From: a virus
Lineage: Duplodnaviria; Heunggongvirae; Uroviricota; Caudoviricetes
DNA: 64,000 nucleotides
IMG/VR virus record: IMGVR_UViG_3300028920_000902
Location: 12,298-76,297 of that record
Strand: one strand, 5' to 3'
The notes under the pieces were generated by a model. It was not told the origin of the DNA, made no database searches, and was given only the letters and a program-made list of their open reading frames with translations. Below are positions 1-64,000 of this stretch, in pieces. The position numbers were made by a program, and so were the translations under genes. Positions within the stretch are counted from its first letter, which is position 1; every line of letters begins with the position of its first letter.

Positions 1-2160
1 TCTGGTGCAGATGTTGATATTTATATAGCAAACGACAACCAAACCCTTGATGGCTGGGGCGGCCCTGTCGCGGGCGGGTATGATGTGTGGAGGGTTCCCG
101 GCCCATTCGACTATATTGGCGGGGGCAACAACGGAACCAATCTCAAGACTCGGCGTGGCGCATTCGGCGACATAACTGGCTCAGTAAAGACCAACATAGA
201 CGGAAGAAGATATACATGGGAGTGCTGCTATTTCTATGATGCGTCGCTTCTTTTGTTTGGGTGTTACAAGGTTGGCAGTCTTTATTTCAATGGTTGTACT
301 TTTAATGCTCCGGTGCTTGATTTTTCTTATCAGGGCGGTCTTACCAAAAACTACGTCAATGATTGTATCATTAACGGCAGTATATTGTTGGGCTATGATG
401 CTGTTGGCTATTGCACAGTTGTTTTTACGCGCTGCTATTTTGTTGGGAAAACACAGGCAGAGGTATTGGAGAATGTTAGGTTTCCTTCCAAGGTCACCTT
501 TGTTGACTGTGTGTTTGAGGTTGCGCTTGATGCTGAGTTGCCCACAAGCGTGTCTTCCATAAGGGAAGGAACGCTGCGGTACTCCACGTTCTTTGGGGAA
601 AGGCACTCTGCTGACTATACGGGGTATGACCACGGGTTCGGGTCAAACAGCCGCGAGGGGCCGGGGGCGTTCTACTTCGGGATGGGAACAGTATCAGGAA
701 CGGCCACACCGTCCTCTGGTGTGGGGCCAATGGACACGCACTTTGAGACTTCGCCAGAGGGTGATGTCGATGTACAGTGGGATTTTGGAGATGGCACGTA
801 CTCAGAGGAGTGGCAGTCTGACCACCGCTATACCGCACCCGGCAAGTACGAGGTCACGCTGACGTGGACAGACAGGCTTGGCAACACTTCGACCACGACC
901 TTCACCATATATGTGTACGATTGGGACTACTCCGGGTCTGGAGTGTGGGCCAGCTATACCGATGAGTGTCTGCGGCTGTCGATGCACCCGGCAAAGGGGC
1001 TGGGATGGTCTGAATTCAACGGAGACGGCTGGCCGTTCCCCGAAGCACGAGTGGGGCCGCTGAAGATAATTGATGACAAGTACAAGGAGCGCCAGTTGGT
1101 TCTGGATTCCCTGCACGGAAGGGTGGTGGAGATTGGCCTGACCGAGGGGTTCAGAGACCTGGCTGGCAGCGCCTATGAGGGTGGAAATTTCTCCACGGAG
1201 ATACGGTTTCCAGAGGAAATCGGGGACGCTGAACACTACTTCATGGAGTCTTTGGAACACCATGCCCATTTCAGGCCGTTCGATGAGGATGATGGGTATC
1301 TGGACGGGTTCGGGGTGGACTTCTCGCTGCTGAAAGACGGTGCCCAGAGCGACACCGTGAAGACTGAGGACATTCCCCTCACCGGAGACGTGACTCCGAG
1401 GCTTGTAGGGCCGGGGGACAGAGAGGCCCACCGTTGGCAGCCCCGCATCGTTACGAACGCCTCTGGATACCGCCTTGTGCGTCTGAGAGATTATTACGTG
1501 GTGCGCGACAAGGCATCCGGCCCAGATGACAGGGTGATGACAGAACAGGGTTGGGAACAGGACTTGGCCGACGTGTTGTTGCACATGGGCAGAAATGAGT
1601 TGAATCCGGTGCTTAACTTCGCCACGGGGGTGGATTTCTCTGGCAGTTACAGCTCTGTTGTGGCGGGGCCGGACGGACTGGAGGGTTCTGCGCTGGCTTT
1701 TGCGGGTGCTGGATTGACCTCTGCCGACTCGCTGAGTCTTGCGGGGAATTTCTCCATAGTGGCATGGGTGAACCAGATAGGCGCCACCCAGACCATACTG
1801 AATCAGGCATCGGGATTCCGGGTCAGGATTGTGGTAACTGGTACTGACTACACGTTGGAGTACAGAGATGGAAGCGGCACCTACACGTCTCCCGTGTTGA
1901 GTTGGCCTGGAACTGAATGGTCTATGTGTACAATTGTACGGTCTGGGCGAACACTAAGCATGTATCACGATGATACACTTGTGTTTTCTCAGGAGGTGAC
2001 GGTGGTGACCAACACCGGGGCGGTGCAAATATTCCCGTCGGGTACGGGTTACGGATACGACATTAAGATTCTGGACGGGGCGCTTGAGGCGGGGGCTGTT
2101 GCATATCACCACAAAGATGTCACCGAGAAGGAAGGGGTGGGTACATGCCCGCTGTACTGA
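1..2160 (+). CDS. tail fiber/receptor-binding-like structural protein, 5' partial (PKD domain plus ConA/LamG-like domain)
   Basis: Reading frame is open from nt 1 (no upstream stop; first in-frame start is GTG at 85). PKD-like motif WDFGDG...YTAPGKYEVTLTWTD at ~nt 770-930. C-terminal LamG/ConA-like segment LSLAGNFSIVAWVNQ. Confidence 0.65.
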   Translation, partial: SGADVDIYIANDNQTLDGWGGPVAGGYDVWRVPGPFDYIGGGNNGTNLKTRRGAFGDITGSVKTNIDGRRYTWECCYFYDASLLLFGCYKVGSLYFNGCTFNAPVLDFSYQGGLTKNYVNDCIINGSILLGYDAVGYCTVVFTRCYFVGKTQAEVLENVRFPSKVTFVDCVFEVALDAELPTSVSSIREGTLRYSTFFGERHSADYTGYDHGFGSNSREGPGAFYFGMGTVSGTATPSSGVGPMDTHFETSPEGDVDVQWDFGDGTYSEEWQSDHRYTAPGKYEVTLTWTDRLGNTSTTTFTIYVYDWDYSGSGVWASYTDECLRLSMHPAKGLGWSEFNGDGWPFPEARVGPLKIIDDKYKERQLVLDSLHGRVVEIGLTEGFRDLAGSAYEGGNFSTEIRFPEEIGDAEHYFMESLEHHAHFRPFDEDDGYLDGFGVDFSLLKDGAQSDTVKTEDIPLTGDVTPRLVGPGDREAHRWQPRIVTNASGYRLVRLRDYYVVRDKASGPDDRVMTEQGWEQDLADVLLHMGRNELNPVLNFATGVDFSGSYSSVVAGPDGLEGSALAFAGAGLTSADSLSLAGNFSIVAWVNQIGATQTILNQASGFRVRIVVTGTDYTLEYRDGSGTYTSPVLSWPGTEWSMCTIVRSGRTLSMYHDDTLVFSQEVTVVTNTGAVQIFPSGTGYGYDIKILDGALEAGAVAYHHKDVTEKEGVGTCPLY

Positions 2161-2327
2161 CAGACAGAAACGAGAGTTTGCGCACGTTTCAGCCTCGCCA
2201 GATTAGTCCCAATCTGTCGTTGGAGGAGTCGTTTCGGCAGTTGAATGAGGCATACATAGAGTTGTTTGGTGAGGTGAAGCAGATGCGGCAGCTTCTATAT
2301 TCTTTGGACAGAAAAATCAACAGTTGA
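2145..2327 (+). CDS. small hypothetical protein (60 aa)
   Basis: ATG overlaps the upstream stop; AGGAAGG-like RBS upstream; no recognisable domain. Confidence 0.4.
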   Translation: MPAVLTDRNESLRTFQPRQISPNLSLEESFRQLNEAYIELFGEVKQMRQLLYSLDRKINS

Positions 2328-2339
2328 AGGGGGTCACAA

Positions 2340-2651
2340 ATGGCTCGGAGTAGTGTGTACAATGTGGTGATTGCGGATTCGTGTCAGACAGCGACGTACC
2401 ATGCGCATCTTCCGGCTGATATGAAGCGCAATTTTGGTGAGGCCATTCCGAAGGGTGCGGTTGGTGTGAGCTGGAGTGGCAGTGGTCAGTCAAACCTGTT
2501 TTATGTACCTTATGGTGCGGGGACAGATACGAGCAAGGTGGTGTGTTTGATTGATCATGCCGACGGGGTGATTCATGCGATCAGTCCGGGGTATATCATT
2601 GATGACAATGCGTTCCAGACAACTGCTCGTAACATTGTGATTCATTACTAG
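2340..2651 (+). CDS. hypothetical protein (103 aa)
   Basis: AAGGGGG RBS 8 nt upstream of the ATG; sits in a co-directional structural gene run. Confidence 0.5.
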   Translation: MARSSVYNVVIADSCQTATYHAHLPADMKRNFGEAIPKGAVGVSWSGSGQSNLFYVPYGAGTDTSKVVCLIDHADGVIHAISPGYIIDDNAFQTTARNIVIHY

Positions 2652-2659
2652 GGGATAAT

Positions 2660-4858
2660 ATGGCACAGGATTGGAAAGATTCATTGCCAAAGAAGAGGCT
2701 GAGCAAGCGGTTCAAGTTCTCTTCTGGTGGTGCCCAGTCGTTGGGGAACACGGGTACTGGTGAGAATGGACGGCTTGAGCCATCCAAGCCTGTTGCCATG
2801 TTCCAGACTGCCGACGGGCCACGGATGGTACACGAGGGGGAGGACATGCAGAAGCTCCCCAACGGGGACATACAGGTGATTCCCGCGAGCCAGTCACAGC
2901 TTGGACAGTTGGAGCGACGGGGCGTGAAGGGGTATGCTCTGGGTGGAACGATGCGTTCTCACGGCGGCGGTCACCACGATGCGTTTTTGGGCAGCCAATC
3001 GGGGGTTTCTTCAAACCCGTTTAAGGCAACTCCCGAGCAGCAAACGGTGGATGCCCCGACCCTGAATCTCGGTGCGCCCGTGGCAAATGCACCAGCACCA
3101 CAACAGACTGTGGACATAGCCCCGCCCCAGCAGCAGAGAACCGTTGGGCTTGGGCTTGATGTGGGTGCCCCTGTGACAACTAGCAATACCGCTGCTGGTG
3201 ATGTGACTCCGACCACGACCACTCCCACCGTAGGCGAGTCTGCGGTTGCCCGTGGGCTTGGTGGGCTTGAGGCCATTGCGGCAGGTGAGTCTCCGGTAGA
3301 CAGGACAATAGCCAACCGCACCCTTGGCAACCTTGGGGCACAGCAGGAAGCCGAGCGCATGGCAGCCATACAGGCGCAGGCACAGCAGGGTGTTTCTGGC
3401 CCCGCTGCACAAGCACAGCAGGCAATGCTTGGCATCACTCAGGGGTCACAAATGGGTCAGGTGGCTGGGGAGTTGGCTCAGGGTGCGCAGCAAAGAGCAC
3501 AACAGGCGGTAAGAGACCTGTTGGCTGGTGGGCAAGCGCAACAGCGGTTTGAGTTTGATAAGGAGAAGTACGGGGATGAAGAGTTTACCCGCATGGCAAC
3601 AGATATTGCGAACGGTATGACATTCGAGCAAGCAAAGCAAAAGTATCCTAACCTTAGCCGCGAAGATTATGAGTCAACACGTGGAACTGTTCTGTTTGAA
3701 CAGGATCGGGCAAGGCTTGAGGCTGCTCGTGACGATGTTGGAACATGGGTAGACCAAATGGTGACAAGTGACCCCGAGTGGATGTCTTCCGGGAAGTGGA
3801 TGACAGACCCACAGATGCAGGCAAGGTTGACCAATCTTTGGAAAGAAGAGGGAATGGATGGTGAATACAACCCCAACAACGCTGCGCATCAGGCATGGGC
3901 ACAGACCCAGATAGCCCCCTATACTGTTACTCCCGAGGAAGCGGAAATAAATCGGGTGCGAAACTCGACATGGTATCAGGGACTTGATCCAGATGAACAG
4001 AACGAGGTGGATGATTTGCTTGACTTCGCTGCGACCATTTCTGTTACTCAAGGATACCAGCTTGGTCAAAATACAGATGGGTCTACATATATAATGAATG
4101 CTGATAATGAGGTTGTATATGGGAGCAGGACAAATGACCCAGGCGCGGCTCCGGGCTTGAGCAGCGAGGATGTAAATGGGTTCATTGATGCTATGGCGGA
4201 TAATGGCATAACCGTTTCTCCATCCCGTGCGCGGCAGTACATGAACGAACATCCGGGCGAAGGTTATCCCACGCTGGAAGAGTTTAATGTGTGGAACTCT
4301 AGCGCGGCTGATATTAGTAATATTATGGACTACTTTAACGGTGAGCCAGATGCAATACTGAGTACCGCCGATGTGGCAAAAATTGATGAAATCAAAGCTG
4401 CCCAACTTGCAGTTGATGCCGGTACGGCCACCGACGAACAGAAGCAATTGCTTGCAAGGTTCCCGGTTGAGTTTGCCGATGGGGCAGTGTTCGAGGGCGG
4501 CAAAATGGAGAGTACTGATGATTTTCGCTTTTACGTGAGTAAGTACGGAAATCTGCATCGCCACATGGAGTACAACAACGAGATATATAGGGCATCAAGC
4601 CAAGAGGCGACGTTTACCAGCGAAATGACGGAGTGGATTAATCAAAATGCCGGAAGGATTGTGCAAATTGACGGAACGTACTATAGAATTTCAGCCACAA
4701 ACCCGATTGTGAATATGACAATTCAGTCAAACGAGGTTACTTCTGGCAATGATTCCCGCACCTTTGGTGCGTCCGTTCAGGGGTTGAAGGTTGTCAATGT
4801 TGAAAGCGGTGTGGAGGAAACGCTTACCTTTGGTGCAAAATATCGTGTTGAGGATTAG
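2660..4858 (+). CDS. hypothetical virion structural protein (732 aa, Gln/Ala-rich central region)
   Basis: Long ORF with GGGGA RBS; placed among tail genes; no specific motif recognised. Confidence 0.6.
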   Translation: MAQDWKDSLPKKRLSKRFKFSSGGAQSLGNTGTGENGRLEPSKPVAMFQTADGPRMVHEGEDMQKLPNGDIQVIPASQSQLGQLERRGVKGYALGGTMRSHGGGHHDAFLGSQSGVSSNPFKATPEQQTVDAPTLNLGAPVANAPAPQQTVDIAPPQQQRTVGLGLDVGAPVTTSNTAAGDVTPTTTTPTVGESAVARGLGGLEAIAAGESPVDRTIANRTLGNLGAQQEAERMAAIQAQAQQGVSGPAAQAQQAMLGITQGSQMGQVAGELAQGAQQRAQQAVRDLLAGGQAQQRFEFDKEKYGDEEFTRMATDIANGMTFEQAKQKYPNLSREDYESTRGTVLFEQDRARLEAARDDVGTWVDQMVTSDPEWMSSGKWMTDPQMQARLTNLWKEEGMDGEYNPNNAAHQAWAQTQIAPYTVTPEEAEINRVRNSTWYQGLDPDEQNEVDDLLDFAATISVTQGYQLGQNTDGSTYIMNADNEVVYGSRTNDPGAAPGLSSEDVNGFIDAMADNGITVSPSRARQYMNEHPGEGYPTLEEFNVWNSSAADISNIMDYFNGEPDAILSTADVAKIDEIKAAQLAVDAGTATDEQKQLLARFPVEFADGAVFEGGKMESTDDFRFYVSKYGNLHRHMEYNNEIYRASSQEATFTSEMTEWINQNAGRIVQIDGTYYRISATNPIVNMTIQSNEVTSGNDSRTFGASVQGLKVVNVESGVEETLTFGAKYRVED

Positions 4859-4865
4859 TGGTGGC

Positions 4866-5336
4866 TTGGTTGTGGTAACTGGTGCGCCGAGGAGCGGGAC
4901 ATCATGGATGGTGCGGCAAGTAGCTAAGATGGGAATACCACCAGTTGCAAAACCGTTTTTGAGAGAACACGACAGGATACGAAGGTTTAATCCCGAGGGA
5001 TTTTATGACAGCAAGCTCTTTGATGTGTTGGGAATGGAAATGCGGCGAGCATGTATGAAGGTGTGGGGGGGGCTTCTTTCGTTTGTGTCGCCAAGAAAGG
5101 TTTCGTTTGTCATTGTTTGTCGGCGGAATAGAGATGATACCATTAGGAGCTATGGTAACCTTCTCAAAGAATTAGGATGGTTGTTTCCCAAATGGATTGC
5201 GAGGGTGGTTGTGGACATACATCTCAATGCCATTAAAAAGTGGTGTCTTACAACAGACATTCCATACCGCATAGTTGATATGGACAACATTTCTGATGAG
5301 GTTATGACAAGCATTGGGAGGGAAATATGGCAGTAG
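4866..5336 (+). CDS. sulfotransferase-like protein (PAPS-binding motifs)
   Basis: 5'-PSB-like motif GAPRSGTSW and 3'-PB-like motif RNRDDTIRSY. Probable TTG/GTG start just after the upstream stop at 4858. Confidence 0.5.
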   Translation: MVVVTGAPRSGTSWMVRQVAKMGIPPVAKPFLREHDRIRRFNPEGFYDSKLFDVLGMEMRRACMKVWGGLLSFVSPRKVSFVIVCRRNRDDTIRSYGNLLKELGWLFPKWIARVVVDIHLNAIKKWCLTTDIPYRIVDMDNISDEVMTSIGREIWQ

Positions 5337-5683
5337 GAACAATTATTGCGGCGGCAATTGCGGCGACAGCAACCACCGTTTCGGGCATAGCATCATCTGT
5401 CTCGTCCTCGCAGGCACAGGGAGAAGCGCGGGAAATGCACAAGGAAGAATTGGCCCGCGAAGAGGAACAGCAGGAATATGAGCGGGGGCAAACGCGCCGC
5501 GTGCTGGGACTTAAGACCCGCGAACTTGAGATGCGCGAGAGGGAGTCAATGTTTCAGCAGCGAATGACCCGAAAACAGATGAAAAAGCAAGACCAAGACA
5601 AGCTGGCAAACATGCTGCTCTTCAGAGCAAACAATGACGAGAACTTTAAGAATTCCCTTTGGGCGCGCTGGGGAAGGGGGTAG
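5327..5683 (+). CDS. hypothetical protein with N-terminal hydrophobic helix and charged coiled-coil (118 aa)
   Basis: N-terminal segment AVGTIIAAAIAATATTV, then an E/R/K-rich region. Confidence 0.45.
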   Translation: MAVGTIIAAAIAATATTVSGIASSVSSSQAQGEAREMHKEELAREEEQQEYERGQTRRVLGLKTRELEMRERESMFQQRMTRKQMKKQDQDKLANMLLFRANNDENFKNSLWARWGRG

Positions 5684-5686
5684 CCC

Positions 5687-7096
5687 GTGGCAAGCACATA
5701 TAATCCCCGAGACTATGTGCAGGATTATGGTTGGATTGCACAAGCTGGGAGCCAGATTGCGGCCGGTGTTGGGGGTGCCATCAAAAACATGCCCCAATTC
5801 CGCGAACACAAGGTAAAGACGGGGGAGCTTTACAGCGGTGTTCAGAAACACGTTTACAAGATGCCCGACAAGGCTGTGCATGACATTGGCACAACAAAGG
5901 CCGAGTTGGCGAAGCTTGTTCCCAAGCCGGAAAAAAACGAAGATCCAAGAAGCTATACCAAGCGCATCTCCGAATGGTATAAGCCAATTACATCAAGGCT
6001 GGAGGCTATTGGAATATCGAAGCAGGATCTCATTTCGATGATTCCGATGGGTGCCGATATTGGAACGCTCGGTAAGGAGGCGGCACAGGAGTCCCGCACC
6101 GCACAGCTTGGGCAAGCAGCACAGGGTGCGCTGGGGGCACAGTTTAAGGGACAGGAGCCAAGCCAGCAACTGTCTGCTGATGTTGGGTTGCAGCGGGAGA
6201 CTGCCCCCGGCGGGGAACCGTCTCGTTCTCAGCAATTGGGGCTTTCTGCGCCACCCACAATGCAGCCACAAATGGCAACCGCTGGCGAGGCACGAACACG
6301 CCCAGAGGCACAGCAACGCATTGCCACGACACTTGGGCAGCAGGGGGCGACACCACAAGAGATTCGTCAGCAACAGCTTGCCCTAGGCGGGGCGCTTCCA
6401 GAACAGGCGCCGTCTCCAGACGATGCTCTTATGGCTGACGTTAAGACTAAGGGTGGCATGACTTCTGCACTTGGCGCAAACACATACATTTTTGGGAAAA
6501 CCGAAGAGCTTGGTAGGTCAGAAGCCAAGGCCAAGGGTGTGAAGAAGGTGCTGGATCAAGTAAGCAAAGACCCAATGATTCTGTCAGATCCCAAGAAGCG
6601 GCAAAAGCTCATTGCCGAAGCAAAGCCCCTTGGTTTGTGGGATAATGATGGTGGCCTTGCCAGCAAGGAAACTATGCTTGAAATTTTGACTTCTGAAGAG
6701 GAGAATGTTGAGCGCCTGAAAGGAGATGTAAAGGCTGCGGAGGAGCAGAAAAACCAGGCGGTACACGGAAAAACAAAACAGCCCACACCCAAGACGGCAA
6801 CACCAAAGTCTGCTCCGGCAGCGGAAGCTACGCTTAGCACCATTGTGAACCGCGAACTTGGTAATATATTTCCCAACGATGTTGAGTTCAGCAAGGATGA
6901 TTTTGGTCGTATACAGCGCGTAGTAAAGCCCAATACGATGGCCGCACAGATTGCCGGAGACGTGGAGTTGCTCAATGCATTTAGGTATATCGTGGCGAAA
7001 GAAAATGCACGGGCGGCACGAATACCACAGCCTACGCCGGAGGCCATCGAACGGGTTAAGGCGATGATGGGTGGGGGTAAGGGAGAAGGGTTTTAG
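5687..7096 (+). CDS. hypothetical virion/internal protein (469 aa, Q-rich)
   Basis: GTG start after GGGGAAGGGGG; low-complexity Q/A-rich middle; in structural module. Confidence 0.5.
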   Translation: MASTYNPRDYVQDYGWIAQAGSQIAAGVGGAIKNMPQFREHKVKTGELYSGVQKHVYKMPDKAVHDIGTTKAELAKLVPKPEKNEDPRSYTKRISEWYKPITSRLEAIGISKQDLISMIPMGADIGTLGKEAAQESRTAQLGQAAQGALGAQFKGQEPSQQLSADVGLQRETAPGGEPSRSQQLGLSAPPTMQPQMATAGEARTRPEAQQRIATTLGQQGATPQEIRQQQLALGGALPEQAPSPDDALMADVKTKGGMTSALGANTYIFGKTEELGRSEAKAKGVKKVLDQVSKDPMILSDPKKRQKLIAEAKPLGLWDNDGGLASKETMLEILTSEEENVERLKGDVKAAEEQKNQAVHGKTKQPTPKTATPKSAPAAEATLSTIVNRELGNIFPNDVEFSKDDFGRIQRVVKPNTMAAQIAGDVELLNAFRYIVAKENARAARIPQPTPEAIERVKAMMGGGKGEGF

Positions 7097-10000
7097 TGGC
7101 CCGACAGGATAATTTTCTTTCAGCAGCCGCAGGGCTGTCTGCATATTCGGGGTGGTCTCCTGACGAGATTCGCACCAATGTCACCGATGTGCTTTCTTCG
7201 GGGGATACGCAACGAATTGGCGGTCTGACCCAAGCTCTGTCTGCGCTTAAGCCATATGGTGGCTGGGGGTCGGAAGAGATAGAGAGCAATCTTCGGACGC
7301 TGTTTCCTCAAACAGAAATCCCGCAGCCCACGTTTCGTGACACCACGCCACAGATAGAACCAGCCATTGCATCCAGCACGGCAGTGGACATACAGCCTAC
7401 AATTCCGCAGCCAACCGAAGAGCAAGTTGCAGAAAGCATTATGATTCCTGCTGCCCATGCCGGTGCGCGTGGGGCGGCGGAAGCCGTGGCGGCAGAACCG
7501 CCGCCAACTGAAGAGATGGGGCCGGAAGACATACCTCTCCCCGAGCTTGAAAAGCCAATGCAGGGGCCCGGTGGAGAGGTGCCGGGAACGCCCCAAACAT
7601 ATGACATGTATCTTGCCAGTCTTCCAAAAGAAGACCGCGAGAAGATAGAAAACGACGCACGGTATGAGGCCTACTGGCACGAGTTTGGAAAGATAGGGTC
7701 TGTGTCGGCAGGGCTTGCTGCATCAATTCCGTTTTTGAATCAGATAAGCGATGAGGAGAAAGCAGAATTTCTGTCAATGAACCCAGAGTTGTTTATGGCT
7801 GGGCAACTTGGTGGAACGGTTCTTCAGTCCATAGGGCTGGCAGGGTTGGTTGGAAAGGGTTTGCAGGCAATTCCGGCCATTGCAAAGTCCCCCCTGCTTG
7901 TGCAAGCCATTACGAGGGCAACCGTTGCGGGCGGGCTGTCCGGGGCTCGCGGTGTTGATGAGGCAATCCGTGGCAAGGGCACTTTGGCAGAAGCTGTTGG
8001 CGATGCGGTGCGTGGTGCTGGCGCTGGACTTGTTTCGATTGTTCCTGAGGTTTTTGCTCCCGCGAACGCCATACAGCTAATTGCGCAGCCCCTTGCCGAT
8101 CTTGTGTACGATGTTGGGGTTGGTGCCGTGTCTGGCGAGGATGTTGGAAGCGACGATTGGTGGAAGAACGAGCTTTTGAACCTTGCCATATCTGAAGGGT
8201 TTGCCATTCGCGATGTGGCTTCAGGGGCCAAGTTCAAAGCCACTCAGGGAGCACAGAGAGCAGAGGTACAGAAATGGCTAAAGGGCAAGGGTGGTGATGG
8301 GTTTGAAATTCTCGACAAACTAGACTTGCCAAGACCAACTCCGGGAGATGAACAGCGCCCGACAGAAACAAAAATTGGTGAACCTACAAAGAGCGTTGCA
8401 GAAACAAAGCCAGAAGAAGAGGAGCCTACGTTTGATGTTGGGACTGCTGGGGCTGACGCGACAAACCCGACAAAGGTACAGGTGCCTGCCGACCTTCAAG
8501 AAAGGGTCGTATTTGGGAAGGTTGAAGTTTCTCCCGCACAGAAAGACAAACTTACAGGTCTCCCCAATAACTCAGTAACCAAGACACAGGTAGATGCTGT
8601 TGCTGATGATGATTGGACAATCAGCATAGATGGGGATAAGTTCAAGGCTGTGAACGATACCCAAGGCCACAAGGCCGGGGATAACGTAATCACACAGATA
8701 GGTGCATTGTTTCACAAGCACTTTGGCCAGTTTGATGATGTTTTCTATGGTCGAGAGGGTGGTGAGGAATTTTTTGGGAACCTCGGCAAGGAGCTTACCC
8801 CAGAAAAATTAGCCGCTGCGCAGGCTTTTTTGGAGGAGGCACCAGACGCAATACGCATTGGAAATGACCCGTTTACACTATCTATGGGCATCGGGAAGGG
8901 TAACTATACCACAGAGGGTGGTGATAAGGCCCTTGTGAGCGATAGGGCATCCTTTATGGCCAAGGATAGTGGAAGAAATCAATTAGTTGTTGACAAAGAT
9001 GGTGTTGCAGAATACATTAAGGGGAAGGAGGTTGGCCGCAAGCAATATGTGGTTGACTTCAGCCGTAAACAAGCGAAGGAGGCCATAGATGAACTTGCCA
9101 AGGCGGGTGAAATTGACGCCGCAACAGCTAAAAGACTACGGGGAGAGGTCGATAGAGGCCAAGAAGGCCCGAAGACTGGCGGACAAAGAGTATCAGAGAC
9201 AGCGCCAGGGGAGCCAGTAAAGCCACCGAAGACACCCACCGCTGCAAAGAAGCCCCCCGCTGGTGATGGCAACCAGAAAGAGCGTAGCTTCCCCAAGACG
9301 GCCGAGAAGAAGGGTCGTGTTGGCGGTACTGACAAGCTGTATACCCCACAATCCAATGCGGAATCGATTAAACGGGCCGATGCTCTTATCGAAGAGCGCG
9401 GCCTTGTCGGTGCTGAAGAATGGGTCAAGTCTGACGAATCTAAAGGTGCAGACAAGACTGTTGTTGCCCTAAGGCTGATTGATCATTATCAAACTAGTGC
9501 GGGCAAGGTAGAGGGCGCAAAATCTGAAGCCAATATGCAGAAGGCAATGGATATTGCTTCTGAGACTGCGCGGGCATTGACTAGTGCTGGTCAGGAGATT
9601 CAGGCGGTTCGTGTTCTCAGCAAGATTGCCCCAGAAACATTTCTTACCTCCGCGCAGAAACAGATTGACCGGGTAAACCGTCAGCGGCCCAAGGCACGCC
9701 AGCTTATTCTCAAGACCGAAGACGCACGCAAGATTACTCGTCTTGCCAAAGAGGCCCAGACGTGGGATACGCTGGACAAGGAAACACAGAACACAGTAAA
9801 GGCTATTCAGAAGGTGCTGGATACAGGCGAGGTTACTGTTGCTGACATTAACTCGCTGAAAACCCTTCAGGCAAGAATCCGTGATGCGGTTGGTGTTGAG
9901 CCACGATCTCCCAAGCCAAGGGCCACCCCAAAGAAGCCAAGTCTAAATTCCATGCTTCAGTCGCGGCTTAGCGACATGGCTGCGGAACGCATGGCTAAGT

Positions 10001-12369
10001 ACAAGAAGGCCGAGCAGGAGATTCGGCTTCGTGCAGGTCTCCCGGCAGAAGAAATGGCAGACATGTCTATTATTGGTGCTGCCAAGCTTGCGGAGACGGG
10101 CCTGAGGTTTGTTGAGTGGTCGAAGTCGATGGTGTCTGATTTGGGTGAGGACATAAAGCCACACCTCAAGAAGATATACAGACGTGCTCAGTCGGCCCTG
10201 AAAACCGAGCGTGCCCGCACTCGAAAACTGTGGGAACAGGCTACGGCGATTGACAGGATATTGAAGAGGCTTGAGGCCAACGAGATGGTGCCCGAAGACA
10301 TGCTGGTTGATTTTCAGACCCGTCTTGCTGAGGCAGAGCAACTTACGGGCGAGGCGCGAACAGAGGCTGTGCTGGAAACCCAGCAGGCTATTGAAATGCT
10401 GAAGCCGGTTGGGTTGTTGAGGAAAGTGTCTACTATTCAAACCCTTGCCCAGCTTCTCAATGTTAAGACATTGGGCAGAAACATTATTGGTAATGCCCTG
10501 ATGCAGGGTGCCGAGCGTGTTTCGTCTGTTGTTGGAACGCCGATAGACATTGTGGTTTCAAAAGCAACGGGCAAGCGGTCTGTGACGCTACGGCGTGGTG
10601 GGGTAAAGGCATTGGAGGAAATGTACAAGGGTCTTATGTTTGCAACCCGCAGGGCATGGAAGGGGCTTCCTCAAGGCGATATTGAAACAAAGTATTCGCT
10701 TAAAGCCCCGGCATTCAGGACTGATGCTGAGGGTAAGTTCAAGTATGCCGAGAGGGCTGTGGCATATATGGAGCGGGCACTTGGGGTGGTTCTTGGTGCT
10801 ACTGACCGAGCGGTGGTGGAGTCTGCCAAAAACAGAACACTTGGTGAATTGGCGGAACTTGCAGCAATAAACAATCGTATTCCCAAGGCAGAGCGCACAG
10901 AGTATGTACAAAACTGGATAAAGAATGCATCAGATGAGGCAATAGACTTGTCTCACGAGTACGGCAAATATGTGACCTTTCAGGACGATAATTTTCTTGC
11001 TGATGCGGCAACAAAACTCAAAAGAGACATCCTGAATGTTAAAAAAGACTTCGGGATTGGTGATTTGATTCTTAAGTATCCCAAGACCCCCTCTAACCTT
11101 GTGAACCGTGCCTTTGCCTACTCTCCCGCAGGGTTTGTGAAGTCCATGTACCATCTTGCCAAGGCCATCCCTGCGTTCGGGGGCGAGTTTGATCAGCGGG
11201 CGTTTGTTCAGTCCATGTCTCGTGCCCTTGTCGGCACGGCTGGACTAACGGGGATGGGATATGCGCTGTACAATCTGGGGGTTATTACTGGGGATGCGGA
11301 GAACTACAGCGTAAGCGCCTTTGAGCGCGAGCAGACGGGTGGTGGCCCCTTCCGCATAAACACCTCGGCGCTGATGCGGTGGGCGCAGTCCGGGTTTAAG
11401 GGAACAGATGTGCTCAAGAAAAGACAGGGCGATACAATGGTGTCATATGATTGGGCACAGCCTCTTGCCATTTCTCTTTCAATGGGCGCAAACTGGCAGC
11501 AGACTATTCAAGATGAATACATTAAGAAGGGCGACTACGGTTCTCTTCTGGGAAATATGGTGGACTTGTTTAGTGCTGGGGCGCAGTCGTTTGCTGAGTT
11601 GCCGATGTTGACCGGTCTTCAGACATTGTTTGGCAGGGGGGTGCCGGGAGACGAGGGGCGTCAGGCAATTCGCGCATTTGAGCGAGTTTTTGAACAGGCG
11701 CCATCTTCGTTTGTTCCCACATTCGTGTACCAGATACGACAGGTAATGGACAACACCGCACGAGAAAAACATGACCCAAACCCGTTCCGCAAAGCCCTTA
11801 ATGGTGCCATTAACAAGCTTCCGTTTGTTGAAAAGATGCTGCCGGAAGCATACAACACGCTGGGTCTGAAAAAGAAGGAAATCTACAAGGGTGGAACCAA
11901 TTCGTTGTTCAACGTGTTTTTTAACCCCGCGTTTGTGACTAAGTACGAAGTTGATCCAATGGTGCAGATGATACTTGAACCATATGTGGCAGAACGCAGA
12001 ACGGGGCAGTTGCCGAGAAGGGCGCCGAGAAAAATTACTTATAGTGTGGACCGCTTCAAGGGCATTGCCAAGCTAGACGAGTTGACACAAGACAAGCTTG
12101 CGGAGATTGGTGCTTCTCGGACAAAAGACAACGTGGTGATGAATCTGGATGCCAAAGACATTTCCGAACTCCAGAGATTTATGGCCGCGCTCACCACGAA
12201 ACAGTTGCAGAATGTCAACAGGGGTGCCCTTAAGAAGAAAACACCAGAACAGCAGGAGAAGATATTGGCTAAGAGCATACAACATGTATCCCAAATGGCA
12301 CGCTTGCAGTATCTCCAGAAGAAGGCGGGAATAATCAAGAGATATACATTGCCCAAGGAGGCACAATGA
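7096..12369 (+). CDS. very large virion protein (1757 aa; tape-measure/internal-virion-protein-like) with embedded GGDEF diguanylate cyclase domain
   Basis: Single 5.3 kb ORF with long helical K/E-rich segments and a Gly-rich C-terminal region. Full GGDEF-like stretch DGDKFKAVNDTQGHKAGDNV...YGREGGEEF...SMGIG...DRASFMAKDSGRNQLV. Confidence 0.8.
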   Translation: MARQDNFLSAAAGLSAYSGWSPDEIRTNVTDVLSSGDTQRIGGLTQALSALKPYGGWGSEEIESNLRTLFPQTEIPQPTFRDTTPQIEPAIASSTAVDIQPTIPQPTEEQVAESIMIPAAHAGARGAAEAVAAEPPPTEEMGPEDIPLPELEKPMQGPGGEVPGTPQTYDMYLASLPKEDREKIENDARYEAYWHEFGKIGSVSAGLAASIPFLNQISDEEKAEFLSMNPELFMAGQLGGTVLQSIGLAGLVGKGLQAIPAIAKSPLLVQAITRATVAGGLSGARGVDEAIRGKGTLAEAVGDAVRGAGAGLVSIVPEVFAPANAIQLIAQPLADLVYDVGVGAVSGEDVGSDDWWKNELLNLAISEGFAIRDVASGAKFKATQGAQRAEVQKWLKGKGGDGFEILDKLDLPRPTPGDEQRPTETKIGEPTKSVAETKPEEEEPTFDVGTAGADATNPTKVQVPADLQERVVFGKVEVSPAQKDKLTGLPNNSVTKTQVDAVADDDWTISIDGDKFKAVNDTQGHKAGDNVITQIGALFHKHFGQFDDVFYGREGGEEFFGNLGKELTPEKLAAAQAFLEEAPDAIRIGNDPFTLSMGIGKGNYTTEGGDKALVSDRASFMAKDSGRNQLVVDKDGVAEYIKGKEVGRKQYVVDFSRKQAKEAIDELAKAGEIDAATAKRLRGEVDRGQEGPKTGGQRVSETAPGEPVKPPKTPTAAKKPPAGDGNQKERSFPKTAEKKGRVGGTDKLYTPQSNAESIKRADALIEERGLVGAEEWVKSDESKGADKTVVALRLIDHYQTSAGKVEGAKSEANMQKAMDIASETARALTSAGQEIQAVRVLSKIAPETFLTSAQKQIDRVNRQRPKARQLILKTEDARKITRLAKEAQTWDTLDKETQNTVKAIQKVLDTGEVTVADINSLKTLQARIRDAVGVEPRSPKPRATPKKPSLNSMLQSRLSDMAAERMAKYKKAEQEIRLRAGLPAEEMADMSIIGAAKLAETGLRFVEWSKSMVSDLGEDIKPHLKKIYRRAQSALKTERARTRKLWEQATAIDRILKRLEANEMVPEDMLVDFQTRLAEAEQLTGEARTEAVLETQQAIEMLKPVGLLRKVSTIQTLAQLLNVKTLGRNIIGNALMQGAERVSSVVGTPIDIVVSKATGKRSVTLRRGGVKALEEMYKGLMFATRRAWKGLPQGDIETKYSLKAPAFRTDAEGKFKYAERAVAYMERALGVVLGATDRAVVESAKNRTLGELAELAAINNRIPKAERTEYVQNWIKNASDEAIDLSHEYGKYVTFQDDNFLADAATKLKRDILNVKKDFGIGDLILKYPKTPSNLVNRAFAYSPAGFVKSMYHLAKAIPAFGGEFDQRAFVQSMSRALVGTAGLTGMGYALYNLGVITGDAENYSVSAFEREQTGGGPFRINTSALMRWAQSGFKGTDVLKKRQGDTMVSYDWAQPLAISLSMGANWQQTIQDEYIKKGDYGSLLGNMVDLFSAGAQSFAELPMLTGLQTLFGRGVPGDEGRQAIRAFERVFEQAPSSFVPTFVYQIRQVMDNTAREKHDPNPFRKALNGAINKLPFVEKMLPEAYNTLGLKKKEIYKGGTNSLFNVFFNPAFVTKYEVDPMVQMILEPYVAERRTGQLPRRAPRKITYSVDRFKGIAKLDELTQDKLAEIGASRTKDNVVMNLDAKDISELQRFMAALTTKQLQNVNRGALKKKTPEQQEKILAKSIQHVSQMARLQYLQKKAGIIKRYTLPKEAQ
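8605..9000 (+). other. GGDEF (GGEEF variant) nucleotide-cyclase domain inside the 1757 aa virion protein
   Basis: Motifs in canonical order: D-x-D-x-FK-x-NDxxGHxxGD, RxGGEEF at ~nt 8752-8772, and the C-terminal A-x-x-AKxxGRN element. Confidence 0.75.
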
Positions 12370-12608
12370 ATCTCCCGAAGAACGGCACGCTTGCTTGGAT
12401 AAAACTGCTTGTCCCGTTTTTTCTGTTGGCCATATCTTTTGCGGCGTGGTGCGGGAGGCTTGAGGCGCGGCTGACCAACGAGATGGAGTTGCGCCACAAT
12501 ACCGATCAGGGCATAGAGTATGTCAGGCGACAGAACGTGCAAATACTGCAAGAGATTGCCGGAGTGAAAGCGCATTTGGAGCACCTGAAATACCATGACT
12601 GTAAATAG
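12366..12608 (+). CDS. small membrane protein (80 aa, one TM helix)
   Basis: ATGA overlap with the upstream stop; hydrophobic stretch LAWIKLLVPFFLLAISFAAW. Confidence 0.5.
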   Translation: MNLPKNGTLAWIKLLVPFFLLAISFAAWCGRLEARLTNEMELRHNTDQGIEYVRRQNVQILQEIAGVKAHLEHLKYHDCK

Positions 12609-14223
12609 AATACCGCTGAGGAATTGGTCTGAGATTGAGTTTGAGCTTGCCAAGATTCGGGGCGAGCTTGATCGTCTTGGCGTGGCCTCGGAGCAGTCTT
12701 CCCGTGGCTGGTTCCAACAGTTGCACGTCAGAGACAGGGCACAGTTCCTTGGCGTTGCGGCAGGTGGATATCTCAGGCTCGATGCCAACAACTACCTTGA
12801 GCAAGTTCCCGCCGGAATAGGAGAAGCCAACACGGCGTCCAATGTTGGCGTGGGGGGCGTTGGGCTTTACAATGCCAAGGTCGGTGTTGACCTCCAGTTC
12901 AGAAACATCAACGCTGCTTCTGCCAGACTCTCGGTTGCGCTTGATGCGCCCAACAATGAGGTGGATTTGGATGTCGTCGAGGCCCAGATAAATCACGACA
13001 ACCTTGGCACTAGAACACATGACGGTGACACCTTGCAATTGGACGGAGTGACCAGCAACGGTGGAGCATTCAACTTTACCACTTCGGGCACGCTTACCTT
13101 TTCTAATACGGTGGCGCTGTCTACGTGTATTAATGCTGCTGGGGATACCGACAAGTTCCTTGTGTTGGATGGTGCCGACAACGTGGACTTCCGCACCGGC
13201 GCGGAGGTGCTGAGCGACATAGGTGGTGCTGCGGCTGTCCACACTCACGACGGCGATACGTTGCAGTTGGACGGGGTAAACAGCGACGGTGGGGCGTTCT
13301 CATTCAACACGACAGGTGCGGTGACGTTCAACCAAGACGTGAACACCCAGAATCTCGGAGTGACGGGCAACATCACGGTTACCGGAACGGTTGATGGTGT
13401 GGACGTTGCAGATCACCATGCCCGCCACGAAAACGGCGGTGCGGACGAGATAGATGTTGGCGGGCTGTCGGGAGAGTTGGCTGACGCGCAGCCGGTGGCT
13501 GTGAGCAAGAATAGCGGGGCCATCGTTGGAACGCGAAGCGAATTGAACTTCATTGAGGGCGCAAACATCACGCTGACTATCGCCGACGATGCTGGCAATG
13601 ATGAGGTGGACATTACCATAGCGGCGGCTGGGGGCGGAGCGCACGATTTGCTGAGTGCCACACACTCCGATACTGCTGCCGATGCAGTCACCCGTGGGTC
13701 GCTTATCTATGGTAACGCAACGCCCAAGTGGGATGAGTTGGTGGTTGGCGCGGCCAACTCCGTACTTGTTACCGATGGCACAGATGTGTCGTGGGACAAC
13801 ACGCCAACTATCGACGGCCTGACGATGGCTGGCGACATTGCGATGGGCGGCAACTCCATCACCGGAGTGAATCAGGTGGACGGGGTGGACGTGAGCGATC
13901 ATCACGCACGTCACGAGAACGGTGGGGCTGATGAGATAAGCGTGGCCGGATTGTCCGGTGTCCTTGCTGATGCACAGACGCCCGCCGCCCACGTCCACGA
14001 CGGTGACACGTTGGAACACGACGCTGTGAACAGCAACGGTGGTGACTTCGATTTCACGACTACTGGAGACATACGACACATTGTTGGTGTGGGAAATGCG
14101 TTTGTGTTGACCGACGTGGTTACGGACGATACGGACAAGCGACCGGCAATCAGGGCAGAGCAGTACGATTCCACGGGAGAACCGGAGGGGTTTACTGTCA
14201 TATATGTTGAGGGGAAGGCGTGA
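12595..14223 (+). CDS. tail fiber protein with internal sequence repeats
   Basis: Repeated modules HTHDGDTLQLDGVxSxGGAF (3 copies) and VDVxDHHARHENGGADEIxVxGLSG (2 copies), also visible as DNA repeats near nt 13018, 13246, 13996 and 13400, 13888. Confidence 0.7.
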   Translation: MTVNRIPLRNWSEIEFELAKIRGELDRLGVASEQSSRGWFQQLHVRDRAQFLGVAAGGYLRLDANNYLEQVPAGIGEANTASNVGVGGVGLYNAKVGVDLQFRNINAASARLSVALDAPNNEVDLDVVEAQINHDNLGTRTHDGDTLQLDGVTSNGGAFNFTTSGTLTFSNTVALSTCINAAGDTDKFLVLDGADNVDFRTGAEVLSDIGGAAAVHTHDGDTLQLDGVNSDGGAFSFNTTGAVTFNQDVNTQNLGVTGNITVTGTVDGVDVADHHARHENGGADEIDVGGLSGELADAQPVAVSKNSGAIVGTRSELNFIEGANITLTIADDAGNDEVDITIAAAGGGAHDLLSATHSDTAADAVTRGSLIYGNATPKWDELVVGAANSVLVTDGTDVSWDNTPTIDGLTMAGDIAMGGNSITGVNQVDGVDVSDHHARHENGGADEISVAGLSGVLADAQTPAAHVHDGDTLEHDAVNSNGGDFDFTTTGDIRHIVGVGNAFVLTDVVTDDTDKRPAIRAEQYDSTGEPEGFTVIYVEGKA

Positions 14224-16274
14224 GCAAAGTATCCATAATTATCCCCGGTCGATATGAGCGGTATTTCCAGCCCACGGTGGACTCTGTGTTGGAGTCTGCT
14301 GTTGGTGATGTGGAAGTCATCGCCATTGTGGACGAGCAGGAATGGGATGTACCGCTGCAATCTGATGATCCACGGGTGAAAATCATTCGCTTGGAGAAGG
14401 CCATTGGACAGCGGGCGGCGTACAACCTCGGCGTGCGGGAGTCAACGGGCGAATACGTGATGAAGATAGACGCCCACGCGCTACTCTCCAAGGGGTTCGA
14501 TGAGGAGCTGAAGAAGTGCTGTGGGGAGAAGGACGTGGTACTCCCCGAGATGCGGCGGCTGGATGTACACGAGTGGAAGCCGAAGCGCGGTGGGGAAACG
14601 GTACATATGTACTTTGGGCTGGATCTGTACTGCCACTATTGGCGCAAAGCGAACACCGAGGACTACCCAGAGGTAATGACAGGGCAGGGGTCATGCTGGT
14701 TCTGTCGGCGGGAGTGGAACGACCACATTGGGCTGCTCGATGAGGCGGTGGGGTCGTGGGGTAACGTCGGCATAGAGGTTTCTTTGCGGACATGGCTGTG
14801 TGGCGGCAGGCAAATCTGCTGCACCAAAGCGTGGCAGGCGCACTATTTCCGCAAGGACGATGGGGGGTTCCCGTATCATCTGACGGGCAGGGACGTTCAT
14901 AAGGCCCACAAGTACACATGGAATAACTACTACTTCAAGGACGATGCTTTCACGAATCAGACGCGGCCTTTCAGGTGGCTGATACAGAAGTTTGAGCCGC
15001 CGGGGTGGGAGGCATATCTGGTGGACTGCTTTGAGTCTCCGAGGGTGATAGTGTACTACACGGATTCGCAGCTTGTGGAACACCTGGCGGCAGCCGTGCG
15101 GAAACGCTTGAAGAAGGTGTGTGGGCCGATACCGATTGTGAGCGTGTCTCAGGAGCCGCTGGGGTTTGGCAAGAACGTGTGTGTGGGTGAACAGCCGCGC
15201 ATATACAAGAGCGTCTACGAGGCCATGCTGGCAGGCGTGAAGGCAACCCCGCCGGGAAGCATCGTGTATCTGGCTGAACACGATGTGTTCTACCACCCGT
15301 CACACTTCGCGTTTCTGCCGCCGGAGCGGGGGACGCTGTATTTCAATGAGAACCGCTACTACTACACACGGGGACACGGGAAATTTGAGAAGGCGCGTGG
15401 GAAGGTGGCGTTGTCTCAATGTGTGGCATGGCGCGAGGACTTGATACAGCACGCCGAGGAGCGGCTGGCGGTGGCGCCAGAGGACATTACCGAAAGCTTT
15501 TCCGCATGGCAGGAGCGGACTGCGCTGAAGACGGTTACGTTCTCATCGAACCGCCCGAACGTGGACGTCCTGCACGGGGCCAACCTGACCCTCAAGGGGC
15601 GGAAGAAACTGCGGTACATGCAGGGTGAGGGCGGCACGGTTCGCGACCTTCCGGGGTGGGGCAGGCCGCCACACTTCTGTTCTGTTGTGGGGTACTCGAC
15701 GGATGATTTGCACATTGTGCTGCACGAGAAATTTGAGCGGCTGCTGCCACAGGTGTCTCCCATACGGTGCCCGAAACTGAAGCGCGACTGGCTGCCGAAG
15801 ATGTTTGCAATGGCTGGCAAGCGGGGTGCGGAGGTGGGGGTGCGGGATGGTGCGTACTCGGAACTGATATGCCAAGCTGTTCGTGGGGAGCATATCTGCG
15901 TGGACATCTGGGACGAGTATTACCACTTCGACAAAGAATACGGCAGGAAGAACCTTGAGGCGTGCCGGGAAAGGCTGAAGCCGTATGGTGTGCGGTACAT
16001 AGAGAAGCCAAGCGTTGAGGCGGCGGCAGAGATAGAGGACGAGTCTTTGGACTACGTGTACGTCGATGCTGACCATCGGTTTGACTGGGTGATGGAAGAC
16101 TTGATAGCGTGGGGCCGGAAGGTGCGCCCCGGCGGTGTGATTGCGGGGCATGACTACTATCGGTTCCGCAACGCGGGCGTGGTGGATGCGGTGGACTTGT
16201 ACACTCGGATGCACGATGTGCGCGAGTGGTTTGTGACCGACGAGAAGGAATCTAGCTTTTTCTGGGTGAAATAA
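14220..16274 (+). CDS. bifunctional glycosyltransferase family 2 / class I SAM methyltransferase (Methyltransf_24-like) fusion
   Basis: N-terminal GT-A signature SIIIPGRYERYF...IAIVDEQ...YVMKIDAHA. C-terminal DYVYVDADHRFDWVMEDLIAWGRKVRPGGVIAGHDY, typical of TylF/Methyltransf_24-like methyltransferases. Confidence 0.75.
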   Translation: MSKVSIIIPGRYERYFQPTVDSVLESAVGDVEVIAIVDEQEWDVPLQSDDPRVKIIRLEKAIGQRAAYNLGVRESTGEYVMKIDAHALLSKGFDEELKKCCGEKDVVLPEMRRLDVHEWKPKRGGETVHMYFGLDLYCHYWRKANTEDYPEVMTGQGSCWFCRREWNDHIGLLDEAVGSWGNVGIEVSLRTWLCGGRQICCTKAWQAHYFRKDDGGFPYHLTGRDVHKAHKYTWNNYYFKDDAFTNQTRPFRWLIQKFEPPGWEAYLVDCFESPRVIVYYTDSQLVEHLAAAVRKRLKKVCGPIPIVSVSQEPLGFGKNVCVGEQPRIYKSVYEAMLAGVKATPPGSIVYLAEHDVFYHPSHFAFLPPERGTLYFNENRYYYTRGHGKFEKARGKVALSQCVAWREDLIQHAEERLAVAPEDITESFSAWQERTALKTVTFSSNRPNVDVLHGANLTLKGRKKLRYMQGEGGTVRDLPGWGRPPHFCSVVGYSTDDLHIVLHEKFERLLPQVSPIRCPKLKRDWLPKMFAMAGKRGAEVGVRDGAYSELICQAVRGEHICVDIWDEYYHFDKEYGRKNLEACRERLKPYGVRYIEKPSVEAAAEIEDESLDYVYVDADHRFDWVMEDLIAWGRKVRPGGVIAGHDYYRFRNAGVVDAVDLYTRMHDVREWFVTDEKESSFFWVK

Positions 16275-18766
16275 TGGCAACCGACTATCTATTTGCAACA
16301 TTCAAACGGGGGACGCAGGAGACTGCGCCGGGCAAAGAGCATCTGGGGATGTGGGACCGGATGCTTGTTGACTGGATAGATCCCGATGTGTATCCCGTGA
16401 AGCACTCGGAGTGGATGCAGAAGTGCTTTTTGATTCTGCGGGTGAAGCGGGATCTGCGGGACATGCTGGTGCAGGGGTGCCAAGCCACCCACGACACCAT
16501 AGAGGACACGTTTAAGGTCGAGGACTACCGGGCGCGGCAGTTGTCGATAGACGTGGACACGGTGAAGGCTGCTCTGTCCATGTCGGATCTGACCGACAAG
16601 ATGGCGAGCAAAGACGCCATCCAGATAGTGGACGCGACGAGCCTCGGTGAGAGCCTGTTCAAGAGTTCCACGCTCATTGCCCCGACGGCGCGTGACGTGA
16701 TGGCGGTTACCAATGGTAATTACACCATAGGCTCCGGTGGTGGGGATAGCTATGCCACCTGGGCAGCCTTCGCCGCCGACATCGGAAGTCCGCTCGATGG
16801 CAACCTAACAGGCACACAGACCACAGATGTGACGGAGACGGCGCAATCAACGACCACCGAAAGCCTCAACGCGCACAAGTTCAAGTGTACATCCGACAGT
16901 TCGCCCGAAGGAAATCCAACTGCGGGACACAAAACCACCCTCGGCGATCACCATTGGATGCAGTTTGAGTGTGAGGGTGGCGGCGAGGTTGAGGTATGTG
17001 ATCTCAGGTGTGACCATGCTTCTGCGTCCGGTGGCAACCGGCACTGTATTGCATGGATAACCGTTACCACTGGCTGGACTGGATATTTCCATGACAACAT
17101 GCTGGACAAGGCCGGTGGGCGCGGGTTTGGTATACACGATGCCGATGCTCAACCGACGTGTTATGTGTGGAATAATGTCATATGGGGCGGCCGAGAGGGT
17201 GCTGGTGATGCTGTAGGTCTGAAGTCACACACTACCCTGCACGGTGGGTTCGAGATTGTTGAAAACAACACCATCTACGACATGGAAACCAGCGGTGTTG
17301 ACGCCCAGGGTGACGATCCAACCTACCGCAACAACGCCGTGTATGACAACGGCACCGACTTTGCGAACATCGGCGCTGCCACCGGCTACAACAACGCCGA
17401 CAGCGACGGCACGGCAGCGGATGTCAACTGGAGCGACGGCAGCGACAACCTGACCAACCAGACCGCCGCAGATGATTTCGTCTCCACCGATGACACGAAC
17501 GCCAGCTTCCTCGACATTGACCCGACAGGTGCTCTCAATGGCGCTGGAAACAGTACCATTTTGGGCGACAACACCGCTGGTATTCGTGGTAGGGCACGCC
17601 CGAATAACGATGGTGGCTATTCCATCGGTGCGGCGGAGGCAGACTACGGCAGCTCGTCGGGCAGCGCTTCGGGTTCGGCTTCGGGCAGCGCTAGTGGCAG
17701 TGCAAGCGGATCTGCCTCTGGCAGCGCTAGTGGCAGCGCGTCAGGCAGCGCCAGCGGCAGCGCATCGGGGAGTGCCAGCGGGTCGGCCAGCGGGTCGGCC
17801 AGCGGGTCAGCTAGTGGATCGGCCAGTGGGTCGGCTTCAGCCTCCGGCGGCTCTGGGTCGGCTTCGGAATCAGCCAGCGAATCGGCCTCGGAATCTGCGT
17901 CCGGGTCTGCCAGCGAGTCGGCATCACCCTCCCCTGAGAACATCATTAACATTGGTGGCGGTGATGCGAATGCTAACGCCGCAACAACTATCCGCATGTG
18001 GACTGCTGCCGACACCACCACGCGCACAGGCACCAAGCGGGTGGAGTTGGATGATACTACCATAAAGTTCCTGCTGAATACGGCCATCGGCGATGTAAAC
18101 CCCGACACTCTGCTGCATGTGTATGGTGGGTCGGCGGGAGCAGTTGCTGCTGTTGCGAACACCGTTCTTGCGGTGGAGGATGATACCACCGCCCTGATTA
18201 GTGTGCTTGCGCCGGATGCCAATTATTCCGGACTTGTCTTCGGCGCTGCCAGTGACAATGATGCGGCCACAATGTTTTTGGACTACACCAACACAGTGGT
18301 TGAACACCGGGTTGGCGGCACGGGTGGAACTTTGCACTATCAGTGGCACCTGTCGGGCATTCATAGTTTCTATGGTTCACAGATATTCTACGAGTCTACG
18401 GGTGTGGGTGCCGAGGAGGTTTTGCGTATTGCTGGAAACTTCATTACCATAAACGAGGACAGCAAAGACATAGATTTTCGTGTAGAAACAAATGGTGATA
18501 CCCACATGCTGTTCTCCGACGGGGGCAACGACAAGCTCTGCGTGTCTACCAATACGGGGCTGGCGGCAAAGTTGACCATCGTGCAGGACGATGCTTCGGG
18601 CGAGTCGTGCCTGTCGCTGGATCAGGATGACGAGTCGGAGGGCTTTATAGATTTCGTGGGAAGCGACACGGGGTCATGTCCTACGGCAACCACCAATAGC
18701 ACCGCATCTGTACGGGTAGAATTGAATGGAACCGTGTACCGCGTCCCCTTGTTTGACGATGCTTAA
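16274..18766 (+). CDS. tailspike-like protein (beta-helix/depolymerase-like N-terminal part, (SGSA)n linker, C-terminal domain)
   Basis: TAATG overlap with the upstream gene. NNxI-type beta-helix repeats (NNVIWGG, ENNTIYD, RNNAVYD). ~75-residue SGSASGSA run. Confidence 0.7.
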   Translation: MATDYLFATFKRGTQETAPGKEHLGMWDRMLVDWIDPDVYPVKHSEWMQKCFLILRVKRDLRDMLVQGCQATHDTIEDTFKVEDYRARQLSIDVDTVKAALSMSDLTDKMASKDAIQIVDATSLGESLFKSSTLIAPTARDVMAVTNGNYTIGSGGGDSYATWAAFAADIGSPLDGNLTGTQTTDVTETAQSTTTESLNAHKFKCTSDSSPEGNPTAGHKTTLGDHHWMQFECEGGGEVEVCDLRCDHASASGGNRHCIAWITVTTGWTGYFHDNMLDKAGGRGFGIHDADAQPTCYVWNNVIWGGREGAGDAVGLKSHTTLHGGFEIVENNTIYDMETSGVDAQGDDPTYRNNAVYDNGTDFANIGAATGYNNADSDGTAADVNWSDGSDNLTNQTAADDFVSTDDTNASFLDIDPTGALNGAGNSTILGDNTAGIRGRARPNNDGGYSIGAAEADYGSSSGSASGSASGSASGSASGSASGSASGSASGSASGSASGSASGSASGSASGSASGSASGSASASGGSGSASESASESASESASGSASESASPSPENIINIGGGDANANAATTIRMWTAADTTTRTGTKRVELDDTTIKFLLNTAIGDVNPDTLLHVYGGSAGAVAAVANTVLAVEDDTTALISVLAPDANYSGLVFGAASDNDAATMFLDYTNTVVEHRVGGTGGTLHYQWHLSGIHSFYGSQIFYESTGVGAEEVLRIAGNFITINEDSKDIDFRVETNGDTHMLFSDGGNDKLCVSTNTGLAAKLTIVQDDASGESCLSLDQDDESEGFIDFVGSDTGSCPTATTNSTASVRVELNGTVYRVPLFDDA
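17650..17925 (+). repeat. 12-bp-period coding tandem repeat encoding (Ser-Gly-Ser-Ala)n / SESA linker
   Basis: Repeated tcgggcagcgcc / agcgggtcggcc units seen directly in the DNA. Confidence 0.85.
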
Positions 18767-18806
18767 GATATGCACACCTCTGTACAAGAAGGCACACCCC
18801 CGTATG

Positions 18807-19274
18807 CGACGGGCGGTGAAACGAACGGGGTTGCGATGGGAAACGTGTACGGGGCCGCACATCTGGAGGAACAGGAATAACCTGGTTGGAGGTGCAGAGT
18901 GGTATCTGTTCTGGGATGCTGACATTGTGCCTGCCGATCCCCGGAGGGCCATACGACAGCTTCTCAACAGGAAGCGGTCAATAGTCGGTGGTGCCTACAT
19001 ACAGAGGGGGGCGGAGCACTATTGCGCTGCGGTAAACGACAGGGGGCATGTGTCACAGAACAGCACGGGCATTCATTCTGTTGATTGGGTGGGGGCTGGT
19101 TTTTTGTTGGTGCATCAGAGCGTTTTTGATACGTGTCCGAAGCCGTGGTTTCGGCACGAGTTTGTGGGAGACGATCAGACGCCAGAGGACATAGGGTTTT
19201 GCATGAATGCTCGCCGCAACGGGTTTAAGGTGTATGTGGACTGTGATGTGAAACTGGAACACATAGGAGGATAA
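18807..19274 (+). CDS. truncated GT2-like glycosyltransferase (C-terminal half only; possible pseudogene or split gene)
   Basis: DxD-like FWDADIVP plus downstream EDIGFCMNARRNGFKVYVDCDVKLEHIG, typical of a GT2 C-terminal half. At most ~55 aa precede the DAD motif, so the N-terminal Rossmann half is missing. Confidence 0.45.
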   Translation, partial: RRAVKRTGLRWETCTGPHIWRNRNNLVGGAEWYLFWDADIVPADPRRAIRQLLNRKRSIVGGAYIQRGAEHYCAAVNDRGHVSQNSTGIHSVDWVGAGFLLVHQSVFDTCPKPWFRHEFVGDDQTPEDIGFCMNARRNGFKVYVDCDVKLEHIGG

Positions 19275-19275
19275 T

Positions 19276-19449
19276 GTGGCTGAAGAAGACATCCGCACCC
19301 GCGAAGAGCTACTGATTGAGCAGTGTGAGGTTTTCAAAAAACGGGAGCAGTTGAGGAGCAACATTGCACAAGCCCAAAACATGATACGGGAGTGCAATCA
19401 GAAGATTGTTGAACTGGAGCAGGTGTTGCAGAAAAAGGAGTCAAAATAA
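19276..19449 (+). CDS. small coiled-coil protein (57 aa, below ORF-track cutoff)
   Basis: GGAGG RBS at 19266-19270, then a GTG start 5 nt downstream. Heptad-like E/K/Q-rich sequence. Ends 1 nt before the next ATG. Confidence 0.35.
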   Translation: MAEEDIRTREELLIEQCEVFKKREQLRSNIAQAQNMIRECNQKIVELEQVLQKKESK

Positions 19450-20397
19450 ATGGCAGTCAATGTATGGAGCGCAGCGGGAGCGGGCAACTGGAGCGCAGGG
19501 GGCAACTGGAGCCTCGGCCATGCCCCGCAGGCCGGTGAGGACGTGCTGTTCGACAACACAAGCGTGCAGAACTGCACCGTGGACGTAGCCGACTTTTTGA
19601 CTATTCTCGGGGATTTGACAGTAGCAGACACATACACGGGCACTGTCTCAGCAGCGGCGGCCAAAGTGTTTGTTGTTGGCGGAGATGTGTACTTGGGCAC
19701 CGGAGTAACGTGGAGCTGGAATACTGCCGCCACACTACGCCTCAAGCCAGTCGGGGCGCAGACTATCGAAACAAATGGCAACGGCGGGCACACCATTACT
19801 GGTGTGGCTGGTGCTGGTGGTTCGATGCAATTAGTAGATGCGTTGAACATGACAACTTGCAACATGACCGGATTTCCGTGGGACCAAAACGGGCAAGACA
19901 TTATCGCGTCTGGTAATTTGTCTATTACTGCCGCAGGGTGTACGTGGGATGGTGACATCAGTTGTTCTGGTATGTTCGTGAGCCTCAACAGTAGCAACGT
20001 CACTGGTTCGCTCACATTGTCTTCTACTGCATCAATCACCGTTTCTGGGTCGGTGACCGTTGCGCGGCTGATATTGTCTGCCGGAGAAACGTACACCATT
20101 TGGAGTGGTGCCAATGTACTGACCATTGGATCATACACAGCGGGCGACTGGGACGGAGCGACACTACAGGGTAACGCGGGCTTCGATTGGAACATGTCGG
20201 CCCCTGCTGGTATGGTCGTATCCAACATGGCGGTGGCAGACAGCAACAACTCGGGTGCGGCTATTGACGCCTCTGACGGTACGAACACAGACAATGGCGA
20301 CAACACGGGGTGGAATTTTGTCGCTCCCGCTCCCCCCGCAACCGCCAGCACCCCCAAACAGTCAAAGTGCAGCATTGGCATAGGAATTGGCATATGA
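19450..20397 (+). CDS. tail fiber/adhesin-like protein (Gly/Ser/Thr-rich beta-helical, 315 aa)
   Basis: N-terminal WSAAGAGNWSAGGNWSLGHAPQAGEDVLFDN motif typical of beta-helical adhesins and fibers; S/T-rich. Confidence 0.55.
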   Translation: MAVNVWSAAGAGNWSAGGNWSLGHAPQAGEDVLFDNTSVQNCTVDVADFLTILGDLTVADTYTGTVSAAAAKVFVVGGDVYLGTGVTWSWNTAATLRLKPVGAQTIETNGNGGHTITGVAGAGGSMQLVDALNMTTCNMTGFPWDQNGQDIIASGNLSITAAGCTWDGDISCSGMFVSLNSSNVTGSLTLSSTASITVSGSVTVARLILSAGETYTIWSGANVLTIGSYTAGDWDGATLQGNAGFDWNMSAPAGMVVSNMAVADSNNSGAAIDASDGTNTDNGDNTGWNFVAPAPPATASTPKQSKCSIGIGIGI

Positions 20398-20810
20398 TTG
20401 GCTACCCTGAACACTACGATGTGAAGCCGCCGGGCCGTGATGGCCGGGTGTGGACTGTTCAGAATCCTGATGGGAAGTTTGGCTACAATTACAGGGGCGT
20501 GAGAATCATTCCCAGAGACGGGTTTAAGACCGATTTCGCGTCAATCCCGCGTATTGCTTGGAGACTGATTGGGCCGCCGACAGGATATGGCAAAAAGGCT
20601 AACTACGGGCCTGCTGCTGTCATTCACGACGTTTGTTACGTGACTCGGGTGATGGGCAGCGACCCCAACGGGCGCAAGCTGGCTGACAAGGTGATGCTGG
20701 CGGCCATGAAGGACTTGGGGGTGTCCTTGTGGAGGCGGCGGCTGATGTACCGGATTCTGCGCCTGTTTGGGAGAAGGTACTATGGGCGCGGAGAGTGTGA
20801 ATTTCCCTAG
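20394..20810 (+). CDS. DUF1353-family phage protein
   Basis: GFKTDFASIPRIAWRLIGPP...AAVIHDVCY matches the DUF1353 signature; ATGA overlap with the upstream gene. Confidence 0.65.
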   Translation: MIGYPEHYDVKPPGRDGRVWTVQNPDGKFGYNYRGVRIIPRDGFKTDFASIPRIAWRLIGPPTGYGKKANYGPAAVIHDVCYVTRVMGSDPNGRKLADKVMLAAMKDLGVSLWRRRLMYRILRLFGRRYYGRGECEFP

Positions 20811-21109
20811 TCCTTGTCGAGTTCTATGTGGATATGGTTTCCTTCGGGCACCACGTCAAAGTCGGTGCCCAATTTGTTGCCCAGTCTTTGGATAACTTCA
20901 GCCCTGTCCATGTGGTCAATTTTGGGCCAGCGGATGTCGAATGCCCTTCCTGATGGGTGCAGGCTGCCAATTCCGTGGGTTCCCTCGCGGACTGAAGTGA
21001 TGAACAGGTCATTATCGTAGGCGTGATACCACTTCTCGACCAGCCGCAACCCCTCGGCAGTCTCTGTGGTCAGTTCGCCGTAAACTCCGAGCTTGTAAAA
21101 TGTACTCAT
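20807..21109 (-). CDS. endolysin, peptidase M15 (L-Ala-D-Glu peptidase/VanY-like)
   Basis: SLHPSGRAFDIRW ... GNHIHIEL zinc-binding H-x6-D ... H-x-H arrangement. Confidence 0.75.
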   Translation of the reverse strand: MSTFYKLGVYGELTTETAEGLRLVEKWYHAYDNDLFITSVREGTHGIGSLHPSGRAFDIRWPKIDHMDRAEVIQRLGNKLGTDFDVVPEGNHIHIELDKD

Positions 21110-21367
21110 TTATGAAACTCCTTCTGCTGCGACGAGCACAAGCGGTGTTTTCAGCCAATCTATGTCTTCAGGGACACAGATTACGGCAAGGTCGCACTTG
21201 TTGATTTCTTCTTTTGGGACACCCACGTAGAGGTGATTGCCGTTGTTGATGGAAAAATCGGTACTTTCGTCGCGCTTGGGGTCATATACGACCACCTCGT
21301 ACTTGTCGTTGAAAAAGGCCGCCATTTCCTTGCCCACATCCCCATAGCCAACAATGCCAACCATCAT
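21110..21367 (-). CDS. short Rossmann-fold NAD(P)-binding-like protein (85 aa; possibly a fragment)
   Basis: GIVGYGDVG...VVVYD glycine-rich dinucleotide-binding motif, but only 85 aa. Confidence 0.4.
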   Translation of the reverse strand: MMVGIVGYGDVGKEMAAFFNDKYEVVVYDPKRDESTDFSINNGNHLYVGVPKEEINKCDLAVICVPEDIDWLKTPLVLVAAEGVS

Positions 21368-21780
21368 TTCATGTCCTCCGCGTCTTCGATGAACCTGTCG
21401 ATGATTTGCTGCACATCTTCAGGGGTTTGTGCAATCTGCCACGGTAGCTCCCGTGCCTGTACCTTCTGCTGCCCGTGGAGGCCAGTCTTGGTTTTTAGCT
21501 CAAGACTAAGGGCCAAGCTGTGCCTGTCGTTGATGGGTATAAGCACGGTACAGTCAGGAAGGCCCCCCAGAGCCTTTCTGAGCCCCCACAGCACTCCGGG
21601 GTATGTCTTGGACAGGGCACGGTGTAGGACGCCCCAGAGACGGTCTGGGAGGCGTATATACGAAAGCCCCTTGGCAGCAAGGTAATCGTCGGTGAATTTC
21701 TGCAATGCCGCCTCGGGCATTTTCACCTTGCGGGTGGATTTGCGGGCGTAGCGGCCTGCCTGCTGGCGCTTAGTCAGCAT
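21364..21780 (-). CDS. VRR-NUC domain nuclease
   Basis: PDCTVLIP...LALSLELKTKTGLHGQQK matches the VRR-NUC PD-(D/E)xK pattern. Confidence 0.7.
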   Translation of the reverse strand: MLTKRQQAGRYARKSTRKVKMPEAALQKFTDDYLAAKGLSYIRLPDRLWGVLHRALSKTYPGVLWGLRKALGGLPDCTVLIPINDRHSLALSLELKTKTGLHGQQKVQARELPWQIAQTPEDVQQIIDRFIEDAEDMK

Positions 21781-21994
21781 TTGCTGCCTGTCTTTCTTTT
21801 TGCCAAAACCGCCGCGCTTCGTTGTTTAAGTGCTCATCTAGGCGCTTCATCGCTTCTATTTCGCGCTCTTTGGTAGGCAGATTTTCTTCGATCAGGCTGA
21901 CAACGTAGCCGCCAATCTTAAACCCCTCTTTTCTAATCCTTTTTAACCGTGCGTGTAGTTCGTCTGGCATTCTCAGAGTAAGCATTTTCATCAT
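21770..21994 (-). CDS. ribbon-helix-helix (Arc/CopG-like) DNA-binding protein
   Basis: MKMLTLRMPDELHARLKRIRKEGFKIGGYV; AAGGAG RBS upstream of an internal ATG. The longer ORF-track form (to 22177) would overlap the + strand gene. Confidence 0.55.
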   Translation of the reverse strand: MMKMLTLRMPDELHARLKRIRKEGFKIGGYVVSLIEENLPTKEREIEAMKRLDEHLNNEARRFWQKERQAANAD

Positions 21995-22001
21995 TTTCTC
22001 C

Positions 22002-22030
22002 TTGCAAATGTGCGACATCTTTTGTATATT
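22002..22030 (+). promoter_or_regulatory. sigma70-like promoter TTGCAA-N17-TATATT
   Basis: Exact 17-nt spacing; ~30 nt upstream of the DUF559 gene start, in a divergent intergenic region. Confidence 0.45.
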
Positions 22031-22061
22031 AAGATACCACATTCCACAGGAGATGTCAACC

Positions 22062-22694
22062 ATGAAACACACAAAAGAATGGAAATCGTGTTCAAAACTG
22101 TGGTATGTGCCTTGGCCCAAGGGTCGAGACAGGGAAAAAATGCTTGGATATGTGCGTGATAATATTAAGCTTGCCAAAAAAAATCCCCATGAATTACGTG
22201 TGTATTCTGTGTTGAAGACCGAATTTTGTCATATGAAGTTTGGATGGCAAAAGTGGTTGGCATTTCGCATCTTTGATTTTTGGTCACACAAATACGGATG
22301 TGTTGTTGAGGTTGATGGGGCCACGCACGACCCCATTAAAGATTATCTGAGAGACGAGGCATTTTTTAGGCGATATGCCATTATTACCCTGCGTGTTCGC
22401 AACGGCCACCAAGAAGACATTAATTGGCTTCGGCGCGTCCTTCCTCGGCTTGGGACTTGGAAAACGCGCCATCGAAACATGGGTATTGGCATAGACGCAA
22501 CGCGCTTGTCGGAACATCATGGCGTGAGCCTCTTGAAACAATTTATTAACTCTCTACATTCCGAAAGTATTCGACCAAACTATGCCCCAGAGCATGTCCT
22601 GCCAGCAAAGAAAAGGCACCCTCGCCTTCAAAAGATTTCCGGTGGGAAAAAACGCGTTCGTATTCCCTTTCACCGCAAGCTGAATTTGTATTAG
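22062..22694 (+). CDS. DUF559/Vsr-like endonuclease-fold protein
   Basis: FDFWSHKYGCVVEVDGATHD matches the DUF559 core; AGGAG RBS. Confidence 0.6.
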   Translation: MKHTKEWKSCSKLWYVPWPKGRDREKMLGYVRDNIKLAKKNPHELRVYSVLKTEFCHMKFGWQKWLAFRIFDFWSHKYGCVVEVDGATHDPIKDYLRDEAFFRRYAIITLRVRNGHQEDINWLRRVLPRLGTWKTRHRNMGIGIDATRLSEHHGVSLLKQFINSLHSESIRPNYAPEHVLPAKKRHPRLQKISGGKKRVRIPFHRKLNLY

Positions 22695-22797
22695 TGCGCT
22701 GCCTTTTCGTGGTTCGGCCCGCTCATGCGTTCTCTTCCCCCCCGGTGGCGGTCTCGACAATTCTGCACAGCGCAGCGCCCAGCAACGTAGTTGCTGC

Positions 22798-23160
22798 CTA
22801 CAGTTCGCCACTGTTGACCATTGATATGATTTTTTCCATCCTTTGGCGGTAATGCTCTCTGAAATTCTCCTCACCTTCCCCGCCTAATGCAAGAAATTCG
22901 CACCATAGTTCAGAACGGAGTTTTTGGGACATGGATTGGCGATCTCCGGGGCGTTTGGGTACATCTGGCACCACTTCGTGGTGAGCGCTACGCTGTGTAG
23001 CCTCCACGGACACCTTCAGGGGTTGGCCCCGAACCTGCACCAGATACAGCGCCTGCGCCAATGAGGACTCGGGGATGTCGAAGATGACCCGTGCCCCGTC
23101 CCCACCGGAAATCTGTAACCCCCGCTGTATCGTGGGGATTGATGCCTCAAAGGTTATCAC
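22798..23160 (-). CDS. hypothetical protein (120 aa), last gene of the recombination operon
   Basis: Adjacent to the upstream gene stop; no confident family assignment. Confidence 0.45.
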   Translation of the reverse strand: MITFEASIPTIQRGLQISGGDGARVIFDIPESSLAQALYLVQVRGQPLKVSVEATQRSAHHEVVPDVPKRPGDRQSMSQKLRSELWCEFLALGGEGEENFREHYRQRMEKIISMVNSGEL

Positions 23161-23391
23161 CTACCACCCCTCCCAGCTATTCTCGGCCCCCGCACCGGGC
23201 TTATCCTGAGACTCCACGGGGTCACCGACAGCAAAACTCCAATACGGGCCACCCTTCCCGGTTTTCTTCCAGCCGGAGAGCCAGTATTCGGTGCCGCCGA
23301 CGTTGATTCTGCCCTTACCGTCGGGCTGGTTCTCAGTCTTCTTGTCGGCATTGCGGAACATGATGCCTGAGTTATCCTTCTGCTTGTTCAC
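23161..23391 (-). CDS. DUF736-like protein
   Basis: NQPDGKGRINVGGTEYWLSGWKKTGKGGPYWSFAVGDP resembles the DUF736 core (xAWKKTSKEGRDYLSVKLDDP). Confidence 0.5.
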   Translation of the reverse strand: MNKQKDNSGIMFRNADKKTENQPDGKGRINVGGTEYWLSGWKKTGKGGPYWSFAVGDPVESQDKPGAGAENSWEGW

Positions 23392-23924
23392 TCGTTACCT
23401 CCCACGAGAATGTGTTTTGCTTGGTCTATCAGGGTGTCCGGCGGGAAATACCACCACTCACCATTGTCATCCTTCGTCTTTGGCACACCGACACGCCGCT
23501 GTTTCACGCCGCGCACGTACCCAAAACCGTCAATGTCTCCGAGCGCATACAGGTAGCGCCCAATGCCGTGGTGTACAGCAGCTCGCCGCAGCGCCTCAGA
23601 ACAGCCCCCCTTGAACGCCTCAATCGTGGTGTACTGCGCCCCGTCGGTCTTCCAGATCCATGCGGATTCTGATTCTTCCTTGTTAGTGTATATTCGTATT
23701 CCCAACGAGCACAAAATACCATTTGGGCAGGCTTCCATCTTGGTCTGCCAGCTAAACGCTCCCACAATACGGTCAAGGCGCTCCATGACATCCCGTGCAT
23801 CTATGTACGCCAGCAGCATACAGGTGGGCCGATTGTCGCTCCAGTATGGCCCGCCGCCGATTCTCCAGCGCACATTGTCCACCTCAAACGGTGCCGCAAG
23901 AGCCGATGCAATTGATTCTGTCAC
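23388..23924 (-). CDS. Rad52/Rad22-family single-strand annealing protein
   Basis: ALRRAAVHHGIGRYLY motif plus N-terminal beta-rich segment; AAGGGG RBS. Confidence 0.7.
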   Translation of the reverse strand: MTESIASALAAPFEVDNVRWRIGGGPYWSDNRPTCMLLAYIDARDVMERLDRIVGAFSWQTKMEACPNGILCSLGIRIYTNKEESESAWIWKTDGAQYTTIEAFKGGCSEALRRAAVHHGIGRYLYALGDIDGFGYVRGVKQRRVGVPKTKDDNGEWWYFPPDTLIDQAKHILVGGNE

Positions 23925-23956
23925 TTATCCCCTTCTATGGTTGTTCGGTGGTGCGC

Positions 23957-23981
23957 ACAACTAGTGCTATGATCTACTTCT
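23957..23981 (-). promoter_or_regulatory. conserved 25-nt motif (AGAAGTAGATCATAGCACTAGTTGT on - strand), copy 1
   Basis: Identical 25-mer recurs at 42568-42592 (+); a related copy is at 26904-26921. Each sits 40-60 nt upstream of an operon start and points into it. Confidence 0.45.
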
Positions 23982-24092
23982 TACCCAATCTACTTGTTGT
24001 TGTTGCGCCGCGCAACCACAAGATGTAGTATCCACTTTGCAGCGCACACGCACCCTGTATACGGATCGCATGTCAGCAACACCCACAGTTTG

Positions 24093-25865
24093 CTAATCGT
24101 CTGGGTTGTAGTTTCTGCCAAGCGACGTGTCTTCGTCTGTCTCAAAATAAAGCCCCGTGTTTACATCGTAGTTGAACTTGACCATTCCAACCTGTCCATA
24201 GTTCTTGTATTTGACCTTTTTGATGTGAACCTCGACGGTATTGTCATCAAAATTTCTGTACACCACAATCCCGTTATCTGCCTTGTTGTAGAAATTTGCT
24301 GACCCGCTGATGTCATAAAGCCCCGGAATTGGATACTTCCCGCTATCTTTGTGGCGATGCATCTTCGCTGGGTGAGCTACAAGTATCACACATACGCCGT
24401 GTTTTCTGGCGAATTTCCTCAGTTTGCGCAAGCAAACCCCGGTATACTCGCTGTCGTTCATGTCTCGCGGCTTCTGCATTTCTATCTCGTTCCACGGGTC
24501 TATTATCAGGCAATCAACTTCGTGCTGTACAGACATGCAGGAGGACAGGATGGTGTCAAGGCACAAATCTTCTTCCGTTGCATCAACAAAGTCGAAATGT
24601 GCGTCTATGAACTCTATTGCCCTGTCTACTTCGCTTCTCTGGGCTTCCCACATGTTTTTGGCACAGTATTTCTCGGCCAGTTTGTTGAAGTGTATCTCAA
24701 CCGGGTAGTTTTCTGGCGAAAACACAACAAAGCGCCACCCAAAGCGTTTGGCCAACAAAATTGATAAAAAGTCCACAAATTCGCTCTTGCCATGCGTTGG
24801 CACACCGGTCACGATGGTTAGATACCCCTTTTCGAGTCTCAGGCATTCATCAAATCGCGGGAGCATAAGGCGCTTTCCAGACTCCCGTGTGCCGTCATAG
24901 AATTTATATATGCTTTCTCTGAAGTCGGATGCCTTGACTGTGGTGGTCGATGGGAACATGTCATAGTCAACATTTTTGAGCTCTGGCTGATCGTCACCGT
25001 ACCCATCGCGCCTTAGCTGCTTGGCTGCTGCCACAAAATCGCCGTTGTGGTTGAGAATTGCGTATACAGCCGAGGCCTTGTATATCGTGTTGGCGGTGAA
25101 TTGTGTGGATGTGGTGAACACGTAGAGTCTGTCGGGTACGTGGTTCCACGTTGCGCTGATTCCACCGCTCTTGTCGGGGCGGCACAGGGCCACCTTGTCG
25201 CCGTTCTGGTGGGCAACAGTCCAACCATGACTGAGCAAAAGGTCAACGGGGTTGTTCTTCTGGTCATAATCATCAAGCGGGGAGAGGCCATTGCGGCTAA
25301 TTGATACTGTTTCTGGTGCCTGAAATGTTTTTAGATCTTCTGTTTTGTCGAAATATGCAGCGAACGCCATGAGATTATTGGCGTCTTCCAGACTGATTGT
25401 TGGTATTTCTGTCAGTTTGCCGCGCAGTATTTTGTATCCCGGCGAGGGGTTGCAAAGGAAGTATCCGCCCTCTCCCCGTGTTTCTATGAGTACCGTTGGT
25501 TTGTTCTTTGTCCCCTTTTGGGCCAGTTTTCTGTTTTCAATGCAGTTTTCGGGGCAGCGATAGAGTACATGGAACCCACCGCTGGGCGTTTTTTGAACCA
25601 CAAGCCTGTCGGTCAGGTGCGGAGTGTATTGCTTGACCAGGCTGCCCCATTCCTTGAACGCACTGCCCCCATCATCGAAGTCAACGCACTGTAAACCACC
25701 CGATACCTGCCCGCAAATGATGGCTATGGGGGGTTTCCACTTGGCAAATTCTTCCGGTGTGGGTATGCGGGTCTGGTATTCAGCCCACGGCACAAGCGGG
25801 CGCTTGTCGGACTTAACCGGAATAACGGAGAGTCCCGCACTCGCCAAGTCGGCAAAAATACTCAC
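24093..25865 (-). CDS. bifunctional primase-polymerase (PrimPol) / SF4-like helicase
   Basis: N-terminal PrimPol VDFDDGG. C-terminal Walker A GVPTHGKSEF and Walker B CLIIDPWNE. Confidence 0.8.
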   Translation of the reverse strand: MSIFADLASAGLSVIPVKSDKRPLVPWAEYQTRIPTPEEFAKWKPPIAIICGQVSGGLQCVDFDDGGSAFKEWGSLVKQYTPHLTDRLVVQKTPSGGFHVLYRCPENCIENRKLAQKGTKNKPTVLIETRGEGGYFLCNPSPGYKILRGKLTEIPTISLEDANNLMAFAAYFDKTEDLKTFQAPETVSISRNGLSPLDDYDQKNNPVDLLLSHGWTVAHQNGDKVALCRPDKSGGISATWNHVPDRLYVFTTSTQFTANTIYKASAVYAILNHNGDFVAAAKQLRRDGYGDDQPELKNVDYDMFPSTTTVKASDFRESIYKFYDGTRESGKRLMLPRFDECLRLEKGYLTIVTGVPTHGKSEFVDFLSILLAKRFGWRFVVFSPENYPVEIHFNKLAEKYCAKNMWEAQRSEVDRAIEFIDAHFDFVDATEEDLCLDTILSSCMSVQHEVDCLIIDPWNEIEMQKPRDMNDSEYTGVCLRKLRKFARKHGVCVILVAHPAKMHRHKDSGKYPIPGLYDISGSANFYNKADNGIVVYRNFDDNTVEVHIKKVKYKNYGQVGMVKFNYDVNTGLYFETDEDTSLGRNYNPDD

Positions 25866-26596
25866 GGTATGTAGCCGCCCTTTTTTGGCGGGGCCGTTTC
25901 TGCGTGTACAAAGCGCTTAAAGGGGGACGGCTTAGATAGGGTGCCCTTTCTGAAAAAGTCCTCAATGGTGTGTTTGTAGGTGTAGAAGTTGTTTTTGTCG
26001 TCGAGAGCATCAGCGTAGTTGCGCACCGCGTTGCACAGTTCCTGTTCCGAGTAGTCATCCCTCCATTGGCGGATTGCTGCCTGCTGGTCTTTAGTGAGCT
26101 TGCGGTGGGTTGTCAGGTCAGGGTGCAGCAACCAGAACATGAAAACATTTTTGGGGGATAATAGATCTTCTTCTTTTATGTCTTTAGATAGAATTGAACT
26201 GAACTGAATAGAAGTGGAAACGGGGGGGGTTGGTTTACTGCTGTGAGAGTTCGGTATTACTTCAGTATTACTTACTGTATCTACTATCCACCCCAATGAG
26301 TTACAACAGAAAGTTATTGTTTCGCTGACGGTCTTTTCAGAGTACAGTGTGAGTGCGCTCACATCGGAGTAAGAGTACGGTATCCCGTTACTTTGGAGTT
26401 CACCACGGGGTTTGCAGGTCGATGCAAGCTCTACAATTGCGCACCAACAGCCAAACATGGCCTCCCCGTTTTTCTCTTTCAGGATCTTCGTGTATCCAAA
26501 TCCGCGCTTGTTTGGCATGGCCACCCAATGGGTTCTCTCAAACCTTCTGCTTTGCGCGTTTTCAAAGATGTCATTCCAGTTACGAATGATGATCAT
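25862..26596 (-). CDS. replication initiation/replisome-organizer-like protein
   Basis: Likely start MIIIRNWNDIFENAQ...FERTHWVAMP (phage replisome organizer N-terminal-like). ATGA overlap with the primase gene. Confidence 0.5.
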   Translation of the reverse strand: MIIIRNWNDIFENAQSRRFERTHWVAMPNKRGFGYTKILKEKNGEAMFGCWCAIVELASTCKPRGELQSNGIPYSYSDVSALTLYSEKTVSETITFCCNSLGWIVDTVSNTEVIPNSHSSKPTPPVSTSIQFSSILSKDIKEEDLLSPKNVFMFWLLHPDLTTHRKLTKDQQAAIRQWRDDYSEQELCNAVRNYADALDDKNNFYTYKHTIEDFFRKGTLSKPSPFKRFVHAETAPPKKGGYIP

Positions 26597-26903
26597 ATGT
26601 TGTCCGAACAAAAAGAGACACCTGCCCCATGCAGACCGACCAAGGATTGTATGGGCTGTGCGCTCGTCGGGAGACGAGACAGGTGTCAGTGATTGCAGGC
26701 ATTGTGGTCGATCTGCATGTCCCCAATATACACCATGTCTGTGGGGAGTGCAAGGGTTATTTGAGGGGGCGGGGCAGGCCAGCCAAAGGATAACTGACTT
26801 GTCCGCGTAACCGCCACCACAACGGTCAGAGGCCCCCGGAACCTGTTTACCAATGCTCACGAAAGTACACTATGGGTCAATTTCTGTGCTGCAAAATAAA
26901 CCG

Positions 26904-26945
26904 CACAACTAGTGCTATGATCAACCACGCTACCCAGCGTAGCGC
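26904..26945 (-). promoter_or_regulatory. conserved motif copy 2 (ACAACTAGTGCTATGATC) plus CAGCGTAGCGCC element
   Basis: In the ~350 nt non-coding region upstream of the replication genes; shares both motif families. Confidence 0.4.
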
Positions 26946-26962
26946 CCCGCAACTTGTTGCGG

Positions 26963-27055
26963 CTACCGTATTACAGCCTCCCAGATCCACCCAATAACAA
27001 GATACACGGCAATGAGTGATACCAGCACGGTACATGCCCAGTAGAAGTTATTCAT
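26963..27055 (-). CDS. 30 aa hydrophobic peptide (single TM)
   Basis: MNNFYWACTVLVSLIAVYLVIGWIWEAVIR; ATG overlaps the stop of the upstream 54 aa ORF. Confidence 0.25.
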   Translation of the reverse strand: MNNFYWACTVLVSLIAVYLVIGWIWEAVIR

Positions 27056-27212
27056 GGTAGATATCCTGTTTGAGGGAGGTGATTTTCTGGTCAAGTATTC
27101 TGATTGCTTCGGCGAGGAACATGCCGGTTTCCACGATGTTTTCAAGAGCGAGGCGGTGTTGTTCGTGTCCGGATTCTAGTTCTTTGAGTCGGTTTTCTGT
27201 GGAGTTTTCCAT
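27048..27212 (-). CDS. 54 aa coiled-coil protein (below ORF-track cutoff)
   Basis: MENSTENRLKELESGHEQHRLALENIVETGMFLAEAIRILDQKITSLKQDIYHE read from the reverse strand. Confidence 0.3.
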   Translation of the reverse strand: MENSTENRLKELESGHEQHRLALENIVETGMFLAEAIRILDQKITSLKQDIYHE

Positions 27213-27374
27213 ATAGTTATCAACCTTTAGAGTATTGTGGCCACACGGCCACGCCCACGAGACCGTTACAATTTAGTTTCCGGCAGAGGTGATTATTGTG
27301 GTCAAGATACCACACCCAGCACGCATCATGTGCAAGTTTGGTTCGCAGGACTTCGATTAGTGCGGCTTGTGGTG

Positions 27375-28007
27375 TCATTTCACCATGTCGGTGAGCAGGT
27401 CGTTGAGATCGTCCCGTGTCGCATACAGTGCCGCATCCCATGCCGCATCCCGTGCCGCATCCCTCGCCGCATCCCGTGTCGCATACCATGCCGCATCCCG
27501 TGCCACATACAGTGCCGCATCCCGTGCCACATCCCATGCCACATCCCATGCCGCATCCCATGCCGCATACCACGCCGCATCCCTCGCCCCACTCCGTGCT
27601 GTTGCCAGCTCGTCATCGGTGATATCACCGCGTATCCACGCACGTTTTGCGTCGATAGCGTGCCACGAGCGCTCGTCCGCGACACCGGCAGCACCGATTA
27701 GTTGCTCGGCGACCTGACATGCGAACTCGTGGAGCACGTTGGTTACGTCGGTGGCGGAGAGAACGGTGCGGTTACGACACACCAACTTGTCGGTGTCCTC
27801 CTCGACAACCCCCCCCACCTCAACCTCGCAGAGGATGCAACCCGGAGCGTAGTGCAACGCATCGAGTACCCGCCGTGATGCGTGCAGCCCGGAGTGGCAC
27901 ATCTTCACGAATCCCTTGTGGTGATAGGTTTTGCCGACCTTCAGCTTCTGCCCGTCACGGAGCAGGCGGTTGTCTGCCACGAAGTGCCACGCACGAATCT
28001 TGGTCAT
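27375..28007 (-). CDS. hypothetical protein with C-terminal (D-A-A-W/R)n tetrapeptide tandem repeats
   Basis: AAGGAG RBS 7 nt before the ATG. ~15 repeats of DAAW/DAAR/DVAW encoded by 12-bp DNA repeats. Confidence 0.65.
   Translation of the reverse strand: MTKIRAWHFVADNRLLRDGQKLKVGKTYHHKGFVKMCHSGLHASRRVLDALHYAPGCILCEVEVGGVVEEDTDKLVCRNRTVLSATDVTNVLHEFACQVAEQLIGAAGVADERSWHAIDAKRAWIRGDITDDELATARSGARDAAWYAAWDAAWDVAWDVARDAALYVARDAAWYATRDAARDAARDAAWDAALYATRDDLNDLLTDMVK
27409..27592 (-). repeat. 12-bp tandem repeat (gccgcatcccgt-like units) within a coding region
   Basis: Direct DNA periodicity over ~180 nt. Confidence 0.85.
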
Positions 28008-28027
28008 GGTGTTGCTCCTTTGTTTGT

Positions 28028-28046
28028 GGTTGCGCAGTGCTAGCGC
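28028..28046 (-). promoter_or_regulatory. intergenic motif GGTTGCGCAGTGCTAGCGC (family 2), copy 1
   Basis: Near-identical at 29768-29786 and 30771-30787; degenerate copies at 29476-29494 and 26934-26945. Always just upstream of - strand early genes. Confidence 0.45.
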
Positions 28047-28071
28047 TCATTCCGTAGGTCACAGAGATACA

Positions 28072-28455
28072 TCATTTGGTGTCTCCCTCCTCTACGGGGT
28101 CATGGTTGAACGGCTCCTCGGAACGCTCGTATCCGTAATCCCGCATCACCTCCCGCTCCGGTTCCCCTGCCCGTATCCGCTCAAGGGCTACAGATAGCCA
28201 GTGCTGGGTGATTTTGTCACACCCCGCTGCGGGAGCAGTCAGGGCGGAGCGGAGTCGCTTGAGATACCCGAGCGCGGTTTCGCATAGGGTTGTCGGTGGT
28301 GTGATACAGTTCTCGATTGCGTCAAGACATCGTGCTACCTCCACAGAATCTAGCGAATCGAGACGAGTTACCGACACGACATCTCGAATGGCTATTGCTC
28401 GTCCGGGGTAGGCCAGGTTCAGAGATTGATTAGCACACTCAATTATGATTCTCAT
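28072..28455 (-). CDS. hypothetical early protein (127 aa)
   Basis: Co-directional; overlaps the neighbouring gene by 4 nt. Confidence 0.45.
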   Translation of the reverse strand: MRIIIECANQSLNLAYPGRAIAIRDVVSVTRLDSLDSVEVARCLDAIENCITPPTTLCETALGYLKRLRSALTAPAAGCDKITQHWLSVALERIRAGEPEREVMRDYGYERSEEPFNHDPVEEGDTK

Positions 28456-28667
28456 TTGGTTTCTATTACCCTATCAATAACCAAGTTAAAATTGAGTACG
28501 GTTAGCATGAAGCTCCAGCCGTATTTACTGCCGGGTGGTTGGTAGTCAGGCTTAAGCTGCCAGTCTACCCCGAGGAAGATGATATATCCCCCGTGGCTCC
28601 AGAACCGGAAACACCACCCGTTGGTGAAATAGACCTTGGCAAAGAGTATTGATCGTAGTAATTTCAT
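28452..28667 (-). CDS. hypothetical early protein (71 aa)
   Basis: ATGA overlap with the upstream gene. Confidence 0.4.
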   Translation of the reverse strand: MKLLRSILFAKVYFTNGWCFRFWSHGGYIIFLGVDWQLKPDYQPPGSKYGWSFMLTVLNFNLVIDRVIETK

Positions 28668-29014
28668 TCTGCCTCTATGTCCTCACAAAGGGCATCGCCC
28701 TTGGTTTTGTATGGATTCCCAACGCTGCGCATGTCGCTACACGGCGTTAGGCCGCACATATGTTCGCTGTGCCATGCACACTTGGCCCCTCTGGCGTTCC
28801 ACAGGTGGCAGCGGTCGTGTGTCTTTGCTGCGAGATACCCGCGCTCATACTCTGCGGCCAACAGGGCCACAAAATCAGCCTCTGCTTGACTGGAGATGGG
28901 GTGCCCAGAGGGACATTTGTCTTCGTGGTACATGGTATGTCTACTCCTGTGGCGGGGTGGTATTATCAAGGCGTGAGGCGTGTACACCAAGCATAAACCC
29001 AAACATAAGTCCAA
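28664..29014 (-). CDS. Cys/His-rich hypothetical early protein (start may be the internal ATG at 28933)
   Basis: CPSGHP...CHLWNARGAKCAWHSEHMCGLTPC metal-binding-like pattern; GGAG upstream of the internal Met. Confidence 0.45.
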   Translation of the reverse strand: MDLCLGLCLVYTPHALIIPPRHRSRHTMYHEDKCPSGHPISSQAEADFVALLAAEYERGYLAAKTHDRCHLWNARGAKCAWHSEHMCGLTPCSDMRSVGNPYKTKGDALCEDIEAE

Positions 29015-29075
29015 ATATTATGCCAGAAACGCACGACCAACAAACCACACACGCCTGATACCTTTCTGCATGTGT

Positions 29076-29203
29076 CACGGTAATTCTCCCGTTGATGTGT
29101 CTGGGTGTCCCACACAGCCAGGGCCATCACCGGAAGTTGATACCCACTCGTAACAATTTGGGCATAAGACGATCTCTTCTTCAAAGTACGCCTCTGCGTC
29201 CAT
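29076..29203 (-). CDS. 42 aa zinc-ribbon-like peptide (alternative to the 84 aa ORF 28966..29220)
   Basis: MDAEAYFEEEIVLCPNCYEWVSTSGDGPGCVGHPD; more protein-like than the overlapping W/R-rich frame. Confidence 0.3.
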
Positions 29204-29247
29204 GTCATAATCAAACCCACACGATGGACAGAGTATTTTTATGTGTC

Positions 29248-29448
29248 TCACTGTTCGTTTACCTGGAAGGGCTCATTGGTGCCGCTGATGGGCTCCTGTG
29301 ACAGTTCAAACCGTGCCCCACAGAATACGCAGTGGTGTGCTGAGGCTATTACCCAGTTGCCGCACTCTGAGCATGTGTGTTCAAGGCCAACGACTTCTGG
29401 ATTACCATCAATTGATGGTCCGAACGAGTGCTTAATCTTGTGTGTCAT
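29248..29448 (-). CDS. zinc-ribbon early protein (66 aa)
   Basis: CSECGN...CVFCG motif; AAAGGA RBS. Confidence 0.5.
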   Translation of the reverse strand: MTHKIKHSFGPSIDGNPEVVGLEHTCSECGNWVIASAHHCVFCGARFELSQEPISGTNEPFQVNEQ

Positions 29449-29476
29449 GCTGTTATCCTTTCGCTTGTGGTGTTTG

Positions 29477-29692
29477 CTACTCAGCGTAGCGCTCCGCGTG
29501 AGCGGCCAGTATAGAATCCTGCACAGTTACATCGAGTCTATTCCAGAGCGAGTCCGGGCAGGAGGTAATCAGCGAGGAGTGGTTGTAAGCCCAAGTACGG
29601 CAATCATCGAGGGGAGTAGTGGGTAGCTGGTTGGCAATGCCGTGCCACAGGGATGCGAACAGGTAGGAGTGGATGAGGAGGAGTCGTATCAT
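29477..29692 (-). CDS. hypothetical early protein (71 aa)
   Basis: AAAGGAG RBS 9 nt upstream. Confidence 0.5.
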   Translation of the reverse strand: MIRLLLIHSYLFASLWHGIANQLPTTPLDDCRTWAYNHSSLITSCPDSLWNRLDVTVQDSILAAHAERYAE

Positions 29693-29751
29693 TGTGTTGG
29701 CTCCTTTGAGGTGGTGTATTCTGCAATGTATCTATTTATCGTTATCCCGTC

Positions 29752-29786
29752 AACCACAATATATGGTGGTTGCGCAGTGCTAACGC
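29752..29786 (-). promoter_or_regulatory. inverted repeat AACCAC-N8-GTGGTT fused to GGTTGCGCAGTGCTAACGC (family 2), copy 2
   Basis: ~70 nt upstream of the gene starting at 29692; same composite as 30747-30787. Confidence 0.45.
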
Positions 29787-29917
29787 TCCTCAACGGAGTT
29801 GAGGAGGATGAAGGTATAATACTCCCACCTCTGTTTAGCAATATCCATACGTCCTCTGTTGATAGCGTTCCAGTATGCGTTGAGGGCATCGGAGAGCATA
29901 CGCTGCGTGGTGGTCAT
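29780..29917 (-). CDS. 45 aa hypothetical protein
   Basis: MTTTQRMLSDALNAYWNAINRGRMDIAKQRWEYYTFILLNSVEER; GAGGA RBS 7 nt upstream; ends right at the regulatory motif. Confidence 0.35.
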   Translation of the reverse strand: MTTTQRMLSDALNAYWNAINRGRMDIAKQRWEYYTFILLNSVEER

Positions 29918-29942
29918 GGTTGGTCCTCTGTTGGTGGTGTGT

Positions 29943-30197
29943 CTACTGCTCCGTGGTAACTGTATTGTACATCGGATCGGCAAAGCCGCATGTTGCTTTT
30001 CCAACACAGTTTCGAGTATGATAGCACTTTCCGAACTGTGGACAAATGCCTTGGTCTTGAATCTTCTTCGTGTGTCTCGTACGTTTGAACCACTGAGTAT
30101 ATGACCCGTACACCTCATCTTTAGGCACTGTGCGACGATAGGCCATATATTCGTCAAATACCGCCTGTGCACCAGCCCAATCTCGTGCATTCGTCAT
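29943..30197 (-). CDS. Cys-rich hypothetical early protein (84 aa)
   Basis: CPQFGKCYHTRNCVGKATCG; GGGGAAAA RBS. Confidence 0.5.
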   Translation of the reverse strand: MTNARDWAGAQAVFDEYMAYRRTVPKDEVYGSYTQWFKRTRHTKKIQDQGICPQFGKCYHTRNCVGKATCGFADPMYNTVTTEQ

Positions 30198-30205
30198 TTT
30201 TTCCC

Positions 30206-30412
30206 CTATACGATGGCGTAAATTGTTTTCTCGGCAGCCTTGGCAAAGTGGCGCTCTGCGGCCCCGAGGTTGGTGCAGCGGGTCACGAACACAACCGAAC
30301 CGGTGTCATCGTCAACCATGCGAACGCCGTAGGGGTACTGCTCGTTGTCGTTCTCGAAGATTTCCAAGGTCACGCCGTTTTCGTCATGCTTGCTCTTTAT
30401 CGTCCGTGCCAT
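30206..30412 (-). CDS. hypothetical early protein (68 aa from internal Met)
   Basis: AAAGGAG RBS 8 nt upstream of MARTIKSKHD. Confidence 0.45.
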   Translation of the reverse strand: MARTIKSKHDENGVTLEIFENDNEQYPYGVRMVDDDTGSVVFVTRCTNLGAAERHFAKAAEKTIYAIV

Positions 30413-30486
30413 GTCTCCCGCTCCTTTGTTTGGTGTGGTGGTTAGGCTGTGGTGGTTAGGCAATTCCCAATCGCCGCTCGACAATC

Positions 30487-30690
30487 TCAAGAGCAGAACT
30501 CGTAATAGACAGGGTAGTGGTGTTTGAATATGGCTTCACGCACCGCCTGCGGGATACAATCATATCCGGCGCGAGAAATAAAATGTATTGATGGGACACA
30601 GTCATACAAACAATAATATGCCAAATAGCCAATCTTGGTATTTTCTACAAACCTGTGCCGAACGTCTACCTTCCAGTCACCCATGATCAT
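30487..30690 (-). CDS. hypothetical early protein (67 aa)
   Basis: AAAGGA RBS; first gene after the divergent control region. Confidence 0.5.
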   Translation of the reverse strand: MIMGDWKVDVRHRFVENTKIGYLAYYCLYDCVPSIHFISRAGYDCIPQAVREAIFKHHYPVYYEFCS

Positions 30691-30746
30691 ACCAAATCCT
30701 TTTGTTAAGTGGTAAGCCCTAATGTAGTCAACAATCTGTCTTGTGC

Positions 30747-30787
30747 AACCACAAGATATAGTGGTTTTAGTTGCGCAGTGCTAGCGC
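30747..30787 (-). promoter_or_regulatory. inverted repeat AACCACAAGATATAGTGGTT plus TTGCGCAGTGCTAGCGC (family 2), copy 3, in divergent intergenic region
   Basis: Lies between the - gene start at 30690 and the + gene start at 30791. Confidence 0.45.
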
Positions 30788-30790
30788 CCG

Positions 30791-30979
30791 TTGCGTAGCA
30801 ACGCCAAAGGATGTATACTTATAGACATGGACACACAGGAGCTAAACAGGTTGGCAGAATACGCCCTTCAGCGGGTTGTGAGGTGTCCCGAGTGTGGCAA
30901 GCGGCCCAAATGGATATCCGTGGGCACGCACAAGCCAATATACTACTGTGAGGAGCATGGAGCGTGGAGATATGACTAG
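30791..30979 (+). CDS. zinc-ribbon protein (62 aa)
   Basis: CPECGKRPKW...YYCEEHG. Confidence 0.45.
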   Translation: MRSNAKGCILIDMDTQELNRLAEYALQRVVRCPECGKRPKWISVGTHKPIYYCEEHGAWRYD

Positions 30980-31529
30980 CACGGACTCACACGATATTGA
31001 CCCAGCCACAGCGGCAGCGCCCCGCAACGCAGTTGCGGCAGAGACTACACCAATAAAGAAACACCCCGGTGGTAGACCTACACTATACACAGACACACTA
31101 GCCAAGAGCCTAATGGAACAGGTAGCAAGCTCGCCTGACTCCATTGACACGATATGCGCCAATCACCATATCACACCAAGTACGTTCTGGTTGTGGGTGA
31201 AGGACAATCAAAAGTTTTCGGAGATGTTCAACCATGCGCGATCCGCAAGGTCACACACGCTGGTCCATTCAGACCATGCCAAGCTCCAGGAGCTAGAGAT
31301 CAAGGCAGAAATGGCCTCAAATGAGGAATTAAGGCGCATTGACCTGCAATCACGCATACACAGGATACGTATAGGGCGCAATCAGTGGATGGCTGAGCGC
31401 ATGAATCCACGCCAGTACGCCCCACAGCAGCATGTAGACGTCACCCAGAGGGCGCTCAACGTACACCTGCACGCTGACACACCAGAGGATGTGCAAGACA
31501 TGGCGAGCAGGCTAGAGGAGCTTAGGTAG
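30972..31529 (+). CDS. terminase small subunit-like HTH protein (Terminase_2-like)
   Basis: GGRPTLYTDTLAKSLMEQVASSPDSIDTICANHHITPSTFWLWVKDNQKFSEMFNHARS matches the TerS/HTH pattern; GGAG RBS. Confidence 0.55.
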   Translation: MTSTDSHDIDPATAAAPRNAVAAETTPIKKHPGGRPTLYTDTLAKSLMEQVASSPDSIDTICANHHITPSTFWLWVKDNQKFSEMFNHARSARSHTLVHSDHAKLQELEIKAEMASNEELRRIDLQSRIHRIRIGRNQWMAERMNPRQYAPQQHVDVTQRALNVHLHADTPEDVQDMASRLEELR

Positions 31530-31787
31530 GCAACACGAACGTACTCTATTAAGCGCTTAACGTGTCAGTACCGGCAGTGATTGTAGACTGTGCCCACTCC
31601 ATACGGGCACGCAAAGGGCAGTCAAGAGCTCCAGATGGCGCATAATTAACTATTATGTAAACTAACACGGTGTCAACCTGTAGGCAACACCCCCCCCAAT
31701 AGGCAAGGGGCGGCATACCCCCATACCTCTTGATGTATTATATATCTCTTGTCAGATTCTACGGCGCATTTTCCAGAAAGGGTTGCA

Positions 31788-32414
31788 ATGCCCACCCGGA
31801 TACAGTATATTGTGGGTATGACACATTCCGACCCCAACCAGTTGCACATGGACACTTGTGTTGTGTGTGGTGCTCTGTTTGAGCAACCAGTGCAGTCTGG
31901 CAGTAAGAAGATATACTGTACCAAGAAATGTGGTGACCGTGCTCGTCTTCGTAGGCACCGTTTGCGGGTGGCTGGCAGGCTTCCCATAGAGACGGATACG
32001 GCGCAGGTGTTCAAATTCAGCTATATGTATGCATCACACAAGAAAAACGCCACCCGGCGTGGTATTTCTTGGAATATTTCTAAGCCAGAGTGGATTCGGT
32101 GGAACGAGGTAACCCCGCAGGTGTGTGAATATTGCGGAATGACTCCCGAGACACAGGCCGCAATGACCTCGTATATGATTGACTACCGCAAGAAACATGG
32201 TACTACGCGCTGGATGAGCCGCTGCCCACAGGAAACACTGCGCCTTACAATAGACAGGAAGGACAATGCCGCAGGATACACCTTAGACAACATTGTTCGG
32301 GCGTGCTGGTTTTGTAACAACCTTAAGGGTGCCATGATTTCCTATGAGCATATGAAGGAGATTGCTCCCCGAGCTATAGCTGAGTACCAAGCAGTCATCT
32401 ACGATTCCGAATAA
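31788..32414 (+). CDS. HNH endonuclease with N-terminal zinc ribbon
   Basis: DRKDNAAGYTLDNIVRACWFCNNLKG is a canonical HNH motif; CVVCG...CTKKCG zinc ribbon. Confidence 0.75.
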   Translation: MPTRIQYIVGMTHSDPNQLHMDTCVVCGALFEQPVQSGSKKIYCTKKCGDRARLRRHRLRVAGRLPIETDTAQVFKFSYMYASHKKNATRRGISWNISKPEWIRWNEVTPQVCEYCGMTPETQAAMTSYMIDYRKKHGTTRWMSRCPQETLRLTIDRKDNAAGYTLDNIVRACWFCNNLKGAMISYEHMKEIAPRAIAEYQAVIYDSE

Positions 32415-32501
32415 TTCCTGCCCAATTACCCGTTGCACAATCCCCAAATCTGGCCCAAGATGTTCAGAAATACGGGAAGACACACTTTCTGCAATCTTCA
32501 G

Positions 32502-32530
32502 TTGCACATGGCGGTGAATAGTAGTATATT
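32502..32530 (+). promoter_or_regulatory. sigma70-like promoter TTGCAC-N17-TATATT
   Basis: Exact spacing; ~18 nt upstream of the GTG start at 32548, so a very short leader. Confidence 0.5.
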
Positions 32531-32547
32531 GCACAACGCAGGGTGGG

Positions 32548-32787
32548 GTGACGGGAGCGAAAGAGTACGACTACACGGTATCTGTCTCAGTTGGTGATGG
32601 CTACACGGTGAAGACATATTACTTCTCATCGCGGACGGGAAACTACAGTATCGAGTTCTTGGCTGGGGTCATTCAGGGCGCTACGGATTTGCGTCTTGTG
32701 TCTCCACGTGTTGAGCGGCAACTCACATCTGCCAACAAGTGCAAACGGAAACCGGCGAAGGCGCGCTCGGCATCCGCTGTGCGCTAG
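32548..32787 (+). CDS. hypothetical protein (79 aa)
   Basis: GTG start downstream of the promoter. Confidence 0.4.
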   Translation: MTGAKEYDYTVSVSVGDGYTVKTYYFSSRTGNYSIEFLAGVIQGATDLRLVSPRVERQLTSANKCKRKPAKARSASAVR

Positions 32788-32830
32788 ACGTTGTGGTAAA
32801 TTGTCAACCTCTTTTGAATTGTAGGCGGCG

Positions 32831-33028
32831 GTGAAAGAATACGGACGTAGACAGAAGATGCGGCACAACTGGTGTTCAAAGGGGTTTGGCTTTGTCAAAA
32901 AGCCTCTTCGGTGGTGGTATGAATCTGAGTGTGCTGCCCCGAGAAGCGTGATGAATAAACGGGCGAGAAGGGAAGCCGCCGCCGAAATAGCGGAAGAGCT
33001 TGCCAACTCCAGCACCCAACTCCGGTAG
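32831..33028 (+). CDS. hypothetical basic protein (65 aa)
   Basis: ORF followed by a T-run (33091-33097) after a weak hairpin. Confidence 0.35.
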   Translation: MKEYGRRQKMRHNWCSKGFGFVKKPLRWWYESECAAPRSVMNKRARREAAAEIAEELANSSTQLR

Positions 33029-33110
33029 TGCGTAAGGCAAACGCGGGTAGTGAAAGGTGGCGAAAATGGGGCGTTTTGTCGGGAAAACACTTTTTTTCTG
33101 CAGAAAGTAG

Positions 33111-33139
33111 TTGCACATGGCGTTGCAGAATGCTATATT
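33111..33139 (+). promoter_or_regulatory. sigma70-like promoter TTGCAC-N17-TATATT (near-duplicate of 32502)
   Basis: The shared extended sequence TTGCAcATGGCG places this in the same promoter family as 32502 and 22002. Confidence 0.5.
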
Positions 33140-33290
33140 GCAGAAGTGCGCCATAGCAGAGGTGACTAGTGGTGAGCGTCGGGGCGGATCAGCGGCGGGC
33201 CAGGTGCGAGGCCCGTTCCCGCTCCGCGCCACCCAAACCGAACGGAGAGATAACCCCAGAGAGGGAACACGCATAGCAGAGGAGTGAGGC

Positions 33291-33494
33291 ATGGCGAGGA
33301 AGCTGAAGGTGGGCGACATCGTAGTGGTGGATAGTGGCCATGTAGACATGGGCCATGTCTACGGTCTGATTGGTGAAGTAATGACGTACCACACCGACGG
33401 CAAAAGCTTCCCAATCAGGGTTTATCTCGGCAAATGCGTGTACGAGTATTTCGAGCCTGACGAACTCTACCGGCTGGGCTCTGTCAACGACTAG
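33291..33494 (+). CDS. hypothetical protein (67 aa)
   Basis: GGAG RBS; preceded by a ~150 nt GC-rich leader. Confidence 0.45.
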   Translation: MARKLKVGDIVVVDSGHVDMGHVYGLIGEVMTYHTDGKSFPIRVYLGKCVYEYFEPDELYRLGSVND

Positions 33495-33507
33495 CACGGA
33501 GTGAAAC

Positions 33508-33831
33508 ATGGACACACCGAGAGGGCGGGTGCTGCGTGACATTGAGAGGTTTGAGGGTGGTGTGAATTGGGGCAACTGTTCGCCAGACACCAACGCTGCA
33601 TGGTACAGACTTCGTGCCGCCCTCACCGAGCCGCAGGGGTGTGAGGGGAAGTGGCGATACCATGTCGAAGTAATTGACGGCTTCCAGTACAACATATACG
33701 AAAAGCTAACGGAGAAGGTGAACAGCTTTCTTGCTTCTCACGATGTGGTACAAGTGGCAACTGGCTGTGAACGTGGCCGCCCAACGTATTCGATTGTGTA
33801 TCGCACCCCCGAGGAGGGAGAGAACGTATGA
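33508..33831 (+). CDS. hypothetical protein (107 aa)
   Basis: Co-directional compact gene. Confidence 0.45.
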   Translation: MDTPRGRVLRDIERFEGGVNWGNCSPDTNAAWYRLRAALTEPQGCEGKWRYHVEVIDGFQYNIYEKLTEKVNSFLASHDVVQVATGCERGRPTYSIVYRTPEEGENV

Positions 33832-34148
33832 GTGAACTAAAACCGTGCCCGTTTTGTGGCCAGCCAGCGAGGGATGTCCCGTGTGCATTACCCAACGATT
33901 GTACAAAATCAGTACCGGGGGCGTGTTGTAACAACCCCAAGTGTGGCATATGTGGTATGCGTATGACGATCGCAGAGTGGAACCACCGCACCCCAGACAC
34001 AGCACCTACGGGGGAGATGCAGAGAGAGAAGGTATACGACATTCTCAGCGACTTTGCAGACATGGCACACCACGAGGGGCGCGTCTATCTGGATGCTGCC
34101 GTAGATCAGGTGATGGCCACTCTCAACCCTACCGAACAGGGAGACTGA
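33828..34148 (+). CDS. Lar-family-like zinc-finger protein (possible restriction alleviation)
   Basis: N-terminal KPCPFCGQ plus second Cys cluster CGICG; ATGA overlap. Confidence 0.5.
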   Translation: MSELKPCPFCGQPARDVPCALPNDCTKSVPGACCNNPKCGICGMRMTIAEWNHRTPDTAPTGEMQREKVYDILSDFADMAHHEGRVYLDAAVDQVMATLNPTEQGD

Positions 34149-34259
34149 CACCAGCCGTCCCCGGCCCTGTGTGTGTGGATTGGGCTCCAGACCTCCGGGC
34201 TGCGGGGCGGCACTGAAGGGAGCACTAGATACGTTGGTTGAAACTACGCCGGGAGGCGA

Positions 34260-34493
34260 ATGATGAGTGAAGACATTGGTGTTGCGATGATGGTGGAGCG
34301 TTTGGGCAATGAGGTTGGCCGTCTCGCGGATGCTGTGGAGAAAATGGTGGTAGCTCCCGGCTCCACACCAACCAACAGCGCTATGGTGCCATGCCCTTGG
34401 TATCAACGCGGGGCGCATTGTCACTACACCGACGAATGGTTTCCGTCGCATTGCGATTTTCATTGTAAGCTACAACGGGTACAGCACCAGTAG
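34260..34493 (+). CDS. hypothetical protein (77 aa)
   Basis: ORF only. Confidence 0.35.
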   Translation: MMSEDIGVAMMVERLGNEVGRLADAVEKMVVAPGSTPTNSAMVPCPWYQRGAHCHYTDEWFPSHCDFHCKLQRVQHQ

Positions 34494-34538
34494 CGCAGAA
34501 CGTTGTGCGCAATGGCCCACGGGCCGGGGAGGGGGAGA

Positions 34539-34964
34539 ATGACACACGGGGTTGCTTATTACAAACCGTCTGGTCTGTGGGTGGCACGGTGCCGAACAAC
34601 GTCGTTGAGTAAGCACATTGGGTACTATGACACCCGAGAGCAGGCTGCACAGGCGTACAATGCGTATGTGAGCGAGAACGGGTTGGACAAGCCGCTGAAT
34701 GAGGGTATTCCTTGTACGTGGCCCCCGAGGCATGGCGAAAAGCGGGTTCCGGCAAGCAAGTACCGTGGAGTGTCCAAGCGCCCGAACGGGTGGATGGCGC
34801 TGTTGACCGTTACCGAAACGGTGGATGACAAAAAAAGGACAGTAAGGCACTTTTTGGGTGACTTTGCGGACGAAATTAGCGCAGCAAAGGCCTACAATGA
34901 GGCGTGTGACAATCACGGTGTACCGGAGAGGAAGAATGAAATCATCGAAACTACCGTGGAATAA
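34539..34964 (+). CDS. tandem AP2-domain DNA-binding protein
   Basis: Two AP2-like units (HGVAYYKPSGLWVAR...REQAAQAYNAY and YRGVSKRPNGWMALL...ISAAKAYNEA); GGGGAGGGGGAG RBS. Confidence 0.7.
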   Translation: MTHGVAYYKPSGLWVARCRTTSLSKHIGYYDTREQAAQAYNAYVSENGLDKPLNEGIPCTWPPRHGEKRVPASKYRGVSKRPNGWMALLTVTETVDDKKRTVRHFLGDFADEISAAKAYNEACDNHGVPERKNEIIETTVE

Positions 34965-35784
34965 CCATGTGGTTGTATCGGATCTCCACGCCGGGAGCAA
35001 GCTGGGACTCTGCCCCCCCGACGGATGGCAATTGGATGAGGGCGGATATTACAAACCGTCGAAGGTGCAGAAAAAACTGTGGTCGTGGTGGGAGGAATTT
35101 TGGGGAGAATGGGTGCCGATGGTGATGCACGGAGAGCCGTTTGTGGTGATTTTGAACGGGGACGCACGAGACGGGTCACATCACGGCACATCGAGCACCA
35201 TAACAAACAGCGATGAAGACCAAAATGCCCTTGTTGAGAAGATTTTGACCCCCATTGTGGAACTCTGTGAGGGTCGTTTTTATTATGTGCGCGGAACCGA
35301 GGCTCACGCAGGCGAATCCGGGCAGCATGAGGAATCAATTGCCCGCTCGCTGGGGGCAATTCCGAACGAAATAGGTCAACATGCCCGATTTGAGCTGTAT
35401 CTGCGCTGCGGGCAGAAAAAGGGGGAGGGGTTGGTGCATTACACCCACCATGTGGGGACAACCAGCTCGTCGGCCTATGAGAGTACGGCGGTGTACAAGG
35501 AGTTGGTGGAGGCGTTTGTGGAAGCTGGCCGATGGGGCGACGAAACCCCGCAGGTTGTTGTGAGAAGTCACCGCCACAGGGGATTTGAGATACGAATTCC
35601 AACCCAACACGGGTACGGCATTTCCACGGTGACCCCCGGCTGGCAACTGAAGACGCCATTTGTTCACAAGCTTGGCATGAAGCAGGCCCGTCCGCAGATG
35701 GGTGGGTGCGTTGTGAGGCAGGGTGACGAGGAATTGCACACCAGAAGTCGCGTGTGGTCAATAGAGCGCCCCAAGGAGGGATGA
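34936..35784 (+). CDS. calcineurin-like metallophosphoesterase
   Basis: VVVSDLHAG and ILNGDARDGSHHG motifs; GGAGAGGAAG RBS. Confidence 0.65.
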   Translation: MKSSKLPWNNHVVVSDLHAGSKLGLCPPDGWQLDEGGYYKPSKVQKKLWSWWEEFWGEWVPMVMHGEPFVVILNGDARDGSHHGTSSTITNSDEDQNALVEKILTPIVELCEGRFYYVRGTEAHAGESGQHEESIARSLGAIPNEIGQHARFELYLRCGQKKGEGLVHYTHHVGTTSSSAYESTAVYKELVEAFVEAGRWGDETPQVVVRSHRHRGFEIRIPTQHGYGISTVTPGWQLKTPFVHKLGMKQARPQMGGCVVRQGDEELHTRSRVWSIERPKEG

Positions 35785-35999
35785 TGGCCAAGATTCAGTA
35801 TGATGAATGGGCGGCAGCTCTTGAGGAGGATGTGCCCAAGAGATATGAGCCGTGGAGCGACGAAGAGTGTAAATTTGTGTACGAGGCGTTCAAAAACGGC
35901 TACAGCGCACGGCAAATCTACAACGCAATGGGTGGGCGCCGCACCATATCTGCCATTTATCAGGCACGGAACAGGTATCCCAACAGGGGCAAGGAATGA
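35784..35999 (+). CDS. hypothetical protein (71 aa)
   Basis: AAGGAGGG RBS. Confidence 0.4.
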   Translation: MAKIQYDEWAAALEEDVPKRYEPWSDEECKFVYEAFKNGYSARQIYNAMGGRRTISAIYQARNRYPNRGKE

Positions 36000-36202
36000 A
36001 GGCCACACTGGAGTTTAATCTTCCCGACGAAAACAGCGAGTACCGAACAGCGTTTCATGCGCCCGGTATGTTTTGTGTGCTGTGGGATTTTGACCAATGG
36101 TTGCGGGAACAGATTAAATACCACGACAAGCCTTACGAAGATATTCGCAAAAAGCTCTGGGAGTGTCTGGAAAACAACAGGGTTTCACTTGAAAACATGT
36201 AG
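35996..36202 (+). CDS. hypothetical protein (68 aa)
   Basis: ATGA overlap. Confidence 0.4.
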   Translation: MKATLEFNLPDENSEYRTAFHAPGMFCVLWDFDQWLREQIKYHDKPYEDIRKKLWECLENNRVSLENM

Positions 36203-36211
36203 GGGAAAGCC

Positions 36212-36673
36212 GTGAAGTTCGCAACTACATCAATTTGGAGTGTATTGGTTTTTGCCATGGCGGTTTACCCAGAATCGTCATTTGGTTTTTTCTGGGGGCT
36301 GAGTGCCGGAGATTATTTAGACTTTGATCACTATGCCGACGGCACCGTTTCGCTCGGGGTTGGGCTGTACCACGAATCGGGAGATGTTGAGATTGGGGTT
36401 GAGGCGCATGTGTCGGGGCAGCTTGGGGTGGACTACAACCATTACTTTGGCGGGTGGGAGCTGGTTGATGAATACTACGATGCGTATGGTGATTATGTGT
36501 GCGAGTACGCTTACGACAATTCGTGGCTTGATTTGTCAATTGGCTACTACGTTCCCCTGTGTTTGTGGATTCACGATAAGGGTGTTGCGGTAGAGTTTTT
36601 TTGGAAAAGAACCGCGTGGGATGGTGATGTAATTGGGTTTGAGTTCACCCAACAGGTTTTTTGGGAGTTCTGA
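36212..36673 (+). CDS. secreted/exported hypothetical protein (signal-peptide-like N-terminus)
   Basis: MKFATTSIWSVLVFAMAVYPESSFG; GTG start with GGGGAAAG RBS. Confidence 0.45.
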   Translation: MKFATTSIWSVLVFAMAVYPESSFGFFWGLSAGDYLDFDHYADGTVSLGVGLYHESGDVEIGVEAHVSGQLGVDYNHYFGGWELVDEYYDAYGDYVCEYAYDNSWLDLSIGYYVPLCLWIHDKGVAVEFFWKRTAWDGDVIGFEFTQQVFWEF

Positions 36674-37197
36674 TGTTTTGGGAGCAGTTGCTTGATTGGT
36701 TTTCAAGTGTACGCGATTTGGCGCTTCCGTTTTTTGTGGTGCGGGAGTATGAGGGTGCCATTGTGTTGGTTTTGGGCCACTATTCCAGAACTGTTGGGCC
36801 GGGATTGCATTGGAAGGGCCCCTTTGTGGCAGAGGTGTTGTCGGAGAATATCAACTGGGACACCATGGACAGCGATTACCAAAGCCTCACAACATTGGAC
36901 GGACACAATGTGGTGGTGAGTTCAATAGTCAAATATCGGGTTGTGGACGTTAAAACGTTTGTTGTTGATGTGGAAGATGCCAGAAGTGCACTTGGTGACA
37001 TCGTGGCAAGGGAAATTGCGCGGGTGGTATTGAGTACAGATTGGGACGGGCTGCGAACACAGGAAATAGACAATCAGATTTCTATAGTTGTGCGCCGAGA
37101 AGCGAAGAAGTGGGGCATCGAAATAGACACAGTAACTCTGACCAATCGTGCCAAAATTCGTACAATACGATTAATGCAGGAGGGGGTACTGACATGA
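36673..37197 (+). CDS. SPFH/band-7 (prohibitin/HflK-like) domain protein
   Basis: PGLHW...NVVVSSIVKYRVVD...LRTQEID...KWGIEIDTV, collinear with the SPFH domain; TGATG overlap. Confidence 0.6.
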   Translation: MFWEQLLDWFSSVRDLALPFFVVREYEGAIVLVLGHYSRTVGPGLHWKGPFVAEVLSENINWDTMDSDYQSLTTLDGHNVVVSSIVKYRVVDVKTFVVDVEDARSALGDIVAREIARVVLSTDWDGLRTQEIDNQISIVVRREAKKWGIEIDTVTLTNRAKIRTIRLMQEGVLT

Positions 37198-37553
37198 GAG
37201 TGTACGTAGCGGGACCGTATTCGTGTGACCCGGTGCCGGACGCATTCAGCAACATGCGCAGGGGTGTGAGGGCATCTGTGGAGCTTTTCTTGGATGGGTA
37301 TACACCGTTCTCGCCGTGGCTTGATTGGATGTACTGGATGGTGCTTGCTGACGGCGAGGATATTCCCAAGGAGCGGATATACGAGTATTCTCTTGATTGG
37401 CTTGAGGTGTGCGACTGTGTGTATGTTCTCTCCGGCTGGGAGCGTTCGCCGGGCACGCAGAACGAGATTAAGTGGGCGAAGAAGCTGGGAATGCCGGTGT
37501 TTTTTGCCAGAGAAGATTTTGATGTATGGGTACGAGCGGAGACGGGGGAATGA
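37194..37553 (+). CDS. DUF4406 / nucleoside 2-deoxyribosyltransferase-like protein
   Basis: MRVYVAGPY...VYVLSGWERSPGTQNEIKWAKKLGMPV matches the family pattern. Confidence 0.6.
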   Translation: MRVYVAGPYSCDPVPDAFSNMRRGVRASVELFLDGYTPFSPWLDWMYWMVLADGEDIPKERIYEYSLDWLEVCDCVYVLSGWERSPGTQNEIKWAKKLGMPVFFAREDFDVWVRAETGE

Positions 37554-37560
37554 TTTTTTG

Positions 37561-37589
37561 TTGACATTGTTGTTGTTGTGTGGTATATT
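37561..37589 (+). promoter_or_regulatory. sigma70 consensus-like promoter TTGACA-N17-TATATT
   Basis: Perfect -35 and exact 17-nt spacer; ATG at 37600 lies ~4-6 nt from the predicted transcription start, so near-leaderless. Confidence 0.55.
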
Positions 37590-37599
37590 TGGGGGTAGA

Positions 37600-37878
37600 A
37601 TGAATTCGGCCATATTGGTGGATGAAATATATCGTGTGAAAATTCGGCCCCTGTCGCCAGCACAACGGCGGGAGATCGCCGATTTTCTTGGTGTATCATA
37701 TTTCACCCTTATGGGCAAGCTGTCAAAGACCGCCCGTGGGAACTTCACTCCCACCCAACGTCAGAAGCTGAAGGAGTGGTTCGGTGGACGAGGAACTGGA
37801 GATGTTTCTGAAACAGGAAGAGCACCGGAGGGCGATGATCCTGAAAGTGGCGAAATTCTGTCAGGAGCACGGCCTTGA
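37600..37878 (+). CDS. small HTH-like protein (93 aa)
   Basis: RPLSPAQRREIADFLGVSYFTLMGKLSK helix-turn-helix-like; immediately downstream of the promoter. Confidence 0.4.
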   Translation: MNSAILVDEIYRVKIRPLSPAQRREIADFLGVSYFTLMGKLSKTARGNFTPTQRQKLKEWFGGRGTGDVSETGRAPEGDDPESGEILSGARP

Positions 37879-37966
37879 CCCAGCCGCAACGCCAGCAGAA
37901 ATCCTTGACGCAGCTACAGGTAGATTTTCTAGCTACGCTTGGGAGGTTGGAAGAGCGGCTTGGTGA
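37784..37966 (+). CDS. small hypothetical protein (60 aa), alternative frame
   Basis: AAGGAG then 7 nt then GTG. Overlaps the 3' end of the 37600 ORF, so only one of the two is likely real. Confidence 0.3.
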   Translation: MDEELEMFLKQEEHRRAMILKVAKFCQEHGLDPAATPAEILDAATGRFSSYAWEVGRAAW

Positions 37967-40199
37967 CGGAACCCGTCGGATTGATGTCGAAGAAGACTTC
38001 CTGAAAAAGACTATTGCCGACGCCAAAAAGCCTCTTCGGGAGATTCAGGGGGCACGCTATCCTATCTGGAAGGCGTGCAAAGAAGGCGCTGATGGCAAAA
38101 AGGCCGAGTTCTACCAAAAGGCCGTAATCGAGCGCAGCAAGAACGACTTGTTCTATTGGATTGACTATTTCTGCTACATTCTCAATCCGCACCTCACCAA
38201 ATATGGTTTTCCAATGAAATTGCCACTCGTTCTGTACCCCAAGCAGATCGAGTATCAGAAGTGGCGCGAAGACCACTACCTGCGGAACAAGGGCGGGATT
38301 GTTTTCAAATGCCGGGATGTCGGTGTCTCGTGGATGAATGTCACCAATCAGGCATGGCATTGGTTCTTTGAAGACGGGTTTCAGGGTCGTTTCGGATCAT
38401 TGAAGGCGGAGGAGGTCGATTCCAAAAATGACCCTGATTCCCTGTTCCAAAAACTCAGGACAATCATCTACTCCGTGCCCCTGTGGATGCTGCCGTTGGA
38501 ATTCCACAACGAGGACAACAAGTACGACAAAATCATGCAGATATACAACCCGGTGACCCAGGCAACTATCACCGGCCAGCAGGGTGACAATATGGGAAGA
38601 GGGGGTCGCGCGTCCGAGTATGACGTTGATGAGTGGGCCAAGGTGCAACATGACAAGCTGGTGGACTCCAACCTTGGTTCAAACTCGCCCTGTGTGTTTT
38701 ACACCGGAACGCCGATGGGCAGAGACAACGATTATGCAGAGAAATTAACCTCAGGCAAAATTGATGTGTTTAGCTTCGATTGGTGGGATGACCCACGAAA
38801 GACTCCTGATTGGCTGGAAAACTACAAGGAAACGCATTCTAAGGCCGTTGTGCAGCAGGAGGTGTTGAAGAGCCTCGATGCGTTTGCCGGGGGAACGTGC
38901 ATTCCGTCAGACTGGGTGGCGGCCGCCGTACAGCTTTGGAACAAAATAGATAAGGGTGAGGTTGAGTACACGTCCGAGGAGCGGATGGGCGCGATGGATG
39001 TGGCGGCTGGTGGAACAAACCGAACGGTCTATCAGCACCGTCGGGGTATCGTTGTCGGCGATATGCGAGAGTGGGATTTGAACAACACCACGAGAATTGC
39101 GGAACACGGGGCTTCTGCTGCGGATGAGAACCAGGACATCATGCTCCAGTATGACCCCATTGCCGTTGGGGTGGGGGTCAAGTCCACATTTGAGGATATG
39201 GAACCCAGCTTTCGGCCCGTGCCGGTAGATTATCGAGGGGCGGCAAGCTCAATCCCGCTGGACGGGGACACACGAACGGCGGCACAACGGTGCCTCAACC
39301 GGCGGGCAGAACTGGCAATGAGGCTTCGCAGGCGGTTTGAGAAGACATATGAGTTCGTGCATGATGGTGTCAAACACGATTTGGACGGGCTTATTGCCAT
39401 ACCTGACCACGCTAAACTGAGAACGCAGCTTTCCGTTCCAGAGCGCTTTTCTGAACATGGAAAATGGCGGCTGGAGTCGAAAGAAGCAATGGTCAAACGG
39501 GGGGTCGAGAGTCCAGACTACTTTGATGTGACCTGCATGAACTTCGCCAATGAGGTAATAGACACGCGGGTTTTGCCCCATTTTAGCCCCCGGTTGTCGC
39601 ATTTGCGGGTGGATGACAATGCTCCCGTCAAAAGCATGGTCTGCAATGAGCGAAATCAGAACTTTGTGTCGGTATACCACCACAAGAACCTCAAGGCAGC
39701 GGCAATTGGGGCCGTCTGGACTGGCACGCTTACGGTGTACGACGAGTTCAACACATATAACCCCACGGTTCGGGAAGTGGTGGGCGCGATAACAACAAAA
39801 TTTCACCCAACAACCGTGCATGAATATGTGGGCAATAAAGAGATGTTTACCCGTGATGCTGATGATTTGTCCATGCAGTATCTAGAATACGGATTGCTGT
39901 TTGTGGAAAACAGCCTGTACAACGAAATGGCTTCATATGCGATACTCAATCAGATGATTGAGCGGGGCCAAATACGCATACTGAAGAAGTGCAAGATGCT
40001 GGTGGGTCAGTTGGACGAGTTTGTGCGGAAAAAGGGTGGTGAGCCGGACAAGGAAGGTATGGAGGTTGCGCTTGCCCTGTGTTCGTTGGTGAATCGCCTG
40101 AAAGAGTTTGGGTATGTCGAGGAACCAAAGCCAATCGTGCAGCACTACTACCGCAAAACGAGCGCAACACTTCACCCAGACCCGTTGGGGATAGCGTGA
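37875..40199 (+). CDS. terL: terminase large subunit
   Basis: ATPase Walker A-like KCRDVGVSW. C-terminal RNaseH-like nuclease region with conserved acidic residues. TTG start is uncertain. Confidence 0.8.
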   Translation: MTQPQRQQKSLTQLQVDFLATLGRLEERLGDGTRRIDVEEDFLKKTIADAKKPLREIQGARYPIWKACKEGADGKKAEFYQKAVIERSKNDLFYWIDYFCYILNPHLTKYGFPMKLPLVLYPKQIEYQKWREDHYLRNKGGIVFKCRDVGVSWMNVTNQAWHWFFEDGFQGRFGSLKAEEVDSKNDPDSLFQKLRTIIYSVPLWMLPLEFHNEDNKYDKIMQIYNPVTQATITGQQGDNMGRGGRASEYDVDEWAKVQHDKLVDSNLGSNSPCVFYTGTPMGRDNDYAEKLTSGKIDVFSFDWWDDPRKTPDWLENYKETHSKAVVQQEVLKSLDAFAGGTCIPSDWVAAAVQLWNKIDKGEVEYTSEERMGAMDVAAGGTNRTVYQHRRGIVVGDMREWDLNNTTRIAEHGASAADENQDIMLQYDPIAVGVGVKSTFEDMEPSFRPVPVDYRGAASSIPLDGDTRTAAQRCLNRRAELAMRLRRRFEKTYEFVHDGVKHDLDGLIAIPDHAKLRTQLSVPERFSEHGKWRLESKEAMVKRGVESPDYFDVTCMNFANEVIDTRVLPHFSPRLSHLRVDDNAPVKSMVCNERNQNFVSVYHHKNLKAAAIGAVWTGTLTVYDEFNTYNPTVREVVGAITTKFHPTTVHEYVGNKEMFTRDADDLSMQYLEYGLLFVENSLYNEMASYAILNQMIERGQIRILKKCKMLVGQLDEFVRKKGGEPDKEGMEVALALCSLVNRLKEFGYVEEPKPIVQHYYRKTSATLHPDPLGIA

Positions 40200-40549
40200 A
40201 ACTGTCAGTTGAGGTGCAGCCATCCGCCGGGGTGCCGTATGATTGGCTTGTGTACCGTGGGAAGCAGAAGCGGTATACCGGATTTGTGAAGGTGGTGGTT
40301 GAAGCAGACGCTGCCATAATCTATTATATCTACATCAAGCCTGCCCAGAGGCGTAAGGGCTTTGGTTCGTCGGTGCTTTCTGACATGAAGAACAGTTTTG
40401 AGGAAATCAAAACGCAGGTGTCGGCATCGTCCAAGGAAAGCATTGATTTTTTGTCCAAAAATGGGTTTATTAGGGACGGAGATTGGTTGGTATGGAAGAA
40501 GGTTCGCAGCTTGTTGACGCCCTTGAAGACGAAACAGCTCATTCTATGA
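40196..40549 (+). CDS. GNAT-family acetyltransferase
   Basis: IKPAQRRKGFGSSVL acetyl-CoA-binding motif; GTG overlaps the terL stop. Confidence 0.6.
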   Translation: MKLSVEVQPSAGVPYDWLVYRGKQKRYTGFVKVVVEADAAIIYYIYIKPAQRRKGFGSSVLSDMKNSFEEIKTQVSASSKESIDFLSKNGFIRDGDWLVWKKVRSLLTPLKTKQLIL

Positions 40550-40737
40550 CTCTCTTTGGAGAGTTGGAGATGACGCGGGTTCTCATTCTGGACATTGTTG
40601 CGGCACTCGTACAGCACGGGAAAATCGGGCATACGTGGCGGCGCTTGTTTTCAAACGAGGTTTTGGGAGACATTGAAACGGTAGTCCGTGGGGATTACCT
40701 AACAGAGGAGATGCAGCATGGCGAAGAAAAAGACTGA
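40546..40737 (+). CDS. hypothetical protein (63 aa)
   Basis: ATGA overlap. Confidence 0.4.
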   Translation: MTLFGELEMTRVLILDIVAALVQHGKIGHTWRRLFSNEVLGDIETVVRGDYLTEEMQHGEEKD

Positions 40738-40834
40738 GGCACAGCGGCGGGCAGAGGCACGGGAGAAAAACAAGAAGATTGCCAACCGTGTGAGCAAATC
40801 TGGCGTTCTCAAGTATACGAAAAGGGGGAAGTAA
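40718..40834 (+). CDS. small basic protein 1 (38 aa)
   Basis: GGAG RBS; MAKKKTEAQRRAEAREKNKKIANRVSKSGVLKYTKRGK. Confidence 0.35.
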   Translation: MAKKKTEAQRRAEAREKNKKIANRVSKSGVLKYTKRGK

Positions 40835-40959
40835 TGGGTAAAAATGCGCGAGGCAAGCGTGATGGCACTGGCCCGTACAAGGGCAGCTACCAGCAGCGTA
40901 CAAGCGGCAAGGGGCGGCGCCAGCAGGCTGGCCAGAAGTGTCCACAGAGGAAGAAGTAA
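40834..40959 (+). CDS. small basic protein 2 (41 aa)
   Basis: TAATG coupling; MGKNARGKRDGTGPYKGSYQQRTSGKGRRQQAGQKCPQRKK. Confidence 0.35.
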   Translation: MGKNARGKRDGTGPYKGSYQQRTSGKGRRQQAGQKCPQRKK

Positions 40960-41090
40960 TGCCGCTTACGAAGAAGGGCAAAAAGGTCAAGAAGTCGATG
41001 CAGAAGCAGTACGGCTCCAAGAAGGGCATGGAGGTTTTCTACGCATCGGTGAATAAGGGGAAGGTCAAAGGGGCACACAAGACCAAATGA
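40959..41090 (+). CDS. small basic protein 3 (43 aa)
   Basis: TAATG coupling; MPLTKKGKKVKKSMQKQYGSKKGMEVFYASVNKGKVKGAHKTK. Its stop overlaps the next ATG. Confidence 0.35.
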   Translation: MPLTKKGKKVKKSMQKQYGSKKGMEVFYASVNKGKVKGAHKTK

Positions 41091-41719
41091 AGCCTCGGTG
41101 GGACTACATCTTCCGGGTGGTGTGCTCCGGGTTTAATTTCTGGCCCATGAAGTGGTTTTTCTGCTTTGGAACCATGTTGTCCATTGTGCGGTCAGACATG
41201 CGGGTAGCGCAGGGCAAAGAGCCGAAATTCCCGAAGAAGTGCGACGATGTGGATGTGGGCGTTTTCTACGACGAGTTTCAGCCTATTTACATCACCAATT
41301 TTTGCAAGAGCAATGGGTGGGTGGTGGACAACCGCATTGTCTCAGACACAACCGGCAAGACCCTCTACATGGGCCTGAAGCCCAGAGAAGATGTTGCAGA
41401 CATGATGGGCAATGTCCATGTGGACATTTTTTGCTGGGTGAAGCATGATGGGTACTATTGGCACACGTATGATGTGGATATGAAGCGTCCCAAGAATGGG
41501 AAACTCAAGCGCTATACGTTCAAGGGTGTGCCAGCGTGGGCGATAGATGGCGGCGTTGTGGAGCGGGTGAACATTGGCGGGTCGCATCATTGTGGGTTTA
41601 TCCCGCTGAAGTATGGCACATTGCTTGACCTGTGGTATCCAGATTGGTTGGTGCCGCGAGAGTGCGTGAGCGAGGGAGAGGTTCGGGTGGTGAAATCCTG
41701 TAAGGAAATCGGCCTGTAA
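41087..41719 (+). CDS. LicD-family (fukutin-like) phosphotransferase
   Basis: FGTMLSIVRSDM and CDDVDVGVF correspond to the LicD GTLLGxxR / DDDxD motifs. Confidence 0.55.
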   Translation: MKPRWDYIFRVVCSGFNFWPMKWFFCFGTMLSIVRSDMRVAQGKEPKFPKKCDDVDVGVFYDEFQPIYITNFCKSNGWVVDNRIVSDTTGKTLYMGLKPREDVADMMGNVHVDIFCWVKHDGYYWHTYDVDMKRPKNGKLKRYTFKGVPAWAIDGGVVERVNIGGSHHCGFIPLKYGTLLDLWYPDWLVPRECVSEGEVRVVKSCKEIGL

Positions 41720-41736
41720 AATCTTACGGAGATGGC

Positions 41737-42582
41737 ATGAAAGCCTGCGTATCCACGGTGGTTACTGCTGACCATTTTCAGCACTACATTCCCTTGTTTT
41801 GCTATTCTCTCCAGCGGGCCGTCAAATGTGATGTTAAGATTTTCCTTCGCGGGAAACTTGACCACATTACGCGGGTGGCTCTCTGTGAGGCGGACTTGTA
41901 TCCGCTCATACTCCAAGACACCTTCCCCGGCTTCCCAAATTACACGTCCACGACAAACGCGCTGCGGTTCCTTCCGGGGCCGCGTGAATACATGCAGTAC
42001 GAGTGGGTCTATCACACCGATGTAGACTTTGTGTTCCTGCCCCACGAGCCAGATTTCCTTACCTACTATGCACGCAAGGCCGATGCGTGGGGGGAGGATT
42101 ACTGGTCGCGCAGGGGGCCAAAGCGGGCGTCTGGGACAGATGAGCGGGCCAAGAGGATAGCTGGTGGGTGTATGATGACCCGTGTACCTGATTGGTATGT
42201 GAAGACCCAGGAACTGCGCACAGAGATGCTTGAGAAGGTCAGGGTGGGGGAAATAGGCAGATACCGCGAGGATGATGAGCGGATGCTGTGGGACATCTGT
42301 GCCGGTGCAGGGATGAAGTGTCCCACCAAGAGGGGGAACAGGCGCCACAAGAAGTACAAGGAAATTCATCTTGGTGATTTCAAGTTTGACGGTCGGTGGG
42401 GGTCAAACCGCAAGATGGCTCGGCGGATTTCTGCCGGGAATTTCCAGAAGTGGTTTCGGCTGGAGGAAGACCCAATGTGGAAGCACCTGTGTTCAATAGT
42501 TGAACAGGACAAGGAAATCAAGACGATACTGGACAATGTTAGGGAGTACATGGACGGGCGCAGGGACAGAAGTAGATCATAG
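41737..42582 (+). CDS. putative nucleotide-sugar glycosyltransferase (GT-A-like)
   Basis: HTDVDFVF DxD-like motif; sits in the glycan island. Confidence 0.4.
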   Translation: MKACVSTVVTADHFQHYIPLFCYSLQRAVKCDVKIFLRGKLDHITRVALCEADLYPLILQDTFPGFPNYTSTTNALRFLPGPREYMQYEWVYHTDVDFVFLPHEPDFLTYYARKADAWGEDYWSRRGPKRASGTDERAKRIAGGCMMTRVPDWYVKTQELRTEMLEKVRVGEIGRYREDDERMLWDICAGAGMKCPTKRGNRRHKKYKEIHLGDFKFDGRWGSNRKMARRISAGNFQKWFRLEEDPMWKHLCSIVEQDKEIKTILDNVREYMDGRRDRSRS

Positions 42583-42592
42583 CACTAGTTGT
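42568..42592 (+). promoter_or_regulatory. conserved 25-nt motif AGAAGTAGATCATAGCACTAGTTGT, copy 3
   Basis: Identical to the reverse complement of 23957-23981; ~55 nt upstream of the methyltransferase start. Confidence 0.45.
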
Positions 42593-42645
42593 ATGCAATA
42601 CCGGGGCAACCAATTTATAAGCGCGCGCGGGAAAAGACAAAGGCA

Positions 42646-43503
42646 ATGAAGATAGCATACCAGACAAAAGACGTGACGTTGTGGCATGGCGACTGCCGGG
42701 AAGTAATGGCAGACATGGCCGCTGATTCCGTCGCGTTACTCTGGACAGATCCGCCATACGGACACGGGAACAACGACGGAGACCTTGCCGCTGCTCGCGT
42801 TGGGGTGGCCGGAGCACGGCAGCGCCCGGTAGAGGCGATAGCCAATGACGGTGCCGACGACATGCGGAATGTAGTTGACGGCATGCTTGTGCAGGCCGCA
42901 AGAGTGCTTATGCGCGACTGCTGCTGCTGCTGCTGCTGCGGCGGCGGCGGCCCGCGTCCCACGTTCGCATGGGTGGCGCAACGCATGGATACTTGCGGTC
43001 TGGTGTTTTTCCATTCCGTGATTTGGGACAAGACGGCACGCGGCCCTGGCATGGGGTGGCGCTATCGGCGCGACCACGAAATGCTGATGATTGCGCATCG
43101 CGCTGGTGGTCGGTTGCGGTGGTCTGACCCGGATACCGCAGTGTCAAATATTGTGCGCACAATGCCCCCGCGTGACAGGGAACATCCAAACGAGAAACCC
43201 CTTGCGCTTGTTCGTCAATTTGTCGGTTTGCACAGTATGCGCGGAGACACAGTTCTCGATCCGTTTTGTGGTAGTGGCACTACGCTTATAGCCGCACTGG
43301 ACACGGGGCGCAAGGCAATCGGAATTGAAGTAGATGAGCGATGGATTGATGTGGCAGTCAAGCGGTTGGAACGCTGGCATGCACAGACAAACCTTTTCAG
43401 ACAAGACGAAGACGCGCGCGCCGGACATGGGGAGTGCCCCGGCACAGCGTGCAACAGCGCAAGCCCAAAGGCTACGCAGGTCACTATGGAATTGGGATTA
43501 TAG
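42646..43503 (+). CDS. DNA N6-adenine/N4-cytosine methyltransferase (beta class) with internal poly-Cys/Gly run
   Basis: TDPPYG (motif IV), then HPNEKP, then DPFCGSGTT (motif I), the order typical of beta-class enzymes. CCCCCCCGGGG insertion. Confidence 0.8.
   Translation: MKIAYQTKDVTLWHGDCREVMADMAADSVALLWTDPPYGHGNNDGDLAAARVGVAGARQRPVEAIANDGADDMRNVVDGMLVQAARVLMRDCCCCCCCGGGGPRPTFAWVAQRMDTCGLVFFHSVIWDKTARGPGMGWRYRRDHEMLMIAHRAGGRLRWSDPDTAVSNIVRTMPPRDREHPNEKPLALVRQFVGLHSMRGDTVLDPFCGSGTTLIAALDTGRKAIGIEVDERWIDVAVKRLERWHAQTNLFRQDEDARAGHGECPGTACNSASPKATQVTMELGL
42919..42951 (+). repeat. trinucleotide simple sequence repeat (TGC)7(GGC)4 inside the methyltransferase gene
   Basis: Read directly from the DNA; in-frame Cys7Gly4. 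Confidence 0.9.
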
Positions 43504-43545
43504 GCGCAGCCTTCGGGCGTTGCGCGGACGTTGTAGGAAACAACC

Positions 43546-44250
43546 ATGATAACAGTTGATTGGATAGTGCCGGTTTGGCGCCCAGACAAATATCGACAGG
43601 CCAATCTTGTTCAACAAAGAACATGGATTGCGTCACAAAAAAGGCTGATAGTTAATTTCAAGCCCATGTATGATGATTCGGACGAATTTAACAAGCAGTG
43701 GCTGGTGAATCGAGGGTTTAGAGAGTCTACGGCGGGGTGGGTGTTTGTTGCTGATATGGATGTGATTGGGGAGGGAACAGAATATGTGTGGGATGTAACA
43801 CAATGGCTGAAGCAGAACAATCTCCAATGGGGCTTTGGTTGGAACCGGCTGGTCTACAGGGGAAAGGATGGCGGGAAGGACAGGGACGATTGGCCCAATC
43901 CCGGTGTTCAGGAGGGCGGGGTGGTCGTGTTTGGGCGCAGTCTGTGGAAGGAGATGGGTGGGGCCAACGAGTGGATACGGGAACTGTCTGGCCCGGACAA
44001 TGATTTGGCTCTGCGGGCGCGGTATGTGTCGGGCACATATTCATCGTATCCGCGCACTCTGACTCACCAATGGCACCCACGCTCAGAGATGAAGCGTGCC
44101 AAGTGGCTCAAAAACAATCAGTCAATCTTGAAATATACCAACAAGTTTCCGTGGCGGGTGGTGAAGCTGCTCAAGATGCAGCCGTGGGGCGGCGCCGAAC
44201 CATATTGCGACAAGAGCTTCTATGAAACTAGGACAAACGCCCACCTTTGA
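43546..44250 (+). CDS. putative glycosyltransferase (GT2-like)
   Basis: DNDLALRARYVSG resembles a GT2 C-terminal motif. Confidence 0.4.
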   Translation: MITVDWIVPVWRPDKYRQANLVQQRTWIASQKRLIVNFKPMYDDSDEFNKQWLVNRGFRESTAGWVFVADMDVIGEGTEYVWDVTQWLKQNNLQWGFGWNRLVYRGKDGGKDRDDWPNPGVQEGGVVVFGRSLWKEMGGANEWIRELSGPDNDLALRARYVSGTYSSYPRTLTHQWHPRSEMKRAKWLKNNQSILKYTNKFPWRVVKLLKMQPWGGAEPYCDKSFYETRTNAHL

Positions 44251-44935
44251 GCATTATCTCCTCACACGGTGGAATTTGGGAATCTATTCAAGGGCACAGA
44301 AGACCGTTGGGGGCGGCCGGATTGACCCCGAACAATGGATGGTGTCACGATTCCGGCTCTGGGAGAAATACTGTGTTCCGTCTGTTTTTAATCAGACCTG
44401 CCAGAACTTTACATGGCTTGTGGTTTTTGATCCGGCAACACCACGGCATTACGTTGAACGAGCAACGGCCATTTTGCACCCCAAACACGAGATTCTGTTT
44501 GCCAACAATTTCAGGCAGGGGATTAAAGTGCGGATTGGAAAGCCGACGGTTGACCGGCTCATCACCTCGCGGTTGGATAACGATGATGCGCTCCATGTTG
44601 ATTACATCAAGAAAATCCAAGAGCGGTTTCTTAGGCGCACTAAAACGGGTCTTTATGTGTTTCCGACAGGGTGGATTTGGAATCCCAGGAAGAGGAAGCT
44701 CTACCATTGTCGGTATCTCAGGAACCCGTTTCTGACATTGGTGGAGAAGCCGCAAACGAAGGTGCATACGGTTTTGGCGCACAGACATACGAAAATTGGG
44801 GAGATGTTTAAGGTACATCGGCTGGAGGGTGGGCATCGGTGGGTGCAGATAATCCACGGGGAGAACTTGGCGAACTACTGCCACGGTGACAGGGTGGATG
44901 AAAAGTTGCTGGTGGAGGGGGAGTATTGGGGATGA
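44222..44935 (+). CDS. putative glycosyltransferase (LTRWN-type N-terminus, rhamnosyltransferase-like)
   Basis: HYLLTRWNLGIY N-terminal motif; DNDD motif. Confidence 0.4.
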   Translation: MKLGQTPTFEHYLLTRWNLGIYSRAQKTVGGGRIDPEQWMVSRFRLWEKYCVPSVFNQTCQNFTWLVVFDPATPRHYVERATAILHPKHEILFANNFRQGIKVRIGKPTVDRLITSRLDNDDALHVDYIKKIQERFLRRTKTGLYVFPTGWIWNPRKRKLYHCRYLRNPFLTLVEKPQTKVHTVLAHRHTKIGEMFKVHRLEGGHRWVQIIHGENLANYCHGDRVDEKLLVEGEYWG

Positions 44936-45627
44936 TACTTGCCAAGAAGGCGAATGCTGAGTTTGGGTGGTTTCTGATGCGCTGGCAGGGGCATTTGCGG
45001 TATTTGTCACAGAAGCACAAGGTAAAAGTGGAGTGCGAGGATTGGCAGCGGTATTTGGTGAGTGATTTTGAGTATACGGGTGAGCCAGAGGATGAGGTGA
45101 CAGAGGTACACTATACCAAGCGGCTGCAAAGAAAAAAGCACCTGAAGCAGGAGTTCATACGCTATGGGGTGCTTGGTTCTCATCCGGGGTACGATGTTGT
45201 GATACACGCCCGGAATTTGAACAAGGGCGTTCATCGAAATTGGCCGGACGAGAAGTGGCAGGAGCTGGTGAAGGAGCTGAATGGATACCAGATTGCTTTT
45301 GTGGGCACATACGATGGGGCGCGGTGTTGGGGCGGGGACAAGCGCGGGGTGCCGCTGGAAGAGCTGTGTAACATCATGTGTAATTCTGACTTGTTTATTG
45401 CAGAGTCTAGCGGCCCGGCACACTTGGCAAGCCTGTGTGGGTTGAACCACTTGGTGATTACGGATCGGCGAAGGTGGCGGGTGGGGTGGAAAAAGTCGCG
45501 CAATTGGAACCGTTACGTCCGTGATTGGAACCCCTTGGGCACTCCGGCATATGTGCTGGATCAGGATGACTACAATCCGCCCGTGGCGAAGGTGCTGCGG
45601 GCAATCGAGAAGAACGGGTTACTGTGA
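44926..45627 (+). CDS. glycosyltransferase family 9-like (heptosyltransferase-like)
   Basis: RNWPDEKWQELVKEL and AESSGPAHLASLCG match GT9 C-terminal motifs. Confidence 0.55.
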   Translation: MGMILAKKANAEFGWFLMRWQGHLRYLSQKHKVKVECEDWQRYLVSDFEYTGEPEDEVTEVHYTKRLQRKKHLKQEFIRYGVLGSHPGYDVVIHARNLNKGVHRNWPDEKWQELVKELNGYQIAFVGTYDGARCWGGDKRGVPLEELCNIMCNSDLFIAESSGPAHLASLCGLNHLVITDRRRWRVGWKKSRNWNRYVRDWNPLGTPAYVLDQDDYNPPVAKVLRAIEKNGLL

Positions 45628-45733
45628 CTATAATCCGCCGGTAGAGAGGGTGCTTCATGCTATTGACAAAAACGGGCTTCTTTAGAAGACAGGGCGGTGA
45701 TGAATTTGCGCGTCTCAACTTTCCGGAGGTGGC

Positions 45734-46492
45734 GTGATCAAAATAGCCAATATGTCACCGGAAGATATTGCACACATTGTGCCCCCAAACACAATTTTAC
45801 TTGGGTATATGGGTTCAATATCACACGGTACACAGATTGTTGGCCCTGACTCGATAGACGACAAGGACATCATGGGGTGTGCGGTTGGGCCGATTGAGTG
45901 CTATTATGGGCTCAAGAAGTTTGAGCAGCGGGAGTGTAAGCGTGGTGTGTGGGACTCGGTTATCTACGAGTTGCGAAAGTATGTGTGTTTGTTGCTCAAG
46001 CAGAACCCAAACGTTCTGGGGTTGCTCTGGCTCCAGCGCAAGGACTACATACACATTTCCCCCGCAGGCCAGCGCCTTATTGATAACCGTACCCTTTTTG
46101 TGTCGAAAAAGGCATATCACAGCTTTGTGGGATACGCCCACGGGCAGTTACATCGTATGACACATGGTGCATATCAGGGATATATGGGGCAGAAGCGCAA
46201 GCAGTTGGTTGATAGGCATGGGTATGACACGAAGAACGCGGCACACCTTGTGCGTCTTCTCAGAATGGGCATTGAGTATTTAGTGGAGGGTGAGTTGCAT
46301 GTGTTTCGTGAAGATGCCCCAGAGCTTAAGGCCATTAAGCGTGGCGAGTGGACTCTTGAGCGCGTACAGCGTGAAGCTGACAGGCTATTTGAGTTGGCGC
46401 GAGAGGCGCATGTGAGATCATCATTGCCATCAGGGCCAGATTATGGTGGCGCGGAGAAGCTTCTTGTGTCAATTCTTAGGGACACCTTGTGA
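45734..46492 (+). CDS. nucleotidyltransferase-fold (Pol beta-like) protein
   Basis: GSISHGTQIVGPDSIDDKD resembles the hG[GS]...DxD minimal nucleotidyltransferase motif. Confidence 0.45.
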   Translation: MIKIANMSPEDIAHIVPPNTILLGYMGSISHGTQIVGPDSIDDKDIMGCAVGPIECYYGLKKFEQRECKRGVWDSVIYELRKYVCLLLKQNPNVLGLLWLQRKDYIHISPAGQRLIDNRTLFVSKKAYHSFVGYAHGQLHRMTHGAYQGYMGQKRKQLVDRHGYDTKNAAHLVRLLRMGIEYLVEGELHVFREDAPELKAIKRGEWTLERVQREADRLFELAREAHVRSSLPSGPDYGGAEKLLVSILRDTL

Positions 46493-47418
46493 ACATTTAC
46501 TTCCACGCCTCGGGGCCCAAGTCTGGTTTAGACAACAATGGCGGCTCCCGCACCATCCTCAAGTCTGCCGAGGTGCTGCGGGAACTAGGTCACCATGTAG
46601 ACGTTGTGGCGTCCTATGATGCTTTCACATGGTTCTCTCACCCCAAGCCAATCAAGCAGGTGCCAGAGGGTGATGGTGTGGTCGTAGCTGTCAGTGCACG
46701 GGATGTGAAGAATGCCGTCAAATATGCTCGGGGAAAGCCGGTTTATTGGTGGATACGTGGCAAGGAACTGTGGCAGATGCCCGAGGAGAAGTTGATTCAG
46801 CGGGCGAAGTGGGTGAATTGCATAGTGAACGCCGAACACTTGCGGGATTGGCTCAAATCGCATGGTGTCAAGTCAAAACTGTGCTATGCCGGGATTGACG
46901 ATTTGTGGGAGCCAGAGGGTGATGACCTGTGGGACATGGCAGGGTTCAAGGCATCGGAAAATATACAAGATCCGATAGTTGTTGGGTGTCTGAAGAACAT
47001 GCATCACCCCACGAAGCGGTGGGATATGTGCCTCGATTTGTTGGGGCGGTTGGACGAGAAGCGGTTCAAGGTGATTCACACGGGTGCCCCGGACAAGACC
47101 GAAGAGCAGATGCGGGAAATATACCAAAAATGTGATATATGGTTTGCACCATCAGAACTGGAGGGCTTTCACAATGTACCGCTGGAAGCGGGTCTATGTG
47201 GGTGTTTGGTTGTGTGTCGGCGCAGCCCTCGTGGGGGTTGTCGGGACTACGCTACTGAAGAGACTGCACACCTCTTTGACACAATTGAGGAGGCGGTCGA
47301 AGCTATTCTCCGCCCTGACTTCCGTAAGATACCACGGTTTTTCCAATATGCGTGGCCGAAGATAGGGAGCAGACACTCCAACATGGAGAAGTTTGTGGGG
47401 ATATTGTGCCGAAAGTAA
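46489..47418 (+). CDS. GT4-type (GT-B) glycosyltransferase
   Basis: ELEGFHNVPLEAGLCGCLVV E-x7-E motif. Confidence 0.65.
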   Translation: MNIYFHASGPKSGLDNNGGSRTILKSAEVLRELGHHVDVVASYDAFTWFSHPKPIKQVPEGDGVVVAVSARDVKNAVKYARGKPVYWWIRGKELWQMPEEKLIQRAKWVNCIVNAEHLRDWLKSHGVKSKLCYAGIDDLWEPEGDDLWDMAGFKASENIQDPIVVGCLKNMHHPTKRWDMCLDLLGRLDEKRFKVIHTGAPDKTEEQMREIYQKCDIWFAPSELEGFHNVPLEAGLCGCLVVCRRSPRGGCRDYATEETAHLFDTIEEAVEAILRPDFRKIPRFFQYAWPKIGSRHSNMEKFVGILCRK

Positions 47419-48116
47419 GTGTCTGTGTGCCCCTCTATAACTATGATCGCCACATCGTGGATTGTTTGCTGTCGTGTATCTGCCAGCCAGAGAGAGATAT
47501 TGAGGTAGTTGTGGTGGACGATTGCTCCACCGACCGCTCGTTGGAGTTCGCCCGGATGATGGAATCGGTTGATTCCCGCATACGGGTATTGGCCCATGCG
47601 GAGAATCTCGGCTATTCTGCGGCAAAAAACACCGCGATACGGGCCGCTAACTCTCCATATATCAGGATGTTAGACAGCGATGATATGCTAACGCTCGTGG
47701 GAATCACCAAGCCCCTCAAGGCCATTGAGGAAACAGGTGCCGATTTTGTTCATGGGATAGCTTACAAGTTGGATGGCAAAAACTCCACGGCAGGATATGC
47801 TCAAGCTCTGCGGAAGCAGCACAGACTGTCTTTTGACCGGCGCCCGGACATACATGCTCAGGGGGTTCTGTATCGGCGGGATTTGCATAAAAATTATGGG
47901 TATTATCCGGCAACCCTGCGGTCTCGCTCGGATAAATTCATGTGGCGATTATTTCAACATCGCGGCGTGAAGATGCACAAGATAGACTCGAAGCTTGCTT
48001 TTTACCGCATACATGGTAAATCTATGCAGGCATACCGCAATGCTCACCCAAAGTACAACAAAGAACAGACCGATGAGCTGAGGCGTCTTTTGCGTGCGGA
48101 GGGGATAACGTGGTAG
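47406..48116 (+). CDS. glycosyltransferase family 2
   Basis: VSVCVPLYNYDRHI...VVVVDDCSTD...LDSDD. Confidence 0.7.
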   Translation: MPKVSVCVPLYNYDRHIVDCLLSCICQPERDIEVVVVDDCSTDRSLEFARMMESVDSRIRVLAHAENLGYSAAKNTAIRAANSPYIRMLDSDDMLTLVGITKPLKAIEETGADFVHGIAYKLDGKNSTAGYAQALRKQHRLSFDRRPDIHAQGVLYRRDLHKNYGYYPATLRSRSDKFMWRLFQHRGVKMHKIDSKLAFYRIHGKSMQAYRNAHPKYNKEQTDELRRLLRAEGITW

Positions 48117-49012
48117 TTCTCATCCATGTGAGTCGCCGGAGAACAACGGGGAAAGACAAGTTTCTGGGTCGCCTGTCTGACGAAATTGAGCGGCAGGGTC
48201 ACAAGGTTGTACGCTCTCCCAAGGAAAAGCACGACATCTATTTGGACAGAATATCGTTCAAGTGGGATACGGGGGCGCCACGGATTCTGCGGTTGAACGG
48301 GGTACACATAAACTCAGACCGTCCGATGAAGAAGCCCAATGACGAAATACGGCATCACGCCAAGCGGGCTGATGGGATAGTGTATCAGTCGCAGTTTTGC
48401 AAACAGATGAACGAGCGGTATGCCACGTATGGGCTGAAAATACCCAATCGTGTGATATTCAACGGCGCTCCGGTGGTGAGGCGGCGCTCAAAGCTGGCAA
48501 CACTCTATGACCGTACTTTTGTGGCATGTGCCAGATGGCGCCCACACAAGCGGCTGAATGACATTGTTGAGGCATTTGGACTAGCTAACATTCCCAATGC
48601 AGAGCTGGTTGTGTTAGGTAAGGTTACTCCTCGTTGTGTGCCGAATGTGCGTTTTATGGGGACGGTGAGCCAAGATGTGGTTGAGGCGCTGATGACCAAT
48701 GCGGTGGCGTCAATACACATTGCGTATCTTGATTGGTGTCCAAACAGCGTTGTCGAGGCACAGATGTGTGGGTGTCCGGTGATAACAAACAACGTGGGGG
48801 GCACGCGGGAAATTGCCCCAGAGCATGTGGTGGAAATCGACCCGGAATACTACGGCAAATCCGTGCGTTTGTATCACCCCCCATTGGTGGATCGACACAA
48901 GATTGCGAGTGCCATGTGGGCCTCGCTGAAGTGGGAACCCCCACAGACAGATCACATAGACATACGGAACGTGGCGAAACAGTATATTGAGTTCATGGAG
49001 ACGTTGCTATGA
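48110..49012 (+). CDS. GT4-type (GT-B) glycosyltransferase
   Basis: DWCPNSVVEAQMCGCPVI. Confidence 0.65.
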   Translation: MVVLIHVSRRRTTGKDKFLGRLSDEIERQGHKVVRSPKEKHDIYLDRISFKWDTGAPRILRLNGVHINSDRPMKKPNDEIRHHAKRADGIVYQSQFCKQMNERYATYGLKIPNRVIFNGAPVVRRRSKLATLYDRTFVACARWRPHKRLNDIVEAFGLANIPNAELVVLGKVTPRCVPNVRFMGTVSQDVVEALMTNAVASIHIAYLDWCPNSVVEAQMCGCPVITNNVGGTREIAPEHVVEIDPEYYGKSVRLYHPPLVDRHKIASAMWASLKWEPPQTDHIDIRNVAKQYIEFMETLL

Positions 49013-49674
49013 GGTGTGCCGTTCTGGGAAGGGGAAAGAGCCTTGCGCTGTGGAACGCCATTCCGGCGAGGCCGTTGTTTGACCTGATCTATCTTGTGAA
49101 TGACTGTTCCGAGGAGTCGCGGCGCATAGGGTTGACTGCGGAAGACGGAACGATAGAGCACGTATTCGGCCGTAAAAACGCAACGGTGCTAACCAGGGAG
49201 ACATACGAGAGGCTGAATGTCAAAACGGCATGGGTGAATGCGCTTGGGGTGGACAATATACGGAACATGAAGCGGATGCTGCAATCCATACCCCAGCAGA
49301 CAAAGGTTCACACTCGCCCCCCGTGTATGTACGACCGGGGGTATTTGCCGATAGGCTGGAAGAAGCTGCTTCGTGGGGTTACGTCGGCGGCGAGGCGGTC
49401 AGACAACGGCAATGCGTGGCCCACGACCGGTCTGTATGCCATAGGGCTTATGCTGGCGAAGAATAGCCCGAGTGAGGTGTGGTTGTTCGGGTTTGATTTT
49501 TACCGCGACAAGTACCTGATTAAGGCGAATCGCCCCCACCAGAACCAGGGGGCTGCCAAGGTGCAAATGATGTATCGGTATTTGCAGAAGCTTGTGGATG
49601 AATTTGCGGAAACGCAGTTCTATTCGGCAACGGATTTGGGTATGGAGGGTGAGAATTGGCACTTAATCCGGTGA
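49009..49674 (+). CDS. CstII/Maf-like (GT42/DUF115-type) nonulosonic-acid transferase, paralog 1
   Basis: AVLGRGKSL (cf. AGNGPSL) and TGLYAIGLMLAKNSPSEVWLFGFDFY (cf. SGVYMCAVAIALGYKEIYLSGIDFY of CstII). Confidence 0.55.
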   Translation: MRCAVLGRGKSLALWNAIPARPLFDLIYLVNDCSEESRRIGLTAEDGTIEHVFGRKNATVLTRETYERLNVKTAWVNALGVDNIRNMKRMLQSIPQQTKVHTRPPCMYDRGYLPIGWKKLLRGVTSAARRSDNGNAWPTTGLYAIGLMLAKNSPSEVWLFGFDFYRDKYLIKANRPHQNQGAAKVQMMYRYLQKLVDEFAETQFYSATDLGMEGENWHLIR

Positions 49675-50210
49675 AGCTCATTTCTGTTGCCAAAGTTGTG
49701 GACAGTCAGTATCGCAACGGCAAGTTTAATCGCATGGACATGATTATGCGGCTGCTGTGTGCCGAAGAGGGGGGCAAATGGTGGAAGCAGTATCGGAAGA
49801 TGCAGCATATTCGCATCAACAAGATACGCAAGATTCGCCCAAACAAGTGGCCGTCGGGATATGAAAAGAGGCGCGTCAAGGACTTTCTGGCGCTGCTGGA
49901 GTCGTTTGCCGAGAAGGGGTATGACATGTCGGTGAAGGGCATACGGCTTGACCGGGACTTGGAAATTGTGAACGGGTCGCACCGCCTTGCGTGCTGTATA
50001 CTGAATGGAATAAGTGAGATACCAGTACAATGGCCTCCGGAGAGTACAAAGGTGCGACGGCCATATGCGCTGAAATGGTTCAAGAAGCACGGGTTTTCAA
50101 AGCGAGTTCTTAGGGGGCTTGAGGCGCGGCGCCGAAAGCTGTTGAAGGATTTGGGACTCAAAGACAGGACAACAGATGAGTATTTTGAAAACAACATCGG
50201 GTGGGGCTAG
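49656..50210 (+). CDS. ParB/sulfiredoxin-fold domain protein, paralog 1
   Basis: GYDMSVKGIRLDRDLEIVNGSHRLACCILNGISEIPV matches the ParB N-terminal G-x-HR-x-A core. Confidence 0.55.
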   Translation: MALNPVKLISVAKVVDSQYRNGKFNRMDMIMRLLCAEEGGKWWKQYRKMQHIRINKIRKIRPNKWPSGYEKRRVKDFLALLESFAEKGYDMSVKGIRLDRDLEIVNGSHRLACCILNGISEIPVQWPPESTKVRRPYALKWFKKHGFSKRVLRGLEARRRKLLKDLGLKDRTTDEYFENNIGWG

Positions 50211-51048
50211 GGTTATTTGTGAGTGCTGCTGCAACCATCAGGGCGATTTGGACATTGCCAGAGAGATGGTGGTGGTTGCTGCAACGTATTGCAAGGTAGA
50301 CTACGTTAAATTCCAGAAACGATGCGTGTGGGACTTGCTGACCGATGAGCAGTATGTGCGTCCATACGATGGGCCGAATTCCTTTGGAGCAACATATGGG
50401 GAGCATCGTGAGGCGCTGGAATTTTCCATGCCGGAGCATTATACCCTACGCGACCTGTGCCACCAGCATGGTGTAGGGTATGGGTGTTCTGTGTGGGACA
50501 AGACCTCTGCGCGGCAGTTGGTGGAGATGAGGCCAGACCTGTTGAAGATACCGTCTGCGAAGAACCACGATATTGACATGATGGCATGGATACTTGAGCG
50601 ATACGAGGGGCCGCTGCATGTGTCCTGTGGCATGATGACCAAGGACGAACGGGACAATTTGCGCCGCCTTACGAGTGAGTGGAAGGGGCGCATTGTGGTG
50701 TACCATTGTACGTCGGCATATCCGGTGGAATTTGAGGACGTGTGCTTGGCTGAGATTGACCTGTTGCGGCGAGAGTGGTCACATGCGGCGGCCGTGGGGT
50801 TCTCCGGTCACCATCGTGGCATTGCGGTGGATATTGCGGCGGTGGAGCGTGGGGCACAATGGGTTGAGCGGCATTTCACGCTGGACAGGACGTGGAAGGG
50901 CACAGACCACGCGGCGTCGCTGGAGCCTGACGGCATGAAGCGGCTGGTGCGGGACTTGCGGAATGTGCGGGTGGCAAGCGGCGTGAAGGAGAAGGACATC
51001 CTCGATTGCGAAGTCCCCAACCGGAGGAAGCTCAAGGGTGAAGACTAG
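50176..51048 (+). CDS. neuB: N-acetylneuraminate (nonulosonic acid) synthase NeuB/PseI/LegI family
   Basis: NHQGDLDIAREMVVVAATYCKVDYVKFQ ... GFSGHHRGIAVDIAAVERGAQWVERHFTLD matches NeuB TIM-barrel motifs; no C-terminal SAF domain. Confidence 0.75.
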   Translation: MSILKTTSGGARVICECCCNHQGDLDIAREMVVVAATYCKVDYVKFQKRCVWDLLTDEQYVRPYDGPNSFGATYGEHREALEFSMPEHYTLRDLCHQHGVGYGCSVWDKTSARQLVEMRPDLLKIPSAKNHDIDMMAWILERYEGPLHVSCGMMTKDERDNLRRLTSEWKGRIVVYHCTSAYPVEFEDVCLAEIDLLRREWSHAAAVGFSGHHRGIAVDIAAVERGAQWVERHFTLDRTWKGTDHAASLEPDGMKRLVRDLRNVRVASGVKEKDILDCEVPNRRKLKGED

Positions 51049-51700
51049 AGCGCTGATACCAATTCGGGCGGGGAGTAAGGGCATTCCCAACAAGAACATG
51101 AAGGAGATGTGCGGCAAGCCCCTATGCTATTGGGTTATTGATGCGGCTTTGGGGGCCAAATCTGTGGACGAGGTGTGGGTGAGTACCGACTATGACGAAG
51201 ACATTGTTGGGCACATCGAGCCATGTCTTGGTGTGCGAGTTTTGTATCGTCCCGCATGGCTTGCTACCGATACCGCAACCTCGGACGATGTTCTGCGGCA
51301 CTTCTGTTGGTCTGAGTGTGAGCCGGATGACGTAGTGGTGATGCTTCAGGCGACAAGCCCGCTGACTACTGGCAAGGATATAGACGGGGCTGTTGATAAG
51401 AGTACAAAGCACGACAGTCTTCTGTCTGTTGTAAATCCGAGGTGCTGTTTCTATTGGGACGAGGATGGTTGTCCAATTAATTATAATCCAAGCACACGAC
51501 CGTTTCGTGGCGAGATTAAAAAGATATGCATGGAAAACGGGGCTATATACATAACTAGCGCGGGCGCTTGTATGAGGGGCGAACCCCGTATCTGGGGTGA
51601 TACAGGTATGTATATGATGCCCCCAGAGACAGCCACAGAGATAGACACCCCCGAAGATTGGGACATCGTGGAGAAGCTGCTTGAAGCTCGCCTTTCGTAG
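51038..51700 (+). CDS. neuA: acylneuraminate cytidylyltransferase (CMP-nonulosonic acid synthetase) family
   Basis: ALIPIRAGSKGIPNKN canonical N-terminus, MLQATSPL, and a conserved C-terminal region; GTG start with AGGAAG RBS. Confidence 0.8.
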   Translation: MKTRALIPIRAGSKGIPNKNMKEMCGKPLCYWVIDAALGAKSVDEVWVSTDYDEDIVGHIEPCLGVRVLYRPAWLATDTATSDDVLRHFCWSECEPDDVVVMLQATSPLTTGKDIDGAVDKSTKHDSLLSVVNPRCCFYWDEDGCPINYNPSTRPFRGEIKKICMENGAIYITSAGACMRGEPRIWGDTGMYMMPPETATEIDTPEDWDIVEKLLEARLS

Positions 51701-51704
51701 ATGT

Positions 51705-52604
51705 ATGATGCAGCGGTACAGGGCTATCCTGCACCTTGTAGACCCGCTCATAGAGATGGGTCACGAGTTGAAACTGGTGGTGTCTGACCACGATGTGAAT
51801 ATCGAGGCTTACCGCGCACGACCCTGCGACTTTGCGGCTTCCGCTCCGAACACCGTGGCGTATCTTGCTGGCACCATTGGTTTAACAATTAAGCATTTGG
51901 ACAGGGTGAAATATACTCTCAAGAAACACCCCATTTGTGACCAATACCTTGGGTATGACAATTCGCGGGATGACATATTTGGAATACCCTATGTGGGCGA
52001 TTCCTGTTACTGGCGAGGAAAAACAATTACCACCGGCAATCCGATGCGGGATTTGATTACGGATGATTACCGTCCCAACACGGTGTTGATTCTTCATCCC
52101 GGTGGCGGCAGGGGGTACGTTTCGCCGATTCGGCAGGATTGGGCCAAAGAAATAACCACGCGGAACAACATTGAATTTCTGCGGTGTATTATTGATTGTC
52201 TGCCCGCGTCTGTGATCCAAATCACAATCAAGACCCATCCCGCCCCGTATCGGCGCTGCACAAAATCGGCACTTGAGAAGTTTGTTGCGCCAAATCTACA
52301 GCAACCAGTCACGGTGGAGGACACTAACCTTATAGGGCTTATCAACTCCCATGAGTACATATTGAATTTTGGGGGGACATCTGCGCTGTGGGTAATGGGC
52401 AGCGGGAAGAAGTGGGCCAACGTCACGGGGCTGGTGAAGTATCCTGACTCAAACCAGCGAGAGAAGTTTTTGTCTGCGCGAGGGGGAGGCGTGCGGATAG
52501 AGAACTTGGCCGAGTGGTTTGAGAAGCCAGCCCCTGCGGCGCAGCCCAAGCCAAATGCGGTTCCCAAAATACTGAAGGCGATGCATGAATCTTTTGGCCT
52601 TTGA
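51705..52604 (+). CDS. putative glycosyltransferase / capsule-polysaccharide-biosynthesis-like protein
   Basis: No sharp motif; GT-B-like length and context. Confidence 0.35.
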   Translation: MMQRYRAILHLVDPLIEMGHELKLVVSDHDVNIEAYRARPCDFAASAPNTVAYLAGTIGLTIKHLDRVKYTLKKHPICDQYLGYDNSRDDIFGIPYVGDSCYWRGKTITTGNPMRDLITDDYRPNTVLILHPGGGRGYVSPIRQDWAKEITTRNNIEFLRCIIDCLPASVIQITIKTHPAPYRRCTKSALEKFVAPNLQQPVTVEDTNLIGLINSHEYILNFGGTSALWVMGSGKKWANVTGLVKYPDSNQREKFLSARGGGVRIENLAEWFEKPAPAAQPKPNAVPKILKAMHESFGL

Positions 52605-53463
52605 GAGCGTCGAGCAGTACAAGGAGGTGCTTCACGACGATACGTTTGTGAAGATACCCTTCAAGAAATGGCCGACTGTTGGCAACGAGACGATGAAGAA
52701 GTATGCCTATACGACATGGCAGCCAGACGCACCGTATGTCATACTCCTGAATACCTACAAGGGCAAGTATGAGAGCGAGACGGAATGGGTCAGGGGGTTT
52801 CGGGGCAAGCGCTTGTGTGTGGTAGACGGTGGAGACAAGGGCCGGTATTGGGAGCCATTTGTGAGTGTGGCGGATGTGTATATAAAGGAGAATTCGTATC
52901 GTAACACAGACCGTGATAATGTGCGGATTGGGTGTTACTGTCCCAGCATGAAGGTGCCGTTTTTGCTCAAGAAACACAAGATTGAATGGTGCGAGAGGCG
53001 TGTGCGCGATTGGTTGTTCTGTGGCGACATGCACAAGGCGCGGAAGCGGCATGTGAAGAAGTGGGTTCATTCAGGGCTGAAGGGCAAATGGGGCGATGAA
53101 CACACATATGGTCGCCCGCAATATCTCAAGGAGATGGGCCGGTCGCGGATGGCCCCCTCGTTTAGGGGGTATGGGGACAGGTGCCGCAGGGAGTGGGAGG
53201 CGTTGCTTACGGGGGCATTGCTGGTGCAGGACGAGAGGCTGGTGGACTATCCGTTTGTTGTCATGCAGCCGGGAAAGCACTTTTCATTTGAGGCCAAATG
53301 GAACGAGAAAATTGCCTGTGCCGGATACGATCTTGCTCGGAAGTGCTGGATGTGTAGCCCAAGTATAGACATCAGGATGGCGGCGCTGTACACCTTTTTT
53401 GATGTGCCCCAGATGTGGACATATGGGGATGTTGTCGAAGCGGAGAACAGATGGTTTTCTTAG
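52585..53463 (+). CDS. exostosin-like (GT47-like) glycosyltransferase, paralog A
   Basis: C-terminal CRREWEALLTGALLVQDERLVDYPF resembles the exostosin GT47 core (FCLxPxG...R...EAL..GCIPV..D...PF). Confidence 0.45.
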   Translation: MNLLAFESVEQYKEVLHDDTFVKIPFKKWPTVGNETMKKYAYTTWQPDAPYVILLNTYKGKYESETEWVRGFRGKRLCVVDGGDKGRYWEPFVSVADVYIKENSYRNTDRDNVRIGCYCPSMKVPFLLKKHKIEWCERRVRDWLFCGDMHKARKRHVKKWVHSGLKGKWGDEHTYGRPQYLKEMGRSRMAPSFRGYGDRCRREWEALLTGALLVQDERLVDYPFVVMQPGKHFSFEAKWNEKIACAGYDLARKCWMCSPSIDIRMAALYTFFDVPQMWTYGDVVEAENRWFS

Positions 53464-54311
53464 TGTTTGAAAGCCCAGAACACTATGCCGAGGTTCTTGG
53501 CGACACGTCGTTTGTCAAGTCTACTGTTCCGGGTTTTCCCGTTGTGGCGAACAGGTCTATGTTGCGGTGTATAAGAACAGAGTGGCGTTCAGATTATCCA
53601 TATGTGATGGTGTTGAGATATCGCGGGGGGGAGATTGGGGGCTTCAGGGGAAAGCGCATTCTTTTTTCGGACTATCGGCCGGAGCCATCGCTGTTGGATG
53701 AGTTTCGGTGGGTTGATATTTATGTGAAAGAAAACAGCGCCACTTGCTCGGACGGGAACTTGAGAGTTGGGGCGTATCGCCCAAGCGCGGCTGTGCCGTG
53801 GTCTATTTACCGACACCCGGAACTGATAAGGCAAAAGAAAAAGCTGGATGTGTTTTTTTGTGGGCAATTGCGTGGCGGGCGAAAAAGGAAGCTTCGTGGA
53901 TTTAGCGGCAAACGTGTTAAGATTTGTGGGACGAAATATGGACGCAAGAAGTACCTTGAGATGATGGCAAAATCGAGGGTGTGTCCATCGTATACGGGGC
54001 TTGGAAAGCGGTGTCGGAGAGAGTGGGAGGCGCTGTTGTGTAACTCCCTCCTCATGGTTGACAACGATTTGCGCCAGTACCCGTTTAATGTGATGCTGCC
54101 AGACAAGCATTTTGTATGGGATGGAAATTTGGAGCGAGCGCTTGCAGGAGAATTTGAACACATTAGGCTGGCTGGACACGAGCTGGCGCGGAAGTGTTTT
54201 CTTTCGTCGCCATCGGTGGATATTCGTGCTGCGGCCCTTTATTTGTTTTTTGATGTGCCACAAATGTGGACATATGACGAACTTGTAGCACAAGAGGAGA
54301 AGCTGCTGTGA
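53451..54311 (+). CDS. exostosin-like (GT47-like) glycosyltransferase, paralog B (tandem duplicate)
   Basis: Collinear with the preceding gene (FESPEHYAEVL vs FESVEQYKEVL; CRREWEAL; DIRxAALYxFFDVPQMWTYD). Confidence 0.45.
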   Translation: MVFLVFESPEHYAEVLGDTSFVKSTVPGFPVVANRSMLRCIRTEWRSDYPYVMVLRYRGGEIGGFRGKRILFSDYRPEPSLLDEFRWVDIYVKENSATCSDGNLRVGAYRPSAAVPWSIYRHPELIRQKKKLDVFFCGQLRGGRKRKLRGFSGKRVKICGTKYGRKKYLEMMAKSRVCPSYTGLGKRCRREWEALLCNSLLMVDNDLRQYPFNVMLPDKHFVWDGNLERALAGEFEHIRLAGHELARKCFLSSPSVDIRAAALYLFFDVPQMWTYDELVAQEEKLL

Positions 54312-55111
54312 GTGCTAGGGCATATGACATAGAGGGCTTCAGGATGGGGCTTGATGCGAACGCTCCGGGGATAGGCCGCGAGTTGATTCGTAAGGGTGGC
54401 CGGGAATTTGCGTTCATGTGGGTGCTTCGTGAGGAGGTCAAGGGGTGTACGTTGGGGTATGACATAGGTGCAAACATTGGGTATACCACCCTTCCCATAG
54501 CCACGGCGTGTGAGAAGGTGTTTGCCTTTGAGCCAGACAAGCGTTCTCGGAAGCTGCTGGAGAAGAATCTTGAGTTGAACAAGTTGGGGAATGTGTTGGT
54601 GTTCAAGGATGCGGTGACTGACCATTGCTTGGGGGTGAATATTTACCTGTCGAAGAAACCTAACCAGTCTTCCATAGCCCGGAAGGTGGGTAAGAAGAAG
54701 CACGTTTCGAGTACGACGCTGGATACCCATGCCCGATTCAACGACGATGGGGTGTTCATCAAGATGGACATTGAGGGGGCAGAGGTCGAGGCAATCCGTG
54801 GGGCCAAGAAAATACTGTCCCACAACGAGCATGTGAAGATACTCATGGAGATTCACCCCAAAGCCTATGGTGAGAATCGGGACTTCCGCGAGACGATGGA
54901 CATACTTACGTTTCACGGTTTCAGGATGAAGTATATCGTGAACGCCAAGGGAATGATGGATCTGTTTCGGGCCAAGGGGGCGCGGCTGATTAAGCAGTTT
55001 GGTGACTATCCGAGGGCTGTGTGGGCACCGTTTAATGGGGCAAAGGAGTGGTGCCTGAACTTCTATGGCGGGAAGAAGATAGTCAGGAGCGTGTTGTGGG
55101 TAAAAGGATAG
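54308..55111 (+). CDS. FkbM-family methyltransferase
   Basis: GYDIGANIGYTT...VFAFEPD...FIKMDIEGAEVEAIRG. Confidence 0.7.
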   Translation: MSARAYDIEGFRMGLDANAPGIGRELIRKGGREFAFMWVLREEVKGCTLGYDIGANIGYTTLPIATACEKVFAFEPDKRSRKLLEKNLELNKLGNVLVFKDAVTDHCLGVNIYLSKKPNQSSIARKVGKKKHVSSTTLDTHARFNDDGVFIKMDIEGAEVEAIRGAKKILSHNEHVKILMEIHPKAYGENRDFRETMDILTFHGFRMKYIVNAKGMMDLFRAKGARLIKQFGDYPRAVWAPFNGAKEWCLNFYGGKKIVRSVLWVKG

Positions 55112-55911
55112 CGTGCATTTGTGGCAAGCCGGGGCGGGTGCAGCATACGCGGATGAAGTTCCTGCGGGACAACTACATGCCGTATCTGGATGTGTACGCT
55201 GACGATGTACCAACCCTCAATAAATATGAGGTTGTGTACTTCAGCCACTATTCGCTTGCAAAAAAGGTCAAGTTTGACGGAAAGCGCAAGTATCTGGCAT
55301 CGGTGACCAGTCACAAATATGACAAGAAGGAGTTGGGGAAGTTTGACAGGATAAGCGTGAACAATCGACTGCTGCTGGAGGAACTAAAGGAATTCAGTCC
55401 TGTGCTGACAGAGAACGGGGTGGACACGAAGTTCTGGACACCTAGTGATAGGGCAAACTCTCGCGGTGGTATTGGGTGGGTGGGGAATGTTGACAGATAT
55501 GCCAAGCGTTATGACATAGTTATGTGCCTTGAAGACAGGTTGCCGCTAAATTGGGTTCCCCTGCAAACATCAAAACACGACACTAGGCAGCGGCTAGAAC
55601 CTCAAAACATGCGGGAGTATTATCGGTCTATCTGGGTGTATGTGGTAACCAGCGATTCTGAGGGTACGCCAAATCCGGCATTAGAGGCAATGTCGTGTGG
55701 GGTTCCCGTACTTACCACTCCGGTTGGTAACATGCCAGATGTTCATAGTGCCGTTAAGTATCGTAACACAGAGCAATTGTGTATGATGCTTGGGAAATAT
55801 CATTGTGGGCACCACCCCAATAGAGAAGATATACGGCGGGAGATGGTTGAGAACTGGGACTGGTCAATCAAATACAGGGCGTGGGATGATTTCTTCAAGG
55901 AGTGGTTGTGA
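55093..55911 (+). CDS. GT4-type (GT-B) glycosyltransferase
   Basis: SDSEGTPNPALEAMSCGVPVLTT; GTG start with AGGAG RBS. Confidence 0.6.
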   Translation, partial: VVGKRIACICGKPGRVQHTRMKFLRDNYMPYLDVYADDVPTLNKYEVVYFSHYSLAKKVKFDGKRKYLASVTSHKYDKKELGKFDRISVNNRLLLEELKEFSPVLTENGVDTKFWTPSDRANSRGGIGWVGNVDRYAKRYDIVMCLEDRLPLNWVPLQTSKHDTRQRLEPQNMREYYRSIWVYVVTSDSEGTPNPALEAMSCGVPVLTTPVGNMPDVHSAVKYRNTEQLCMMLGKYHCGHHPNREDIRREMVENWDWSIKYRAWDDFFKEWL

Positions 55912-56537
55912 TTACGGCCTTCTTGATTACCAATGGGCGGTCGAGTTACCCGTATGCCATGCGGGCGCTGGAGGAACAGACCTACAAGGTGCCCATTGTC
56001 ACCATTCACAACAAGGGGTGGGTTGAGGCAAACAACCTTGCGTTGGAGACGTGTCCCACCGAGTTGATGCTGCGCGTGGACGATGACATGTTTCTGCATC
56101 CGGCTGCGGTGGAGTTCATGTTGGACACGCTGCCAGCCAAAACCACCATGCACAGGGGGAAGCTCTATGAGCCGCACACCCGCCGAGTTGCTGGAAGAAT
56201 TAAGGTCTACAAAGTTCCCCGCTGTCGGGAGATTGGAGGTTTCAGGGCAAACAGACTCGGTAAAATTGACCGAATTTTTGAACGCACGGTTGGACATGAT
56301 AATATCTCTATTGCAGACAAACAATGTCCTGTTGGAATCCATAGCTGTCCGCCTTGGAGCGAACAGCGAGAGTATGAGCGGCTTTGGGGACACAGAAAGT
56401 CAACCCGAGAGCAGATGAAGCGGTTTGACATGCCGTTGCAGGAACAATTCGGAATGCGGGTTTGGAAAATTGAACGTATAGCCAGACAGCGGAATGGGAG
56501 GTTTTGGAAATGGCTACAAGGAAAATCCGAGAGCTGA
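55908..56537 (+). CDS. glycosyltransferase family 2
   Basis: ITAFLITNGRSS...RVDDDMF DxD. Confidence 0.6.
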   Translation: MITAFLITNGRSSYPYAMRALEEQTYKVPIVTIHNKGWVEANNLALETCPTELMLRVDDDMFLHPAAVEFMLDTLPAKTTMHRGKLYEPHTRRVAGRIKVYKVPRCREIGGFRANRLGKIDRIFERTVGHDNISIADKQCPVGIHSCPPWSEQREYERLWGHRKSTREQMKRFDMPLQEQFGMRVWKIERIARQRNGRFWKWLQGKSES

Positions 56538-56839
56538 GATTCCGGCTCGACGAAGAGGGGAATTTGCAACACACCATTGTTTGTTTGACTCCCCACTATG
56601 CCCATGCGGTTGCATATTATGCCGGAATGGACTGCTGGGTGTACCGAGATTGGCAGCAATCACGGGGGAAAGACCCCGACAAGAAGGCCGAAAAGTACAA
56701 TCTGTTGCTCAAGAGCTTGGCGAAAAAGGGGATGCGGCAGCCCATAGAGGTGCGGGATGATGAGATACAGCATGGACACCACCGGGCGGCGGCATGGTTG
56801 GCACTCGGCCACAGGGAGATAGAATGTCAGGAAGTATAA
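56510..56839 (+). CDS. ParB/sulfiredoxin-fold domain protein, paralog 2
   Basis: GMRQPIEVRDDEIQHGHHRAAAWLALGHREIE. Confidence 0.5.
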   Translation: MATRKIRELRFRLDEEGNLQHTIVCLTPHYAHAVAYYAGMDCWVYRDWQQSRGKDPDKKAEKYNLLLKSLAKKGMRQPIEVRDDEIQHGHHRAAAWLALGHREIECQEV

Positions 56840-57705
56840 TCATTGGGGGCACGTATTTCACGGACGAGCGTATCAATATGATACAGGGTTGGTTTGGTGC
56901 GGATGTCACTACCGTTTCGTGGAATGATGTGGACTGTGGGCAGTACCCCCAGCTTGGGGATTGGGTGTTTGTGTTGGGGATAAAACAGTGGGTTCGGCGG
57001 CTCAAGAAGGCCAGATACACCTATCCCCAGATTGCCAAGAAGGTGGTTTCGTATATCGAGGGTTTGGGGCGCCCATACGGCCTCCTAGACGATTGTAACC
57101 TTGATGACGAGCGTGGCATAGGGGATAGACTCAGGATGGATTTGAGACCGGTTATTTGCCTCCTGAGAGAGTATCTGGAGCATGTGGAGTATCCGTCGTG
57201 GGTGCATCCATTTTCCATCCCCTCTCCCGATCTGTCCCAGTACAAGTCTGCCGGGGTGCCGATATCCTTTTGCGGTGCTAAGAGTCACCCGTCACGGCAG
57301 CATTGGATCGGTCAAATACGGGAAGTCGCTCCCGAGGGGTCGATATTCAAGCTCTACAAGGAGGGGGGCAAGGGGAAACTGCCCCGCGAAGAATATCTGT
57401 CACTAATCGGCGAAAGCAAGGTATCTTTAAGCTTTCAGGGGAATGGGTACTGCTGCTTCCGATACCAGGAGATTCCTGCTGTGGGTAGCTGTTTGGCGTC
57501 ACCAACGACACCCCATGTCGTGCGCAATGATTACGTGAACGGAAAGCACTGTATCAAATTTGATACACCAAACGACATTTTGAAGAAGATGGATGCGGCA
57601 GAGGACATTGCTGCTGCGGGGCATGAGCATTTTCTGAAATACCACACCAGCGAAGTGCGCTACAATGAACTAGCGGGGTATATTGATGAAGTACGTAGGC
57701 ATTAA
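56824..57705 (+). CDS. CgeB-like (Glyco_trans_1_2) GT-B glycosyltransferase
   Basis: C-terminal KVSLSFQGNGYCCFRYQEIPAVGSCLAS resembles the CgeB family. Confidence 0.45.
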   Translation: MSGSIIIGGTYFTDERINMIQGWFGADVTTVSWNDVDCGQYPQLGDWVFVLGIKQWVRRLKKARYTYPQIAKKVVSYIEGLGRPYGLLDDCNLDDERGIGDRLRMDLRPVICLLREYLEHVEYPSWVHPFSIPSPDLSQYKSAGVPISFCGAKSHPSRQHWIGQIREVAPEGSIFKLYKEGGKGKLPREEYLSLIGESKVSLSFQGNGYCCFRYQEIPAVGSCLASPTTPHVVRNDYVNGKHCIKFDTPNDILKKMDAAEDIAAAGHEHFLKYHTSEVRYNELAGYIDEVRRH

Positions 57706-58108
57706 GTCGTGCAAGGAGAAGCGCAAGGCATCGAATCGTGGTGGCAAAATCGTTGTGGTGAAAACGGAAGACTTGATTGCGGGGGATTGTCAGCGGCATC
57801 TCGATTACCTTGAGGGGAACTATCGGACATACATTATATTTCACCAGAACAACGGGAAGTCAAATGACTGGATTGAGGCGCGGATGCAGAAGTTTGACGA
57901 GCTTATTGAGAGCATTCGGGAGAACGGGTTTGACTATTCTCGGGGATTTGTTCGTGTGGCCGAACCCGGTGTACGTGTGGATGGATCTCATCGCGCTTGC
58001 ATATGTCATCATCTTGGGATTGATACACTTCAATGTCTAGAGGTGAAGATGAAACTGACCCCGGCACTCAAGAAGCACTTGGAGGAGCAGCGCCGTGCGT
58101 ATTGTTGA
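57683..58108 (+). CDS. ParB/sulfiredoxin-fold domain protein, paralog 3
   Basis: GFDYSRGFVRVAEPGVRVDGSHRACICHHLGIDTLQCLEV. Confidence 0.5.
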   Translation: MMKYVGIKSCKEKRKASNRGGKIVVVKTEDLIAGDCQRHLDYLEGNYRTYIIFHQNNGKSNDWIEARMQKFDELIESIRENGFDYSRGFVRVAEPGVRVDGSHRACICHHLGIDTLQCLEVKMKLTPALKKHLEEQRRAYC

Positions 58109-58895
58109 TTTCACCAAACCCCGCCGGGAAAGTCGAATGCGGCATGTTGCCGAGCGGGAACATTTTGAGTATATACCCATATCAGACCCCCACAATGTTC
58201 CCGATGGGGATTACTATCTTGTGCCGTCAAGCTGGTGGTACAAGGGAAAAGACAAGGGGGCTATAGAATGTGCAAACTCATTCCGTGGCCGGGTGGTAAT
58301 GGTGGATTACGCCAAGGAAATGGAGCAGAAGAGGAAGAACAAGGGCGGGCTGAGGGCGGATTATATTGCGATGATGGACAATGCTTCGCCGAATTCCGTA
58401 CCCGTGATTCCGTTTGCCGTGCCCTGTTTCGACCCCTCGCCTCGGTTCCGCCGCGACCCGCAGAAGGGGCGGGTGCTGGTGACGATGGAGGGCCCAACGG
58501 GGAAGGTGGTCGCCTCGTTGGTTGAGCGGCTGCGCGACAGGCACATCATATGGAAGATGCGGAGCAAGTTTCTCGACAGGCTGGAATACTATGCGGAAGT
58601 TCTGAGTGGTACGCGGCACAAAATTGTGTACTCGGAGGACAAGGACTACAATTGGGCACAGCCGCTGGTTGAGCAATGTGCCCAGTTTGTTGAGGAACAT
58701 GTAAACATAAAACAGTTGTCTTATCCAAACCAAGAGATGATACGGTATGGTGTGCCCACCTCTATATGGGATGGGAAGCGTTTTGTTGGACACGAGAGAA
58801 TAGAGAGAACCAAAAGGTTTTATGAGGGCAAACCGAGGGACTACTGTACTCGAAATTTGGTGAGGTTTTTGCGTGAGAATCTGCCTGATAATTGA
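58095..58895 (+). CDS. hypothetical protein in glycan island (266 aa)
   Basis: GTG start; no family recognised. Confidence 0.4.
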   Translation: MRIVDFTKPRRESRMRHVAEREHFEYIPISDPHNVPDGDYYLVPSSWWYKGKDKGAIECANSFRGRVVMVDYAKEMEQKRKNKGGLRADYIAMMDNASPNSVPVIPFAVPCFDPSPRFRRDPQKGRVLVTMEGPTGKVVASLVERLRDRHIIWKMRSKFLDRLEYYAEVLSGTRHKIVYSEDKDYNWAQPLVEQCAQFVEEHVNIKQLSYPNQEMIRYGVPTSIWDGKRFVGHERIERTKRFYEGKPRDYCTRNLVRFLRENLPDN

Positions 58896-59775
58896 CAAGT
58901 GGGGCTGGGCCTATGACCGCATAGCTCAGGGGCTTATCAAATTCAATAAGTCAGAACACGAGTTTGAGGTCTTTGCAGCGAAGACGGACGCGAAGAAAAT
59001 CAAGCGGTCGAAGGCTGACAGATTCCTCGTGATGGGTTATCAATATTGGGACAAGGTGGACTTTCTGCCCAAGGACAGAACCTTCGTTGGGGTACACGGG
59101 CACCATCAGTGGGACGGACACAAGACCACCCCGACCGAGGACGTGCTTCCGCCGAATGATCTTCACGAGTTTCTTTCCACTTTCCGGGGGGTGAATGTTG
59201 TCTCAGAACGATTGCACAGACTGTTTCCATACGCATCCTATACCCCAAACGGAGTCGATGTGGGGCTGTTTCGGCGCGAGCGTGTGCCGTGCCATTATTC
59301 TGGTGGTGGCAAGATGAAGATCGGTTGTGCGTATAACCCCAAACATGATTGGCGTAAGGGTGTCAAAGAGTTTGTTGAACCAGCGTTAAATATGGAGTAT
59401 GGTAGTGATGGGTATGATGATGACTGGATGGACAATGACGAGTATGAGCTTTGTTTGGCTCCAAGAAATCTAGCACTGTATGAAATGCCGGCATGGTATA
59501 ACACGATTGATATATATGTGTGTGCGTCATCCAGCGAAGGGCTTAGCCTTTCAGTCTTAGAGGCGCTGGCCTGTGGGAGAGGCATTGTTTCTACGATACC
59601 AAACGAAATAGAGGCACAAGACGTTGTGGCCAGAACCGTGCCGGACATTCGAGAGGGAATTGAGTGTTGCCTTGAGTATCCCAAACCAGAATCTGACAGA
59701 GCAATTCAAGAAGCCAAGGAGAGGTGGTCATGGGAGAAGAGATGCGGAGAATGGACAAGGTTCTTGGAGGGATGA
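58873..59775 (+). CDS. GT4-type (GT-B) glycosyltransferase
   Basis: SSSEGLSLSVLEALACGRGIVST. Confidence 0.65.
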   Translation: MRICLIIDKWGWAYDRIAQGLIKFNKSEHEFEVFAAKTDAKKIKRSKADRFLVMGYQYWDKVDFLPKDRTFVGVHGHHQWDGHKTTPTEDVLPPNDLHEFLSTFRGVNVVSERLHRLFPYASYTPNGVDVGLFRRERVPCHYSGGGKMKIGCAYNPKHDWRKGVKEFVEPALNMEYGSDGYDDDWMDNDEYELCLAPRNLALYEMPAWYNTIDIYVCASSSEGLSLSVLEALACGRGIVSTIPNEIEAQDVVARTVPDIREGIECCLEYPKPESDRAIQEAKERWSWEKRCGEWTRFLEG

Positions 59776-60339
59776 ATGGCACTATTTAAGCATTTCTTTA
59801 AGAACCGTGATGGTCTGTCGTTTGTACAAATTGGCGCAAATGATGGGGTGGACTTTGTTCGTGAGCGCGTGTTGACCTTCGGGTGGCGTGGGGTTTTCGT
59901 TGAGCCGATTCCACACATATTTAAACGGCTGAAAGAAACCTATCGGGGAGTTGGGGGGCTGGCGTTTGAGAATGTTGCTATTGCCGAGTCCGCCGGAACC
60001 AAGGACTTTCATGTGTGTGATGGACACGAGGTGTGTAGTGGCCTTGAGATTGTTCATCCCAAGGTAAGTCGTCATCCGTTTCACACTATTCGGGTTAAGT
60101 GCATTACAATTTCCCAGTTGTTTGAGCGTTACGGCATAGAGCGCCTTGATGTGTTGGTAATTGACACCGAGGGGTATGATGGCAAGATAATCAAGAGCAT
60201 GGATTTCAACGTAAGACCCAAGGTGCTGATATATGAAAGCAAGGATCTGCCTGATAATGATGAGGTGAGGGCGCTGCTTAAGGGGCAGGGGTACAAATTT
60301 CGTCCATTCAGTAACAACACGGTGGCATATCTAAAATGA
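59776..60339 (+). CDS. FkbM-family methyltransferase (second copy)
   Basis: FVQIGANDG...VFVEP...LDVLVIDTEGYD. Confidence 0.65.
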   Translation: MALFKHFFKNRDGLSFVQIGANDGVDFVRERVLTFGWRGVFVEPIPHIFKRLKETYRGVGGLAFENVAIAESAGTKDFHVCDGHEVCSGLEIVHPKVSRHPFHTIRVKCITISQLFERYGIERLDVLVIDTEGYDGKIIKSMDFNVRPKVLIYESKDLPDNDEVRALLKGQGYKFRPFSNNTVAYLK

Positions 60340-60965
60340 AAACATTGGCAATATATGGGTGTGGGTATAGTCTGAACGAATTGTCTGATGAGCAGTGGGA
60401 TGAGCTTCGTCAGTTTGATTCTATTGGTGTGAACTGGTTTGTGTTTCAGCGGTGGATCGAGCCTACTTACATGCTGGTTGGAGACATTCGGCACGACAGG
60501 AAGATAGCCAAGTTGGGACATACGCTTGAAGAAGCATTTGAGATATACGTCAAAGAGGCTTCTGCGCCGTGCTACAAGAACACAATTTTTGTGGCACGAG
60601 ATTATCAAATGCCGATGCTTGGAAACCTGAGAATGTGTGAATATGTCCCAGATCGGGAGTGGAGGGCATCTAGCATAACCCAATGTCTTCATTGGGCGGT
60701 CAAAAATGGATATGAGCGAGCATTGGTTGCTGGAGTGGACTTGTATGACTATCGTTTTTTCTTCTTGGAACACGAACAAGTCAGGAACTATGGGTTGGTT
60801 GGGGGCGGTTGGGCAAAGAGAAAAATTCACGGTCGCCATCAGGCATATAACAAAATGAAGAAGTGGTTTAAGAGTGGGGTGTGCAAGATTCCGATTTACT
60901 GCTACAATCCCAAGTCACTCATGTTTGATTTTCCGGGGACAAAATCATGGTTGCAGCAATCCTGA
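60336..60965 (+). CDS. CstII/Maf-like nonulosonic-acid transferase, paralog 2
   Basis: AIYGCGYSL and SSITQCLHWAVKNGYERALVAGVDLYDY. Confidence 0.5.
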   Translation: MKTLAIYGCGYSLNELSDEQWDELRQFDSIGVNWFVFQRWIEPTYMLVGDIRHDRKIAKLGHTLEEAFEIYVKEASAPCYKNTIFVARDYQMPMLGNLRMCEYVPDREWRASSITQCLHWAVKNGYERALVAGVDLYDYRFFFLEHEQVRNYGLVGGGWAKRKIHGRHQAYNKMKKWFKSGVCKIPIYCYNPKSLMFDFPGTKSWLQQS

Positions 60966-61618
60966 TTGGTCGCAAGGGGTCGAAGGGGTTTCCCGGCAAG
61001 AACACCCATGTGGTCTGCGGTAGGCCAATGTGTGAGTGGCCTCTGCTTGCGGCTCAGAAGATGGTGGACAAGATATACTACTCCACCGACGATGAAGATG
61101 TACACGAGATTGCAAAAGCCTATGGGGAGAGGTTGCATCGCCCCCCGGAACTGGCAACTGATGAGGCTCTGGGCGAGGATGTATACCAGCATTGTGCGGC
61201 GCGAGTGGTTGAGCCAATACTGGTGTTGTTGATGGCCAACGCCCCGACAGTTGCAGATTTCCACATTGCTGACGGGTTGCGGGCACTTCAGGATGGATAT
61301 GCCTCAGCTTGTACGGTGTCGAAGTACAACATGTTTCACCCAACAAGAGCAAGGGTGCGCGGGGAAAGCCTGTGGCATTACCATCATGGCGGCGCGAGTT
61401 GTGATCGTAATTCTGCCGGTGATGCTTGGTTCTATGATTGTGGGTGTGCTGTGGTGAGAAGGGAGAACATGAGTATGCTTCACAGTGGGCTTCCCCCACA
61501 GCGGTGGCTCCATGTGCCGTGCTATGGCATTGAGAACGAGGCGGGGATAGACGTGGATTACGAATGGCAACTTGGGCAGGTTGAGTGGTGGCTGAGGAGG
61601 TATGCAAAATGCGCGTAG
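60947..61618 (+). CDS. cytidylyltransferase, CMP-nonulosonic acid/CMP-KDO synthetase family (second copy)
   Basis: AAILIGRKGSKGFPGKN N-terminal motif. Confidence 0.75.
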   Translation: MVAAILIGRKGSKGFPGKNTHVVCGRPMCEWPLLAAQKMVDKIYYSTDDEDVHEIAKAYGERLHRPPELATDEALGEDVYQHCAARVVEPILVLLMANAPTVADFHIADGLRALQDGYASACTVSKYNMFHPTRARVRGESLWHYHHGGASCDRNSAGDAWFYDCGCAVVRRENMSMLHSGLPPQRWLHVPCYGIENEAGIDVDYEWQLGQVEWWLRRYAKCA

Positions 61619-62946
61619 TTCTCATTTCTCCACAATACCGAATACTGCATTCTCCAGTAAGTGATTTGTCCAAGAATGTTCATAGGAGGGCGCAGCCCAA
61701 TTTGGCGCTTGCCATACTTGCCACTACCCTGAATCGTGCGGGGTATGAGGTTTTGTATTTGGACAGCGTAATTGAGGGCATTGATCAAACCATTCGCTTC
61801 GATGAGGAAACAGACTATTATGGACTGATGCCAGACGGTATCCGGCGCCGGGTGGAAGAATTCAGTCCAGACTTGATTGCCATTACTTGTCTGACAACCA
61901 GCCAATACCCCCTTGTACGGGCTGTGTATTTTGAATTGCTTTCGCTTGGTATTCCCATTATCATTGGGGGAAACCATGCCAGCCTCAATGCTCGTGATGT
62001 CAGGGAGCTTGGGTTTCATTCCGTTGTGTGCGGGGAGGCGGATCAGAAGATTCTGGAGGTTGTTGACCGACTGAACAGTTTGCCCGACATTGTTCACCTT
62101 GGGCGGTTAGACGATTTGGACAAAAGCCCCCAGATAGATTGGTCACTTTTGCCAATGGAAAAGTATTGGACAAAAGCTCTTCCCCAAAATCCATTTCCCA
62201 AGAGTCGAAAGACCATCCTCTATGAGACATCGCGGGGCTGCCCGGAACATTGTGTTTTCTGTTCTACGGCGAACCACTTCGGCCACAAGTTTCGTCCGAA
62301 ATCGGCACGGCGCGTGGTGCAAGATATTACGGAGGCGGTTCGCACTACGGGGATTGAGGAGGTGCAGTTTTGTGATGACAGCATGGGGGTAAATCGCACT
62401 CGGTTCATGGACATATGCGAGGGGCTAAAGCCTCTTGGCATACATCTGTGCAACCCTTCTGGAATCAGGTTCTACATAAAGAAAGAGTCTGAGCTGCGAG
62501 AAACATTTGCCACGATGCGGGATGCGGGGTTTTACCAGATGACATTTGCTGTTGAAAGCGGCAACGAATATATCCTCAATACGGTAATCAAGAAGCGCCT
62601 TGATCTTGAATGGACACGGAAAGCGATAGGCGTTGCAAAAGACTACTTCAAAGTACACGCATTTTTCATCATTGGATTGCCGGGGGAAACCGAAGAGCAA
62701 ATCAACGATACCTTGCGCTACGCGAAAGATATCAAGGTGGACAGCTATTCGCTGTCGCTGGCGCAACCGTTTCCATCCACAGAGCTGTGGAGGATTTGCC
62801 GTCGCGGGGGGTGGATGGTTCCGGGCACCAAAGAGTCAGACATGTTGTTGGGAAAACAGGTGATTCGCAGGGACGATGGTTTGGACTTGGTATCTATCGC
62901 GGAGGACGCTCTTGAACGACTGGCTGGTAATAGCAACAGGCCCTAG
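61609..62946 (+). CDS. B12-binding-domain radical SAM enzyme
   Basis: CPEHCVFC (CxxxCxxC) radical SAM cluster motif after an N-terminal B12-binding-like Rossmann region. Confidence 0.8.
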   Translation: MRVVLISPQYRILHSPVSDLSKNVHRRAQPNLALAILATTLNRAGYEVLYLDSVIEGIDQTIRFDEETDYYGLMPDGIRRRVEEFSPDLIAITCLTTSQYPLVRAVYFELLSLGIPIIIGGNHASLNARDVRELGFHSVVCGEADQKILEVVDRLNSLPDIVHLGRLDDLDKSPQIDWSLLPMEKYWTKALPQNPFPKSRKTILYETSRGCPEHCVFCSTANHFGHKFRPKSARRVVQDITEAVRTTGIEEVQFCDDSMGVNRTRFMDICEGLKPLGIHLCNPSGIRFYIKKESELRETFATMRDAGFYQMTFAVESGNEYILNTVIKKRLDLEWTRKAIGVAKDYFKVHAFFIIGLPGETEEQINDTLRYAKDIKVDSYSLSLAQPFPSTELWRICRRGGWMVPGTKESDMLLGKQVIRRDDGLDLVSIAEDALERLAGNSNRP

Positions 62947-63460
62947 TGTTGGGGCTTATGCTGACGTAATTCGTGCTTTTGCAGATGGGAAAACCACCAT
63001 AGGTGTACACCACTTGGCGGGACGTTTTGTTCCCGACTATCACCTGTTTGTTTCAAAGAAGCGATACAAAAAGTACGGTAAGTATGTGAATCCCAAAAGC
63101 ACCCTGGTTTTGACCAGCAAGATGGGTGGCCATTTTGATGTGGAGAACGAGTATCCATCTTCTGTGGGGTCGATTGAATTTTTTGACGGCCGCGTAGTAA
63201 GCAGGGGGGCGTCCGGTGGGGTGCTGGCTGCTGCATATGCAATCATGTTGGGGGCGCAGCGGGTGTTTATCGCCGGAATGGACGGATATAGTGATGGGGC
63301 AGGTCACCATTACAAGGAGAAAGACAATTCTTGGAGTCGGCTCATGGAACACGAGGCTGCGACGCCAATGATTCTCAGGGATTTGAATAAGATTGTGCCG
63401 GTGACAATTATTACGCCGACAGTATACCAAGAATACTACGTGGGATTTGAACACAATTAA
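62912..63460 (+). CDS. CstII/Maf-like nonulosonic-acid transferase, paralog 3
   Basis: LVIATGPSV and SGGVLAAAYAIMLGAQRVFIAGMDGY; probable TTG start 5 nt after GGAGGA. Confidence 0.5.
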   Translation: MNDWLVIATGPSVGAYADVIRAFADGKTTIGVHHLAGRFVPDYHLFVSKKRYKKYGKYVNPKSTLVLTSKMGGHFDVENEYPSSVGSIEFFDGRVVSRGASGGVLAAAYAIMLGAQRVFIAGMDGYSDGAGHHYKEKDNSWSRLMEHEAATPMILRDLNKIVPVTIITPTVYQEYYVGFEHN

Positions 63461-63474
63461 CCAGGGGTGAACAG

Positions 63475-64000
63475 ATGAATGTGTACTGCAACACGGCCAT
63501 GTGTGAGATTGAAAGCAACTGTGAGAAACAGGATGCGGTGATGCTTCTTCAGGGGGCACGGAAGGTGGACTTGGACGAGTTTCCCAGCCTGAAGTACATG
63601 TACCGTGCCGGGATTGGAAGCGAGAACCTACCCCTTGAACAGATTGCCGAACGGGGGGTAAGGGTATGGTTCCCCCCAATGGGGGTAAGAGAAGAGATAT
63701 CAAAGGCCGTGGCAGAGTTGACGGTGGCCTTTATCATGCACGCAGCCACGTTGGACAAGTCAGACTTGGGTGAGTGGCACCGCTACAAGCGGGGCAGTTT
63801 GGTGGACAAGAAGATTCTGGTGATTGGAAATGGGCACATTGGCTCCAAGGTGGAGGCCATGCTGCCGTCTCGAACAATGGTGTATGACATCAAAAGCTCC
63901 ATGCCTAACGAGCTTGAGAAGTTTGCACGGGCAGCAGACATTGTGACCATTCACATACCGGCCAAGTGTATCAATCTTGGTACATCTGTGGCGTACAATC
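63475..64000 (+). CDS. D-isomer-specific 2-hydroxyacid dehydrogenase family protein (3' partial, runs off window)
   Basis: ILVIGNGHIGSKV NAD-binding GxGxxG motif; no stop before the window end. Confidence 0.7.
   Translation, partial: MNVYCNTAMCEIESNCEKQDAVMLLQGARKVDLDEFPSLKYMYRAGIGSENLPLEQIAERGVRVWFPPMGVREEISKAVAELTVAFIMHAATLDKSDLGEWHRYKRGSLVDKKILVIGNGHIGSKVEAMLPSRTMVYDIKSSMPNELEKFARAADIVTIHIPAKCINLGTSVAYN

What the first reader, a model, noticed from the sequence alone, without database searches (positions are those of the whole stretch)
49656..58108. Three stand-alone ParB/sulfiredoxin-fold paralogs interleaved with glycosyltransferases
ORFs 49656-50210, 56510-56839 and 57683-58108 (110-184 aa) all share the ParB N-terminal core G-[SH]-HR-[AL]. 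None has the HTH or dimerisation domains of partition ParB. Each sits immediately next to a transferase gene. ParB/Srx domains bind CTP or ATP, and this pathway is CTP-dependent (CMP-sugar activation). A ParB-fold accessory family in glycan biosynthesis is not something I recognise as described.
Basis: partly seen in the sequence, partly recalled or inferred. Interest (0 to 1): 0.7.

Follow-up and report, generated by a model that had tools for sequence, protein, structure and literature searches.

The report
ParB/sulfiredoxin-fold proteins tied to sialic-acid-like sugars
Three small genes inside a phage sugar-coat gene cluster encode proteins with the nucleotide-binding fold of the DNA-partition protein ParB, and one of them belongs to a large unannotated family that in bacteria and archaea usually sits beside the two core genes for making sialic-acid-like sugars, which points to an undescribed step or helper in that pathway.

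Summary
All three ORFs are real genes: A 49656/49671-50210, B 56510-56839, C 57686-58108. They are called independently in other assemblies, are syntenic in a diverged contig, and show pN/pS of about 0.3.

Protein A aligns end to end with the N-terminal domain of a large bacterial/archaeal family that has no usable Pfam, NCBIfam or PDB match. In 27 genome loci that gene is directly next to NeuB and/or a cytidylyltransferase-phosphatase (NeuA-HAD) in 16, and within two genes in 19. Fusion partners are a Maf-like putative nonulosonic-acid transferase, GT-B domains, SAM methyltransferases and an uncharacterised roughly 330-aa extension with a possible nucleotidyltransferase-like motif.

Best reading: an NTP-binding ParB/Srx module dedicated to nonulosonic-acid glycan pathways. 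It most likely acts as a phosphotransferase like SerK, SbnI or Srx. A non-catalytic CMP/CTP(-sugar)-binding accessory role is the main rival. No biochemistry exists for either, and I found no prior description.

The parts
49656..50210 (+). Paralog A (184 aa from TTG 49656, or 179 aa from GTG 49671). ParB/Srx-fold protein with an NGSHR motif and a C-terminal Y..WF..GF helical extension. It is a full-length member of the NeuB/NeuA-linked bacterial family.
56510..56839 (+). Paralog B (109 aa). A minimal ParB/Srx-fold protein with an HGHHR motif. It keeps the Y..WQ..R motif of the family.
57686..58108 (+). Paralog C (140 aa). ParB/Srx-fold protein with a DGSHR motif.
50176..51048 (+). NeuB-family nonulosonic acid synthase. 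It is short (290 aa) and matches only model positions 3-273 of the 329-position NeuB model. Its start overlaps the end of A.
51038..51700 (+). CMP-nonulosonate synthetase-like cytidylyltransferase (CTP_transf_3). There is no HAD phosphatase domain here, unlike most bacterial counterparts.
60947..61618 (+). Second cytidylyltransferase paralog (CTP_transf_3 family).
49009..49674 (+). Conserved unannotated gene (221 aa) immediately upstream of A in the window and L001, and one small ORF away in L003. No Pfam or NCBIfam match.
55902..56537 (+). Conserved gene (211 aa) upstream of B. No family hit here; its L001 ortholog, which there lies one gene away from B, has a weak GT2 hit.
56794..57705 (+). 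Glyco_trans_1_2-like protein (303 aa) between B and C. A homolog also sits next to C-type genes in L001 and in the 488-kb viral contig L031.
58095..58895 (+). Conserved unannotated gene (266 aa) immediately downstream of C in the window and in L001.
54308..55111 (+). FkbM-family methyltransferase. Methyltransferases are recurrent neighbours or fusion partners of the ParB-like domain.
59776..60339 (+). Second FkbM-family methyltransferase.

Best explanation
The three genes encode single-domain proteins of the ParB/sulfiredoxin fold that have nothing to do with DNA partition. They belong to a previously unannotated branch of that superfamily that is dedicated to pathways building glycans with nonulosonic (sialic-acid-like, probably Kdn/Neu5Ac-type) sugars. 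Shown: the fold, the family membership, and the genomic linkage to NeuB and the CMP-sugar synthetase. Inferred: the conserved (D/N/H)-G-[SH]-H-R loop, which is the Box II 'GxxR' phosphate motif of the fold, binds the phosphates of an NTP. As in the only small-molecule enzymes known with this fold (the serine kinases SerK and SbnI, and sulfiredoxin), the protein would then transfer a phosphoryl group to a hydroxyl of a sugar. That sugar could be the hexose or hexosamine precursor that a 9-phosphate-type NeuB needs, or the nonulosonic acid or glycan itself. A methyltransferase could then cap the phosphate, which would explain the kinase+methyltransferase fusions. Paralog A would be the pathway-core version, sitting next to NeuB and NeuA as in bacteria. 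B and C keep the phosphate loop but have different N-terminal conserved residues, so they would be phage-specific derivatives with other acceptors or partners among the adjacent GT-like proteins. Layered confidence: about 0.85 that this is a ParB/Srx-fold, nucleotide-binding, non-DNA family of nonulosonic-acid glycan pathways; about 0.4 that the activity is phosphotransfer.
For: Family: the joint profile finds 1608 cluster representatives at E<=1e-3. A aligns end to end with the bacterial domain, with R26, D28, G107, H109 and R110 invariant. By plain phmmer, A hits the target gene in 26 of 27 loci. C and B match the bacterial profile at 98.4% and 92.1%.
Linkage: among the +-3 neighbours of 26 loci, NeuB occurs 18 times, CTP_transf_3 16 times and HAD 13 times. 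The gene is immediately adjacent to NeuB or NeuA in 16 of 27 loci and within two genes in 19 of 27. NeuA there is fused to, or followed by, a KdsC-like HAD phosphatase, which indicates a 9-phosphate route.
Kinase-like logic: SerK is a proven kinase that had been mis-annotated as ParB (PMC5120207). One family member hits the NCBIfam SerK model at 2e-4. Fusions to class I SAM methyltransferases exist, which is the kinase+methyltransferase pairing of WbdD (from memory). The common roughly 330-aa extension has a possible nucleotidyltransferase-like KDLDI motif. Two fusions place an Epimerase_2/PseG-like GT-B domain N-terminal to the ParB-like domain, the same order as in the epimerase-kinase GNE (from memory).
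Confidence: 0.42

Rival explanations
1. The proteins are non-catalytic, or switch-like, nucleotide(-sugar)-binding accessories. The ParB/Srx domain would bind CTP, CMP or the CMP-activated nonulosonic acid, and would present it to, or gate, the adjacent transferase or methyltransferase. This would parallel the way ParB-like proteins activate phage T-dioxygenases or act as CTP switches.
For: Canonical ParB binds CTP, and this pathway runs on CTP and CMP-sugar, with two cytidylyltransferases in the window. The domain is fused to several different late-stage catalytic domains, as expected of a shared ligand-binding module: Maf/MptE-like putative nonulosonic-acid transferases, KpsS/TagF-like GT-B domains and SAM methyltransferases. 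In the phage, B and C flank GT-like genes. There is precedent for a ParB-like protein acting as an obligatory activator of another enzyme (PMC13229309).
Against: Several charged or polar residues away from the phosphate loop are invariant or nearly so (R26, D28, R32, Q50, R53), which looks more like an active site. The stand-alone form is kept directly between NeuB and NeuA in several loci that have no obvious transferase partner beside it (L022, L023). All known small stand-alone enzymes of the fold are phosphotransferases. No interaction data exist.
Confidence: 0.3
2. The bacterial roughly 500-aa proteins are themselves a new kind of nonulosonic-acid transferase or phospho-transferase. The stand-alone phage proteins would then work together with separate partner proteins. 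The ParB-like part would bind the cytidine nucleotide leaving group, and the possibly LicD/NTase-like part would bind the acceptor.
For: In most loci no known sialyltransferase family is a consistent neighbour (MptE-like in only 4 of 142 neighbours), while the ParB-like gene is. The C-terminal extension contains a KDLDI.C..(E)DF motif that resembles NTase/LicD-type D-x-D motifs, read from the alignment. LicD-type enzymes use CDP-activated donors with CMP as leaving group (from memory).
Against: The extension has no significant Pfam or PDB match, so the LicD/NTase resemblance is untested. No window ORF matches it. No glycosyltransferase with a ParB/Srx or NTase catalytic domain is known. The stand-alone forms show that the ParB-like domain functions without the extension.
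Confidence: 0.12
3. They are ordinary phage ParB-like nuclease or DNA-associated proteins (partition, DNA modification or anti-defence) that merely lie among glycan genes. Alternatively, the whole cluster glycosylates phage DNA and the ParB-like proteins target it to DNA.
For: ParB-like nuclease domains are common in phages and are often fused to DNA methyltransferases. A DNA N6/N4 methylase lies at 42589-43503. ParB-like partners of DNA-modifying dioxygenases are known.
Against: There is no HTH or other DNA-binding domain, and the GERR box is replaced by G[SH]HR. Bacterial and archaeal relatives sit in surface-polysaccharide loci with NeuB, NeuA-HAD, Wzx-type flippases and GT2s. Fusions are to glycan enzymes, not DNA enzymes. 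Pfam ParB_N does not recognise the family: no ParB_N hit among the 100 members scanned.
Confidence: 0.06

Closest known systems
Free serine kinases SerK (Thermococcus kodakarensis TK0378) and SbnI (Staphylococcus)
   Different: SerK and SbnI are about 240-250 aa with their own C-terminal helical domain, and they act on L-serine. Sequence similarity is marginal (SbnI E=0.31). Our family has a different N-terminal insertion (R.D...R and Y..MQ..R helices) and sits in a nonulosonic-acid context.
Sulfiredoxin (Srx)
   Different: The catalytic Cys of the Srx GCHR motif is Ser (A, C) or His (B) here. Srx acts on peroxiredoxin sulfinic acid and has no glycan context.
ParB-CTPase proteins (Spo0J/ParB, KorB, PadC, pNOB8 ParB-N)
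   Different: Our proteins have no HTH, no dimerisation domain, no ParA or parS and no GERR box. Pfam PF02195 does not recognise the family, which is why PF02195-based surveys (PMC12704722) would have missed it.
Functional analogues only: GNE (UDP-GlcNAc 2-epimerase/ManNAc kinase) and WbdD (kinase+methyltransferase O-antigen terminator)
   Same: The pathway logic is similar. A kinase would feed a 9-phosphate-type sialic acid synthase, followed by a phosphatase and a CMP-synthetase (GNE-NANS-NANP-CMAS). Kinase+methyltransferase fusions act on glycans (WbdD). Both comparisons are recalled from the literature, not tested here.
   Different: The folds are unrelated (ROK kinase and protein-kinase-like). 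There is no homology, and the analogy rests on domain order and operon context only.

Membership tests
ParB/Srx superfamily (fold level) | Alpha/beta ParB N-terminal/sulfiredoxin fold | tested here: met
ParB/Srx superfamily (fold level) | Box II phosphate motif GxxR on the loop before the central helix | tested here: met
   G107-S-H-R110 (A), G-H-H-R (B) and G-S-H-R (C) are invariant across all three families and the bacterial family. The motif definition is from PMC12704722.
Pfam ParB_N (PF02195) | Score at or above the gathering threshold (26.3 bits) | tested here: not met
   Only B hits, at 13.1 bits and E=0.1; A and C have no hit. None of 100 wider-family members hits at E<=1e-3. One homolog of A (P0007) carries a precomputed hit, and the triple-domain P0142 scores 33 bits.
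Partition ParB (ParABS) | Central HTH parS-binding domain and C-terminal dimerisation domain | tested here: not met
   The proteins are 109-184 aa, modelled as a single domain plus short helices, with no HTH family hit.
Partition ParB (ParABS) | Adjacent parA and GERR arginine patch | tested here: not met
   The neighbours are glycan genes on both sides. The motif is G[SH]HR, not GERR.
Sulfiredoxin | Catalytic cysteine in F-[GS]-G-C-H-R | tested here: not met
   In the HMMER alignment to 6ky4, the Srx GCHR aligns with GSHR. B has GHHR.
SerK/SbnI free serine kinases | NCBIfam SerK model above cut-off, and about 240-aa two-domain architecture | tested here: not met
   The window proteins have no NCBIfam SerK hit. 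One wider-family member hits at only 2e-4. The architecture differs.
SerK/SbnI free serine kinases | NTP/NDP-dependent phosphorylation of a small-molecule hydroxyl | not testable with these tools
   This needs enzyme assays.
NeuB/NeuA-linked ParB-like family (defined here) | Sequence signature F-N-R-x-D...R, Y-x-x-M-Q-x-x-R, F..LI.S....GYD, (D/N)GSHR and Y...WF..GF across about 150 aa | tested here: met
   A has all elements and aligns end to end, and phmmer hits 26 of 27 loci. B keeps Y..WQ..R and GHHR. C keeps only the central helix and DGSHR, so B and C are peripheral members.
NeuB/NeuA-linked ParB-like family (defined here) | Gene adjacent to NeuB-family synthase and CMP-nonulosonate synthetase | tested here: met
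   In the window the order is A-NeuB-NeuA. 16 of 27 genome loci are immediately adjacent and 19 of 27 are within two genes. In L003 the order is A-NeuB. B and C are not adjacent to NeuB, but they lie in the same cluster.

The most novel reading that the evidence does not exclude
A ParB/sulfiredoxin-fold enzyme family is the unrecognised fourth core component of a widespread 'phospho-route' to Kdn or sialic-acid-like sugars in bacteria, archaea and large phages. The module would be ParB-like protein + short NeuB + KdsC-type phosphatase + CMP-synthetase. The ParB-like protein could be the missing sugar kinase, a non-homologous counterpart of the kinase half of animal GNE. Alternatively, it could be a new nonulosonic-acid or glycan kinase whose phosphate is then methylated or otherwise elaborated. 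Phages would have triplicated and specialised it.
Probability: 0.3. Interest if true: 0.8.

Novelty: new variant of a known kind. Interest (0 to 1): 0.66.

Why it matters
Nonulosonic acids (sialic, legionaminic and pseudaminic acids, and Kdn) decorate capsules, LPS, flagella and S-layers, and they matter for immune evasion and for phage-host recognition. A conserved, unannotated gene wedged between the synthase and the CMP-synthetase in many phyla means the textbook pathway is incomplete for a large set of organisms.

It would also add a third physiological setting to the ParB/Srx fold, glycan biosynthesis, beside DNA clamps and the serine and sulfinic-acid phosphotransferases. This branch is invisible to PF02195-based surveys.

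Practically, the family could be given a profile model for annotation. The cultured Lachnospiraceae bacterium AD3010 locus (L016) or a synthetic three-gene module offers a direct experimental test. The phage context suggests that large phages build elaborate sialic-acid-like glycans of their own: about 30 glycan genes, three or four ParB-like paralogs, and relatives up to 488 kb.

Tried and rejected
- Single-sequence Pfam and NCBIfam scans of the three proteins gave only sub-threshold hits.
- PDB sequence-profile searches with each single family (A2, A3, A4), with the 500-aa class (A7) and with the bacterial domain (A10) gave nothing significant. Only the merged profiles reached sulfiredoxin.
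- Megablast of 24 kb of the window, and tblastn of A, C and the bacterial P0044, found nothing in cultured phage genomes (INPHARED) or plasmids (PLSDB), so no annotated reference exists.
- The AFDB50 fold library was unavailable.
- Viral-contig scans with the merged alignment failed because there was no conserved stretch. Scans with A2 and A4 found no relatives, and A3 found two.
- The single metagenome scan, with A3, returned mostly near-identical short contigs.
- I tested whether the bacterial C-terminal extension corresponds to a neighbouring window gene (a 'Rosetta stone'). No window ORF matches it.
- I looked for a KdsC-type HAD phosphatase in the window and in related phage loci and found none.
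- The SbnI paper could not be retrieved, so statements on its catalytic residues are omitted.
- I rejected a chance motif, because profile homology and purifying selection argue against it. I also rejected a canonical partition ParB, a sulfiredoxin and a DNA-directed role. See the membership tests and rivals.
Full report
**1. Are the three genes real?**

The window carries an uninterrupted + strand gene array from about 41 kb to its end.

- ORF A is 49656-50210 from a TTG start. The 99%-identical database protein P0001 starts at the GTG at 49671.
- ORF B is 56510-56839 from an ATG; the mechanical ORF starts at 56504.
- ORF C is 57686-58108 from an ATG; the mechanical ORF starts at 57683.

Each overlaps the preceding and following genes by a few codons. 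Identical 109-aa and 140-aa products are called in independent assemblies.

Orthologs of all three lie in the same order in a diverged 38-kb sediment-metagenome contig, L001, at 46-58% amino-acid identity. Against them, synonymous sites are saturated and pN/pS is 0.27-0.35. They are therefore expressed, selected genes.

**2. Are they paralogs?**

It occurs six times in the six-frame ORFs of the window, including once in NeuB.
- The underlying homology is real. BLASTP gives A/C 1e-06 and B/C 9e-05, with no A/B alignment.
- After collecting homologs, profile-profile comparison gives 97.5% (A/C), 95.7% (C/B) and 81.8% (A/B) over the region 'F..L..S....G(Y/F)D...I.V....(D/N/H)G[SH]HR.A....G...I.V'.
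- The joint HMM finds exactly these three ORFs in the window.

**3. Is it the ParB/Srx fold?**

- Single-sequence Pfam and NCBIfam scans do not reach threshold: ParB_N 13.1 bits against a cut-off of 26.3, for B only.
- PHROGs 'ParB-like' families hit B at 3e-06 and C weakly.
- Profiles of the three proteins, or of the three families together, hit Arabidopsis sulfiredoxin at E=3-4e-4. Spo0J and SbnI follow at non-significant E-values.
- A homolog of A (P0007, 62% identity) carries a precomputed PF02195 hit.
- AlphaFold2 on the merged 23-24-sequence alignments gives pLDDT 94.8 and pTM 0.87 for C, and pLDDT 87.5 and pTM 0.84 for A.
- Foldseek against predicted viral structures returns almost only 'ParB/Sulfiredoxin' proteins, all weakly, with the best at E 2e-3.
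- G-[SH]-H-R is the Box II 'GxxR' phosphate motif of the fold (definition in PMC12704722).
- None of the proteins has room for an HTH or a dimerisation domain.

**4. Context in the window**

The left part of the window is phage-like. It carries a primase/helicase (24093-25865, minus strand), a weakly terminase-like 774-aa ORF (37875-40199) and a 1757-aa ORF.

From about 43.5 kb to at least 64 kb there are about 28 glycan-type genes:

- a rhamnosyltransferase-like gene, GT9-like, GT4 and GT2 genes, and a Glyco_trans_1_2-like gene;
- two FkbM methyltransferases;
- a short NeuB-family synthase (50176-51048, E 5e-62);
- two CTP_transf_3 cytidylyltransferases (51038-51700 and 60947-61618);
- an RlaP-like Pol-beta nucleotidyltransferase;
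- a radical-SAM-like gene.

A is immediately upstream of NeuB and NeuA. B and C flank the Glyco_trans_1_2-like gene 56794-57705.

Related elements carry the same arrangement:

- L001 has A, B and C plus a fourth B-like domain fused to a SAM methyltransferase.
- L003 has the order A-NeuB, with a DnaB helicase among the glycan genes.
- The 488-kb IMG/VR contig L031 has two C-type genes next to homologs of 56794-57705 and 58873-59775.
- The 74-kb viral contig L032 has a ParB-like gene near a NeuB homolog and a radical-SAM-like gene.

Nothing similar is present in cultured phage genomes or in plasmids.

**5. The wider family**

- The joint profile, run against 1.84 billion cluster representatives, finds 1608 proteins at E<=1e-3 and 115 at E<=1e-10. 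The weak tail probably includes generic ParB-like proteins.
- Of the best 100, none hits Pfam ParB_N at E<=1e-3 and most hit nothing. The few extra domains are all glycan-related: Capsule_synth, Epimerase_2, LpxB, Glyphos_transf, Maf N-terminal domain and SAM methyltransferases. NCBIfam adds TIGR04396 'surface carbohydrate biosynthesis', BFO_1060 glycosyltransferase, LIC12162 transferase, NeuD/PglD and PseG, plus one weak SerK hit.
- Source names are 'hypothetical protein', a mis-transferred 'UDP-GlcNAc 2-epimerase' or 'KpsS', or 'ParB/RepB/Spo0J'.
- Roughly half of the top hits are longer than 230 aa.
- The dominant architecture accounts for 62 segments from about 58 proteins. It is an N-terminal ParB-like domain followed by a roughly 330-aa extension: WPP..YFDEI, DDI..WK, H.GDN..QS, then a KDLDI.C motif that may be nucleotidyltransferase- or LicD-like.
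- The extension has no Pfam or PDB sequence match and no counterpart in the window.
- Protein A aligns end to end with the N-terminal domain of these proteins. R26, D28, G107, H109 and R110 are invariant. R32, Y46, M49, Q50, R53, S83, S108, W141 and F142 are nearly so.
- C and B match that bacterial profile at 98.4% (E 6e-15) and 92.1% (E 6e-7) but lack the N-terminal R..D...R residues. They have their own conserved residues there: D35, C36, R38 and H39 in C; T29, P30, H31 and Y32 in B.

**6. Genomic linkage in cellular genomes**

- A scan of one genome per species with the 500-aa-class alignment returned 27 loci. They come from Bacteroidota, Firmicutes, Lentisphaerae, Alphaproteobacteria, Campylobacterota, Cyanobacteria and a Woesearchaeote.
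- Among the three genes on either side in 26 loci (142 proteins), the commonest Pfam families are NeuB (18), CTP_transf_3 (16) and HAD hydrolases (13 and 11). GT2, Wzx-type flippases and MptE/Maf-like follow.
- By homology to the window's own NeuB (E down to 1e-100) and NeuA, the ParB-like gene is immediately adjacent to NeuB or NeuA in 16 of 27 loci and within two genes in 19 of 27. The recurrent orders are NeuB-PARB-NeuA, PARB-NeuB-NeuA and NeuB-NeuA-PARB.
- Several of the remaining loci are short contigs or contig ends.
- NeuA in these loci is about 385-400 aa, with a KdsC-type HAD motif (DxDGxxT) near residue 236, or it is followed by a separate 154-155-aa HAD. This is the signature of a route through a nonulosonate 9-phosphate (Kdn-9-P/Neu5Ac-9-P type). 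That inference comes from established knowledge of the animal and Bacteroides pathways.
- The phage loci lack this phosphatase.
- Notable variants are three tandem paralogs in an Oscillospiraceae MAG (L026), a protein with three ParB-like domains (P0142), and a 1436-aa protein next to NeuB-NeuA that combines Maf/MptE-like, ParB-like and SAM-methyltransferase parts (L030).

**7. What it most likely does**

Shown:
- the proteins have a ParB/Srx-fold domain with an intact phosphate loop;
- they have no DNA-binding parts;
- they belong to a family whose genes and fusions are tied to nonulosonic-acid glycan pathways.

Inferred:
- The domain binds an NTP. Every stand-alone small-molecule enzyme of this fold (SerK, SbnI, sulfiredoxin) is a phosphotransferase (PMC5120207; PMC12704722). 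The family keeps a set of invariant Arg, Asp, Gln and His residues. I therefore favour a kinase-type reaction on a sugar hydroxyl.
- Two versions are compatible with the data. In the first, the protein phosphorylates the hexose or hexosamine that a 9-phosphate-type NeuB condenses with PEP. The four-gene logic would then mirror kinase-synthase-phosphatase-CMP-synthetase in animals, and two fusions have an Epimerase_2/PseG-like GT-B domain in front of the ParB-like domain, as in GNE.
- In the second, the protein phosphorylates the nonulosonic acid or the glycan, possibly followed by methylation. ParB-like+methyltransferase fusions and FkbM neighbours fit this, as does the WbdD-like logic.
- Against the first version, Kdn needs only mannose-6-phosphate, and the phage lacks the phosphatase.

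The main rival is a non-catalytic CMP/CTP(-sugar)-binding or switch module serving the adjacent transferases and methyltransferases. The diversity of late-stage fusion partners favours it, and a ParB-like activator of another enzyme has precedent (PMC13229309). A DNA-directed role is unlikely given the bacterial contexts.

**8. Comparison with what is known, and novelty**

- The proteins are members of the ParB/Srx superfamily at fold level.
- They are not members of partition ParB: no HTH, no dimerisation domain, no GERR box, no ParA.
- They are not sulfiredoxins: no catalytic Cys.
- They are not SerK/SbnI: different architecture and no significant sequence match.
- The 2025 survey of the ParB-CTPase fold started from PF02195. 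It lists DNA- and RNA-related fusion partners and does not mention glycan, capsule, sialic acid or NeuB. Since PF02195 misses this family, the survey would not have seen it.
- Full-text searches combining ParB terms with nonulosonic, NeuB or glycosyltransferase terms found nothing relevant.
- I therefore rate it a new variant of a known kind: a new functional family of a known fold in a new pathway context. It has a large phyletic spread and a clear experimental handle.

**9. Caveats**

- No biochemistry exists.
- Nucleotide specificity is unpredictable from sequence.
- The linkage statistic was measured on loci retrieved with a peptide pattern from A's subfamily.
- The glycan association of B and C rests on four phage-like contigs.
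- The NTase/LicD reading of the bacterial extension is an untested visual impression.
- The target of the phage glycan is unknown.

Noticed in passing
window 43546-64000 (+ strand): A phage-like genome carries a contiguous glycan-biosynthesis cluster of at least 20 kb and about 28 genes. The phage-like genes include a primase/helicase at 24093-25865 and a weakly terminase-like ORF at 37875-40199. The cluster has NeuB, two cytidylyltransferases, several GT2/GT4/GT9-like genes, two FkbM methyltransferases and a radical-SAM-like gene. Related clusters occur in L001, L003 and a 488-kb IMG/VR contig (L031). The glycan's target (virion, host surface or DNA) is unknown.
   Followed up: partly
window 52585-53463 and 53415-54311: These are tandem paralogs (292 and 298 aa, phmmer E about 1e-67) with no Pfam match. 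Both end in ...FDVPQMWTY. They lie in the middle of the glycan cluster.
   Followed up: no
window 45734-46492: An RlaP-like Pol-beta-superfamily nucleotidyltransferase (Pfam E 1.6e-12) is embedded among the glycosyltransferases. That is an odd companion for a glycan cluster. It does not match the extension of the bacterial ParB-like fusion proteins.
   Followed up: partly
window 61585-62946: A 453-aa ORF with a CPEHCVFC (CX3CX2C) radical-SAM-type motif. A homolog lies next to a ParB-like gene in viral contig L032 and near one in bacterial locus L024. It was not profile-tested here.
   Followed up: no
window 50176-51048: The NeuB homolog is short (290 aa) and matches only positions 3-273 of the 329-position NeuB model. 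Any C-terminal domain of classical NeuB is therefore missing, as in the roughly 290-aa NeuBs next to the bacterial ParB-like genes. This may mark a distinct (9-phosphate-type?) synthase subfamily.
   Followed up: partly
window 42589-43503 and 14220-16274: An N6/N4 DNA methylase lies just before the glycan cluster. Separately, a 684-aa ORF has a C-terminal part that hits a PHROGs DNA-methyltransferase family.
   Followed up: no
window 7096-12369: A 1757-aa ORF has only a roughly 150-aa region (residues about 480-630) matching PHROGs families of unknown function. Together with the 691-, 732-, 684- and 830-aa neighbours, it looks like a structural or tail module.
   Followed up: no
window 20000-32000: GC skew drops to about 0 or negative, and several ORFs run on the minus strand (the replication module with primase/helicase). 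This contrasts with the strongly positive skew of the rest of the window.
   Followed up: no
loci L004-L030 (e.g. L004 9899-11446, L008 9989-11503): The roughly 500-aa bacterial proteins carry a conserved roughly 330-aa extension after the ParB-like domain (WPP..YFDEI, DDI..WK, H.GDN..QS, KDLDI.C). It has no Pfam or PDB sequence match, so it is an uncharacterised pair of domains in its own right.
   Followed up: partly
L030 8069-12379; L026 8845-11765; protein P0142: Three extreme architectures were seen. The first is a 1436-aa Maf/MptE-like + ParB-like + SAM-methyltransferase fusion directly upstream of NeuB and NeuA-HAD. The second is three tandem roughly 315-aa ParB-like paralogs in an Oscillospiraceae MAG. 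The third is a 951-aa protein with three ParB-like domains.
   Followed up: partly
L001 13687-14571: In the related phage contig, a fourth ParB-like (B-type) domain is fused to a class I SAM methyltransferase. In the window, the equivalent position after the C-downstream gene holds a GT4 gene instead (58873-59775).
   Followed up: partly
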